The translations under genes and the position numbers were made by a program. The notes under the pieces are model-generated. The model was not told where the DNA came from. It saw only the letters and a program-made list of their open reading frames with translations, and did not search any database. Source: Bacteroidales bacterium (GTDB taxonomy: Bacteria; Bacteroidota; Bacteroidia; Bacteroidales; WCHB1-69). From it: DNA of 42,143 nt. Of the stretch, positions 1 through 42,143 are shown piece after piece. Within the stretch, counting starts at the first letter, position 1. Each line of letters starts with the position of its first letter. The stretch is from the NCBI GenBank assembly GCA_016290715.1, contig JAEEUY010000194.1:1-42143 (forward strand). The letters run 5' to 3'.

Positions 1-330
1 GGAATTTGCTGTCTTGAAAGACAATATGCTCATGATGTCGGTGATGTCGGATGATCTGCGATATAGATGAGAAATGGAATCTTGAACATTCTGCGCCAAA
101 TTTTTAAGGGTATGACTTTGCGCGCGTAATTGATAAGTTTGGTATTCCAACATTGAAACTTTGTCATGAAGTTCTTTTGCTTGTTTCGTTAAATTGGAGT
201 TCTCTTCTCTTAACCTTTCTTCAGTTTGGGTTAATTTTTCAATCTCATCGTTTTTTTTGACATTTTGAACAATGAGATATATGATGACAAGTACAACTAC
301 AACTATTATTGCGATTGCCAATGCTTCCAT
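1..330 (-). CDS. Window-truncated CDS (start codon at 330, continues past the left edge): N-terminal membrane helix followed by coiled coil; possibly RmuC-like
   Basis: Absent from the ORF track because it is an edge ORF. Reading the reverse complement from ATG 330..328 gives MEALAIAIIVVVVLVIIYLIVQNVKKNDEIEKLTQTEERLREENSNLTKQAKELHDKVSMLEYQTYQLRAQSHTLKNLAQ..., open for all 110 codons to base 1. It shows a hydrophobic helix then a charged heptad-like region. The family guess rests only on that architecture. Confidence 0.5.
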   Translation of the reverse strand, partial: MEALAIAIIVVVVLVIIYLIVQNVKKNDEIEKLTQTEERLREENSNLTKQAKELHDKVSMLEYQTYQLRAQSHTLKNLAQNVQDSISHLYRRSSDITDIMSILSFKTANS

Positions 331-385
331 TTACTTTGTTTTCATGAATTACTAAAAACACCAAACGTTTGTCGTTGATCAACGT

Positions 386-413
386 AAAAAAAAAACCCAA
401 TCAATTGACTGAG
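386..413 (-). terminator. Rho-independent terminator candidate downstream of the tRNA cluster
   Basis: The minus strand reads CTCAGTC-AATT-GATTGGG, a 7-bp stem including G-U pairs, followed by T10 (the A-run 386..395 on the plus strand). It lies 15 nt after the 3' end of the last tRNA-Gly. Confidence 0.45.
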
Positions 414-427
414 CTTTTTTTATTTTG

Positions 428-500
428 AGCGGAAAACGAGACTCGAACTCGCGACCCTAACCTTGGCAAGGTTATGCTCTACCAACTGAGCTACTTCCGC
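428..500 (-). tRNA. tRNA-Gly (anticodon GCC), copy 1; no encoded CCA
   Basis: The reverse complement GCGGAAGTAGCTCAGTTGGTAGAGCATAACCTTGCCAAGGTTAGGGTCGCGAGTTCGAGTCTCGTTTTCCGCT folds as a 73-nt cloverleaf. Elements: 7-bp acceptor, D-arm GCTC/GAGC, anticodon stem TAACC/GGTTA with loop TTGCCAA, and T-arm GCGAG-TTCGAGT-CTCGT. Confidence 0.93.
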
Positions 501-510
501 GAAAGTTTTG

Positions 511-583
511 AGCGGAAAACGAGACTCGAACTCGCGACCCTAACCTTGGCAAGGTTATGCTCTACCAACTGAGCTACTTCCGC
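511..583 (-). tRNA. tRNA-Gly (anticodon GCC), copy 2, identical to copy 1
   Basis: Same 73-nt sequence as 428..500 by direct comparison. It forms part of a 78-nt perfect direct repeat (423..500 and 506..583). Confidence 0.93.
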
Positions 584-601
584 TTAATTTACCTTAGTTC
601 G

Positions 602-686
602 TACCTCGGGCGGGACTTGAACCCGCACGATCGCAATGATCACGGGATTTTAAGTCCCGCGTGTCTACCAATTCCACCACCAAGGC
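602..686 (-). tRNA. tRNA-Leu (anticodon TAA), long variable arm; no encoded CCA
   Basis: The reverse complement is GCCTTGGTGGTGGAATTGGTAGACACGCGGGACTTAAAATCCCGTGATCATTGCGATCGTGCGGGTTCAAGTCCCGCCCGAGGTA. Elements: anticodon stem CGGGA/TCCCG with loop CTTAAAA, a 16-nt variable arm, and T-arm GCGGG-TTCAAGT-CCCGC. The acceptor stem has G1-U72 and U5-G68 wobble pairs. Confidence 0.88.
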
Positions 687-717
687 AACTCCAAAGAACT
701 TTTCTCTTTTGAGGCTG

Positions 718-725
718 CAAAAATA
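718..725 (-). promoter_or_regulatory. Bacteroidota-type -7 promoter box (TAnnTTTG) for the tRNA-Leu/Gly/Gly cluster
   Basis: Plus-strand CAAAAATA is TATTTTTG on the minus strand, about 32 nt upstream of the tRNA-Leu 5' end. Confidence 0.4.
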
Positions 726-885
726 CACTTTTTTTCATTACCGCATTCATCAAAATACTATTTTTTTATTTTTTTTAATCTTCTTTTTGTAATATTTTAA
801 TTCTCAGTTTTTTATAAAAAATTTTTTTTACAAAAAAAGTTAGTATATATTAAACTGACATATATGTATGCTACTTAAATTTATG

Positions 886-893
886 TATCTTTG
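886..893 (+). promoter_or_regulatory. Bacteroidota-type -7 promoter box (TAnnTTTG) upstream of aqpZ
   Basis: TATCTTTG lies 26 nt upstream of the aqpZ ATG and is preceded by a long A/T-tract region. Confidence 0.45.
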
Positions 894-918
894 CACCGTT
901 ATTTAAATTATTCATCCT

Positions 919-1650
919 ATGAAAAAGTACATTGCAGAATTAATTGGAACAGCAGTCCTCGTTTTAATGGGCTGTGGAAGTGCTGTCATTGCTGGCCCTG
1001 GCACACTCGGTTTATTAAGTATCGGATTTTTAGGCGTTTCCATCGCCTTCGGCTTGTCAGTTATGACGATGGTATATGCTATTGGCCCCATTTCGGGTTG
1101 CCACATCAATCCCGCCATCACTTTTGCTATGTGGATAGCTAAAAAAATCTCTGGAAAAGATGCCCTCATGTACATCCTTTTCCAAATTATCGGTGCATTC
1201 ATCGGTGTCGGTATTTTGGCCTTCCTCGTAGGAAAAATGGACGGACTCGCAGTGAATGCCGCTGACCCATACTCTTTGGGCTACACTATCCCTCAATGCG
1301 TAATTGCTGAATGCGTGATGACTTTCTTGTTTTTATTGGTTATTTTTGGTGCTACCAGCGAAAAGGCTCCTGCTGGCTTTGCAGGCATCGCCATCGGCTT
1401 GTCGCTGACCTTAATTCACCTTGTAACTATTCCTATTACCAATACTTCAGTGAACCCTGCCCGTTCATTAGCTCCAGCTGTATTGGATGCTATCAGCGGT
1501 GTAGAAGGTGCCGGTGTGGGTCTTAGCCAAATTTGGATTTTCATCCTTGCTCCTCTTGTTGGTGCCGGCTTGGCTGCTCTCGTTTGGAAAGCATTTGAAC
1601 GTCCATGCTGCTGCTCCTGCAAAAAAGAAGCTGAAGAAGTTAACGAATAA
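919..1650 (+). CDS. aqpZ: Aquaporin Z (MIP family water channel)
   Basis: 243 aa with six hydrophobic segments. Both NPA signatures are present (CHINPAITF and TSVNPARSL). The N-terminus KYIAELIGTAVLVLMGCGS is typical of AqpZ. Confidence 0.9.
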   Translation: MKKYIAELIGTAVLVLMGCGSAVIAGPGTLGLLSIGFLGVSIAFGLSVMTMVYAIGPISGCHINPAITFAMWIAKKISGKDALMYILFQIIGAFIGVGILAFLVGKMDGLAVNAADPYSLGYTIPQCVIAECVMTFLFLLVIFGATSEKAPAGFAGIAIGLSLTLIHLVTIPITNTSVNPARSLAPAVLDAISGVEGAGVGLSQIWIFILAPLVGAGLAALVWKAFERPCCCSCKKEAEEVNE

Positions 1651-1659
1651 CCATTTATC

Positions 1660-2349
1660 GTGGCTTACATTTTAAATATAGATACAGCGACCGACATTTG
1701 TTCGGTCGCTTTGACTAATAATTCAACGCTCCTCGCCTATCGCGAGAACAATGATGGCAAATCGCACGCGAAAACCCTACTGCCCTTTGTTGCCGAAGTA
1801 TTAAAAGAAACCCAATTGGCTTCTCATCAACTGGAAGCTGTCGCCATCAGCATGGGACCAGGCTCCTATACCGGTCTCCGTATCGGAACCTCCACAGCCA
1901 AAGGCCTCTGCTACGCACTCAATATCCCTCTAATTGCCATTCCTACTTTGCAGATTATTGCCGCTGGCGTGGCGCATTCATACTCTCCCAAACATCAAAT
2001 AATCCCTCTTTTGGATGCCCGCCGCATGGAAGTATATACTTGTATTTACGACACTCTACTGCAACCCATTACCGATGTTTCAGCAATCATAGTAGAGGAA
2101 AATACATTCACACCCTTGGCTCAAAATCACCAAATAGTGTTTTGTGGCAACGGCGTGGAAAAATGCACCCCCATACTCCGTCAATATGAGCATGCCATTC
2201 TTGACTCCACCCCCATCTCCGCCCGAAATATGGCAGACCTTTCTGCAAAAAAATTCTCCCAAAAACAGTTTGAAGATATAGCGTATTTTGAACCCTTCTA
2301 CCTCAAAGAATATGTAGCCGCGAAACCTCACGTCAAAGGCTTACAATAA
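1660..2349 (+). CDS. tsaB: tRNA threonylcarbamoyladenosine (t6A) biosynthesis protein TsaB (YeaZ family)
   Basis: 229 aa with a GTG start 9 nt after aqpZ. The N-terminus ILNIDTATDICSVAL and the GPGSYTGLRIGTSTAKGL motif are characteristic of TsaB/YeaZ. Confidence 0.85.
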   Translation: MAYILNIDTATDICSVALTNNSTLLAYRENNDGKSHAKTLLPFVAEVLKETQLASHQLEAVAISMGPGSYTGLRIGTSTAKGLCYALNIPLIAIPTLQIIAAGVAHSYSPKHQIIPLLDARRMEVYTCIYDTLLQPITDVSAIIVEENTFTPLAQNHQIVFCGNGVEKCTPILRQYEHAILDSTPISARNMADLSAKKFSQKQFEDIAYFEPFYLKEYVAAKPHVKGLQ

Positions 2350-3173
2350 TGGAAGCAAAGAAAAAAACAAACATTATTGCCCTCAGCGACGGCACACCTT
2401 ATGGCATTGCCGCTGTTCGCTCCGCTGCCACATTAGCCGCTTTCTTCCAAGCTTCACTCACCATAATTCCCCATTTTTCTTTTAATGGCAAACCCGCCCA
2501 AAGTGAGAATTTTGATTATCAGTCATGGATAAGACAAAATTTTCCGCAAATAAACACACAGATAAAAGAAGAGGCTTTCTCTTTAAAATCACTGCACCAT
2601 TTTGCAGATGAAAGCAACAGCATTATGTATGTTATTGGAGTAGCCTCCCATGAAAAAAACACATTTTTTAATCGGAAAAAAGCGTTAAAATTCATTAAAC
2701 CATCGCGATTGCCCGTGATGACCGTCGGCAAAGATGCTCCCACCGACCCACAATGGAGAGAGGTCTTCCTTTCCATAGATATCCATCGCCAAGAGAAGGA
2801 GAAAGCATTGTGGGCAGGTTATTTTCACCGCTTCGGAAAATCCAATCTGCATATTATTCACACTGCTTACCGCGATGAATTTCTCCAACAAAAAACAGAA
2901 GACAATCTTAAATTCATTGATAAACTTTATCAAAATTTAGAGATTGCATCCAATAAAGAAGTTATTGATAATCACATAGATAATATTGACTTGCACATTT
3001 TGCAAAACACTGACCAATATCATCCTTCCGTTTTGGTAATTATGACGACCAAATACTACTCGTTGATCGACCTGTTATTGGGTGCTAAAGAGCGGCGATT
3101 AATAGGAAATGAAGAAGGAATACCCGTATTGTGCATCAATGAACGGGAAGATTTATACGTTTTGTGCACGTAA
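2349..3173 (+). CDS. Hypothetical protein, possibly a tandem universal-stress-protein-like (USP) fold
   Basis: 274 aa. The start overlaps the tsaB stop by 1 nt (TAATG). There are two halves of about 135 aa, each starting with a beta-strand-like IIALSD / VFLSID segment. The resemblance to Bacteroidota double-USP proteins is weak. Confidence 0.35.
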   Translation: MEAKKKTNIIALSDGTPYGIAAVRSAATLAAFFQASLTIIPHFSFNGKPAQSENFDYQSWIRQNFPQINTQIKEEAFSLKSLHHFADESNSIMYVIGVASHEKNTFFNRKKALKFIKPSRLPVMTVGKDAPTDPQWREVFLSIDIHRQEKEKALWAGYFHRFGKSNLHIIHTAYRDEFLQQKTEDNLKFIDKLYQNLEIASNKEVIDNHIDNIDLHILQNTDQYHPSVLVIMTTKYYSLIDLLLGAKERRLIGNEEGIPVLCINEREDLYVLCT

Positions 3174-4097
3174 TACAATGTCATGTGCGAGTGCATCAAA
3201 AGCGGTGTAATCAGTACAACGCAAAAGTTCTATTAAGTTTTCTGGGGAAAGATGAAAAAAAGTGGCAAAGTAGTGCCATAATTCTTTCAGATTTGCCAAC
3301 GCAGCATGCGGTCCGCGGGCGGAAAGCAAGGTGTTTGTATAATCTTCATAAAAGTGTTGAAAGCGCCGGAAACGCACCTCCCGAGGCAAGGTTTTCCCTG
3401 ACTGCAACTCCTCTGCCAAAAAGATATTTCTCAAAATGCCCCGCCCCAATAGGCAACAATCCACCACATTAAAATAAGATTGTATATGGTGATATGATAG
3501 CAAATCCACAATATCCCCACTATATACAAAATGGTAATGAAAAGCATTTTGCAGTTGCTGAAAAGCGGTCAGATCTGGCACACCCTCGTATTCTTGTACT
3601 CCCAAACGCGGGTGAACTGCAACAAAATCTAACGGATAACCTTGCAGTCTTTCCAAAATTTGAAAGGATTCTTGGGGTCTTTTCAATCCCAAACGCATTT
3701 TGATAGAAAAGCGACAGGTTGTTTGGTCAGCCACCTCGCGAACCACCGCTTCCACCATTTCCGGATAAGGCATGATTCCACAACCGCGGCGTTTTCGCAC
3801 CACTTGCGCTGCAGGGCACCCAATATTCCAGTTAAAACGCTCGTAACCCAACCCCTGCAAAGCTCGAATAGTATCCACAAAGTGCGAGGGAGTATTCCCT
3901 ATCAATTGCGGAATAATATCCAATCCGACATTATTATCAGGTTGAATATCCACCCATTTTTTAACATTTAAGCGACCGGCTGCTTCAACGGGTAAAAAAG
4001 GGGTAACCGCCACACTGATTCCCCCAACGTGGCGGTTTAAACAATTTCTAAAATGATAATGGGTAATGCCGTGCAACGGCGCTAACCAAAATTCCAT
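3153..4097 (-). CDS. tRNA-dihydrouridine synthase family protein (Dus)
   Basis: 314 aa. NWNIGCPAAQVVRKRRGCGIM matches the Dus active-site region (N-x-GCP ... G-x-G). The alternating pattern is TIM-barrel-like. Its 3' end overlaps the convergent 2349..3173 CDS by 21 nt. Confidence 0.7.
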   Translation of the reverse strand: MEFWLAPLHGITHYHFRNCLNRHVGGISVAVTPFLPVEAAGRLNVKKWVDIQPDNNVGLDIIPQLIGNTPSHFVDTIRALQGLGYERFNWNIGCPAAQVVRKRRGCGIMPYPEMVEAVVREVADQTTCRFSIKMRLGLKRPQESFQILERLQGYPLDFVAVHPRLGVQEYEGVPDLTAFQQLQNAFHYHFVYSGDIVDLLSYHHIQSYFNVVDCCLLGRGILRNIFLAEELQSGKTLPREVRFRRFQHFYEDYTNTLLSARGPHAALANLKELWHYFATFFHLSPENLIELLRCTDYTAFDALAHDIVLRAQNV

Positions 4098-4098
4098 A

Positions 4099-5046
4099 CT
4101 ATTGAATCATCACTTTTTCACTGCGAACCTTACCATTCTGTGTTATCGTAACAACATAAGTTCCCTTTGCATAAACAGATACATCTATGTCGGTACGATC
4201 ATGCAAATGGGTTCCCTGCCACATCAAACGGCCATTCATATCGTACAGACAAGCATCATACGCCTCAGTACTGATGGATTTTAATGTTACTTTATCCGTG
4301 GCGGGGTTAGGACTAACACTAAACAAAAAGTTATTCAAATCGTATATGCCCGCTGCTGTTTCCAGAGTTACATCATCAACGAACAACTCTGTGATTTCAC
4401 TGCAATTCCTGCTGGAAGCACCTGCGAAAACAATATTAATGGAATCGGGTACCGCCCCCTCTATCAAAGTTTCAACAGGGACTTCAAATTGGGTATAATT
4501 GGTTACTGTCTCCCCTATTTTCAGCTCACCTCTTGCCACGATTTCCAAGATATTATTATTCCGACGCGTAGCCAAAACCAAGATGGTGCATGTGTCCTCA
4601 TCACTGAAATATTTTAACCATGCCTTCACCTTTAATGGTGTCTCATGACAAGGAGCACCGCCATACATCAAATTGGTAAAATCGAAGTCAAACTCTGCCA
4701 AATCCGACAAATCTCCATTTTCCAATGAGCTCAAATCAAAACCACCCAATTGACAAATACCAGGAATCGTAATGTCACCTAACATCATAATATTTGTAGG
4801 GTAAGGCACCAATTTCATGGCATAACTTCCCGAATGGGCATCGGTAGTCTGTTCAGCTGCCGAATATTCAATTTCAATCGGGATTGGGAAGTACCCTATT
4901 TCTATGGTTCTGTTGAAAGAAAAAGAAGAGTTCCACCCATCCGCTTGGGTATCAGAAGTCCACATTTCAAAACCAGCGTTAGGAATTTGTGCAAATCCCA
5001 ATATACACGCACTAACAAACAATAAAAGAATAGAAATTTTTTTCAT
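4099..5046 (-). CDS. Secreted protein with type-A T9SS C-terminal sorting domain; N-terminal domain uncertain (possibly PCMD-like)
   Basis: 315 aa with signal peptide MKKISILLLFVSACILGFAQ. The last ~75 aa (FSVSPNPATDKVTLKS...YDMNGRLMW...VSVYAKGTYVVTITQNGKVRSEKVMIQ) match the Por-secretion-tail pattern. Confidence 0.7.
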   Translation of the reverse strand: MKKISILLLFVSACILGFAQIPNAGFEMWTSDTQADGWNSSFSFNRTIEIGYFPIPIEIEYSAAEQTTDAHSGSYAMKLVPYPTNIMMLGDITIPGICQLGGFDLSSLENGDLSDLAEFDFDFTNLMYGGAPCHETPLKVKAWLKYFSDEDTCTILVLATRRNNNILEIVARGELKIGETVTNYTQFEVPVETLIEGAVPDSINIVFAGASSRNCSEITELFVDDVTLETAAGIYDLNNFLFSVSPNPATDKVTLKSISTEAYDACLYDMNGRLMWQGTHLHDRTDIDVSVYAKGTYVVTITQNGKVRSEKVMIQ

Positions 5047-5073
5047 AATATCTAATTTTAATTAATATTAAAA

Positions 5074-5769
5074 TTAACTACATCGTTTTCCAAGCCATTT
5101 AACATTTTCATCATGAGGATATTTCTTTGACAAATTATCATAAATAAACATTAAAATATCCCTGTCTTCCTCTTCCGAAAAAAACTTACCGTTATTATAT
5201 TTTTGATAAAAAGCCACCAAACAAGCCAAAGATTGAGGATTTTGGCAGATAAAATTCTTCAGATACTCTTTATGGTGGTTTTTTATCTGCAAATAGCAAT
5301 AATTGATATAACTCCTCAACGAATCATTTTCTATATCAACATAATAATATTGCTCTAAAATTTGAACAGAATCAATAAACAATGACAGCTGATGGTCTAA
5401 TTCACATAGCAGTTCAGCCTCATGGCCTCCTGTTACGCAGTAGCTTTTCACCATTGGTTGGGCATCTATCGTAAATCTCAACTGATCCCCTTTCTTAGCG
5501 ATGGTTGTCAGCGCATTATCCTTTCTCAATGAAAGTTGGTAGAAAGCATATTCTCCGTCTTCAGGACGCAGTGCAAGCGCAAACTTACCATGCTGAACAG
5601 GAACAGAATCAATCACCTGCAATTCATTCAAATTCATTCTGCTAATGGTGATATATTGTCCCTCCGCATTTTGTATATCTCCCTGAATAGTAATCTGATT
5701 CTTCTTGGTACATGCACAGCAGAAGAGCAGACACAATGACAAGACCACTATTTTATGAAAAATCTTCAT
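5074..5769 (-). CDS. Lipoprotein, DUF4369-like N-terminal domain plus helical region (no thioredoxin domain)
   Basis: 231 aa. Signal and lipobox LLFCCAC. ITIQGDIQNAEGQYITISRMN... resembles the beta-rich N-domain that precedes TlpA-like thioredoxins in Bacteroidota, but no CxxC or thioredoxin fold follows. Confidence 0.4.
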   Translation of the reverse strand: MKIFHKIVVLSLCLLFCCACTKKNQITIQGDIQNAEGQYITISRMNLNELQVIDSVPVQHGKFALALRPEDGEYAFYQLSLRKDNALTTIAKKGDQLRFTIDAQPMVKSYCVTGGHEAELLCELDHQLSLFIDSVQILEQYYYVDIENDSLRSYINYCYLQIKNHHKEYLKNFICQNPQSLACLVAFYQKYNNGKFFSEEEDRDILMFIYDNLSKKYPHDENVKWLGKRCS

Positions 5770-5772
5770 GGA

Positions 5773-6636
5773 TTATCTGATTTTTTCAAAATTCTTTCCA
5801 AAAACACTTTGCACTTTGGAGATAGAGATGAAAGCGCTGTCATCCACTTCTTTAATAATGCGGATAATGTTCACTCTATCCGTACGATGCGCTACAATAA
5901 GCAACACATCGGATTCGGTACGGTTGTAACTTCCCGTCCCTTTCAAAAAAGTAGCCCCCCGTTTCAGTTCCTTGTTGATGCGTTCTGCAATTTCCTGATT
6001 TTTAGCAGAAAAAACCATGAATTGAAAACTTTGCTTATAACCATCAATGACAAGATCGGAAAAGAGCATATAAGCGAAAAGCACCAGCACACTATAAACC
6101 AACTTTACGGGGTCATGAACAGTAAGATAGGATGATAATACAATAAGAATATTCAGATAGAGTGTGAGACGGCCGTATGATACATTCCGATACTTGGATA
6201 TCATCAAAACGATAATGTCAGTTCCACCGGTATTGCCACCATAATTGAGAGCCAATCCGACACCGACACCTGCCAATGCCGAACCGACCATGGCACACAT
6301 AAAGGGATCGTTGGGGACAATCGGTTTGGGGAACAACCACTGACCAATCATCATGAATAACGACATAATGACCGTACAAATAATCGTGTCAACACAAAAC
6401 CTTTTCCCCAATATTTTCCACGCTACGGCCACCAGAACAATGTTCATCAGAAATACCCAAACACCCACGGATACAGTAGGATTTGCGAAATAGATAATCG
6501 ACGCAATACCATTGATACCCCCCCCCGTAACTTGATTGGGAATCAGGAAAGCCGTCCACCCAAAAGCAAACAGAGCCAATCCCAAGGTGATAAAAAAGTA
6601 TTTTTCTATAAGAATGAGAAATTTTTTAGCGTTCAT
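5773..6636 (-). CDS. YitT-family integral membrane protein (DUF2179 C-terminal domain)
   Basis: 287 aa with about 5-6 TM segments. Contains repeated GGxxG/GGTDII motifs (QVTGGGINGIAS, NYGGNTGGTDIIV) and a soluble C-terminal domain (FQFMVFSAKNQEIAERINKELKRGATFLKGTGSY), typical of YitT proteins. Confidence 0.7.
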   Translation of the reverse strand: MNAKKFLILIEKYFFITLGLALFAFGWTAFLIPNQVTGGGINGIASIIYFANPTVSVGVWVFLMNIVLVAVAWKILGKRFCVDTIICTVIMSLFMMIGQWLFPKPIVPNDPFMCAMVGSALAGVGVGLALNYGGNTGGTDIIVLMISKYRNVSYGRLTLYLNILIVLSSYLTVHDPVKLVYSVLVLFAYMLFSDLVIDGYKQSFQFMVFSAKNQEIAERINKELKRGATFLKGTGSYNRTESDVLLIVAHRTDRVNIIRIIKEVDDSAFISISKVQSVFGKNFEKIR

Positions 6637-6823
6637 TTCCTGAATTATTTTCTAATATGTATGCTAAATTTGTTTGATGTGGGGAATAATTTTCACAACC
6701 ACAATTCCTATCCTTCCGGTGTTTGCGAGCGCCATAAATCGTAGGGGCGCACGAATTTATCACCACTGCCAACAAAACGGCAACCAGCAGCACGAAATAT
6801 CCTTTTATTTTTTTCATCATCAC
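6626..6823 (-). CDS. Small putative lipoprotein (65 aa), unknown function
   Basis: MMMKKIKGYFVLLVAVLLAVVINSC has a signal peptide with a lipobox Cys. It overlaps the YitT start by 11 nt and sits 2 nt after the upstream gene, suggesting translational coupling. No homology recognised. Confidence 0.4.
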   Translation of the reverse strand: MMMKKIKGYFVLLVAVLLAVVINSCAPTIYGARKHRKDRNCGCENYSPHQTNLAYILENNSGNER

Positions 6824-6825
6824 TA

Positions 6826-7293
6826 TTAATAAACACTCCGGTTATTCATTATCATACGCCAAACATCCCCATTTTCGTCAGTGTATTCGTATTCCAAGTC
6901 ATACTTTGTCAATCTCTTGATGCGGGCAGTATAGCTATATTTTTTATTCTGTATCGTGAACATCATATATATTTCTTTCTCATGGTTTTGGAAATCCCAT
7001 GCACCTGTAACCGATTTCTGGAGGTAATTATCCTTGATCGCTTCCACTTCCAACATTCTCTCTATATAAAAAGAGTAATAACTCCCTTTTTGATGCGCCA
7101 AATCACTGGTCTCCGTGTATTCTTCCCCATTACGCAACACTTTCCCCACTTCCCAGTAACCCACCAAGCGTGTTTCAGGTGAAAGGAAACTAATATACGG
7201 ACCCTCCTCGTACCTACAAGAGGTAAAGAGAGTGGTAAAAAGCATTAATGCACAAAAATAAAAGAGGATCTTTTTCATTTTATTCAATTCCAT
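6826..7293 (-). CDS. Lipocalin-like-domain lipoprotein, paralog B
   Basis: 155 aa with lipobox LFTSC. It has a G-x-W motif (LVGYWEV) near the N-terminus and a C-terminal IKRLTKYDLEYEY motif, as in Bacteroidota lipocalin-like domain proteins. The start could alternatively be the MKK codon 15 nt downstream. Confidence 0.5.
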   Translation of the reverse strand: MELNKMKKILFYFCALMLFTTLFTSCRYEEGPYISFLSPETRLVGYWEVGKVLRNGEEYTETSDLAHQKGSYYSFYIERMLEVEAIKDNYLQKSVTGAWDFQNHEKEIYMMFTIQNKKYSYTARIKRLTKYDLEYEYTDENGDVWRMIMNNRSVY

Positions 7294-7308
7294 ATCAATT
7301 TTAAAATA

Positions 7309-7752
7309 CTAATTATCAATCTTTTTCAATCTCCACTTACAATAATCATCATCATTGTAAAATTCCAGCCAAAATTCATCTTTCGTCAGCCGCTTCACAA
7401 AATAACTTTGATTAACAGTAGGATACGATTCAAAAGTAATGCGTAGCAGTTGCTTATTATGGTTAAAAACGTAATTGGCCTTTTGTGTCTGAAGCAGGCT
7501 GTCGTATTGGTTTTTCCATAAAAAAGTAACCATGCTTCCTTTTTCAAATTCGATGGTGGTGTGTGCGTAAACAGAATCAAACAATGCGGTTGAAATGGGT
7601 TGTGAATTGGTAATCACCTCGTTAAATTGCCACGTGCCGATAATATTCTTGCGCGACTGGTAGCGCAAACCACCATCATCAAACTCCTCACAGGCAGCGA
7701 AAAGCAGCAATAATAACATCCACTGAAAACATTTTTGAAACAATCGCATCAT
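7309..7752 (-). CDS. Lipocalin-like-domain lipoprotein, paralog A
   Basis: The track ORF starts at 7779, but a TAnnTTTG box lies inside that extension. I therefore prefer ATG 7752, giving MMRLFQKCFQWMLLLLLFAAC with a lipobox. It has IGTWQFNEV and VKRLTKDEFWLEF motifs parallel to paralog B. Confidence 0.5.
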   Translation of the reverse strand: MMRLFQKCFQWMLLLLLFAACEEFDDGGLRYQSRKNIIGTWQFNEVITNSQPISTALFDSVYAHTTIEFEKGSMVTFLWKNQYDSLLQTQKANYVFNHNKQLLRITFESYPTVNQSYFVKRLTKDEFWLEFYNDDDYCKWRLKKIDN

Positions 7753-7768
7753 ACTTCGTTTTGAACTG

Positions 7769-7776
7769 CAAAGGTA
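7769..7776 (-). promoter_or_regulatory. Bacteroidota-type -7 promoter box for the minus-strand 7752..3153 gene array
   Basis: Plus-strand CAAAGGTA is TACCTTTG on the minus strand, 17 nt upstream of ATG 7752. Confidence 0.45.
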
Positions 7777-8134
7777 CATTTTTATTTCTGATGTACGATT
7801 ATTTTTTTATAAGTTATCTTTCTCTTTTGTCTTGACAAAAAAAAGAAAAGGCAAGGCCATAAGTTTTAGCGGACGGTAATGATATTCATAAGTGATGATT
7901 TTTCATTTACAAGATAAAATGGGGCATTCCGTAAAAAAAAAATATTTTGGTCACTATTGGAAGAAAATGAACATTTTGTCAGAAAAAGCGACAGATTGTC
8001 GCATATAAATGGACAAAATGACAAAAAAAACGGATGGCACACCCTTTGCAACTAAAAGAACGGTTGCGAAAGCGAAAGCGGGAACAACCAAGAAAAAAAA
8101 TAAAAGTTTAACCATTAAAAAACGGAGGTGTATT

Positions 8135-8560
8135 ATGTTACCAGTAATGTTTAAAAACAGTTGGTTTCCAACAGTATTTGAAGATTTTATGAACAACGAC
8201 TTTATGCCTCGTGCCAACACAACAGCACCGGCGGTCAATGTGAAAGTAGATGAAAAGGCGTACACGATGGAAGTGGCTGCGCCTGGTATCAAGAAAGAGT
8301 TCTGCCGTATAAGCATCAACGATGAGGGCAATTTAAGCATTGCCATCGAAAACAAAGTGGAACACAAAGAGAGTGATAAAAAACAGCACTATCTGCGCCG
8401 TGAATTCTCTTATACCAACTACGAACAGGCATACACTTTGCCCGAAGATGTAGATAGAGAAAACATCACTGCCAAAGTTGAACATGGGATTCTTACAGTT
8501 ACTCTTCCTAGGGTACAGAAGAAAGAGCAAAAATGCTCACGCAACATCAACATTGGATAA
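8135..8560 (+). CDS. Small heat-shock protein, Hsp20/alpha-crystallin family
   Basis: 141 aa from ATG 8135, which is preceded by GGAGG. NSWFPTVFEDFMNNDF...PAVNVKVDEKAYTMEVAAPGIKKEF...AKVEHGILTVTLPRV shows the alpha-crystallin domain with the conserved G-x-L-x-V/I-x-L-P motif. The track ORF begins in-frame at 8009 with a Lys-rich extension; see findings. Confidence 0.85.
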   Translation: MLPVMFKNSWFPTVFEDFMNNDFMPRANTTAPAVNVKVDEKAYTMEVAAPGIKKEFCRISINDEGNLSIAIENKVEHKESDKKQHYLRREFSYTNYEQAYTLPEDVDRENITAKVEHGILTVTLPRVQKKEQKCSRNINIG

Positions 8561-8584
8561 TCCATCCATTGGAAAAGACACAAA

Positions 8585-8618
8585 AGAGCCGCAACTTCAT
8601 TATGCGGCTCTTTTTTTT
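8585..8618 (+). terminator. Rho-independent terminator after hsp20
   Basis: AGAGCCGCA-(9 nt loop)-TGCGGCTCT is a perfect 9-bp stem followed by T8. Confidence 0.8.
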
Positions 8619-8676
8619 ATCAATCCCGGAGCAAACAGTCTTTAATTAATTATCTGGTCTGCGACTAAAAAACTAA

Positions 8677-9477
8677 TTATAATTGCTGTATAGGGAACTT
8701 AAAATAAGTATCCGGATACGGCTCGTTGCGCAAAGTAAAATGCCACCACTCATTTTCGTAAGGCTTAAAACCATGCTTTAACATAGCACGGCGCAGAATC
8801 ATACGGTTCTGGAATTGGGCTTTGGTAATGGTGTCGTTAGAACGGTAAACTTGGGTTTGAGGATTGCCGCCACAATCGGGGTGGCTTTCATTTCCGAACC
8901 AGTCGAAAGTAGCGCCCATATCCACTTCTTTTTCGGTTCTCATATCAAACAGTGTCAAATCCACAGTAGAGCCGCGAGAGTGCCCACTTTGTTTTGCTAT
9001 GTAACCCAACTCAAAGAGTCGGGATTTATCCACTTGCGGGTAAAAATAGGTTTTCATGGTGGTGTCTTGCAGGTCTTTGCCCCATCTCACGAAATGATCA
9101 ACAGCCATTTGCGGACGGTAGGCATCGTAAATTTTCAGGCGGTAGCCCTGTGCCAAAAGTTCATCGCTAACGGCACGCAAACTATCGGCTGCTTCACGGG
9201 TGAGCAGTGCGGTTGGCTGCCAATAGCCGTCAACTCTGACACCAATAAAGTTGTAGGTGCTATAGTAACGAATTTCGAGAATAGCATCAGGCACCACATC
9301 AGTAAGTGTTACAAAACCACTCATACCAGTAGTGTCGTAATCGGCTGCGTTGACAATAGAAGTACTATCGGAAGGGGCAACAGCAACGGCGCTTTCGTTT
9401 TTCGCTTTCCCTTTGCAAGCCGCTGCCAACAGCAAGATAAAACATGCTAAAAAACTAATAATAACTAATCTTTTCAT
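8677..9477 (-). CDS. D-alanyl-D-alanine dipeptidase, VanX/DdpX (M15D) family, with signal peptide/lipobox
   Basis: 266 aa. SGHSRGSTVDLTL (the H-x6-D zinc ligands) and NEWWHF (catalytic Glu and His) are the VanX-family signatures. The N-terminus MKRLVIISFLACFILLLAAAC looks like an exported lipoprotein signal. Confidence 0.8.
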   Translation of the reverse strand: MKRLVIISFLACFILLLAAACKGKAKNESAVAVAPSDSTSIVNAADYDTTGMSGFVTLTDVVPDAILEIRYYSTYNFIGVRVDGYWQPTALLTREAADSLRAVSDELLAQGYRLKIYDAYRPQMAVDHFVRWGKDLQDTTMKTYFYPQVDKSRLFELGYIAKQSGHSRGSTVDLTLFDMRTEKEVDMGATFDWFGNESHPDCGGNPQTQVYRSNDTITKAQFQNRMILRRAMLKHGFKPYENEWWHFTLRNEPYPDTYFKFPIQQL

Positions 9478-9538
9478 AGGATTTTTATTTTGTCAATAAA
9501 TTATCTCTTCCATCATTAAACCGGATGAATCAATGGTG

Positions 9539-9546
9539 CAAAAATA
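9539..9546 (-). promoter_or_regulatory. Bacteroidota-type -7 box for the dipeptidase gene
   Basis: Plus-strand CAAAAATA is TATTTTTG on the minus strand, 62 nt upstream of start 9477. Confidence 0.4.
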
Positions 9547-9698
9547 CAAAATTCCCGACATTCTGTGGCTGAAACTGGGAATATACAGACCTCCCTAACA
9601 ATGGCATACTTTCTACATTTAATTATTAATTATCCATTGCTAATAATCAATTCTTCATTGTTCACAGAACACGTTACCCTCTGATAAGAAAAAAGTAG

Positions 9699-9706
9699 TA
9701 TTTTTG
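9699..9706 (+). promoter_or_regulatory. Bacteroidota-type -7 box for the 9735..15402 plus-strand gene string
   Basis: TATTTTTG lies 29 nt upstream of ATG 9735. Confidence 0.45.
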
Positions 9707-9734
9707 CAGAAATTTTACAATCAGATATTATCGG

Positions 9735-10805
9735 ATGGATAAAAAAAACAGAATATGGGATATCACCAAAAAGGTAGTGAAATTTCTACTATTCTTTGGA
9801 ATAGGTATTCTGTTCATTTATCTATCAATGAAAGATTTAACAGCAGCCGACAAGCAACAAATCCGAGATAGCATCAAAGAAGTGAAGACAGGGGGGGCTT
9901 GGATATTCTTAGCATTATCGTTTGCCATTGGTGTAGTTGCCGATTTTCTGCGGTCGGAGCGTAATCGGTTATTGTTGCAACCCATGGGATACAACATACG
10001 ACACAGCATGGCTTTCTATTCCGTGATGGTATGCTATTTGGCCAATTTAGCCTTCCCTCGGTTAGGGGAAGTGCTACGCTGTTCGTTTTTGCAACGCTAT
10101 GAAAAAGTGCCTTTTCAAAAATCGCTGGGAACGGTTGTAACAGAGCGCGCTGTGGATTTCATCTTTTTATTGGCCGTATTAGGAAGTGCCATTCTATTGA
10201 ATACGAATGTATTATCCCAACTCAAAATAGATAACCAAGGAACCTCTTTAGGTGCTTTTTTAAGTCAGATGGGTTACAATCTCCTACATGGCTACAAGAT
10301 GTACATTATATTGGGAATTTTGGTTATTTGCTGTATCGTCGTACATGTTACCCGAAGATGGTGGAATCGAATCGTTTTTTTTCAGAAAGTAAAACATTTT
10401 TTTATCGGTTTGGGACAAGGATTGTTATCCATCAAAGATTTGCACCACCCATGGTTGTTCATTTTCTACTCTTTTGCCATCTGGATTGCCTATTTTCTAC
10501 AAACATACGTTTGCTTTTACGCTTTTGACTTTTTAGTAGGGTTTGATGCTTTAATGGTATTTCTGGTATTTGCTTTTGCCAATTTAGGCTTTATTATTGG
10601 TCCTGGCGGTTTGGGAGTATATCCACTTATTGTGGCCGGGATGTTAGTGCTTTACGGTTACGATTACAATGCGGGGTTGGCTGCAGGTTGGGTCGGATGG
10701 AGCGTGCAAACGTTGATGGTACTCTCCTTAGGGGCATTCTCGCTCATAGCGGTATCATTTATGAAACGCACCAGCGAAATAGAAGAAACAAATAACAACA
10801 TATAA
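9735..10805 (+). CDS. Flippase-like / lysylphosphatidylglycerol-synthase transmembrane-region family membrane protein (UPF0104)
   Basis: 356 aa with about 8 TM helices. The FLRSERNRLLL and ANLAFPRLGEVLRC region resembles the conserved R-x-R/PxRxGE segment of LPG_synthase_TM family proteins. Confidence 0.5.
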   Translation: MDKKNRIWDITKKVVKFLLFFGIGILFIYLSMKDLTAADKQQIRDSIKEVKTGGAWIFLALSFAIGVVADFLRSERNRLLLQPMGYNIRHSMAFYSVMVCYLANLAFPRLGEVLRCSFLQRYEKVPFQKSLGTVVTERAVDFIFLLAVLGSAILLNTNVLSQLKIDNQGTSLGAFLSQMGYNLLHGYKMYIILGILVICCIVVHVTRRWWNRIVFFQKVKHFFIGLGQGLLSIKDLHHPWLFIFYSFAIWIAYFLQTYVCFYAFDFLVGFDALMVFLVFAFANLGFIIGPGGLGVYPLIVAGMLVLYGYDYNAGLAAGWVGWSVQTLMVLSLGAFSLIAVSFMKRTSEIEETNNNI

Positions 10806-10807
10806 TT

Positions 10808-11287
10808 ATGTCCACCATAGAAAATATAACGAAGAAGATTATCCGTCCGTCGCAGTGGGAGACTATTCGCACAAGAGAGCACTACCAAAAGGTGGTGTTC
10901 ACCAATGGCTGCTTCGACTTGCTGCACCGTGGACATATCACCTATTTGGCACAAGCACGCGATCTTGGCGATTGTCTCGTGGTAGGTCTCAACACCGATG
11001 CTTCTGTTAAAAGATTGAAAGGAGTCTCCCGTCCCATTAACCGCGAAAACGACCGCGCCCTCCTTCTCGCTGCCCTCACCTCTGTCAACTACGTAGTGCT
11101 CTTTGATGAAGACACCCCCCTGCAACTCATCCGACAAATTTCACCTGATGTTTTGGTAAAAGGCGGCGACTACGCCATCAAAGATATTGTTGGAGCATCC
11201 ATAGTTATTGAAAAAGGAGGCAGTGTACAAACACTTCCATTCGTAAATGGCTATTCTTCCACTAATCTCATTCATCAAATAAAATGA
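10808..11287 (+). CDS. rfaE2: D-glycero-beta-D-manno-heptose-1-phosphate adenylyltransferase (stand-alone RfaE domain II, cytidylyltransferase fold)
   Basis: 159 aa. VVFTNGCFDLLHRGHITYLAQAR carries the (H/T)xGH nucleotidyltransferase motif. VNYVVLFDEDTP and LVKGGDY are typical of RfaE-II. Confidence 0.85.
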   Translation: MSTIENITKKIIRPSQWETIRTREHYQKVVFTNGCFDLLHRGHITYLAQARDLGDCLVVGLNTDASVKRLKGVSRPINRENDRALLLAALTSVNYVVLFDEDTPLQLIRQISPDVLVKGGDYAIKDIVGASIVIEKGGSVQTLPFVNGYSSTNLIHQIK

Positions 11288-12090
11288 AAAAAACAATACA
11301 ATTTATCGCTTTATACTTTGTCATCTTTTGTGCCGGTGCACAAGACAATCGTTATTCTTTCATCAAGGAAGATTATGAAATTCCTGCCAACGGGATCTAT
11401 CATACATGGGATTCTTCCAAGACATACACCCAAGAACTCACGATTCCCTTCGATGAAAACGGGCATTTGAAAGTTATCCTTGTGGAAGACAATTCTCCTT
11501 TCCAGACTCCTTGCGATTATCAAAATGTGGTCAGTTCTTTTAGCAAAAACAACACGGGGGTTGATTTAAAAGTTTCTGCCAACAGTGAGGCCCGTTGTTG
11601 TTTTGATGGCGTAGTGCGTGCCGCCGGCGAGTTCCCTTCCATAGGAAAATTAATTATCGTCCGTCATTACAACGGTTTGGAAACCGTCTATTCCCATTTG
11701 GAATCCATAGCTGTAAAACCGAACCAAAAAGTTACCGCTGGACAAAGGCTGGGAACCATTGGAAAAATGGGGGGCTCCACACAACTTCATTTTGAAGTTC
11801 GCTTTATGAACGCCGCCATCAATCCTGCCCATCTTATTGATTTTGCTACAAAAGAGTTGCGCAGCAATGTATTGGTTATCCGTAGCGAAGAGATTTCCTC
11901 TTCGTTAGAAATCACTTCCACCACATTGCCCACCAACGGCAATACACGCTTCTACGTAGTGCAACCCGGTGATACCCTTTCCAAAATTGCCCAAGACCAC
12001 CATGTATCAGTAGAGAAATTATATCGTTGGAACAATCTTACAGAACATAGTATCCTCCAGTTGGGACAAAAGATCAGAGTAAGTGAATAA
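11284..12090 (+). CDS. M23/LytM-domain protein with degenerate active site plus C-terminal LysM domain (NlpD/EnvC-like)
   Basis: 268 aa with a signal peptide. The LytM core is NTGVDLKV...VRHYNGLETVYSHLESIAV...GQRLGTIGKMGGSTQLHFEVRF. LysM is YVVQPGDTLSKIAQDHHVSVEKLYRWNNL...LQLGQKIRV. The start overlaps the rfaE2 stop (ATGA). Confidence 0.8.
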   Translation: MKKTIQFIALYFVIFCAGAQDNRYSFIKEDYEIPANGIYHTWDSSKTYTQELTIPFDENGHLKVILVEDNSPFQTPCDYQNVVSSFSKNNTGVDLKVSANSEARCCFDGVVRAAGEFPSIGKLIIVRHYNGLETVYSHLESIAVKPNQKVTAGQRLGTIGKMGGSTQLHFEVRFMNAAINPAHLIDFATKELRSNVLVIRSEEISSSLEITSTTLPTNGNTRFYVVQPGDTLSKIAQDHHVSVEKLYRWNNLTEHSILQLGQKIRVSE

Positions 12091-12112
12091 TCTGTTCAAT
12101 TAATTCAATGTA

Positions 12113-13186
12113 GTGTGTATGACTAATATAAAAGATACTGAAGCGTTCCCAGAGGTGAATGAAGAACGAGACGAATTATACGAACATTTTCGTTTTACGG
12201 TAGATCCGGGAACAGAATTGGTTCGGATGGACAAATACTTGATGAACCTCTTGGCCAACACCTCGCGAAATAAAATACAACAGGCAGCAAAAGCAAGTTG
12301 CATTTTGGTGAACGGGAAAGCTGAAAAATCCAACTATCGTGTTCATCCCCATGATGTTATCACTATTTTACTCCCCCATCCCCCACGGGAAATTGAAATT
12401 ATTGCAGAAGATATTCCCCTCCAAATCCCCTACGAAGATGATGATTTGATTATCATCAACAAACCTGCCGGGCTGGTCGTACACCCTGCGTACGGCAACT
12501 ATACAGGGACACTGGTCAATGCTCTTACCTACCATTTCCAAAACCAAAAAGACTCGGAAGGAAAGGCCATCCGGCCGCTTTTGGTACACCGCATCGACAA
12601 AAACACATCCGGCATCATGATTGTGGCAAAATCTGAAATTGCCCAAATGAAGTTGGCAGCTAACTTTTTTGAGCATAGCATAAATCGCAAATATCGCGCT
12701 TTGGTGTGGGGCGACTTTCCTGAAGATGAAGGGACTATTGTTGGTAATGTGGGGCGGAATCCTAAGGATCGTTTAGTGATGACTGTTTTCCCCGATGGCG
12801 AAGCAGGAAAGCATGCAGTAACACACTATAAGGTGATTGAGCGCTTTGGTTACGTAACGTTGGTGGAATGTCAATTGGAAACAGGACGCACGCATCAGAT
12901 TCGTGTACACATGAAGTACGCAGGACATCCGCTGTTCAATGATGAAACATATGGTGGCGACCAGATTATCAAAGGAACGACTTTCACCAAATACAAACAA
13001 TTCATCAAAAACTGTTTTTCACTAATGCCGCGGCAGGCGTTGCATGCAAAATCCCTTGGCTTTCATCACCCCACCACAGGGGAATATATGCTTTTCGATT
13101 CCGAAATGCCCGATGATTTTGCTGCTGTGCTTGACAAATGGCGCAATTATGCCAAGCATAAAGAATATATTGAAGACGACGAATAA
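12113..13186 (+). CDS. rluD: RluA/RluD-family 23S rRNA pseudouridine synthase
   Basis: 357 aa. An S4 domain (RMDKYLMNLLANTSRNKIQQ) is followed by the catalytic HRIDKNTSGIMIVAK and the GRTHQIRVH motif. Confidence 0.85.
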   Translation: MCMTNIKDTEAFPEVNEERDELYEHFRFTVDPGTELVRMDKYLMNLLANTSRNKIQQAAKASCILVNGKAEKSNYRVHPHDVITILLPHPPREIEIIAEDIPLQIPYEDDDLIIINKPAGLVVHPAYGNYTGTLVNALTYHFQNQKDSEGKAIRPLLVHRIDKNTSGIMIVAKSEIAQMKLAANFFEHSINRKYRALVWGDFPEDEGTIVGNVGRNPKDRLVMTVFPDGEAGKHAVTHYKVIERFGYVTLVECQLETGRTHQIRVHMKYAGHPLFNDETYGGDQIIKGTTFTKYKQFIKNCFSLMPRQALHAKSLGFHHPTTGEYMLFDSEMPDDFAAVLDKWRNYAKHKEYIEDDE

Positions 13187-13192
13187 AGAACC

Positions 13193-14380
13193 ATGAAAAA
13201 AATCATTCTTCAAAAAGGAAAAGAGAAATCGCTTTTGCGATACCACCCGTGGGTATTTTCGGGAGCCATTTCAAAACAAGATGAGAACATTCATGATGGC
13301 GACATCGTGGAGGTGTATGATTTTGCCCATCAATATTTGGCAACAGGACACTATCACAATAGTTCCACCTGTGTTAAGATTTTCAGCTTTGAGCAGATTG
13401 TCCCTGATGAGCATTTTTGGCAATCAAAAATTGATGCAGCGGCACATTTTCGCGAGAAGATTGGATTACTCAACAGTGTTGACACTACCCTATTCCGGTT
13501 GGTGAATGGCGAAGGCGACGGCATGCCTGGCCTCATCATCGACTGGTTTGACGGGAATATCGTGTTGCAATTTCACTCATACGGAATGTATTTGCTGCGA
13601 GAGACCCTTGTGGATATTTTACACCAACACTTCGGAAACCGCCTCCACTCTATCTATGATAAAAGTGTGGCCACTTTGCCTGAGATAAAAGGATTCCAAC
13701 CCCAAAATGAATTAGTGTACGGGGCATTCAATGAAGTGAAGGTTAAAGAGAATGGGATTCCTTTTTACATTGACATCATCAAAGGACAGAAAACGGGATT
13801 CTTTATCGACCAGCGCGACAACCGGCAATTGGTGCAATCTTTCTCCTCCCAACGCAAGGTGCTCAATTTATTTTGCTACACAGGCGGATTTTCTTCCTAC
13901 GCCTTAGCTGGAGGTGCTATGCATGTTGATTCGGTAGATATTTCCCAGAAAGCCATCGACTACACCGAAAAGAACATTGCCGAGATGGGCGAAAACATAG
14001 CTGTCCGGCACCATTCATACACCGAAAATGTATTTGATTTTTTAGAAAATATTCCTGATAATGAATATGATGTAATTGTTTTGGACCCGCCGGCGTTTGC
14101 CAAACACCACAAAGTAAAAGATCAAGGGATTAAAGGCTACCGGAACCTGAATAGGAAAGCGTTGCAAAAAGTAAAAAAAGGGGGGTTCTTGTTTACTTTT
14201 TCTTGTTCACAAGCCATCTCCAAAGAGGATTTCCAAACCATTGTTTTTTCAGCTGCCGCTATGGAAAGGAAAACCATCCGGGTGGTAAAACACTTAGAGG
14301 CTGCGATAGACCACCCTGTAGATATTTTCCACCCCGAAGGAAGTTACCTTAAGGGGTTGTTGCTTTACGTAGAACACTGA
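13193..14380 (+). CDS. rlmI: Class I SAM-dependent 23S rRNA m5C methyltransferase (RlmI/YccW family, PUA domain N-terminal)
   Basis: 395 aa. HPWVFSGAI belongs to the PUA region, VLNLFCYTGGFS is the SAM motif I, and VIVLDPPAFAK is motif IV. Confidence 0.8.
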   Translation: MKKIILQKGKEKSLLRYHPWVFSGAISKQDENIHDGDIVEVYDFAHQYLATGHYHNSSTCVKIFSFEQIVPDEHFWQSKIDAAAHFREKIGLLNSVDTTLFRLVNGEGDGMPGLIIDWFDGNIVLQFHSYGMYLLRETLVDILHQHFGNRLHSIYDKSVATLPEIKGFQPQNELVYGAFNEVKVKENGIPFYIDIIKGQKTGFFIDQRDNRQLVQSFSSQRKVLNLFCYTGGFSSYALAGGAMHVDSVDISQKAIDYTEKNIAEMGENIAVRHHSYTENVFDFLENIPDNEYDVIVLDPPAFAKHHKVKDQGIKGYRNLNRKALQKVKKGGFLFTFSCSQAISKEDFQTIVFSAAAMERKTIRVVKHLEAAIDHPVDIFHPEGSYLKGLLLYVEH

Positions 14381-14382
14381 TA

Positions 14383-15402
14383 ATGGAAAAAATAAAATTA
14401 CAAACAGGAAGTAACCAGAACTGCGACATCTTCGTTACACACAATCTATCGCACACCCCCACTTTTTTTCAGGAATATATCGCTCCCACACGCCGCTACA
14501 TGGCAGTGATAGACGAAAAAGTAGAACAACTTTATGGGGATCTTTTTCCTTTTGAAAAAATCATTTTTCATGCTGACGAAACCAACAAATCGTGGACTAT
14601 TGCAGGCGAGATCATTCAGCAACTCATCGAAAAACAAGCAGATAAAGATATTTTTCTACTTGGTATCGGTGGAGGCATCACCACCGATATAACAGGATTT
14701 GTGGCTTCCATTTATAAGCGCGGGGTGGATTTTGGCTTCATCCCTACCACTCTTTTAGCAATGATTGATGCGGCCATAGGCGGGAAAAACGGACTTAATA
14801 TACTGGAATTCAAAAATATGGTAGGCACCATCCGTCAACCACAATGGATATATGCGAACACATCTTTTTTAAAGACCTTTTCCAAAGACAAACTATACCA
14901 AGGAATTCCTGAAATGTTGAAAGTTTTCCTTATTGATGGCAATGATTATTTTGCTGCTGCCGATTTTTTGGTAAGACAATACAACGGGGAACTTTTTGCT
15001 ACTGAAGAGGAAGTTCAGCAGTGGATATACTTCATTACCAAAGCGATAGAAATAAAATGTGGATTCGTTAGACAAGATGAAACAGACGGTGGCTCCCGCC
15101 GGTTGCTGAATTTGGGGCATACGTACGCCCACGCCATAGAACATTGCACCCAACAATACACACACGGTGAAGCTGTGGGCATCGGTTTGATATTTGCCGC
15201 ACAACAAGGAGACTTTCCACATCTAAACCATTTGATTCACACACTCCAAAGCTGCCATCTCCCCTGCTCACTTCCTACTAATCTTACCATCAAAGATTTA
15301 CACGCCGCCATGCTTCAAGACAAAAAAATAAAAAACCAACGCCTTCCTTTCATCATTCTAAAAGACGTTGGTAATGTAACTTTCGCCGAAAAGCAACTTT
15401 AA
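14383..15402 (+). CDS. aroB: 3-dehydroquinate synthase
   Basis: 339 aa. GIGGGITTDITGFVASIYKRGVDFGFIPTTLLAMIDAAIGGKNGLN and LNLGHTYAHAIE...HGEAVGIG match the AroB NAD- and metal-binding motifs. Confidence 0.85.
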   Translation: MEKIKLQTGSNQNCDIFVTHNLSHTPTFFQEYIAPTRRYMAVIDEKVEQLYGDLFPFEKIIFHADETNKSWTIAGEIIQQLIEKQADKDIFLLGIGGGITTDITGFVASIYKRGVDFGFIPTTLLAMIDAAIGGKNGLNILEFKNMVGTIRQPQWIYANTSFLKTFSKDKLYQGIPEMLKVFLIDGNDYFAAADFLVRQYNGELFATEEEVQQWIYFITKAIEIKCGFVRQDETDGGSRRLLNLGHTYAHAIEHCTQQYTHGEAVGIGLIFAAQQGDFPHLNHLIHTLQSCHLPCSLPTNLTIKDLHAAMLQDKKIKNQRLPFIILKDVGNVTFAEKQL

Positions 15403-15405
15403 AAC

Positions 15406-15897
15406 TTAACGCGTTCCTTCCCCTAATCTCCCCTCTTTTTGCTTTGAAACAGCCATACGCAAGAATTTCTTTTCACACTTATAGTAAGCATCCATCTCTT
15501 GCGGAGTAAGCGCTTTTTTCAACTTTTCAAAAAAAGCCTCTTCTGCCACTAATAGTTTTTTCTTGGTCTGTAAATTAATGCTATATTTTTGCAGAATTTG
15601 TTCATCAGTAAGTGCGGTAGTATCCCCTCTGTGAGGCAAATTAGCCTGACTTTTCAACTGATTCTGCTCTTTATATATTCTCATTTCAGCCTCCGTATAT
15701 TCATCATACGCAGTCCAAAAAGCCGCTTCGCGATCGGAAGCCACCTCAAAATTAGTCTTGATATAATTCTTTTTCATATCCATCATTGCCTGATGATTAT
15801 GACCTTTAAGGGTGGGTGCCTTGTTTGCTTCCTGAGCGTACCCATCACTTAATAAGCAAGATACGATAATAACAAAAAATAAAATAACTCTTTTCAT
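15406..15897 (-). CDS. Secreted helical protein with LTxxQ-like motifs (Spy/CpxP-like?), function unknown
   Basis: 163 aa with a signal peptide ending GYAQ. It is a Lys/Glu-rich helical sequence with LTDEQ and LTPQE motifs. It is convergent with aroB with only a 3-nt gap. Confidence 0.4.
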   Translation of the reverse strand: MKRVILFFVIIVSCLLSDGYAQEANKAPTLKGHNHQAMMDMKKNYIKTNFEVASDREAAFWTAYDEYTEAEMRIYKEQNQLKSQANLPHRGDTTALTDEQILQKYSINLQTKKKLLVAEEAFFEKLKKALTPQEMDAYYKCEKKFLRMAVSKQKEGRLGEGTR

Positions 15898-16073
15898 ATC
15901 CTTTCTATTCCATGAAAAAAAATCAATAAAAACATATTAGACTCCGCCATCTTTCAAAAGTTAAATGAAGATAATGTTTTTTTTGAAATTTTCAAGATCA
16001 AATCTATAATGGCGGAATATAAACAACATTTGTTTTTATGGAAGAACTTTAAAGAACATACTAAAAAAATGTG

Positions 16074-16081
16074 TACCTTTG
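16074..16081 (+). promoter_or_regulatory. Bacteroidota-type -7 box for the nqr operon
   Basis: TACCTTTG lies 100 nt upstream of the nqrA ATG. Confidence 0.45.
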
Positions 16082-16180
16082 CTCCCTGTTTTGACGGTCA
16101 AATAGACTCATCCAAAACAAATATAATAAACTAATTATCAAACTATTATACTAATAATCCAAAAGAAACAAGACAAGAGA

Positions 16181-17527
16181 ATGGATTTTCATATTCGCAA
16201 AGGAGTTGACATACGATTGGCTGGGACCGCAAAAGAAGAAATACAAAATTTTGCTTCTTCCCGATTCTTAATCTGTCCTACTGATTTTCGATGGTTGAAA
16301 CCACGGTTGCTCATTGCGCCAGGTTCATCCGTAAACGTAGGCACCCCCCTCTTCTGCTCCAAAGAGGACGAGCGAATAGTTATCGTTTCCCCTGTCCAAG
16401 GCGAGGTTATGGAAGTTATTCGTGGTAACCATCGTGCCATTGAAGCAATCGTTATCCAAGCCGATTCCTCCCCAATCACTTTTGCCAACGTATCTTTCCC
16501 TGAACCCACAAATTCTTCTGAAATAGCTGAATTATTGATTTCCAACGGGTTATGGCCTTTTTTACGCCAACGCCCGTTTGCTACAATTCCCACTCCTGAC
16601 ACCCGTCCCAAAGCCCTTTTTGTTTCCTGCTTTGATTCCGCCCCGTTGGCCCCCAATTTTGGCATTTTATTAAAAGGAAAAGAAGAGTATTTTCATGAAG
16701 GGATCCGTCGCTTGCACCAATTGGTTGGAAAGGATTGTCCTGTACACCTTTGTTTACCGAAAGGAAGGAGCAATCAACTCTTTGAATCAGTAGAAGAGGT
16801 AAAATTGCACTATTTTGACGGGCCACATCCTGCGGGCAATGTTGGCACGCAAATTCATCGCATCGCCCCGATTGACAAAGGGGAAACCATTTGGTTTATC
16901 CATCCCCAAGATGTAGCAACCATCGGCAGATTTTTTCTAACGCATGAACTATCATTTGAAAAAAGGATCGCCCTCACAGGTCCTTGTGCCGAAAATCCCT
17001 GTTACTACACTTTCCCCTATGGCACCGACCTATCCGCCTTGCTAAACTGTGAGACAACAAATGCGCAAGTGCGCAAAATTAGTGGAAATGTGCTAACAGG
17101 TAATCAATTAACAAAGTATAACACACTGCGTTTTTACGATACCCAACTAACGTTACTACCTGAAGGTGGCGAGCGAAAATTGTTAGGCTGGTTGCTACCT
17201 AATTTCAAAAAATGGAGCCTTTCACACACTTTTTTGTCGTGGCTGTTCCAGCATCATATCTTTGCACATAACACCTCCTTACAAGGCGGTCGGCGCAATT
17301 TTGTCATGACCGATGTTTATGAAAAAGTATTTCCCTTTGAAATTCTCCCTTTACAATTAATGAAAGCCTGCTTGACCGAAGACATTGAACAGATGGAAGA
17401 GTTAGGAATTTATGAAGTGGACGATGAGGATTTTGCGTTGTGCGAAGTGGTTTGTCCTTCTAAAATGGAATGTCAAAAAATTATCCGCGAGGGACTTTAT
17501 AAAATTAAAATGGAAAATCAAGCATGA
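16181..17527 (+). CDS. nqrA: Na+-translocating NADH:quinone oxidoreductase subunit A
   Basis: 448 aa. It is the first gene of a six-gene set with the canonical nqrABCDEF order and sizes. The N-terminus IRKGVDIRLAGTA is typical of NqrA. Confidence 0.9.
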   Translation: MDFHIRKGVDIRLAGTAKEEIQNFASSRFLICPTDFRWLKPRLLIAPGSSVNVGTPLFCSKEDERIVIVSPVQGEVMEVIRGNHRAIEAIVIQADSSPITFANVSFPEPTNSSEIAELLISNGLWPFLRQRPFATIPTPDTRPKALFVSCFDSAPLAPNFGILLKGKEEYFHEGIRRLHQLVGKDCPVHLCLPKGRSNQLFESVEEVKLHYFDGPHPAGNVGTQIHRIAPIDKGETIWFIHPQDVATIGRFFLTHELSFEKRIALTGPCAENPCYYTFPYGTDLSALLNCETTNAQVRKISGNVLTGNQLTKYNTLRFYDTQLTLLPEGGERKLLGWLLPNFKKWSLSHTFLSWLFQHHIFAHNTSLQGGRRNFVMTDVYEKVFPFEILPLQLMKACLTEDIEQMEELGIYEVDDEDFALCEVVCPSKMECQKIIREGLYKIKMENQA

Positions 17528-18666
17528 ATATTCTAACCCAACTCAGCGATAAAATCAGCCATCATTTTGAAAAAGGGAAACCCTTGTACTGCTTTTATGC
17601 GCTTTATGATGCCATAGACACTTTTTTGCTCACACCCAGCGAGGTAACGAGCGGCGGAAGCCACATTCGAGATGCCGTGGATATGAAGCGCATTATGATT
17701 ACCGTGATGATTGCTTTATGCCCTGCATTGTTTTTTGGCATGTGGAACATTGGGGTGCAACATTTTCTTTCTTTAGGCGAAAATGCTACATTTTGGCGTT
17801 GTTTTGGCTATGGTTTTTTGAAATGGCTTCCTTTGGTGATGGTTACCTATTTCAGTGGACTGACGATAGAGGTCATTTTTGCCCAACATCGTGGTCATCA
17901 GGTAGCGGAAGGATTTTTTGTTACAGGTTTTCTCATCCCGATGATTATGCCGCCAGATGTGCCATTATGGATTGTTGCCATAGCGACGGCGTTTTCGGTA
18001 TTATTTGCAAAAGAGGTATTTGGCGGCACTGGATACAACTTCCTCAATCCGGCATTAATAGCACGGGCTTTCGTATTTTTTGCCTACCCGTCGGTTATTT
18101 CGGGCGATGCAGTATGGATTTCCGAGTCTGCTGATGCTGTTTCCGGAGCCACTCCACTGGCACTGGTAATGAATGATGCTACTGCACAGATGCCCTCTTT
18201 CCTTGATATGTTTATCGGCACCATCCCTGGATGTATCGGAGAAACATCAAAAATTTGCATCATAATAGGTGCTATTCTATTGTTATACACCCAAGTAGCG
18301 AGCTGGCGCATTATGTTATCGGTAGTGGTGGGCGGATGGATTACAGGCACACTTTTCCATGCCGCAGGGATGTGTCCCATTACAGGATGGCAACATCTGT
18401 TGATGGGCGGATTTTTATTCGGTGCTGTCTTCATGGCCACCGACCCCGTAACAGCCACGCATACCCAAGCAGGAAAATGGATCTACGGACTCCTCATCGG
18501 CATCCTCGCAATCGTCATTCGCGTTATCAACAAAGGCTATCCCGAAGGAATGATGCTTGCCATTCTACTTATGAATATCTTTGCCCCTCTCATTGACTAT
18601 TGTATTGTAAAAATTAAAATCAGAAAAAGGAAAATTAATATTTCCAAACATAAAATTTTACTCTAA
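17524..18666 (+). CDS. nqrB: Na+-NQR subunit B
   Basis: 380 aa, polytopic. The FMN-attachment motif SGATPL is present (DAVSGATPLAL). The start overlaps the nqrA stop (ATGA). Confidence 0.9.
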   Translation: MNILTQLSDKISHHFEKGKPLYCFYALYDAIDTFLLTPSEVTSGGSHIRDAVDMKRIMITVMIALCPALFFGMWNIGVQHFLSLGENATFWRCFGYGFLKWLPLVMVTYFSGLTIEVIFAQHRGHQVAEGFFVTGFLIPMIMPPDVPLWIVAIATAFSVLFAKEVFGGTGYNFLNPALIARAFVFFAYPSVISGDAVWISESADAVSGATPLALVMNDATAQMPSFLDMFIGTIPGCIGETSKICIIIGAILLLYTQVASWRIMLSVVVGGWITGTLFHAAGMCPITGWQHLLMGGFLFGAVFMATDPVTATHTQAGKWIYGLLIGILAIVIRVINKGYPEGMMLAILLMNIFAPLIDYCIVKIKIRKRKINISKHKILL

Positions 18667-18676
18667 CCTCTCTTGA

Positions 18677-19276
18677 ATGATGAAAAATTTCAGCACACCA
18701 TATATATATTTCTATCTCATTGTTTTGGTAACAGTGATAGCCATTGGACTTACGGCTGTAAGTTTAGGGCTGAAGCCACGGAGAGAGTTCAACCAGCGGG
18801 TAGAAAAGGCGCAACAGATTCTGTGTGCAGCTGGCTACGGCGATGTTTCAAAAGAGATGGCTGTAGCAAAATTCGATGCGGTTGTCCAAACCATCGATAA
18901 TCAATCTAAAGCGTGCTACCAGATTCATTGTGCGGATGGAACGGACGGACACGTAGTGGAGGTTCACGGCAACGGACTTTGGGGCCCTATTTGGGGGTAT
19001 ATCATTCTGGAAGAAGACCTTAACACCATCAAAGGGGTTGTTTTCGCCCATAAATCAGAAACTCCCGGTTTAGGTGATAAAATCACCGAAGAGGCCTTTA
19101 CAGCCCAATTTATTGGGAAAAAACTCCACAATGCACAAGGCGAATACACATCGGTACGCGTACTCCCGAAAGGAAAGAATCCCTCCATTGCACCAGAAAA
19201 TCGTGTGGATGCCATTACAGGTGCCACCCTTACTTCCAAGGGGGTAGATGCCATGATAATGCAAAGTTTTAAATAA
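18677..19276 (+). CDS. nqrC: Na+-NQR subunit C
   Basis: 199 aa with one N-terminal TM helix. The FMN-attachment motif is present in DAITGATLTSKG. Confidence 0.88.
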   Translation: MMKNFSTPYIYFYLIVLVTVIAIGLTAVSLGLKPRREFNQRVEKAQQILCAAGYGDVSKEMAVAKFDAVVQTIDNQSKACYQIHCADGTDGHVVEVHGNGLWGPIWGYIILEEDLNTIKGVVFAHKSETPGLGDKITEEAFTAQFIGKKLHNAQGEYTSVRVLPKGKNPSIAPENRVDAITGATLTSKGVDAMIMQSFK

Positions 19277-19313
19277 AAAATATAAGAAAATCAGCAACTT
19301 ATAAAAACTAAAA

Positions 19314-19913
19314 ATGAAAAAATACCTCGGACCGCTTAACAAAGAAAATCCCATTTTAGTGCAGACTTTAGGGGTATGTTCTGCTTTAGCGGTTACTGCC
19401 CAATTAAAACCCGCCGTCGTCATGGCCCTATCCGTTACTGTAGTCTGCGCCATGGCCAATCTCATCATTTCACTATTACGCAACACCATCCCTCCACGCA
19501 TCCGAATCATTGTACAACTATTAGTGGTATCCACCCTCGTCATCATGGTTGATCAGGTGCTCCAAGCCGTTGTTTACGATATTAGTCGCCTGCTCTCTGT
19601 TTTTGTCGGCCTCATCATCACCAACTGCATCATTATGGGACGGTTAGAGGCATTCGCTCTCTCCCATAAACCACTCCCTTCCTTTGTTGACGGCGTGATG
19701 AATGGATTAGGCTATGGATTAGTGTTAGTGGCTATTGCCTTTTTCCGGGAATTTTTAGGGTCGGGCACATTATGGAATTACCCCATCATACCCGCTTCTT
19801 TTTATGAAGCAGGGTACTTGAACAATGGTTTAATGATTCTCCCTCCCATGGCACTCATCTTGGCAGGGGTTTTCGTGTGGATTCAGAACGCTAAAAAAGA
19901 TCGTGTAAAATGA
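19314..19913 (+). CDS. nqrD: Na+-NQR subunit D
   Basis: 199 aa, six-TM RnfE/NqrD-type sequence (NPILVQTLGVCSALAVT, IITNCIIMGRLEAFA). Confidence 0.9.
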   Translation: MKKYLGPLNKENPILVQTLGVCSALAVTAQLKPAVVMALSVTVVCAMANLIISLLRNTIPPRIRIIVQLLVVSTLVIMVDQVLQAVVYDISRLLSVFVGLIITNCIIMGRLEAFALSHKPLPSFVDGVMNGLGYGLVLVAIAFFREFLGSGTLWNYPIIPASFYEAGYLNNGLMILPPMALILAGVFVWIQNAKKDRVK

Positions 19914-20521
19914 GAGAATTGATTGATATTTTTGTTCGCTCGGTCTTCATCGACAATATGATTTTTGCCTATTTTTTAGGCATGTGTTCCTATTTGGCAG
20001 TCTCAAAAAATGTAAAAACGGCCTTCGGATTAGGTTTGGCCGTTTGCTTTGTTTTAGCCGTCACTGTTCCTGTCAACTATCTTATTGATAAATATTTATT
20101 GCAAAGAGGTGCTTTAATATGGATTCATAAAACATTCAGTGAAGTGGATTTATCGTATCTATCGCTTATCATTTTCATTGCCGTGATTGCCGGAATGGTA
20201 CAATTGTTGGAAATGGTTATTGAAAAAATATCCCCTGTACTTTACCAATCATTGGGGATTTTTTTGCCCTTGATTGCGGTTAATTGTGCTATTTTGGGGG
20301 CATCGCTCTTCATGCAAGAGCGGCATTTTCCCAGTGTAGCCCATAGTTTCAGCTACGCCATCGGTTCGGGAGCAGGTTGGCTGCTGGCGATCGTCGCTTT
20401 TGCTGCCATTCGCGAGCGATTAAAATATTCGGATATTCCGAAACCGCTACAAGGCAACGGGATAGCCTACATTATCACAGGATTGTTAGGACTTGGTTTT
20501 ATGGCTTTTTTAGGAATCTAA
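19910..20521 (+). CDS. nqrE: Na+-NQR subunit E
   Basis: 203 aa, RnfA/NqrE-type (FLGMCSYLAVS, IAVNCAILGASLF). The start overlaps the nqrD stop (ATGA). Confidence 0.9.
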   Translation: MRELIDIFVRSVFIDNMIFAYFLGMCSYLAVSKNVKTAFGLGLAVCFVLAVTVPVNYLIDKYLLQRGALIWIHKTFSEVDLSYLSLIIFIAVIAGMVQLLEMVIEKISPVLYQSLGIFLPLIAVNCAILGASLFMQERHFPSVAHSFSYAIGSGAGWLLAIVAFAAIRERLKYSDIPKPLQGNGIAYIITGLLGLGFMAFLGI

Positions 20522-20532
20522 AATTTAAATAG

Positions 20533-21774
20533 ATGATATTGATTACTGCCTTATCTGCACTCGTCATTTTCTTAGTGGTTATCATTATTTTGGTAGCTGT
20601 TTTGTTATATGCACGCAAAAAGTTGGTCCCTGAGGGGAAAGTGAAAATCACCATTAACGGGGAACGTGAGATTGAGCACGAACGGGGATGTACGCTGCTA
20701 CAAGCACTTTCTGACGAAAAAGTCTTTGTTCCCTCTGCGTGTGGTGGCGGTGGCAGTTGCGGAACCTGTCGCGGGAAAGTGCTCTCGGGCGGCGGCACCA
20801 TTCTGCCCACCGAATTGAGCCATATATCCCGAAAAATGGCGGCAGACAATTACCGGCTCTTCTGTCAGGTAAAAGTGCGTGAAGACATGGAAATTGAAAT
20901 ACCCAAGGAGTTCTTTGGCATCAAGAAATGGCGTTGTCGTGTAGTATCCAACCACAATGTAGCCACTTTCATCAAAGAATTGGTACTCCAACTGCCAGAA
21001 GGAGAACGGATAGACTTCCGTTCCGGCGGATATATACAAATTGATATTCCCGCCTGTAAAGTGGATTTTGCGAATATGGAGATAGAAGAACCTTACCGAC
21101 AAGACTGGGAACAGATGGGCATTTTCAACTTGCAGATGAAAAACAGCGTTCCTACCGTACGGGCTTACTCTATGGCCAATCATCCTGCAGAAGACAGCAT
21201 CGTGATGCTGAACGTCCGTATTGCCACCCCGCCTTTCAATCGTTCCAAAAACAGATGGAGTAACATCAATCCGGGTATTGCTTCTTCTTACATTTATAAC
21301 CTTCGTCCGGGAGATGAAGTGATGGTTTCCGGACCTTATGGCGACTTTTTCGTAAAAGACACCAATCGCGAAATGATGTTTATCGGCGGAGGCGCTGGAA
21401 TGGCCCCCATGCGTTCCCATATCTTCCATCTGTTCAAAAATTTACATACAAAAAGAAAAACCACCTTCTGGTATGGTGGACGATCACGAAAAGAACTTTT
21501 CTACGTGGAAGAATTCCGAAATATTGAACACGAAAACGACAATTTTTCCTTCCATATCGCTCTTTCCGACCCGCAACCCGATGACCATTGGAACGGCTAT
21601 ACCGGTTTCATCCACCAAGTGATTTTCGACAACTATCTTCAATCTCATCCCAATCCGGAAGATATTGAATATTACATTTGCGGTCCCCCACTCATGTTGC
21701 AAGCAGTGCTGAAAATGCTTGATTCGTTAGGTGTGGAACCCGACATGATACATTATGATGATTTTGGCGGCTGA
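20533..21774 (+). CDS. nqrF: Na+-NQR subunit F (TM anchor + 2Fe-2S ferredoxin + FAD/NADH domain)
   Basis: 413 aa. It has an N-terminal TM helix, the 2Fe-2S motif SACGGGGSCGTCRGKV...C, RAYSMAN (the RxYS FAD motif) and GGGAGMAPMRSH (NAD binding). Confidence 0.92.
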   Translation: MILITALSALVIFLVVIIILVAVLLYARKKLVPEGKVKITINGEREIEHERGCTLLQALSDEKVFVPSACGGGGSCGTCRGKVLSGGGTILPTELSHISRKMAADNYRLFCQVKVREDMEIEIPKEFFGIKKWRCRVVSNHNVATFIKELVLQLPEGERIDFRSGGYIQIDIPACKVDFANMEIEEPYRQDWEQMGIFNLQMKNSVPTVRAYSMANHPAEDSIVMLNVRIATPPFNRSKNRWSNINPGIASSYIYNLRPGDEVMVSGPYGDFFVKDTNREMMFIGGGAGMAPMRSHIFHLFKNLHTKRKTTFWYGGRSRKELFYVEEFRNIEHENDNFSFHIALSDPQPDDHWNGYTGFIHQVIFDNYLQSHPNPEDIEYYICGPPLMLQAVLKMLDSLGVEPDMIHYDDFGG

Positions 21775-21934
21775 ACACACTAAAACGCTCACTGACCAAA
21801 GCAATTTGATTAAAAACCACCTTGGCATTTTTTTCCAAATATTTATAGCTTTAATATAATAATCTGATTATCAATATTTTAATATTAATAAAATATTTTT
21901 ATAAAAAGAGGTACAAAAATTCAAGAAAAAATTG

Positions 21935-21942
21935 TACTTTTG
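21935..21942 (+). promoter_or_regulatory. Bacteroidota-type -7 box upstream of rpsO
   Basis: TACTTTTG lies 50 nt upstream of the rpsO ATG. Confidence 0.5.
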
Positions 21943-21991
21943 CACCCCGAAAATAGAAAGTTAGAAAAAGTAATTTAAAAAAGTTAAGTTT

Positions 21992-22261
21992 ATGTATTTA
22001 ACAACAGAAGTTAAGAAAGATATTTTTGCTAAATATGGTAAAAGTGCTACAGATACTGGTTCTGCGGAAAGCCAAGTTGCCTTATTTACATTTAGAATTA
22101 AGCACCTTACCGAACACGTTAAAGCGAATCACAAAGATTTGGGGACCAAAAAAGCATTGGTAGCTTTGGTAGGAAAGAGAAAAAAAATGCTTGAGTACCT
22201 GAAAGAACAAGATATCGAAAGATACAGAGCTATTATTAAGGAATTAGGTTTAAGAAAATAA
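21992..22261 (+). CDS. rpsO: 30S ribosomal protein S15
   Basis: 89 aa. [48 protein letters not shown] is the conserved S15 sequence. Confidence 0.95.
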
Positions 22262-22284
22262 GCTTCCTTTCACATTACAAAAAA

Positions 22285-22310
22285 GGCAATTTTTTCAAAT
22301 TGCCTTTTTT
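22285..22310 (+). terminator. Hairpin/terminator (attenuator) between rpsO and pnp
   Basis: GGCAATTT-TTTC-AAATTGCC is a perfect 8-bp stem followed by T6. An A-run precedes it, so it could act in both directions. Confidence 0.7.
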
Positions 22311-22349
22311 GCTATTAATCTAAATCAAAATACACGAAAGAAAAATATT

Positions 22350-24560
22350 ATGTTAGGAATAAATAAAACATTTAAATTAGGCGACAAAGAAATCACTATT
22401 GAAACTGGGAAATTGGCAAAACAAGCTGACGGTTCAGCAGTTGTAAAAGTGGGAAATACCATGTTGCTCGCCACTGTTTGTTGCAAAAAAGAAGCAGTTG
22501 AAAATACAGATTTTTTACCATTACAGGTTGAATACCAAGAAAAATATGGCGCCGTTGGACGCTTCCCTGGAGGCTTTTTCAAAAGAGAGGCAAGACCTTC
22601 AGAATATGAAATCCTAATTGCCCGTCTTGTTGACAGGGCTTTGCGTCCTCTGTTCCCTGATGATTTTCACGCGGAAACGCAGGTAATTGTAACGCTTATT
22701 TCCGGAGACCGCAACTATTTGCCCGATGCATACGCAGGTTTGGCTGCTTCGGCCGCTTTATCCGTTTCCAATATTCCATTCAACGGACCTATTTCTGAAG
22801 TTCGCGTAGGCAGAATTGACGGGAAAATGGTCATCAACCCCAGCGTGGAAGAAATGGAACACTCTGATATTGACATGATTGTAGCTGCAACCATGGATAA
22901 TATCATGATGGTGGAAGGTGAAATGAAAGAAATTTCAGAAGCCGACATGGTGGAAGCCCTCAACGCAGCACACGAAGCCATTAAAATCCAAGTACAAGCA
23001 CAGTTGGATCTGGCTGCTATGGTTGAAAAAGCCAATCCGAAACGCGAATATTGCCACGAAACCAATGATGAAGAGTTGCGTGAACGCGTCAACAAAGAGA
23101 CTTACGACAAAGTTTATGCCGTTGCCAAATCATTTATGGGCAAACAAGAGCGAAACGAGGCTTTCGACCAAATCATCGCCGACTTCATGGAAACCATTCC
23201 TGAAGAAGAACGCGAAGAGAAACAATACATGGTTCAACGTTATTATCATGATGTCCAATATCATGCTATGCGTAACATGATTCTGAACGAACGCATCCGT
23301 TTGGATGGCCGGCAACTTGACCAAATTCGTCCTATTTGGATTGAAACCGACTATCTGCCCTCCGCACACGGTTCAGCCATTTTCACCCGTGGGGAAACCC
23401 AATCCCTGATGTCGTGTACATTGGGTACGAAATTGGATGAACAAACCATCGACGGTGCCATCGTGGAAGGTTCCAGTCGTTTCATTTTGCACTACAACTT
23501 CCCTCCATTCTCAGTAGGTGAAGTTAAAAGAATTGGCAGCACTGGCCGCCGCGAAATCGGACACGGCAATTTAGCGCACCGTGCATTAAAACCTATGATT
23601 CCTTTCGATGACCCCAATTTCCCATATACTGTCCGCTTGGTTTCGGATATTTTGGAATCCAACGGAAGCTCATCTATGGCCACCGTTTGCGCCGGAACCT
23701 TGGCCCTCTACGACTGCGGGGTGAAAATGAGAAAACCTGTTTCTGGTATCGCCATGGGATTGATCACCGATGAAAACACAGGAAAATATGCAATTTTATC
23801 TGATATTTTAGGCGATGAAGACCACCTCGGCGATATGGACTTCAAAGTTTGTGGTACTGCCGACGGCATTACCGCTTGCCAGATGGACATCAAGGTAAAC
23901 GGGCTCTCTGCCGAAATTATGGCGGAAGCTTTGGAACAAGCGCGTAAAGGCCGTTTGCACATTTTAGGGAAAATCAAAGAAGCTATCCCTGAACCGCGCG
24001 CTGACTACAAACCATTCGTACCTCGCATTGTTCAAATGACCATTCCTCGCGACCAAATTGGTGCTGTAATCGGACCTGGCGGTAAAGTTATTCAAGAAAT
24101 GCAACGCGAAACCAACACTACAATCAATATTGAAGAGGTGGGTGAAGTGGGAGTTATTGATATTGCCGCCGCTAACGTGGACGACATCAATGCCGCCATC
24201 GCCCGCATTAAAGAAATCACTGCCGTTCCTGAAGTCGGTGAAATATATAAAGGTAAAGTTAAAAGCATCATGCCTTTCGGCGCTTTCGTTGAAATCCTGC
24301 CCAATACCGACGGTTTGTTGCACATTTCCGAAATTTGCTGGAAACGGCTTGAAAAAGCAGAGGAAGTGCTTCAAGTTGGAGATGAAGTGGAAGTTAAATT
24401 GATTGGAGTGGATGATAAAGGCAAATTGAAACTTTCGCGCAAAGTATTATTGCCCAAACCTGAAGGAATGCCTGATGAACCTGAGCGCCCGCGCCGTTCA
24501 GAACGCCGTCCCAAACCCAATCGCCCCAATCGCGAACGCGGGCCCAAATACAATAACTAA
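22350..24560 (+). CDS. pnp: Polyribonucleotide nucleotidyltransferase (PNPase)
   Basis: 736 aa. It has two RNase PH domains ([29 protein letters not shown]), a KH domain ([13 protein letters not shown]) and an S1 domain ([16 protein letters not shown]), plus a 35-aa Arg/Pro-rich tail. Confidence 0.95.
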
Positions 24561-24594
24561 ATAAATAACAATTTTCTTTTAGTTATAACAGATC

Positions 24595-24638
24595 AAGACG
24601 AGTGAAAGATCCATGTTTTTCGCTCGTCTTTTTTTTTT
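24595..24638 (+). terminator. Rho-independent terminator after pnp
   Basis: AAGACGAGTGAAA-(10 nt loop)-TTTCGCTCGTCTT is a 13-bp stem with one G-U pair, followed by a T-run 24631..24638. Confidence 0.85.
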
Positions 24639-25095
24639 ATGAAATGTGAAGTGCAAAAAAAACTTAGCCTGATTAATTAAGAAGTAGCGTTCCTCTGACA
24701 CGCAAAAGAACAAACTACTCTCTATTGCATTAATAATCATTACCTTCCGCTAAAACTTATGCCCTTTGTGTCAAAACAATAGAAAAGAAAAAGACAGGTG
24801 GCTTCCACGAATTCAGACAACGACACCAACCCTATATTTACAATTCATCTGGAAATATCTCAAAATACAAAACTTTTAACGGACAGCAATAAACAGGAAT
24901 ACATTTTTTGAAAAAAAAATTCCTGTTTTTTCAAAAAAATAACACATTTTATTGCTTTTACATACCTGTTTTTAAACAAATTTTGCATGATTTTTATAAT
25001 CATATATTATAACATCATTATATACAAGATGTTATATATTTTCATTATTCCCCCAATAAATCATTTCAAATGTCTGAAATTTGAAAAAATTAATA

Positions 25096-25103
25096 TAATT
25101 TTG
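25096..25103 (+). promoter_or_regulatory. Bacteroidota-type -7 box upstream of the first FISUMP gene
   Basis: TAATTTTG lies 96 nt upstream of ATG 25199. Confidence 0.35.
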
Positions 25104-25198
25104 TTTCATAAATTCTAGAATTTTTAACAAAAAAAATTTACAAGGTCTGAAATAAAAAGATTGTGAAATACAAAATCATCCAAATTATGATTAACAGT

Positions 25199-26329
25199 AT
25201 GAAAAAATGTTTTCTAACCCTAATGTCAACCTTAATGGTGGTGTTCGGTTTTGCACAAGGAAGTGCAGAAATGGGAGGCTTTGTTCCATCCTCTGCAACC
25301 ACTAACAACATCTCAGCTTCCGTAGGACAGACGTTCTACCAGCTGGCACCCGCCAATGCCCCCATCAGTCTGGTTACCGAAGGCCTGCAACAGGCCACTT
25401 TCGTAGAAAGCAATGATACATTGCTGTTGTACGCAAGCGAGATGGGCAACTACTCCGCCGGCAACAACGAAGTGGAAAGTACAACCATTGAAGGCTACGA
25501 TGAACTGATCCATCGCCAAGTGTATGAACTCACCTGCCCCGACGACTACGAATACACAATGGAAGTCTCCGGCGTTTTAACACACAATGTTACGCTGGAC
25601 GAGCCAACGGTAAACCCCAACGACGGAAAAGTGCAGCTGACTTTAGACCGCGAAAATCCTTTCGCCTACCCTGTGGGGGAAACCACCACTGCCACTTGGA
25701 CGGCCTCTGTGGCCGGACAACAGAAAAGTTGCGATGTGGCGGTTATCATCAACAACTTCAACTGTGCATCCGTATCACCTGCCATTGACTACGAAGGGCA
25801 TGAATACCCTGTAGTGGGATTGGGCAACTTCTGCTGGATGGCAAAGAACCTGCGCGCAGAACTCTATAGCGACGGCACCGCCATCCCCAATGTGATGACC
25901 TTGCCAAGCGAACTCTTTCCCGGCATCAACATAGTGGAAGACCTCGGACATCTTTATACTTGGGACGCTGCCACCAACTACAACACCGCTCAGGGGCAGG
26001 GTGCTTGCCCCGATGGTTGGCACATCCCTACCGAAGAGGAAATGAACTATGTGATGACCCAATACGAACCCACTTCGTTGATGACCGAAGACTACTGGGT
26101 ACCCACGGGCGGAACCGATGACTACGGCTTCTCCGTACTCCCCGGCGGCTACTACAACGCCGTTACCGGAAAATACGAAAGAACTCTCATCAACTCCTAC
26201 TTCTGGACCGTAAAAGAAGCCGGCTTGGTCGCCATCTCCTGTATGTTCGGCGAAGCTTGCAGCACCATGGTGATGGGGCCCGAATTAAAAGAAAACGGCT
26301 TCAGCGTGAGATGCGTGCTGAATTATTAG
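25199..26329 (+). CDS. Secreted protein with C-terminal FISUMP domain (Fibrobacter succinogenes major paralogous domain, TIGR02145-like)
   Basis: I prefer the start at MKKCFLTLMSTLMVVFGFAQG because it gives a signal peptide; the track's GTG 25163 adds 12 aa. Domain landmarks are FCWMAKNLRA, CPDGWHIPTEEEM, GFSVLPGGY, YFWT and GFSVRCV. Confidence 0.75.
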   Translation: MKKCFLTLMSTLMVVFGFAQGSAEMGGFVPSSATTNNISASVGQTFYQLAPANAPISLVTEGLQQATFVESNDTLLLYASEMGNYSAGNNEVESTTIEGYDELIHRQVYELTCPDDYEYTMEVSGVLTHNVTLDEPTVNPNDGKVQLTLDRENPFAYPVGETTTATWTASVAGQQKSCDVAVIINNFNCASVSPAIDYEGHEYPVVGLGNFCWMAKNLRAELYSDGTAIPNVMTLPSELFPGINIVEDLGHLYTWDAATNYNTAQGQGACPDGWHIPTEEEMNYVMTQYEPTSLMTEDYWVPTGGTDDYGFSVLPGGYYNAVTGKYERTLINSYFWTVKEAGLVAISCMFGEACSTMVMGPELKENGFSVRCVLNY

Positions 26330-26384
26330 GGGATGAAGGGATGAAGAGATTAAGAGATTACAAATATAAATTAAACCAAACAAA

Positions 26385-27902
26385 ATGAAAAAATTACTGA
26401 CTTTTTTAATCGTAATGATTTTCGGATTGGTGTGTCTGTTAGCGCAAAACCCGACATTGAGTTACCAGTCTGTAGTTAGAGACGAGAACAACCGTCTTGT
26501 ACAAAACACCAGCATCAACCTCACAGTGCAGATTTTTGAGGGAGACGTGCAGAAGTATCAGGAAACCAGAACCGTTACCACCAACCAAAACGGGGTGGTT
26601 AGCTTCGCCATTGGCGATGCCAACCGTCTGACCAATGAAGAAGAGTTAACCAATATAGTTAGCTGGAACGGGGCAACCATCAAGGTTACCTACCATCTGA
26701 CCTCTGGCGACATGGTGGTGGACAACCCTGTAACGGCAGTGCCCTTCGCACTACAAGCAGCAAACTCACTGGCAGAAGAAACCGACCCTGTGTTCACCAC
26801 GTGGGATAAGGATTATAACGATTTAATCAACACCCCTGAAATTCCTACGGTTAACAACGCCACGCTGACCATCAAGCAAGGGGAAAACACCTTGGGAACC
26901 TTTACCGCCAACGCTAATGAAGCAGTGAATGTATCCATTCCCGAACCTGCCGCTCAAGTACAAGCCGACTGGAATGCAACAGAAGGCGTTGCTGCCATTG
27001 CCAACAAACCATCATTGGATGACTATGCCACTAAAGCAGGAAACAATACATTTTCTGGAACGAACACATTCAGCAGTACAATTACAGTACCACAGGCTGT
27101 AAATCAAAATACTCTTGCCTATACCAACGACGAAATGCAGGCAGTAACTTACAAAGATTTGATTTTCTTATATGACAGCATACTTCGTCGCTACAACAAT
27201 ATTGTTGACAGCCTTAAAGATAGAATAAGTACATTAGAAGAGGAAGTTTTTCCTCCTTTCACATGTGGTGCCACAATTAGAGATAATGAAAACAATGTGT
27301 ATAACACCGTGAAAATTGGTACACAATGCTGGATGAAAGAGAACTTACGTACCACCCAAACACCCGATGGTACAGAAATTGAACACGAGGAGGCTTTCTA
27401 TTCTCAAACATTGGATATGGCCTATTACTATCCGGGGGACGAGGCAGATAGTGTGGAGATTTATGGTCTGCTTTACAATTACGTCGCAGCTACAAATAAT
27501 TACGCTTCTGGTAATCGCGGCATTTGTCCTGAAGGATGGCATCTTCCAACCGATGAAGAATGGGCAACTCTTAATGCATACGTATCAAACCTTACTGCTG
27601 CAGGTCCAGTACCTATGATGCAAGCCCCTAGAGGATGGGATTATTATGCAGAATGGGGGCCTTCTAATGAGACTGGTTTTTCTGCTGTACCTGCTGGCGG
27701 AACTAACAGTATAGATCCCATGGAAGAGACTCCTGAGTGGTTTGGCTTTGGAAAGTGGGCTATGTTTCATAGTAGTGATGACGAGGGGGACGAGTCCACT
27801 GAGGTAAAACTACTTTATCATGATAGGTTGGACATCTATACAGAAACGATTGGTAAATATCATGGTGCTTCTATCCGTTGCATACATAATGAGGAGTGGT
27901 AG
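26385..27902 (+). CDS. Secreted fibre-like protein: N-terminal beta domain, tail-fibre-like motifs, coiled-coil neck, C-terminal FISUMP domain
   Basis: 505 aa with a signal peptide ending LLAQN. The N-terminal module is SYQSVVRDENNRLVQN...TNQNGVVSFAIGD. ADWNATEGVAAIANKP is a tail-fibre-like motif. A heptad segment YDSILRRYNNIVDSLKDRISTLEEE follows, then QCWMKENLR, CPEGWHLPTDEEW, GFSAVPAG and SIRCI. Confidence 0.75.
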   Translation: MKKLLTFLIVMIFGLVCLLAQNPTLSYQSVVRDENNRLVQNTSINLTVQIFEGDVQKYQETRTVTTNQNGVVSFAIGDANRLTNEEELTNIVSWNGATIKVTYHLTSGDMVVDNPVTAVPFALQAANSLAEETDPVFTTWDKDYNDLINTPEIPTVNNATLTIKQGENTLGTFTANANEAVNVSIPEPAAQVQADWNATEGVAAIANKPSLDDYATKAGNNTFSGTNTFSSTITVPQAVNQNTLAYTNDEMQAVTYKDLIFLYDSILRRYNNIVDSLKDRISTLEEEVFPPFTCGATIRDNENNVYNTVKIGTQCWMKENLRTTQTPDGTEIEHEEAFYSQTLDMAYYYPGDEADSVEIYGLLYNYVAATNNYASGNRGICPEGWHLPTDEEWATLNAYVSNLTAAGPVPMMQAPRGWDYYAEWGPSNETGFSAVPAGGTNSIDPMEETPEWFGFGKWAMFHSSDDEGDESTEVKLLYHDRLDIYTETIGKYHGASIRCIHNEEW

Positions 27903-27965
27903 TTCCCTTCCCCCAGAAAAAAAGTTTCTAATAAAGCTATATAAAAAAGTTTGTAAAAAAATATA

Positions 27966-28001
27966 AAAGAGGGGGTGTTCTAATTGAACACCCCCTCTTT
28001 T
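27966..28001 (+). terminator. Rho-independent terminator after the FISUMP pair
   Basis: AAAGAGGGGGTGTTC-TAATT-GAACACCCCCTCTTT is a perfect 15-bp stem followed by a short T/A-rich tail. Confidence 0.8.
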
Positions 28002-28339
28002 ATATTTAATACTATTACTAAAACTCACTGTAATATTATTTATCCTGATAAACCTTTAAAACACTAAACAGCACTATTTTCCCATTCACTTATAACTTGT
28101 TGAAAATATTGGCAAAACCATTTCCATGCTTTATCCTACTATTCATTCAGCAATAAGATTTGAAAACTTTCACAATATATTGGGGCAATAGTTCAAAGGA
28201 TTAGGGCATTTCCTCATATAAAGGCAGACAAATATCTTTAGCATCGTTTTTCTTCGAAAACCTATAGAATCTGCTTTAAAACTATTCTCTGCGAACAAAT
28301 AACTTTCATCCCCCTTTTGCTTATTACCATAAAAAAATG

Positions 28340-28347
28340 TAAATTTG
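28340..28347 (+). promoter_or_regulatory. Bacteroidota-type -7 box upstream of the giant adhesin gene
   Basis: TAAATTTG lies 32 nt upstream of ATG 28379. Confidence 0.45.
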
Positions 28348-28378
28348 CCGCATTATATTTTTAGGATAACAATTAAAG

Positions 28379-31300
28379 ATGGATCAAAAGATGAACAATA
28401 AATTTGTAAAAAAAATCTATTTCTGTTTGCTTTTGATTTGTATTTATGCAAGCCCTATTTGGGCACATCATAGAGACTCTCTTACCATTAAGAATGTAGA
28501 ATTCATTGAGAATAAAGGACAGTGGGATGAATCTGTGCTTTTTAAGGCTCCGATACACGGAGGGGCCGTATTCGCTGAAAAAGACTGCTTCACATTTGTA
28601 GTTTTAGAACCCAACCAACTGAAAGAATTCTACGCTGCCAAATTTAACCAAAACCTATCTGTTGACGGCCGGATTGATGCGGTAGCATATAAAATGCATT
28701 TCTTGAATGCCAATGCCCATACTCATGTTATCGGGCAGGAAAAAATGTTGCCCTATAACAACTATTTTATCGGTCGCGACTCCCGACACTGGGCAACACA
28801 CGTTGCAAAATTTCATTCTGTTTTATATCAGGAACTCTATTCGGGCATTGATCTTCTGTTAACGCAAGAAGATGCCCATCTCAAATATGAGTTTACCATT
28901 GCCCCGCACACCTCTCCCCAACAAATTCAATTGGAGTACGAAGGAATACAAAATCTTTTCGTTGCCAAAGGCAATCTGATTATTGCCACCAATGTAATGC
29001 AAATTATTGAGTTAAAACCTGTTGCCTATCAAATTTCCAATAACGGGAAACGTATTTACGTAGATTGTGCCTATAAAGTAAACCAACACAAACTCAGTTT
29101 TGATGTGGGGGATTATAATACTGACCTTCCATTAGTTATCGATCCTGTCTTGATTTTTGCATCCTATTCCGGTTCCACTTCCGACAATTGGGGTTATTCG
29201 GCTACATACGACAAATATGGGAATCTCTATTCCGGCGGCAATGTTTTTGGAATTGGTTATCCTTTAGTAACAGGAGCATTCCAAATCAATTTTGGAGGCG
29301 GCTCCACAGACATTGCCATCTCCAAATTTGATACCCAAGGCACTTTTTTACATTACTCTACTTACCTTGGCGGAAGCGGTTCGGAAGTACCTCATAGCTT
29401 GATTGTCAACGATAATGACGAACTCTATGTTTTAGGCACAACCAGTTCAAGTGATTATCCAGTTACAGCAGATGCCTACGACACGCTTTTTCATGGGGGC
29501 AGCAATTTTACCCTCACCAATGTGGTGCAATATACCGGCGGCTCCGACATCATCATCACCAAATTCAATGCCACGGGAGATAGTTTATTGGGAAGCACCT
29601 ATTTGGGCGGGAGTGCCAACGACGGACTCAATAATGTGGTCAATCTTCGGAAGAACTACGCGGATGAAGTTCGCGGCGAAATCATTATTGACGAGCAGAG
29701 CAATGTTTATGTTGTCAGCAGTACGCAATCCGCAGACTTTCCGGTAACACCGACGGCATTCCAACCACAATTTAGCGGTGGGCGCCAAGACGGGTGTATT
29801 GTCAAATTCAACCATAATCTATCCAATCTCATCTGGAGCACCTTTTTCGGAGGCAGCGGAGATGATGCAGCTTATAGCATTGTGCGCGCATCCGACAACA
29901 GCTTGTACGTTTGCGGAGGCACAACTTCTACGGATATCCCAACTTCTCCCAATGCTATACAAAGCAACTTCGGTGGCGGCTTAAACGATGGTTTTGTTGC
30001 CCATATTAATGCGAATGGAAACCAACTCCTTGACGTTACCTATTTGGGATATGAAGGATATGACCAAGCCTATCTGATAAAAAACGACCGCTTCGACAAT
30101 CCGCATATTTTTGGTCAAACCAACGCATCCGGGAACAGTTGGATTCACAATGCCCAATGGAATGTGCCGGGAGCAGGACAATTCTTAATCAAACTAACCC
30201 CGGCATTAGACTCCATTATTTGGTCAACTGCCTTCGGAACCGGGAGAAATGGCTTGGACATCTCTCCTACGGCCTTGTTAGTGGATTTGTGCAACAATAT
30301 ATATATGTCGGGATGGGGCAGTCCCATCACCAATTTCGGTCAGGGCGGTACTTCCGGTTTGCCCGTAACCATTGATGCTTATCAAAACACAACCGATAAC
30401 AACGATTACTATTTCATTTGTATTAGTGATGATGCCTCCCAATTAGTGTATGCCACCTATTTTGGAAGTCCGAATGCACGGGAACACGTAGATGGCGGTA
30501 CAAGTCGTTTTGACAATCACGGAAGAATCTATCAGGCAGTATGTGCGGGGTGTGGAGGCTTTGACGATTTCCCGACCACCTACGGGGCATGGTCGCAACA
30601 AAACAACAGTACCAACTGCAATATTGGGGTTATCAAATTCGATTTCAATTTGCCCGCCGTAGTAGCTGAATTTGACGTGCCCAATACTATTTGTGCACCG
30701 CAAGAGGTTACCATGCACAACACCTCGCAACAAATCAGCGATACCACCAATTTTTATTGGGATTTCGGAGATGGAACCACTTCTCAATTAGAATCCCCCA
30801 GCCATCTCTACACCCAGTCGGGAACCTACACCATTACGCTCATTGTTCGCGATGAAGGAAGTTGTAACTTTGCAGATACCACTTCCCACACCATGGTGGT
30901 TTTATCCAATTCCAACAGTACTTTAGCCGACACCAGTATCTGTATCGGCGACTTTGTACAAATAGGCATCGCACCCTCGGGCAACCCTAATGTTACCTAC
31001 GAATGGCAACCCGAAACCAATTTGAACAACCCGCATATCTCCAACCCCATTGCTGACCCCTCATCCACTACAGATTATATGCTTTTTGTAAGCGATGGCA
31101 TCTGTATTGATACCATTACACAAAAAGTTAAAGTGGAAAGCATAACTGTAGATGCAGGAGAAAATCGAACCATCTGTTTAGGTGATTCCTTGACCTTAGT
31201 ACCTATGACAACCGGTCCGACAATCCGTTATTATTGGGCAACGAACCCCTCTTTCAGACCCCTTCTCAATAGTGATATTTACAACCCATTGCTTACCGTT

Positions 31301-33295
31301 TCCCCCACCCAAGCCACCACCTACTATTTGCGTGTGGAAAGCAATCACTGCACAGAAATAGATAGTGTTACCATTGATGTTTCCTCTTTTGAAATAACTT
31401 CTCCGCAAGGCTACGAAATTTGCTATGGAGACACCATTCAAATATATGTAACTCCATCTGTACAAGGAAACTACACATATTCTTGGATACCCACAAACGC
31501 AATTGTTGCTGGCGAAACAACTTATGCGCCGTGGGTTGCTCCCACCGCTAATACCCATTTTATTGCCACTGCTACCAATGAAATAGGTTGTACCGCCACC
31601 GACACTGTTCCCGTTGTAGTAAAAACCTATCAAATAAACACCCTGATTCATCATGTCAGCTGTCATGGAGGCAGCGACGGGTCTATCGGACTTGATGTAA
31701 GCGGCGGCACACCCCCTTACTATTTTCAATGGTCGAACGGAGCCACTACCGACTATGTTTCCTCCTTAACAGCAGGAAGTTATACCGTACTCATCACTGC
31801 TGCTGACGGGTGTTCTGCCATTGACACTTTCGTTATTCAGCAGCCACAACCACTGACAGTTACACTCATTGAAGCGCAAAGTATCAATTGTGACCAGATT
31901 TGCAACGGTCTATTAGAAATAGCTGCCAACGGAGGCACAGCTCCCTACTCCTATTCTTGGCTCAATGGCGCTGTCGGCAGTCGCATTGACAGTCTTTGTG
32001 CCGGCAACTATTCTGTAGTGGTTACAGATGCCAACCAGTGCCAAACCACGGGCGTTTTTGCCGTTACCGACACTTCTTTTAATGAATTAGACTATACCAT
32101 CCAACAACCACTTTGTGCGGGCGACTGCGCAGGGGCTATCTACCTCATACCACAATTTGGCGACTACCAGTACACCATCGTTTGTTGTGAAGATTCTATT
32201 CCTGTAAACGATTCTCTCACATCACTTTGTGCGGGAAATTATACTTTTTATGTTCATGTGGAGAATGGTTGTCAATATCATTTATACTTACAGGTTGCCG
32301 ATCCTGCACCGCTGCAATTTCTAAACTTTTACGTTACTGAACCCTTGTGTTATGGGGATGCCAATGGCAGAATCCAATTCAATGTTGGTGGGGGTACTCC
32401 TCCATACACCTACTGGGTGAACGACAACCCTGCCACTCCCTTAATGCAAAATCTTGAGGCAGGCAGTTATCACATTGTGGTTCGCGACAGCAACGGCTGC
32501 GAAATAGACACCACTGTTTCGCTCACTATGCCCGCTCCACTACAAATCACCGAATCACACCTCTCGCCACCTTGTCCGGAAGTGTGTGCGGGAAGTATCA
32601 CCCTTACCCCTACCGGTGGAACCGTTCCCTACTCCTATTTTTGGAGCAACAACCAAACAACCGCCCACATAGAATCACTATGCGCAGGAAATTACTCCGT
32701 TACCGTCAGTGATGCACACAACTGTATTGCAACTTTCTCCATCATGTTAGAAGATTCATCCCACTTCCCCGTGAATATTGAAGCATGGGGGGAGCCCGAT
32801 ACCCTCTACGAAGGCTACCAAACCACCCTGCATGTAACGGAATGTGGCAATGATTTCACCTACCAATGGCGGCCGGCTGCCACTTTAGAATCACCGACAG
32901 CACCCAATACAGTTGCCACGCCAACCCAAACCACCAATTACATCATTACTGCTACAGATCTATACGGGTGCGTGGTTACAGATACTGTTTTAATATATGT
33001 TCGCAAATTGATATGCGATGAACCGTATGTATTTGTCCCTAACGCTTTTACTCCCAATGGCGACGGCAAAAATGATGTTTTGTTCGTCCGTGGCGAAATT
33101 GTTACAGCTATTAAATTTGAGATTTTTGACCGGTGGGGTGAAAAGGTATTCTCTACCACCCAACAAAGTGAAGGATGGGACGGCACATTCCGTGGAAAGA
33201 TGTGCGAAGTAGGCGTTTATGATTACTATTTAGAGGTGATTTGTATTGGAGAAAACCACTTTTTCAAAAAAGGGAATGTAACACTAATACGTTAA
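28379..33295 (+). CDS. Giant cell-surface adhesin (1638 aa): beta-propeller (SBBP-type) repeats, PKD domain, Ig-like modules, SprB repeats, type-B T9SS C-terminal sorting domain
   Basis: It has a signal peptide. Recurrent YSTYLGGSGSE / GSTYLGGSANDG ... S-x-DFPVT segments are SBBP beta-propeller repeats. The PKD signature FYWDFGDGTTSQLESPSHLYTQSGTYTITL is present. Five C-x-G-x-x-(D/N)G...GG-x-x-PY-x-(Y/F)-x-W units are SprB repeats. The C-terminus VPNAFTPNGDGKNDVLFVRG...IFDRWGEKVF...GWDGTFRG...GVYDYYLEV is the gliding-motility/CHU_C type-B domain. Confidence 0.85.
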   Translation: MDQKMNNKFVKKIYFCLLLICIYASPIWAHHRDSLTIKNVEFIENKGQWDESVLFKAPIHGGAVFAEKDCFTFVVLEPNQLKEFYAAKFNQNLSVDGRIDAVAYKMHFLNANAHTHVIGQEKMLPYNNYFIGRDSRHWATHVAKFHSVLYQELYSGIDLLLTQEDAHLKYEFTIAPHTSPQQIQLEYEGIQNLFVAKGNLIIATNVMQIIELKPVAYQISNNGKRIYVDCAYKVNQHKLSFDVGDYNTDLPLVIDPVLIFASYSGSTSDNWGYSATYDKYGNLYSGGNVFGIGYPLVTGAFQINFGGGSTDIAISKFDTQGTFLHYSTYLGGSGSEVPHSLIVNDNDELYVLGTTSSSDYPVTADAYDTLFHGGSNFTLTNVVQYTGGSDIIITKFNATGDSLLGSTYLGGSANDGLNNVVNLRKNYADEVRGEIIIDEQSNVYVVSSTQSADFPVTPTAFQPQFSGGRQDGCIVKFNHNLSNLIWSTFFGGSGDDAAYSIVRASDNSLYVCGGTTSTDIPTSPNAIQSNFGGGLNDGFVAHINANGNQLLDVTYLGYEGYDQAYLIKNDRFDNPHIFGQTNASGNSWIHNAQWNVPGAGQFLIKLTPALDSIIWSTAFGTGRNGLDISPTALLVDLCNNIYMSGWGSPITNFGQGGTSGLPVTIDAYQNTTDNNDYYFICISDDASQLVYATYFGSPNAREHVDGGTSRFDNHGRIYQAVCAGCGGFDDFPTTYGAWSQQNNSTNCNIGVIKFDFNLPAVVAEFDVPNTICAPQEVTMHNTSQQISDTTNFYWDFGDGTTSQLESPSHLYTQSGTYTITLIVRDEGSCNFADTTSHTMVVLSNSNSTLADTSICIGDFVQIGIAPSGNPNVTYEWQPETNLNNPHISNPIADPSSTTDYMLFVSDGICIDTITQKVKVESITVDAGENRTICLGDSLTLVPMTTGPTIRYYWATNPSFRPLLNSDIYNPLLTVSPTQATTYYLRVESNHCTEIDSVTIDVSSFEITSPQGYEICYGDTIQIYVTPSVQGNYTYSWIPTNAIVAGETTYAPWVAPTANTHFIATATNEIGCTATDTVPVVVKTYQINTLIHHVSCHGGSDGSIGLDVSGGTPPYYFQWSNGATTDYVSSLTAGSYTVLITAADGCSAIDTFVIQQPQPLTVTLIEAQSINCDQICNGLLEIAANGGTAPYSYSWLNGAVGSRIDSLCAGNYSVVVTDANQCQTTGVFAVTDTSFNELDYTIQQPLCAGDCAGAIYLIPQFGDYQYTIVCCEDSIPVNDSLTSLCAGNYTFYVHVENGCQYHLYLQVADPAPLQFLNFYVTEPLCYGDANGRIQFNVGGGTPPYTYWVNDNPATPLMQNLEAGSYHIVVRDSNGCEIDTTVSLTMPAPLQITESHLSPPCPEVCAGSITLTPTGGTVPYSYFWSNNQTTAHIESLCAGNYSVTVSDAHNCIATFSIMLEDSSHFPVNIEAWGEPDTLYEGYQTTLHVTECGNDFTYQWRPAATLESPTAPNTVATPTQTTNYIITATDLYGCVVTDTVLIYVRKLICDEPYVFVPNAFTPNGDGKNDVLFVRGEIVTAIKFEIFDRWGEKVFSTTQQSEGWDGTFRGKMCEVGVYDYYLEVICIGENHFFKKGNVTLIR
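31628..32758 (+). repeat. Five tandem SprB-type protein repeats (about 75 aa each) inside the adhesin gene (approximate bounds)
   Basis: The repeats start CHGGSDGSIGLDVSGGTPPYYFQW; CDQICNGLLEIAANGGTAPYSYSW; CAGDCAGAIYLIPQFGDYQY (degenerate); CYGDANGRIQFNVGGGTPPYTYW; CPEVCAGSITLTPTGGTVPYSYFW. Each is followed by L-x-AG-x-Y-x-V-x-V-x-D-x-x-x-C. The repeats are diverged at the protein level and are not exact DNA repeats. Confidence 0.7.
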
Positions 33296-34227
33296 TTGAA
33301 CGATAACATTCTTTCTATCGATTTCCGCGCACGAGCCATCAACTCTTCATCCATTGTTATTTCGGGTTGTTCTGTTTCCAATGCCTGAAGAATATTCTCC
33401 AACGTATTCAGTTTCATGTGCACACAATAGGCACAATAGAGGCAATCTCCCGTTTTGCCTTCACAAGGACGAGGCGTATCCAACGTATAGAAAACCTTTT
33501 CAGGATTTTGTTTCTGCAACTCATGCAAAATACCCTGCTCTGTTACCACGATAAATGAGGTGGCGGATGACTCCTTCACATACTTGAGCATAGCCGCCGT
33601 AGAGCCAATATAATCAGCATTTTTTAAAACTTTAGACGGACATTCCGGGTGGGCAATGACTTGCGCCTCCGGATGAAGATCTCTTACCTCCAAAACCTCT
33701 TCCTCCTGTATCTGATCATGTACATGGCACGCGCCATCCCACAGCACCATATTCCTACCCAATTTTTGATTAATATAATTCCCCAAATTACGGTCGGGAG
33801 CGAAGACTATTTTTTCATCTTTAGGCAAAGAATTCACAATGCGCAACGCATTGCCGGAAGTAACAATAATATCCGACAACGCCTTCACTTGTGCACTGCA
33901 GTTGATATAACTCAACACGGTATATTGAGGATATTTTTCCAAAAATTTGGCAAAAGCATCAGCCGGACAACTATCAGCCAAAGAACACCCTGCCGCCAGG
34001 TTTGGAATGATCACTTTTTTGGCAGGATTAATAATTTTAGCGGTTTCTGCCATAAAATGCACCCCCGCAAAAAGAATAATATCCGCATCCGTAGCCGCAG
34101 CTTTTTGCGACAATGCCAAACTGTCACCCACAAAATCTGCAATTTCCTGCACTTCCGGTCGTGTATAATAATGTGCTAAAATAACGGCATTCTTCTTTTT
34201 TTTCAATTGCAAAATTTTGTTTTTCAT
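33292..34227 (-). CDS. nadA: Quinolinate synthase NadA
   Basis: 311 aa. VILAHYYTRPEVQEIADFVGDSLALS, HFMAETAKIINP, SYINCSAQVKA and AHPECP are NadA signatures, including the three cluster cysteines. Confidence 0.92.
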   Translation of the reverse strand: MKNKILQLKKKKNAVILAHYYTRPEVQEIADFVGDSLALSQKAAATDADIILFAGVHFMAETAKIINPAKKVIIPNLAAGCSLADSCPADAFAKFLEKYPQYTVLSYINCSAQVKALSDIIVTSGNALRIVNSLPKDEKIVFAPDRNLGNYINQKLGRNMVLWDGACHVHDQIQEEEVLEVRDLHPEAQVIAHPECPSKVLKNADYIGSTAAMLKYVKESSATSFIVVTEQGILHELQKQNPEKVFYTLDTPRPCEGKTGDCLYCAYCVHMKLNTLENILQALETEQPEITMDEELMARARKSIERMLSFN

Positions 34228-34269
34228 TGTAAAATAGCGAATATTAATTTGTTCATTTTAAAAAGGCGG

Positions 34270-34277
34270 CAAAAGTA
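34270..34277 (-). promoter_or_regulatory. Bacteroidota-type -7 box for nadA
   Basis: Plus-strand CAAAAGTA is TACTTTTG on the minus strand, 43 nt upstream of start 34227. Confidence 0.45.
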
Positions 34278-34339
34278 CAAAGATTTTTTCCATCATTAAC
34301 ATTTTTTTTGTAAAAGAATGTTAATATGACAAAATATAG

Positions 34340-34347
34340 TATCTTTG
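34340..34347 (+). promoter_or_regulatory. Bacteroidota-type -7 box for the Hdr-like operon
   Basis: TATCTTTG lies 22 nt upstream of ATG 34369. It is back-to-back with the nadA box in a 141-bp divergent intergenic region. Confidence 0.5.
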
Positions 34348-34368
34348 CAGTTATAATACTAATGCGTT

Positions 34369-34971
34369 ATGGGAAATTTATTTGATTTATTATCAGAAGA
34401 TTCTCGTTTCAACGATGCGTTGAAAGCGTGTATGAATTGTGGTATTTGCACGGCAATTTGTCCCGCAGCGGAATTTTATGATTACGATCCCCGTAAGATT
34501 TGTGATACCATACAACGGAAAGATGAAAATGCCATTGAAGCCCTTCTTCGTTCGGATATGATATGGGCATGTGGACAGTGTTTGTCTTGTAAGACCCGCT
34601 GTCCGCGAGGCAATGTCCCCGGAGAAATCATTCTAATCCTCAGAAAATATGCCCAAATACAAGGTTATTGCGGCGATTTTGTCCGCCAGCAACAACACCA
34701 ATTGGCAGAAACTGTAGGAAAAAACATATTGGAAATCGGCTATTGCGTGCATCCTGATAGGGTGTCGCCTGCAAAGCATCCTGAACAAGGTCCTATATGG
34801 GAATGGTATGTACAAAATATTGAACAAGTTGCTCCAAAATTGGGTGCCAATTACCATGGGGAAGGGCCGGGAGCTCTCCGTAAAATCAGAGAAGAGAATT
34901 TGGAAGAAATCCGTAAAATTTACGAGTGTACAGGGGGACAAAAACTGATGGACAAACTATTAAACGAGTAA
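34369..34971 (+). CDS. HdrC-like 4Fe-4S dicluster protein (200 aa)
   Basis: CMNCGICTAICP ... DPRKI ... IWACGQCLSCKTRCPRGNVP shows two CxxCxxCxxxCP motifs, with the spacing and intervening helix pattern of heterodisulfide reductase subunit C. Confidence 0.75.
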   Translation: MGNLFDLLSEDSRFNDALKACMNCGICTAICPAAEFYDYDPRKICDTIQRKDENAIEALLRSDMIWACGQCLSCKTRCPRGNVPGEIILILRKYAQIQGYCGDFVRQQQHQLAETVGKNILEIGYCVHPDRVSPAKHPEQGPIWEWYVQNIEQVAPKLGANYHGEGPGALRKIREENLEEIRKIYECTGGQKLMDKLLNE

Positions 34972-34977
34972 GACAAT

Positions 34978-35310
34978 ATGGCAGTAAACTTTGGTTATTC
35001 AATCTCAACGACACGCGTAATTAACTTTGATAATTGCGACTTTAATTTACTACACCAATTAGAAGAAATCGTTCCTTCCTATAAACGTTGTTTGAATTGC
35101 GGTGCTTGTACGGCAACGTGCAGCGCACAACAATTCACCAAATTTAATATTCGGAAAATCAAATCCCTATTCACTTCTGCCCAATATGATAAACTGGCTA
35201 AAGAGTTAGACAAGTGTATGTTATGCGGCAAATGTACTTTGGTGTGCCCTCGAGGCATCAATCTGCGCCCTGCTATCATGAATATGAGAAAAATATTGTC
35301 TAACAAGTAA
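34978..35310 (+). CDS. Second, short HdrC-like 4Fe-4S dicluster protein (110 aa)
   Basis: It contains CLNCGACTATCS and CMLCGKCTLVCPRGINL. It starts 6 nt after the previous gene. Confidence 0.7.
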   Translation: MAVNFGYSISTTRVINFDNCDFNLLHQLEEIVPSYKRCLNCGACTATCSAQQFTKFNIRKIKSLFTSAQYDKLAKELDKCMLCGKCTLVCPRGINLRPAIMNMRKILSNK

Positions 35311-35327
35311 TCTAAAATCCAACTACC

Positions 35328-37103
35328 ATGCAGAACCTGTTTCACCCATTTGTATTACCTTTTGTTTTAGGGACAATTATTCTATTTGCCATCTGCATCT
35401 GGAAATTCATACGATGGTTCCGTCATTTTGACAGATTACAACGCGCCATTCTCAGAAAAAATATCTTCTCTTGGAAAATCATCCCTGCCTTGTGGGAGGC
35501 CTTTCGCGAAGGATTATTACACATACGTATTTCACGTCAAAATCTCATTCTCGGATACATGCACCGCAGTATCGCCTTCGGGTGGTTTTTGCTCATTGTA
35601 GTAGGCTTTTTTGAAGCACACCTCACCCCTCTCAACTCACACCCTGTTTGGTTAGCGATTTTTTACCGCTTCTTTATCCATGAACATCACTTGTTCGCCT
35701 CCTCTGAAGTTTTCACTTTCATTATGGACCTGCTGCTACTCTATGTTTTATCAGGGATTTTCATTGCATTCTGCAAAAAAATCTACTCAAAAGCAGTAGG
35801 CATGAAAAAAACGACCAAGCATGTGCTTTTTGACCATTTTGCCAAGGTGTCTTTATGGGCCATTTTCCCTTTGCGACTTTTATCAGAATCGTTGGCCGCA
35901 AACGTATATCAAAACGGAGGATTTTTAACACAAAGTATAGGGAATTTCTTCAGTCCATGGTTCGCAGAAACATTTCTAACAACCTCGTGGACAATGTATT
36001 CCATTGCATTAGGCACCTTCTTTGTAGCACTTCCATTCTCAAGATACATGCACATTTTCACAGAAATCATCTTGATTTATTTCCGTCAAATGGGTGTGCA
36101 CGAACATTTGGAAAGAACAGGTTATACGATGTACGAACTGAATGCATGCTCCCGTTGCGGAATCTGCATTGATAACTGTCCTCTAAACAAAGACTTAAAC
36201 ATCACCAATGTTCAACCCGTGTACTTTTTAAGGGACCTTCGATACAAAAGAGGCACTGATGCCGTAGCTGACAACTGCCTGCTGTGTGGTCGTTGCGATG
36301 CCGCATGCCCCGTTAACATTGACCTTTTGGCTATTCGGCAACAAGAAAGAAACAAGCGGGAACAAGATCATTGCGACTACTCATATTTAAATAATATTCA
36401 ACCATTTAACGCTATCGGTCGCGTTGGTTTCTTCGGTGGTTGTATGTCACACCTCACCCCCGGCATTACCGAATCCATGAAAGCCATTTTTGAAGAAGTT
36501 GAACAAAAATACTGGTTCTTAGATGAAGAACGAACTATCTGCTGTGGAAGACCATTAATGCAACAGGGGTATTTGGAACAAGCTGCTGAGTTGCGCCGAA
36601 AAAACAGTGAACTGATCAAAAAATCAAAAATTTCGGTTCTCATCACCTCCTGCCCCATCTGCTACCAATCATTCAAGAATGAGTACAAGCTCTCCATTCC
36701 CATCATGCACCATACTGAATATATCATGAAGTTGCTGGAAACAGGGAAACTCAAACTTCGTAAAGATGACTTGCGGACCGTTTATCACGACCCTTGTGAA
36801 TTAGGAAGAGGCTGTGGCATTTATAAAGAACCCCGCCAAATTCTCAAAAAAGCCACTCATTTGGTAAAAGCCAAACATGAAAAAGAAGAAAGCATCTGCT
36901 GCGGTATCAATTTGGGAGACACATTGATTGACATTCGCCAACAAACCCAAATCCGTGATGCGGCAATGAATAATCTGATGTATAAAAATCCCGATCAAAT
37001 TTGTACGGCTTGCCCGATGTGCAAACGTGCTTTCAACCATGCGACAGATTTTCCGGTAAAGGATATTGCAGAGATTGTTAGGGAAAATATGATCAAAAAA
37101 TAA
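35328..37103 (+). CDS. Fusion protein: NarI/DsrM/HdrE-like membrane b-type cytochrome domain + DsrK/HdrD-like domain (two 4Fe-4S motifs + two CCG domains)
   Basis: 591 aa. The first ~260 aa have about 5 TM helices with His pairs at opposite helix ends (GYMHRS...FFEAH; SRYMHIF...GVHEH). Then come CSRCGICIDNCP and CLLCGRCDAACP. CCG domain 1 is GGCMSH...TICCGRP...TSCPICY and CCG domain 2 is HDPCELGRG...SICCGIN...TACPMC. Confidence 0.75.
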   Translation: MQNLFHPFVLPFVLGTIILFAICIWKFIRWFRHFDRLQRAILRKNIFSWKIIPALWEAFREGLLHIRISRQNLILGYMHRSIAFGWFLLIVVGFFEAHLTPLNSHPVWLAIFYRFFIHEHHLFASSEVFTFIMDLLLLYVLSGIFIAFCKKIYSKAVGMKKTTKHVLFDHFAKVSLWAIFPLRLLSESLAANVYQNGGFLTQSIGNFFSPWFAETFLTTSWTMYSIALGTFFVALPFSRYMHIFTEIILIYFRQMGVHEHLERTGYTMYELNACSRCGICIDNCPLNKDLNITNVQPVYFLRDLRYKRGTDAVADNCLLCGRCDAACPVNIDLLAIRQQERNKREQDHCDYSYLNNIQPFNAIGRVGFFGGCMSHLTPGITESMKAIFEEVEQKYWFLDEERTICCGRPLMQQGYLEQAAELRRKNSELIKKSKISVLITSCPICYQSFKNEYKLSIPIMHHTEYIMKLLETGKLKLRKDDLRTVYHDPCELGRGCGIYKEPRQILKKATHLVKAKHEKEESICCGINLGDTLIDIRQQTQIRDAAMNNLMYKNPDQICTACPMCKRAFNHATDFPVKDIAEIVRENMIKK

Positions 37104-37115
37104 ATATTTACGGTT

Positions 37116-38171
37116 ATGACGAAAAGATATTGGAATGAGTATCAAAAGGAAATAGCTGACGACCATTACTTCTACGAAAGAAGTTGCATCCGTCAAACCT
37201 TTTTTCCCGGTTCTGAAACGGCATTTTTGAAAATCATGCGTGACGAACTGCACAAAGATATCTATGATGAAGAGAACCAACATACCTGTACAGGCATCGG
37301 CTATCATAGCGATATTGTTCCTTTGGAGACCACCATGACTGTTGTGGCACGCCTGTTTTCTTTGATGAACGCAGCGGGTTATACCAACTACGTGCCTTCT
37401 TGCGTTACCTCTTTCGGTATTTTTACCGAGATGGTGGAAATATGGAAACATAACCCCGCCATGCTCGAAAAAACCCGTGAATATTTGAGAAAAGCCACTG
37501 GAAGGGAATTTGAACCTCCAGCGAATTTGGTGCATCCTTCTGATATTATCTATAAATTCCGGATGGAATTGAAAGAAAAGATGAAATATCAGTTGGTTAA
37601 CAGATTTACAGGAAAACCCTTGCGCGCTGTGGAACATGTAGGCTGCCACTATGCCAAAATCTTTCCCGAAAAGGGAATCGGCAAATCAGAATTCCCTCAC
37701 GTATTAGTAGGGATGATTGAAGCATGGGGCGGTGAAGTAATCGACTACCCTGAACGCCGTCATTGCTGCGGCTTCGGATTCCGCCACTATTTGCTCCAAG
37801 AAAATCGCGGATATTCGGTTGCCAATTCCAAAAAGAAATTTGAATCCATGGAACCCTACGAACCCGATTTTATCCTCACCAACTGTCCGGGATGTGCCAT
37901 GTTTATGGATAAATGGCAATACACCATTGCCGAAATGGAAAACAAAACCTACGACAAAGAAGGATATGGAATCCCCGTACTCACCTACGAAGAACTGACT
38001 GGACTCCTCCTCGGCTACGACCCTTGGAAATTAGGGCTCCAATTACATCAGGTGCAATCTGAAAACTTACTCAATAAAATAGGAATCAAGTATAATCCTG
38101 ACGAAAAATATCGTGGTGCCGACGGTCAAATACTGCCGATTCCTAACAGACCCAAATTTTTGAAACAATAA
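37116..38171 (+). CDS. HdrB-like protein with one degenerate and one intact CCG domain
   Basis: 351 aa. The N-terminal domain reads RSCIRQTF...HTCTGIG...PSCVTSF, with CCG changed to CTG and CxxC changed to CxxS. The C-terminal domain VGCHYAK...RRHCCGFG...TNCPGCAMF keeps the full C-CCG-CxxC pattern. Confidence 0.7.
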   Translation: MTKRYWNEYQKEIADDHYFYERSCIRQTFFPGSETAFLKIMRDELHKDIYDEENQHTCTGIGYHSDIVPLETTMTVVARLFSLMNAAGYTNYVPSCVTSFGIFTEMVEIWKHNPAMLEKTREYLRKATGREFEPPANLVHPSDIIYKFRMELKEKMKYQLVNRFTGKPLRAVEHVGCHYAKIFPEKGIGKSEFPHVLVGMIEAWGGEVIDYPERRHCCGFGFRHYLLQENRGYSVANSKKKFESMEPYEPDFILTNCPGCAMFMDKWQYTIAEMENKTYDKEGYGIPVLTYEELTGLLLGYDPWKLGLQLHQVQSENLLNKIGIKYNPDEKYRGADGQILPIPNRPKFLKQ

Positions 38172-38186
38172 TATAAAACCTTGAAT

Positions 38187-39206
38187 ATGAAAAAAATAGC
38201 AGTTATCGGAGCAGGACCTGCAGGAATTGAAGCCTCCTATATTTTAGCTTCAAATAATTTTGAAGTAACTCTATTTGAAAAATCCTCCTCCCCTTTATCC
38301 AACATTTTGGATAAGGCATACCTATTTCCTGATTTTTCTTCTGCTACAGAGTTGGCTGATAAGTTAAGTGCCAAGTTATTGCAGAAAAATATTCAAGTGG
38401 TTTTGGATAAAGAGATAGTAGATATAAAAAAAGATGGGGATATCTATAAATTAATTGACAAAGAAGAGAAATCACATATAGCCGATGCTGTGCTTATTGC
38501 CACCGGGTACACCATCTTTGATGCCCATCGTAAAGAGGAATACGGTTATGGTATTTACAAAGGGGTCGTCACCTCATTGGATTTGGAAAAAATGATCCGC
38601 CACAAACAGATATTCAACTCCATTGGAGATATTCCTTCACGAATTACTTTCTTACAATGTGTGGGATCCCGTGATGAGAAATCGGGGAATAACTACTGCT
38701 CAAAAGTATGTTGTGTTACCGCCGTGAAACAAGCGATTGAAGTTCGTAAAGCATTGCCCGATGCTGAAATATACATTTTTTATATGGATTTGAGAATGTG
38801 GGGGCAAGGGTTTGAGGAACTCTACCGTGAAGCACAGGAAAAATACGACATCCGTTTTGTCCGTGGCCGTATTTCAGAAGCCTCTGCCACCTTTGACGGG
38901 AAAGTACAAATCAAATCAGAGGACACATTAATTGGCCAACCTCTTAAAATGAACACTGATTTATTGGTTCTGATGGCGGGAATGGAGCCTTCACAGGGGA
39001 CCAAAACCATTGGTAAAAACTGCCATATTGGAGGAGAATACCAGTTTATTTCCTCTCAGGGAGCACACATACAAGATAATTTAACCACTATGGAAGGCAT
39101 TTACGTAGCTGGCACAGCCAAACGTCCCATGAGCATCCGCGACACCCTGACCGATGCCGATTCCGCTGCCGTACAAATCATGATGGATCTAGGAGAGAAA
39201 TTATAG
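38187..39206 (+). CDS. Minimal HdrA-like FAD flavoprotein with one 4Fe-4S site (340 aa)
   Basis: I prefer ATG 38187 (MKKIAVIGAGPAGIEAS, a GxGxxG motif) over the track's TTG 38181. LQCVGSRDEKSGNNYCSKVCCVTAVKQA matches the HdrA/QmoA cluster-binding signature. The C-terminus has the GIYVAGTA...D FAD motif. It has no ferredoxin-domain CxxCxxCxxxCP motifs. Confidence 0.72.
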   Translation: MKKIAVIGAGPAGIEASYILASNNFEVTLFEKSSSPLSNILDKAYLFPDFSSATELADKLSAKLLQKNIQVVLDKEIVDIKKDGDIYKLIDKEEKSHIADAVLIATGYTIFDAHRKEEYGYGIYKGVVTSLDLEKMIRHKQIFNSIGDIPSRITFLQCVGSRDEKSGNNYCSKVCCVTAVKQAIEVRKALPDAEIYIFYMDLRMWGQGFEELYREAQEKYDIRFVRGRISEASATFDGKVQIKSEDTLIGQPLKMNTDLLVLMAGMEPSQGTKTIGKNCHIGGEYQFISSQGAHIQDNLTTMEGIYVAGTAKRPMSIRDTLTDADSAAVQIMMDLGEKL

Positions 39207-39234
39207 ATAAAATTACTGCAAATCTGCCCAGTGC

Positions 39235-40323
39235 TTACTCAAACAACACCTTTCTGAACTTTTCCACCACTGCTGCTTCCGAATACTTTTCCAAAAACAT
39301 CTGACGCGAATAGACATTGAAACGGGGGCGGGGATGATTCTCAAAGTCCTTGATGCAAGAGATGAATTCCTCTGCCGTATTGCATTTTCCCCCTACCTTG
39401 TCGTAATCCACCTCATACCCGACAAAAGCCTCGTCGGTGGCGATGATATTTTTCCCGTACATCAGACTTTCGCAAGTTTTCACCTTCATGCCACTGCCTT
39501 TAAATATAGGAAGTATCATCATGTCGGCCTCCTCAAAATAAGGCAACAAATCCGGGGCATCGCTAATTACTTCTATATCTTTCATAACAGGCTCTTCTGC
39601 TTTCAGACGTGCCATTCCCTTGCCAACCACGCGCATCCGAATATTTACATAAGGAAGCACCTTTTTCACAAACCAGACAATACCTTCATTGTTTGGGGGA
39701 AAATAAGCACCTAAGAAAAGACATAAAGGTTGTACAGCGGTACTTTCTGTATAATATTGTTCTTTTAAATATTTGTCTTTGAAAGCCACAGGAATCAGCA
39801 CATCCGCATGTCGCCCGTAACGTTTGAAGAGTTCCTTGTCATCGCGCGGATTCAGGGCAATCGTTTTATCAGAATACTGGCACGCATAACGGTCGTTCTG
39901 GTCAATGCAGCGCAAAATGAATCCTTTCCCCAATTTGTTCCCTAATTTTGCTTCAAAATAAGGCACTTCCACATTATGGAAGAAGGAAATGACTCTACCC
40001 TTATAATTCGCCTGTTTTAATTTTTTTGCGATAATGCCGAACACACTACGATCAATGAAAACCACATCATACGACATTGCCAACGACACCATTTCTTTGA
40101 CACGCTTAGGTGTCAGACCGAAATAGTAGTTGAGCGGGAAATAGAGAATTCCCTTGGCATAATCCCAAACAGACTTTTTTCGGTTCTCATCGTGAATATA
40201 GTATGTGGCAACATTCTCTTCACCAACCAATTGTGATAACACATTATAGTTCTTTTGGCTGCCCTGCTCGCCGCCTTCCAGAATGTTTTTGGATTTTTTA
40301 TAACGGATGAAAAGGATATTCAT
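39235..40323 (-). CDS. Glycosyltransferase, GT-B fold (family 1/4-like)
   Basis: 362 aa. The C-terminal half (ADMMILPIFKGSGMKVKTCESLMYGKNIIATDEAFVGY) shows the E-x7-E-type GT1/GT4 sugar-donor region. Confidence 0.65.
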   Translation of the reverse strand: MNILFIRYKKSKNILEGGEQGSQKNYNVLSQLVGEENVATYYIHDENRKKSVWDYAKGILYFPLNYYFGLTPKRVKEMVSLAMSYDVVFIDRSVFGIIAKKLKQANYKGRVISFFHNVEVPYFEAKLGNKLGKGFILRCIDQNDRYACQYSDKTIALNPRDDKELFKRYGRHADVLIPVAFKDKYLKEQYYTESTAVQPLCLFLGAYFPPNNEGIVWFVKKVLPYVNIRMRVVGKGMARLKAEEPVMKDIEVISDAPDLLPYFEEADMMILPIFKGSGMKVKTCESLMYGKNIIATDEAFVGYEVDYDKVGGKCNTAEEFISCIKDFENHPRPRFNVYSRQMFLEKYSEAAVVEKFRKVLFE

Positions 40324-40358
40324 TACAGGAAAACTTGCGTATAATAACTTTACATTAT

Positions 40359-42143
40359 TTATTTTTGGGCGCCAATAATTTCTTTTCTTTTTCTCACTAC
40401 CCTATAAATTCCACAGCCTACAATTCCTAATATTGTGAGATAAATAATGTATGAACACACCACCGACACCTTACCCCATTTCTCCACCGTAGCAGGACGG
40501 AACTCAAAACGAATATGGTGTTGTCCGGCAGGCACGTTCATGGCGCGCAATGCATAGTTTGCTCTGAAATGATCGGCAGGTTGCCCGTCAATATATGCAT
40601 TCCATCCGTATGGATAATAGATTTCAGAGAAAACAGCAATACCATCCTTCGCCGCAGTGTAGTCATATTCCACATAATCGGGGGCATATTTGGTTAACTT
40701 TATTTTGGCTGTCTCATCGTAACTTGGATTAACATCCTTCACAAAATCTGCGAACTTGACATCCGTCACCAAAGTATTATGCAAATTAATCGTTTTCAAA
40801 GCATCCGATTCTTCATTGGGGTTATTCACCACAACAACGGAATCCACGAACCATGCATTCCCGAAAGCGTTAGGATTCTCTACCACCATAGGCTGATCGT
40901 TTCCTACCACGGCATATTTCATATTCAGCATATTCAGTACCGGATAATCAGTGGTGTCGCTGGGCAAAAAGAACAACTGATCTCCCGTTTGACGGATAGA
41001 TTTCAGCATGGCATTTGTTTCATCAAAAATATGAGCATCTATCAAATCCTGATAACGACGCAACTTTGCCGCATGGTATCCCCCAATAGACTTAAAACGA
41101 TAAGAGGTTCTCGAATCATTAAATGGTCCTTGTGGATTCGTAATATTATAGACACGATAACTCGGATCATCTTTAGAGCGAGACAAGATTTCTGTTTCCC
41201 ATGGTTGTTCTGCAAAATAGTTTTTATCCTGTTTTTGACTGACAAAATTGCTATCATTAAAGAATTTACGGTCAATTGTCCACATATCTGCCAACACCAA
41301 AACCCCTAAAATAGCCACAAAATATCCGAACTTAAGTTTTTCGGAGACATACAACCAAACCAATCCTGCCCCTAATAACACAAAAATAAGAGAACGAAAA
41401 GCACTGGCACGATAAATAGAAGCCCGCTCGGCAACAATCGCAGAAGAAAGCCACTCAGGCCATTGAGCGAAAATATCCGCATCACGCCCCCAAGAATAAT
41501 CCAAAAAGAAGCTGGCTATCAACGCAAACACACATAACCCTGCCGTAATACCAGCGGATATATATATTTTTTGTATCATCTGCTTTTTATCGTATGTTTT
41601 TTGCTGCTTTTGATCCATTATTTCCTTTAAAGCCAAAAAGCCCAATAATGGAATAGTGATCTCAGCAACCACCAATATGGATTCTACCGCTCGGAATTTG
41701 GTGTACATCGGGAAATATTGGGCAAAAAATTCTGTCAAAGGCATAAAATTATACCCCCAAGAAAGTAAAATCGAGAAAATAGTCGCAACCAGCAATGCCC
41801 ATTTATAAGGACCTTTTACAATTAACAGACCCAAAACAAAAAGGAAGCAGACAATAGCCCCCACATAAACAGGTCCCGAAGTGCCTTCATCGCCGCCCCA
41901 ATAGGTAGGCATTCCTTTGCAGTATTCAGCGGCTTGCCGTTTGGGCATTCCATTGTGCACCATTGCACTATACACCTTTGAATCGGTTCCCACATTATAG
42001 GCAGAAGCATACCCTCTGGCACCCGGAATAAGCAGCGTTGCCGTTTCTCCTACTCCATAGCTATATTGGGTAATATAAGACAAACTCAAACCACTCGTTT
42101 TATTGATGGCATCTTCTTCTTTTGCCAATTCTGAATGACCGCC
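40359..42143 (-). CDS. YfhO-family polytopic membrane protein (putative glycosyl-transfer/glycopolymer modification), N-terminus beyond the right window edge
   Basis: The frame stays open upstream of the track's TTG 42128 to base 42143 (..GGHSELAKEED..). There are multiple TM helices, then a large extracytoplasmic domain. The C-terminus EIYYPYGWNAYIDGQPADHFRANYALRAMNVPAGQHHIRFEFRP plus a final TM helix is the typical YfhO ending. Confidence 0.65.
   Translation of the reverse strand, partial: GGHSELAKEEDAINKTSGLSLSYITQYSYGVGETATLLIPGARGYASAYNVGTDSKVYSAMVHNGMPKRQAAEYCKGMPTYWGGDEGTSGPVYVGAIVCFLFVLGLLIVKGPYKWALLVATIFSILLSWGYNFMPLTEFFAQYFPMYTKFRAVESILVVAEITIPLLGFLALKEIMDQKQQKTYDKKQMIQKIYISAGITAGLCVFALIASFFLDYSWGRDADIFAQWPEWLSSAIVAERASIYRASAFRSLIFVLLGAGLVWLYVSEKLKFGYFVAILGVLVLADMWTIDRKFFNDSNFVSQKQDKNYFAEQPWETEILSRSKDDPSYRVYNITNPQGPFNDSRTSYRFKSIGGYHAAKLRRYQDLIDAHIFDETNAMLKSIRQTGDQLFFLPSDTTDYPVLNMLNMKYAVVGNDQPMVVENPNAFGNAWFVDSVVVVNNPNEESDALKTINLHNTLVTDVKFADFVKDVNPSYDETAKIKLTKYAPDYVEYDYTAAKDGIAVFSEIYYPYGWNAYIDGQPADHFRANYALRAMNVPAGQHHIRFEFRPATVEKWGKVSVVCSYIIYLTILGIVGCGIYRVVRKRKEIIGAQK

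Follow-up and report, generated by a model that had tools for sequence, protein, structure and literature searches.

A conserved five-gene operon for a putative membrane-anchored heterodisulfide reductase-like complex in Bacteroidales and its possible role in anaerobic sulfite supply

The five genes and their products

The window analyzed here, a stretch of 42,143 nucleotides from an uncultured gut/rumen Bacteroidales bacterium, carries five tightly spaced genes on the plus strand (34369-39206) in the order C-Fd-M-B-A, encoding an HdrC-like protein (P1), a 2x[4Fe-4S] ferredoxin (P2), a 5-TM/2x[4Fe-4S]/2xCCG membrane protein (P3), an HdrB-like protein (P4), and a short HdrA-like flavoprotein (P5) (Table 1). 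All five co-directional ORFs reported in an earlier note on this DNA are present, with gaps of 6, 17, 12, and 9 nt from P1 to P5. The same note had placed them in a single operon behind a TAnnTTTG box; the box is present and the operon is conserved, but the window contains 57 copies of the motif where 45 would be expected, a mild enrichment, so that the box alone is weak evidence and is kept as a candidate only. The evidence supports reading P1 to P5 as the products of a single conserved operon that encodes a membrane-anchored Hdr-like complex.

Table 1. Features of the operon, with positions in the window
Feature	Position	Strand	Basis
Bacteroidetes-type -7 promoter box TATCTTTG, candidate	34340..34347	+	Read directly; 21 nt 5' of first ATG
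P1, sHdrC1/HdrC-like, 200 aa	34369..34971	+	Fer4_8 match; sHdrC1 comparison
P2, 2x[4Fe-4S] ferredoxin, 110 aa	34978..35310	+	Cys motifs, conservation
P3, 591 aa	35328..37103	+	ORF
P3 N-terminal membrane domain, five predicted TM helices	35328..36092	+	TM prediction, conservation
P3 2x[4Fe-4S] ferredoxin domain	36135..36320	+	Fer4_8/Fer4_17 matches
P3 two canonical CCG domains	36423..37037	+	PF02754, two stretches
P4, sHdrB1-type HdrB-like, 351 aa	37116..38171	+	Motifs, sHdrB comparison, NJ tree
P5, short HdrA-like flavoprotein, 341 aa from TTG	38181..39206	+	GAGPAG FAD-binding motif, Cys ligands

The cysteine motifs, first read by eye, proved real and invariant across 56 to 78 homologues. In the homologue alignments, all eight Cys ligands of the two [4Fe-4S] clusters of P1 are invariant (C21, C24, C27, and C31; C68, C71, C74, and C78), as are the eight Cys of P2, and P1 also conserves C126/H137. 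The prediction of five TM helices in P3 agrees with the approximately five counted earlier; a NarI-type anchor (Nitrate_red_gam, PF02665), for which a check had been proposed, was not recognized by the Pfam search in this TM domain. Within P3, His79 and His242 are invariant, as also H65 and H165, and so are all eight cubane ligands (C274, C277, C280, and C284; C317, C320, C323, and C327). Its two CCG motifs (C372..C405C406..C442xxC445 and C490..C524C525..C562xxC565) are both complete and invariant in 78 sequences.

P4, the most conserved subunit (63-87% identity), is HdrB-like as previously described for its C-terminal half, where the noncubane-cluster motif is canonical (C177, C217, C218, C257, and C260) and the ligands align one-to-one with methanogen HdrB. 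Its N-terminal cluster site, however, is degenerate: three Cys (C24, C58, and C96) are found with H56/H64, while T57 replaces the first Cys of the "CC" and S99 the second Cys of the "CxxC." P5, whose likely start is the ATG at 38187 (339 aa, according to gene callers on identical contigs), carries ligands for one [4Fe-4S] cluster (C160, C173, C177, and C178), invariant in homologues, and has no NAD(P)H-binding motif, one of the Cys ligands occupying that position.

Relationship to sHdr, EtfD, and heterodisulfide reductases

The earlier note saw no specific affinity of these proteins to a known system, a view that we revise. sHdrC1, sHdrB1, and sHdrA find their best matches in P1, P4, and P5 (99, 108, and 171 bits, respectively), so that the shdrC1-shdrB1-shdrA core is present, syntenic in related loci and permuted in the window. 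P1 is 34% identical to sHdrC1 over 145 aa and reaches only 40 bits versus sHdrC2. P4 and sHdrB1 both have [TS]-C-T..Y-H, C-x-T-S-F-G, and CCGFGFRH, which sHdrB2 and methanogen HdrB do not, and in the NJ tree P4 and its relatives form a clade that groups as sister to sHdrB1 rather than within it (bootstrap, 91/100). P5 aligns over its full length to sHdrA (PDB 6tjr; residues 3-338 versus 1-340), and its sequence resembles sHdrA no more closely than it does methanogen HdrA. Judged from these comparisons, the C-B-A core is specifically of the sHdrC1-B1-A type, at a distance of only 27-34% identity to the sHdr proteins.

sHdr complexes are described as oxidizing sulfane sulfur to sulfite, and in type II systems the electrons are proposed to reach menaquinone via EMO, which is grouped functionally with EtfD (PMC11094781). 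With type I sHdr (shdrC1B1AHC2B2 plus LbpA, as in Hyphomicrobium denitrificans and Aquifex aeolicus), the operon shares the C1-B1-A core, the sHdrB1-specific N-terminal replacements and CCGFGFRH of P4, a short HdrA of ~340 aa with FAD and one [4Fe-4S], and a second ferredoxin and second two-CCG protein after the core. It differs in lacking sHdrH, LbpA, lipoate-assembly, TusA, and DsrE3 genes, in the canonical C-terminal CxxC of P4 (CPGC) where sHdrB1 has D-x-x-C (DTGC), in the strictly anaerobic lifestyle of its hosts, and in the fusion of the P3 CCG part to a five-helix membrane domain. This CCG part is not specifically sHdrB2-like, the soluble part of P3 giving no blastp match to sHdrB2, and P2, which is the best sHdrC2 match in the fetched loci, resembles the ferredoxin core of sHdrC2 weakly (40-54 bits). 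With type II sHdr (shdrC1B1AHB3-etfAB-emo), the operon has in common a membrane Fe-S/CCG protein leading to menaquinone, a likeness drawn from published descriptions of EMO; it differs in having no etfAB, sHdrH, or sHdrB3, so that P3 would couple directly via the small ferredoxin.

An shdrH gene in the cluster is required by the published sHdr search criteria (PMC11094781), and none was found by tblastn (query from locus L087) in the window or in loci L001-L086. sHdr systems are reportedly always accompanied by sulfur transferases; LbpA, TusA, DsrE3, and rhodanese genes are absent from the window and from within 8-10 kb of the operon in 86 loci, among which a single GcvH-like gene was detected (in L009). 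Neither shdrC2B2 nor shdrB3 plus etfAB was found as such, a ferredoxin and an EtfD/HdrED-like membrane protein taking the place of sHdrC2B2, and no etfAB occurs in the window or beside the operon in the loci examined. The module combination, which the earlier note had called unusual, matches neither of the two sHdr cluster types (PMC11094781), and no description of the five-gene combination was found in the literature searched.

The top structural match of P3 (Foldseek) is Mycobacterium smegmatis EtfD (PDB 9ojn; E 3.6e-15), over the whole length, and the fold of the CCG region matches EtfD, LutA, and HdrB. EtfD crosses the membrane with five TM helices and binds one heme b through His78/His241, and its first CCG domain, with a Thr for a Cys and a linear 3Fe-4S, is described as non-catalytic (PMC13083937). 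P3 follows this EtfD/EMO architecture in the same domain order, with five TM helices, a putative His/His heme b site, two cubanes, and two CCG domains; from their position and invariance compared with the EtfD pair, His79 and His242 are the putative heme b ligands. P3 differs from EtfD in that sequence similarity is confined to the second CCG domain (E 2e-9), in its canonical CC plus CxxC occurring twice, in contrast to the linear 3Fe-4S and the His-capped noncubane cluster of EtfD, and in the absence of an ETF partner and of a long disordered C-terminus. A connection to the quinone pool is plausible given that P3 is built like the menaquinone reductase EtfD; both the menaquinone coupling proposed earlier and the substrate are what we infer. 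As to the further suggestion that it operates beside Na+-NQR, no specific link was seen: the Na+-NQR genes are 12.6 kb distant, with unrelated genes in between, and presumably only the quinone pool would be shared.

In Methanosarcina HdrED and in DsrMK/HmeCD, a membrane b cytochrome and a 2x[4Fe-4S]/CCG protein likewise link a quinone-type pool to S-S chemistry. In those systems the cytochrome and the CCG protein are distinct subunits and the anchor is a NarI-type di-heme protein, whereas P3 is one polypeptide with probably a single heme b site, by analogy with EtfD, and dsrC, dsrAB, and methanogenesis genes are absent. Homology to methanogenic HdrABC extends to B, C, and the core of A (E 1e-26, 6e-12, and 1e-58 to solved structures). 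Nevertheless, P5 has 341 aa versus 643-671 aa for solved HdrA chains, with strong alignment only over residues ~100-336, the N-terminal noncubane site of P4 is degenerate, and the operon has a membrane module and no hydrogenase or formate dehydrogenase partners.

Conservation and sulfonolipid gene neighborhood

At least 591 species-representative genomes encode a P3 relative. Most of the 80 Bacteroidales loci fetched have the five genes together, which is the co-conservation that the earlier note had named as a test, in two gene orders: C-Fd-M-B-A, as in the window, and C-B-A-Fd-M. The contiguous C-B-A order, present in about 25 related loci (approximately half), keeps the sHdr order C1-B1-A. 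P2 and P3 constitute the invariant core, P2 lying directly 5' of P3 in all fetched loci with a tblastn-detected P2; they stand without C-B-A in 16 loci, and three loci (L007, L008, and L011) have no P5 in cis. The whole five-gene module is also found in "Candidatus Altiarchaeales," at 36-43% identity.

The absence of partner genes noted earlier is true of the window, but roughly one in two of the complete related loci has the operon fused to sulfonolipid genes. In 24 of 49 complete loci, a SulA gene and/or a putative cysteate synthase gene lies within 8 kb, the operon adjoining or sitting inside a set of sulA, the putative cysteate synthase gene (cysS), an SDR gene, and an uncharacterized VOC-fold gene. 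At least four different arrangements preserve this linkage; in one locus (L012) the genes are separated by 2-19 nt, and in another (L062) the hdr genes stand between cysS and SDR-VOC with a 4-nt overlap. Loci with P2-P3 alone are essentially unlinked, the single count probably being one cut by a contig end (L084). The neighboring SulA matches PDB 7u7h at E 1.6e-189 and the diagnostic Lys is present in 24 of 25 members, from which the product is a true SulA by sequence. The cysteate synthase remains putative, assigned by family and position only: it scores 128 bits to TIGR03844 (cut-off 325), and its match to the PDB entry "Cysteate synthase" (E 1.7e-12) is weaker than to threonine synthases. 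Of the metagenome loci with both SulA and CysS, three had sufficient flanking sequence, and hdr genes were present in each; most metagenome sulA genes stand alone. No sulA, cysS, or VOC gene was found within 8-10 kb of the operon in the window, its closest relatives, or Alistipes-type loci. The fusion with sulfonolipid genes narrows the substrate, previously left unspecified, to sulfur/sulfite chemistry, and the position of the operon within sulfonolipid operons of many related genomes suggests a supply of sulfite without oxygen.

A model of sulfite supply and its alternatives

We propose, at slightly less than even confidence, that the complex supplies sulfite by oxidizing sulfane sulfur, with electrons passing to menaquinone, and thereby feeds cysteate synthesis in anaerobes. 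P1 to P5 would form one membrane-bound complex of two modules. In the first (P1-P4-P5), a relative of the sHdrC1-B1-A core, the iron-sulfur sites of P4 would act on the sulfur substrate, and electrons would pass via the two cubanes of P1 to the FAD/[4Fe-4S] of P5. The second (P2-P3), a ferredoxin with an EtfD/HdrED-like protein, would carry them to menaquinone by way of the CCG-bound clusters, the two cubanes, and one heme b located close to the cytoplasmic side. Thiol-bound sulfane sulfur, derived from sulfide or cysteine, would be converted to sulfite, delivering four electrons to the menaquinone pool, whose reoxidation in Bacteroidales is carried out by fumarate reductase; cysteate synthase would then make cysteate from O-phosphoserine and sulfite, and SulA would use cysteate for sulfonolipid synthesis under anoxia. 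Complex formation, heme and menaquinone binding, electron direction, substrate, and sulfite product are what we infer here, and the window copy, without sulfonolipid neighbors, would do the same job. The HSO3-/HS- couple lies at about -116 mV and menaquinone at about -74 mV; hence, oxidation of sulfide to sulfite with menaquinone is feasible if menaquinol and sulfite are drained. For S(0) to sulfite the derived value is about -39 mV, and the reaction with menaquinone is slightly endergonic under standard conditions.

Several observations were counted against sulfite supply: no sHdrH, LbpA, TusA, or DsrE3; no sulfonolipid genes near the operon in the window, its closest relatives, or Alistipes-type loci; mostly solitary metagenome sulA; weak cysteate synthase scores; the C-terminal site of P4; the lack of any closer sequence affinity of P5 to sHdrA and the absence of P5 from three loci; the slightly endergonic oxidation of S(0); and the occurrence in Altiarchaeales, which to our knowledge are not known for sulfonolipids.

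The same proteins could instead run reductively, as a disulfide or S-sulfonate reductase in which the CCG sites of P4/P3 would cleave S-S bonds with electrons from menaquinol and/or from reduced ferredoxin, the latter entering via P2. Thiosulfate, S-sulfocysteine, or a mixed disulfide could be the substrate, and cleavage could possibly also release sulfite for cysteate synthase. In heterodisulfide reductases, catalysis takes place on CCG proteins with canonical motifs, such as the two of P3 and the one in the C-half of P4; HdrED, architecturally the nearest analogue of P3, runs reductively; P2-P3 alone in 16 loci look like a self-sufficient membrane reductase; and linkage to a sulfite-using enzyme fits any sulfite-releasing reaction. 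However, thiosulfate reduction (about -400 mV) is beyond the driving power of menaquinol, the operon includes no module for low-potential electrons, be it a hydrogenase, a formate dehydrogenase, or an NADH-binding subunit, and the sHdrB1-type signature in the N-terminal half of P4 points to oxidative enzymes; we regard this direction as unlikely. Somewhat more unlikely, in our opinion, is a general electron-transfer hub, possibly flavin-bifurcating between ferredoxin and menaquinone via the HdrA-type flavin, which would have nothing to do with sulfonolipids, the sulA/cysS neighborhood being due to hitch-hiking. In methanogenic Hdr, bifurcation is the task of HdrA-type flavoproteins, a dedicated ferredoxin is at hand, and the operon is widespread also without adjacent sulfonolipid genes and in Altiarchaeales; yet the short P5 is devoid of the extra domains of the ~650-aa methanogen HdrA and has a Cys ligand in place of an NAD(P)H-binding motif, and the sulA/cysS linkage is kept across arrangements with genes overlapping or nearly so. 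Moreover, conservation is highest in the catalytic B-type P4, which speaks for a site that binds a substrate and not simply for electron conduction.

We give little credit to P2-P3 being an EtfD/EMO-type ETF:menaquinone oxidoreductase with a distant ETF, next to a separate soluble enzyme made of the HdrC-B-A-like genes. EtfD is indeed the best structural match of P3, and the P2-P3 core is found without C-B-A, but neither the window nor the surroundings of the operon in the loci examined contain etfAB, both CCG motifs of P3 are canonical, unlike the first EtfD domain with its Thr and linear 3Fe-4S, and the five genes are co-inherited in two orders across domains of life. A local ortholog of methanogen-type HdrABC, QmoABC plus DsrMK, LutABC, or GlpABC, a refutation of the kind named in the earlier note, was tested as a candidate and is highly improbable. 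All five proteins match those families at significant E-values, but none reaches a curated NCBIfam cut-off, scores being 3- to 10-fold lower (bits/cut-off: HdrC 87/350, HdrB 142/450, HdrA models 188-238/1100-1400, with HdrA2 at 238/1100, DsrK 66/400, QmoC 44/300, LdhH 85/800, GlpC 76/278); GlcF stands at 39/333 and LutB-type at 20/445, and the window contains no apr, dsr, glp, or lut partner genes. Scores so far below the cut-offs indicate that the operon is not an ortholog of these complexes.

Returning to sulfite supply, we tentatively regard the operon family, with a shade less assurance, as an anaerobic, menaquinone-/fumarate-linked machine converting sulfide-derived sulfane sulfur to sulfite, biosynthetic rather than energetic. 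If true, it would constitute a third architectural type of sHdr-like system, without a lipoate-binding protein or ETF, and would explain the source of sulfite for cysteate and sulfonolipids in strictly anaerobic Bacteroidales such as Alistipes. Since the module is also present in Altiarchaeales, sulfite may be made in this way more generally in habitats that are sulfidic and free of oxygen.

Architecture of the operon and its surroundings

All five co-directional ORFs claimed by the earlier note were confirmed on the plus strand, separated by small gaps (6, 17, 12, and 9 nt from P1 to P5), and its domain reading by eye was upheld by Pfam and NCBIfam for every protein. P1 (HdrC-like) and P2 (a small ferredoxin) carry two CxxCxxCxxxCP/S motifs apiece, P3 combines a hydrophobic N-terminal domain with two motifs of this type and two CCG domains, and P4 and P5 are HdrB-like and HdrA-like, respectively; all cluster cysteines are invariant among 56 to 78 homologues. 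None of the five approached a curated NCBIfam cut-off (bits/cut-off: HdrC 87/350, HdrB 142/450, HdrA2 238/1100, DsrK 66/400, GlpC 76/278, QmoC 44/300, TfrB 112/385). On these scores, together with missing partner genes, we rejected a standard DsrMK plus QmoA set, LutABC, or GlpABC, the known complexes with which the earlier note had feared orthology, as well as a methanogen-type HdrABC, whose ~650-aa HdrA has extra domains that P5 lacks. As the note had stated, Apr, Dsr, Etf, hydrogenase, and LbpA genes were not found in the window, nor was TusA.

Features of the window. P1 to P5 are the Hdr-like operon.
Feature	Position	Strand	Description
Tandem trio of tRNA genes	428-686	-	identical scores for the first two
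nqrABCDEF	16181-21774	+	complete Na+-translocating NADH:quinone reductase operon; 6/6 subunits above NCBIfam cut-offs
Gene pair	25163-27902	+	Fibrobacter succinogenes major domain (Fib_succ_major)
Surface protein	28379-33295	+	1638 aa; DUF7948, PKD, SprB, CHU_C (type IX secretion/gliding-type)
Candidate promoter box TATCTTTG	34340-34347		21 nt before the first ATG
P1	34369-34971	+	200 aa
P2	34978-35310	+	110 aa
P3	35328-37103	+	591 aa
P4	37116-38171	+	351 aa
P5	38181-39206	+	341 aa if TTG start; 339 aa from ATG 38187, the start chosen by gene callers on identical contigs

The operon is preceded by the divergent nadA (141-nt spacer) and followed by a convergent glycosyltransferase gene 28 nt past P5; the window derives from an uncultured Bacteroidales MAG, with near-identical contigs in several metagenomes and in GCA_017444265.1. 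The promoter box that had been read ahead of P1 is present, but this motif is common in the window (57 occurrences versus 45 expected), and TATCTTTG is thus a candidate only. Scans for sigma-70 promoters and terminators gave results at chance level, and no Rfam element or riboswitch was detected upstream of the operon in the window and five related loci. The remaining content is housekeeping (tRNAs, NqrABCDEF, PNPase, surface proteins, and nadA). The proposed partnership with Na+-NQR did not survive comparison: the nqr genes lie 12.6 kb away with unrelated genes between and are not conserved beside the operon in other species. A link with nadA was rejected likewise, its adjacency not being conserved.

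Gliding motility in Bacteroidota has a classic association with sulfonolipids, and the SprB/CHU_C surface protein encoded directly upstream of nadA has a possible thematic tie to these lipids. The Fib_succ_major domain is typical of surface lipoproteins in rumen and gut Bacteroidales.

A membrane subunit of the HdrED/EtfD type and an sHdr-like core

Five transmembrane helices are predicted in P3 (residues 7-31, 73-98, 125-157, 166-194, and 210-237), with four conserved histidines, two of which (H79 and H242) show no variation at all in the same set of 56 to 78 homologues. A NarI-type domain (PF02665), which the earlier note had entertained, found no Pfam match in this region. By sequence, the sole PDB relative of P3 besides generic ferredoxin-domain matches is Mycobacterium smegmatis EtfD (E 2e-9, second CCG domain). 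An AlphaFold2 model of mediocre quality (pLDDT 70.5, pTM 0.45, ferredoxin domain below 40), used for its top structural matches with the geometry disregarded, again placed EtfD first with a full-length match (E 3.6e-15), ahead of LutA and HdrB. EtfD has five transmembrane helices, one heme b on His78/His241, two cubane clusters, two CCG domains, and a menaquinone site 4 to 5 Å from the heme, in a fold superimposable on HdrDE (PMC13083937). His79 and His242 of P3, at the predicted cytoplasmic ends of helices 2 and 5, correspond in position to these heme ligands; because the transmembrane domain alone matched no PDB sequence at E <= 10, their equivalence is argued from position, invariance, and fold only. 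The CCG clusters of EtfD (one linear 3Fe-4S, the other noncubane and His-capped) are described as non-catalytic, whereas P3 resembles HdrD and HdrB in having complete CC and CxxC motifs in both CCG domains. The description that fits P3 best is therefore that of a menaquinone-interacting module of the HdrED/EtfD type on a single chain, at which the quinone reaction would be non-electrogenic if the heme lies near the cytoplasmic face.

The HdrB-like assignment of P4 held for the C-terminal site, where C177, C217, C218, C257, and C260 align one-to-one with the ligands of the solved HdrB structure, but not for the N-terminal site, where T57 replaces the first Cys of CC and S99 the second ("bridging") Cys of CxxC; C24, C58, and C96 are retained there with the conserved H56 and H64. 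[quoted passage not shown] Where canonical proteins have CC and CxxC, P4 and sHdrB1 both have [T/S]-C-T...Y-H and C-x-T-S-F-G, respectively, and both carry CCGFGFRH; sHdrB2 and methanogen HdrB keep the canonical motifs. We compared the proteins with a reference locus (dsrE3-shdrC1B1AHC2B2-lbpA-tusA) found via the sHdrA crystal structure sequence (6tjr, Hyphomicrobium denitrificans). P5 aligns with 6tjr over residues 3-338 against 1-340 (E 1e-49), its core being no nearer to sHdrA than to methanogen HdrA, while P1 scores higher with sHdrC1 (34% identity over 145 aa, 99 bits) than with sHdrC2 (40 bits). P4 prefers sHdrB1 (108 bits) over sHdrB2 (60 bits) and is about equally close to methanogen HdrB (96 bits); the shared motif pattern is more telling than these scores. 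In a neighbor-joining tree of 33 HdrB-family sequences, P4 of Bacteroidales and Altiarchaeales formed a clade sister to sHdrB1, with bootstrap support of 91/100 for both clades together and 100/100 for either one alone.

Nevertheless, homologues of sHdrH, LbpA, TusA, and DsrE3 are missing from the window and from 86 related loci, and P4 retains a canonical C-terminal CxxC that sHdrB1 lacks. Under the published definition of shdr clusters, the operon does not qualify as an sHdr system; it is related to these systems but differs in its second half. Neither of the two described cluster types, type I (shdrC1B1AHC2B2 with LbpA) and type II (shdrC1B1AHB3-etfAB-emo), has this module combination, which joins an sHdr-type C1-B1-A core devoid of sHdrH and LbpA to a dedicated small ferredoxin and a single-chain five-helix CCG protein, a putative heme b/2x[4Fe-4S]/2xCCG chain with canonical CCG motifs. 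As every building block is already known, nothing in it is categorically new. A survey of sHdr distribution makes no mention of Bacteroid* (PMC11094781), and a 2026 paper on the evolution of sulfur oxidation mentions Bacteroidota only in the context of rDsr. In the literature library searched, no paper names both "heterodisulfide reductase" and "sulfonolipid."

Distribution and linkage with sulfonolipid genes

P3 has relatives in at least 591 species-representative genomes. Nearly all of the 80 best matches come from Bacteroidales/Bacteroidia MAGs of rumen, gut, digester, and sediment origin, among them Prevotellaceae/Bacteroidaceae, Tannerella, Paludibacteraceae, Lentimicrobiaceae, Marinilabiliales, and Alistipes. 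One contig with a Bacteroidaceae-type operon (JAZOOY010000052.1) sits in a MAG labelled Clostridia, probably through a binning error rather than transfer. In tblastn searches of these 80 loci with the window proteins, most hold the five genes together, ordered either as in the window or as P1-P4-P5-P2-P3, and P2, wherever detected, lies directly upstream of P3. Some genomes have reduced sets, P2-P3 or P1-P2-P3; in several (L033, L035-L037, L045, L055, L068, and L078) just the P2-P3 pair is kept, lying among housekeeping genes. L007, L008, and L011, the closest relatives of the window, have P1-P2-P3-P4 followed by a transketolase subunit gene, and no HdrA-like gene was found in cis. Since these nearest relatives are without an HdrA-like gene in cis and others keep only P2-P3, it is the P2-P3 pair that forms the stable core, with C-B-A as a facultative addition. 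One Bacteroidales MAG has group II intron RNA domains (RF01999, RF00029) just upstream of the operon (L067:1067-1638).

P4 is the most conserved subunit (63 to 87% identity), and an exhaustive search with it across 1.84 billion representatives yielded no more than 737 relatives, of which 54 reached E <= 1e-30. The nearest beyond Bacteroidota belong to Ca. Altiarchaeales, whose locus (C, a small FeMo-co-family protein, B, A, Fd, Fd, M) encodes proteins 36 to 43% identical to those of the window over their full length, with both transmembrane histidines kept. Because this locus holds the whole module, co-conservation of the five genes, on which the earlier note had made its reading depend, extends from Bacteroidales across two domains of life. 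In the archaeon WOR_SM1_SCG (GCA_001723845.1), the complete module lies within positions 4393-12958 of locus L150. C and B are separated there by a 123-aa protein of the Nitro_FeMo-Co family, and the archaeon further has another HdrC-HdrB-like pair, an extra 65-aa ferredoxin, and two convergent nitrogenase-like Oxidored_nitro genes downstream. Single clusters of Alistipes-type proteins exceed 1,700 members in gut metagenomes. The operon is very abundant in such metagenomes, with one HdrB-like sequence occurring in 204 collection blocks; on contigs of the Alistipes/Rikenellaceae type (L146-L149) it has the order C-B-A-Fd-M and is flanked by thyA/folA and a DpnII-type restriction-modification system on one side and by unannotated, possibly prophage, genes on the other. 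Annotation of the family still goes no further than "(Fe-S)-binding protein" or "heterodisulfide reductase subunit B."

Neighboring ORFs were called in the best 80 loci and clustered. The commonest operon neighbor, present in 41 loci (L010:5844-6920, L013:5991-7061, L034:5929-7008, and 38 further loci) and often just 2 nt ahead of P1, encodes a two-domain VOC (glyoxalase-fold) protein of 357 aa. This protein has no invariant histidine, NCBIfam model, or PDB relative by sequence and may be an unrecognized sixth component or a substrate-handling partner. A short-chain dehydrogenase (SDR) gene recurs in 27 loci, and genes for an alpha-oxoamine synthase and for a PLP enzyme of the threonine synthase family, which bears an N-terminal zinc ribbon, recur in 25 loci each. 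The synthase matches the A. finegoldii SulA structure (E 1.6e-189) and "cysteate-C-fatty acyltransferase" (1e-172), and 24 of the 25 members have the lysine that tells SulA from serine palmitoyltransferase (PMC9304779); judged by its sequence, it is a true SulA/CapB cysteate acyltransferase. The PLP enzyme has a cysteate synthase-like architecture and position, with a score below the archaeal model cut-off, and is a putative cysteate synthase (cysS). One or both lie within 8 kb in 24 of the 49 complete-system loci and at essentially none of the P2-P3-only loci, where the single count is probably L084, a contig-truncated locus. At least four arrangements occur: sulA-cysS-SDR-VOC-P1..P5; P1-P4-P5-P2-P3-sulA-cysS-SDR-VOC; sulA-cysS-P1-P4-P5-P2-P3-SDR-VOC; and, one gene downstream, an SDR-cysS-sulA block in inverted orientation. 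Gaps among the linked genes are 2 to 19 nt in one locus (L012), and in another (L062) a 4-nt overlap connects P3 with the SDR gene, placing the hdr genes inside the sulfonolipid operon.

In the reverse test on 58 SulA-centered metagenome loci, sulA was mostly solitary, and each of the three sulA-cysS pairs whose flanks were long enough carried hdr genes. Hence, the linkage is claimed only for sulA-cysS pairs and for part of the lineages. No neighbors of the sulA/cysS/SDR/VOC set were present within 8 to 10 kb in the window, in the loci most closely related to it, or in the abundant loci of Alistipes type; the operon in L146-L149 has no sulA nearby, although Alistipes is known to produce sulfonolipids.

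A possible source of sulfite for sulfonolipids

Cysteate synthase reportedly uses O-phosphoserine and sulfite, as Graham et al. in 2009 and Liu et al. in 2022 are said to have described. A phosphoserine origin of cysteate also appears in PMC11211663, sHdr complexes are held to turn protein-bound sulfane sulfur into sulfite, and in type II clusters EMO is the proposed electron carrier to menaquinone (PMC11094781). We propose a model in which P4 would handle the sulfane-sulfur substrate, electrons would pass from P4 through P1, the FAD of P5, and P2 to P3 (CCG clusters, cubanes, and heme b) and on to menaquinone, and the sulfite produced would enter cysteate and then sulfonolipid in anoxic hosts using sulfide or cysteine. 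Every functional step of this model is inferred, from assembly of the complex and binding of heme and quinone to the direction of electron flow, the substrate, and the product. The potentials attributed to Thauer et al. in 1977 are reportedly -116 mV for HSO3-/HS- and -270 mV for S0/HS-, from which about -39 mV is derived for HSO3-/S0; menaquinone stands at about -74 mV and fumarate/succinate at +33 mV. On these values, overall sulfide oxidation would be slightly exergonic with menaquinone and clearly exergonic with fumarate as the final acceptor.

The main alternative, reductive cleavage of an S-S bond (e.g., in thiosulfate or S-sulfocysteine), could also release sulfite, but the operon encodes no low-potential donor, and we consider it unlikely. 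Less likely than such cleavage are a generic ferredoxin/menaquinone hub, which we regard as doubtful, and an ETF-dependent role like that of EtfD, which appears highly improbable. Sulfite supply as a whole is the most economical reading, held with somewhat less than even confidence because LbpA and sulfur transferases are missing, the module is present in Altiarchaeales, and the lineage of the window is without the linked genes.

In gut Bacteroidales such as Alistipes and Odoribacter, sulfonolipids have immunological activity and have been associated with diet and with inflammatory bowel disease; their first committed steps (cysteate synthase, SulA/CFAT, and ketoreductase) were elucidated only recently. 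The papers surveyed on these enzymes do not address where cysteate synthase obtains sulfite in anaerobes living on sulfide or cysteine. If our reading is true, a menaquinone-wired Hdr-like complex dedicated to making sulfite would close this gap, giving sHdr-type enzymes an assimilatory role in anaerobes and offering a simpler version, free of LbpA and ETF, for studying how they work. The proposed physiological role is testable and potentially important. Even without it, a conserved five-subunit membrane Hdr-like complex in Bacteroidales and Altiarchaeales is an uncharacterized component of anaerobic electron transport.
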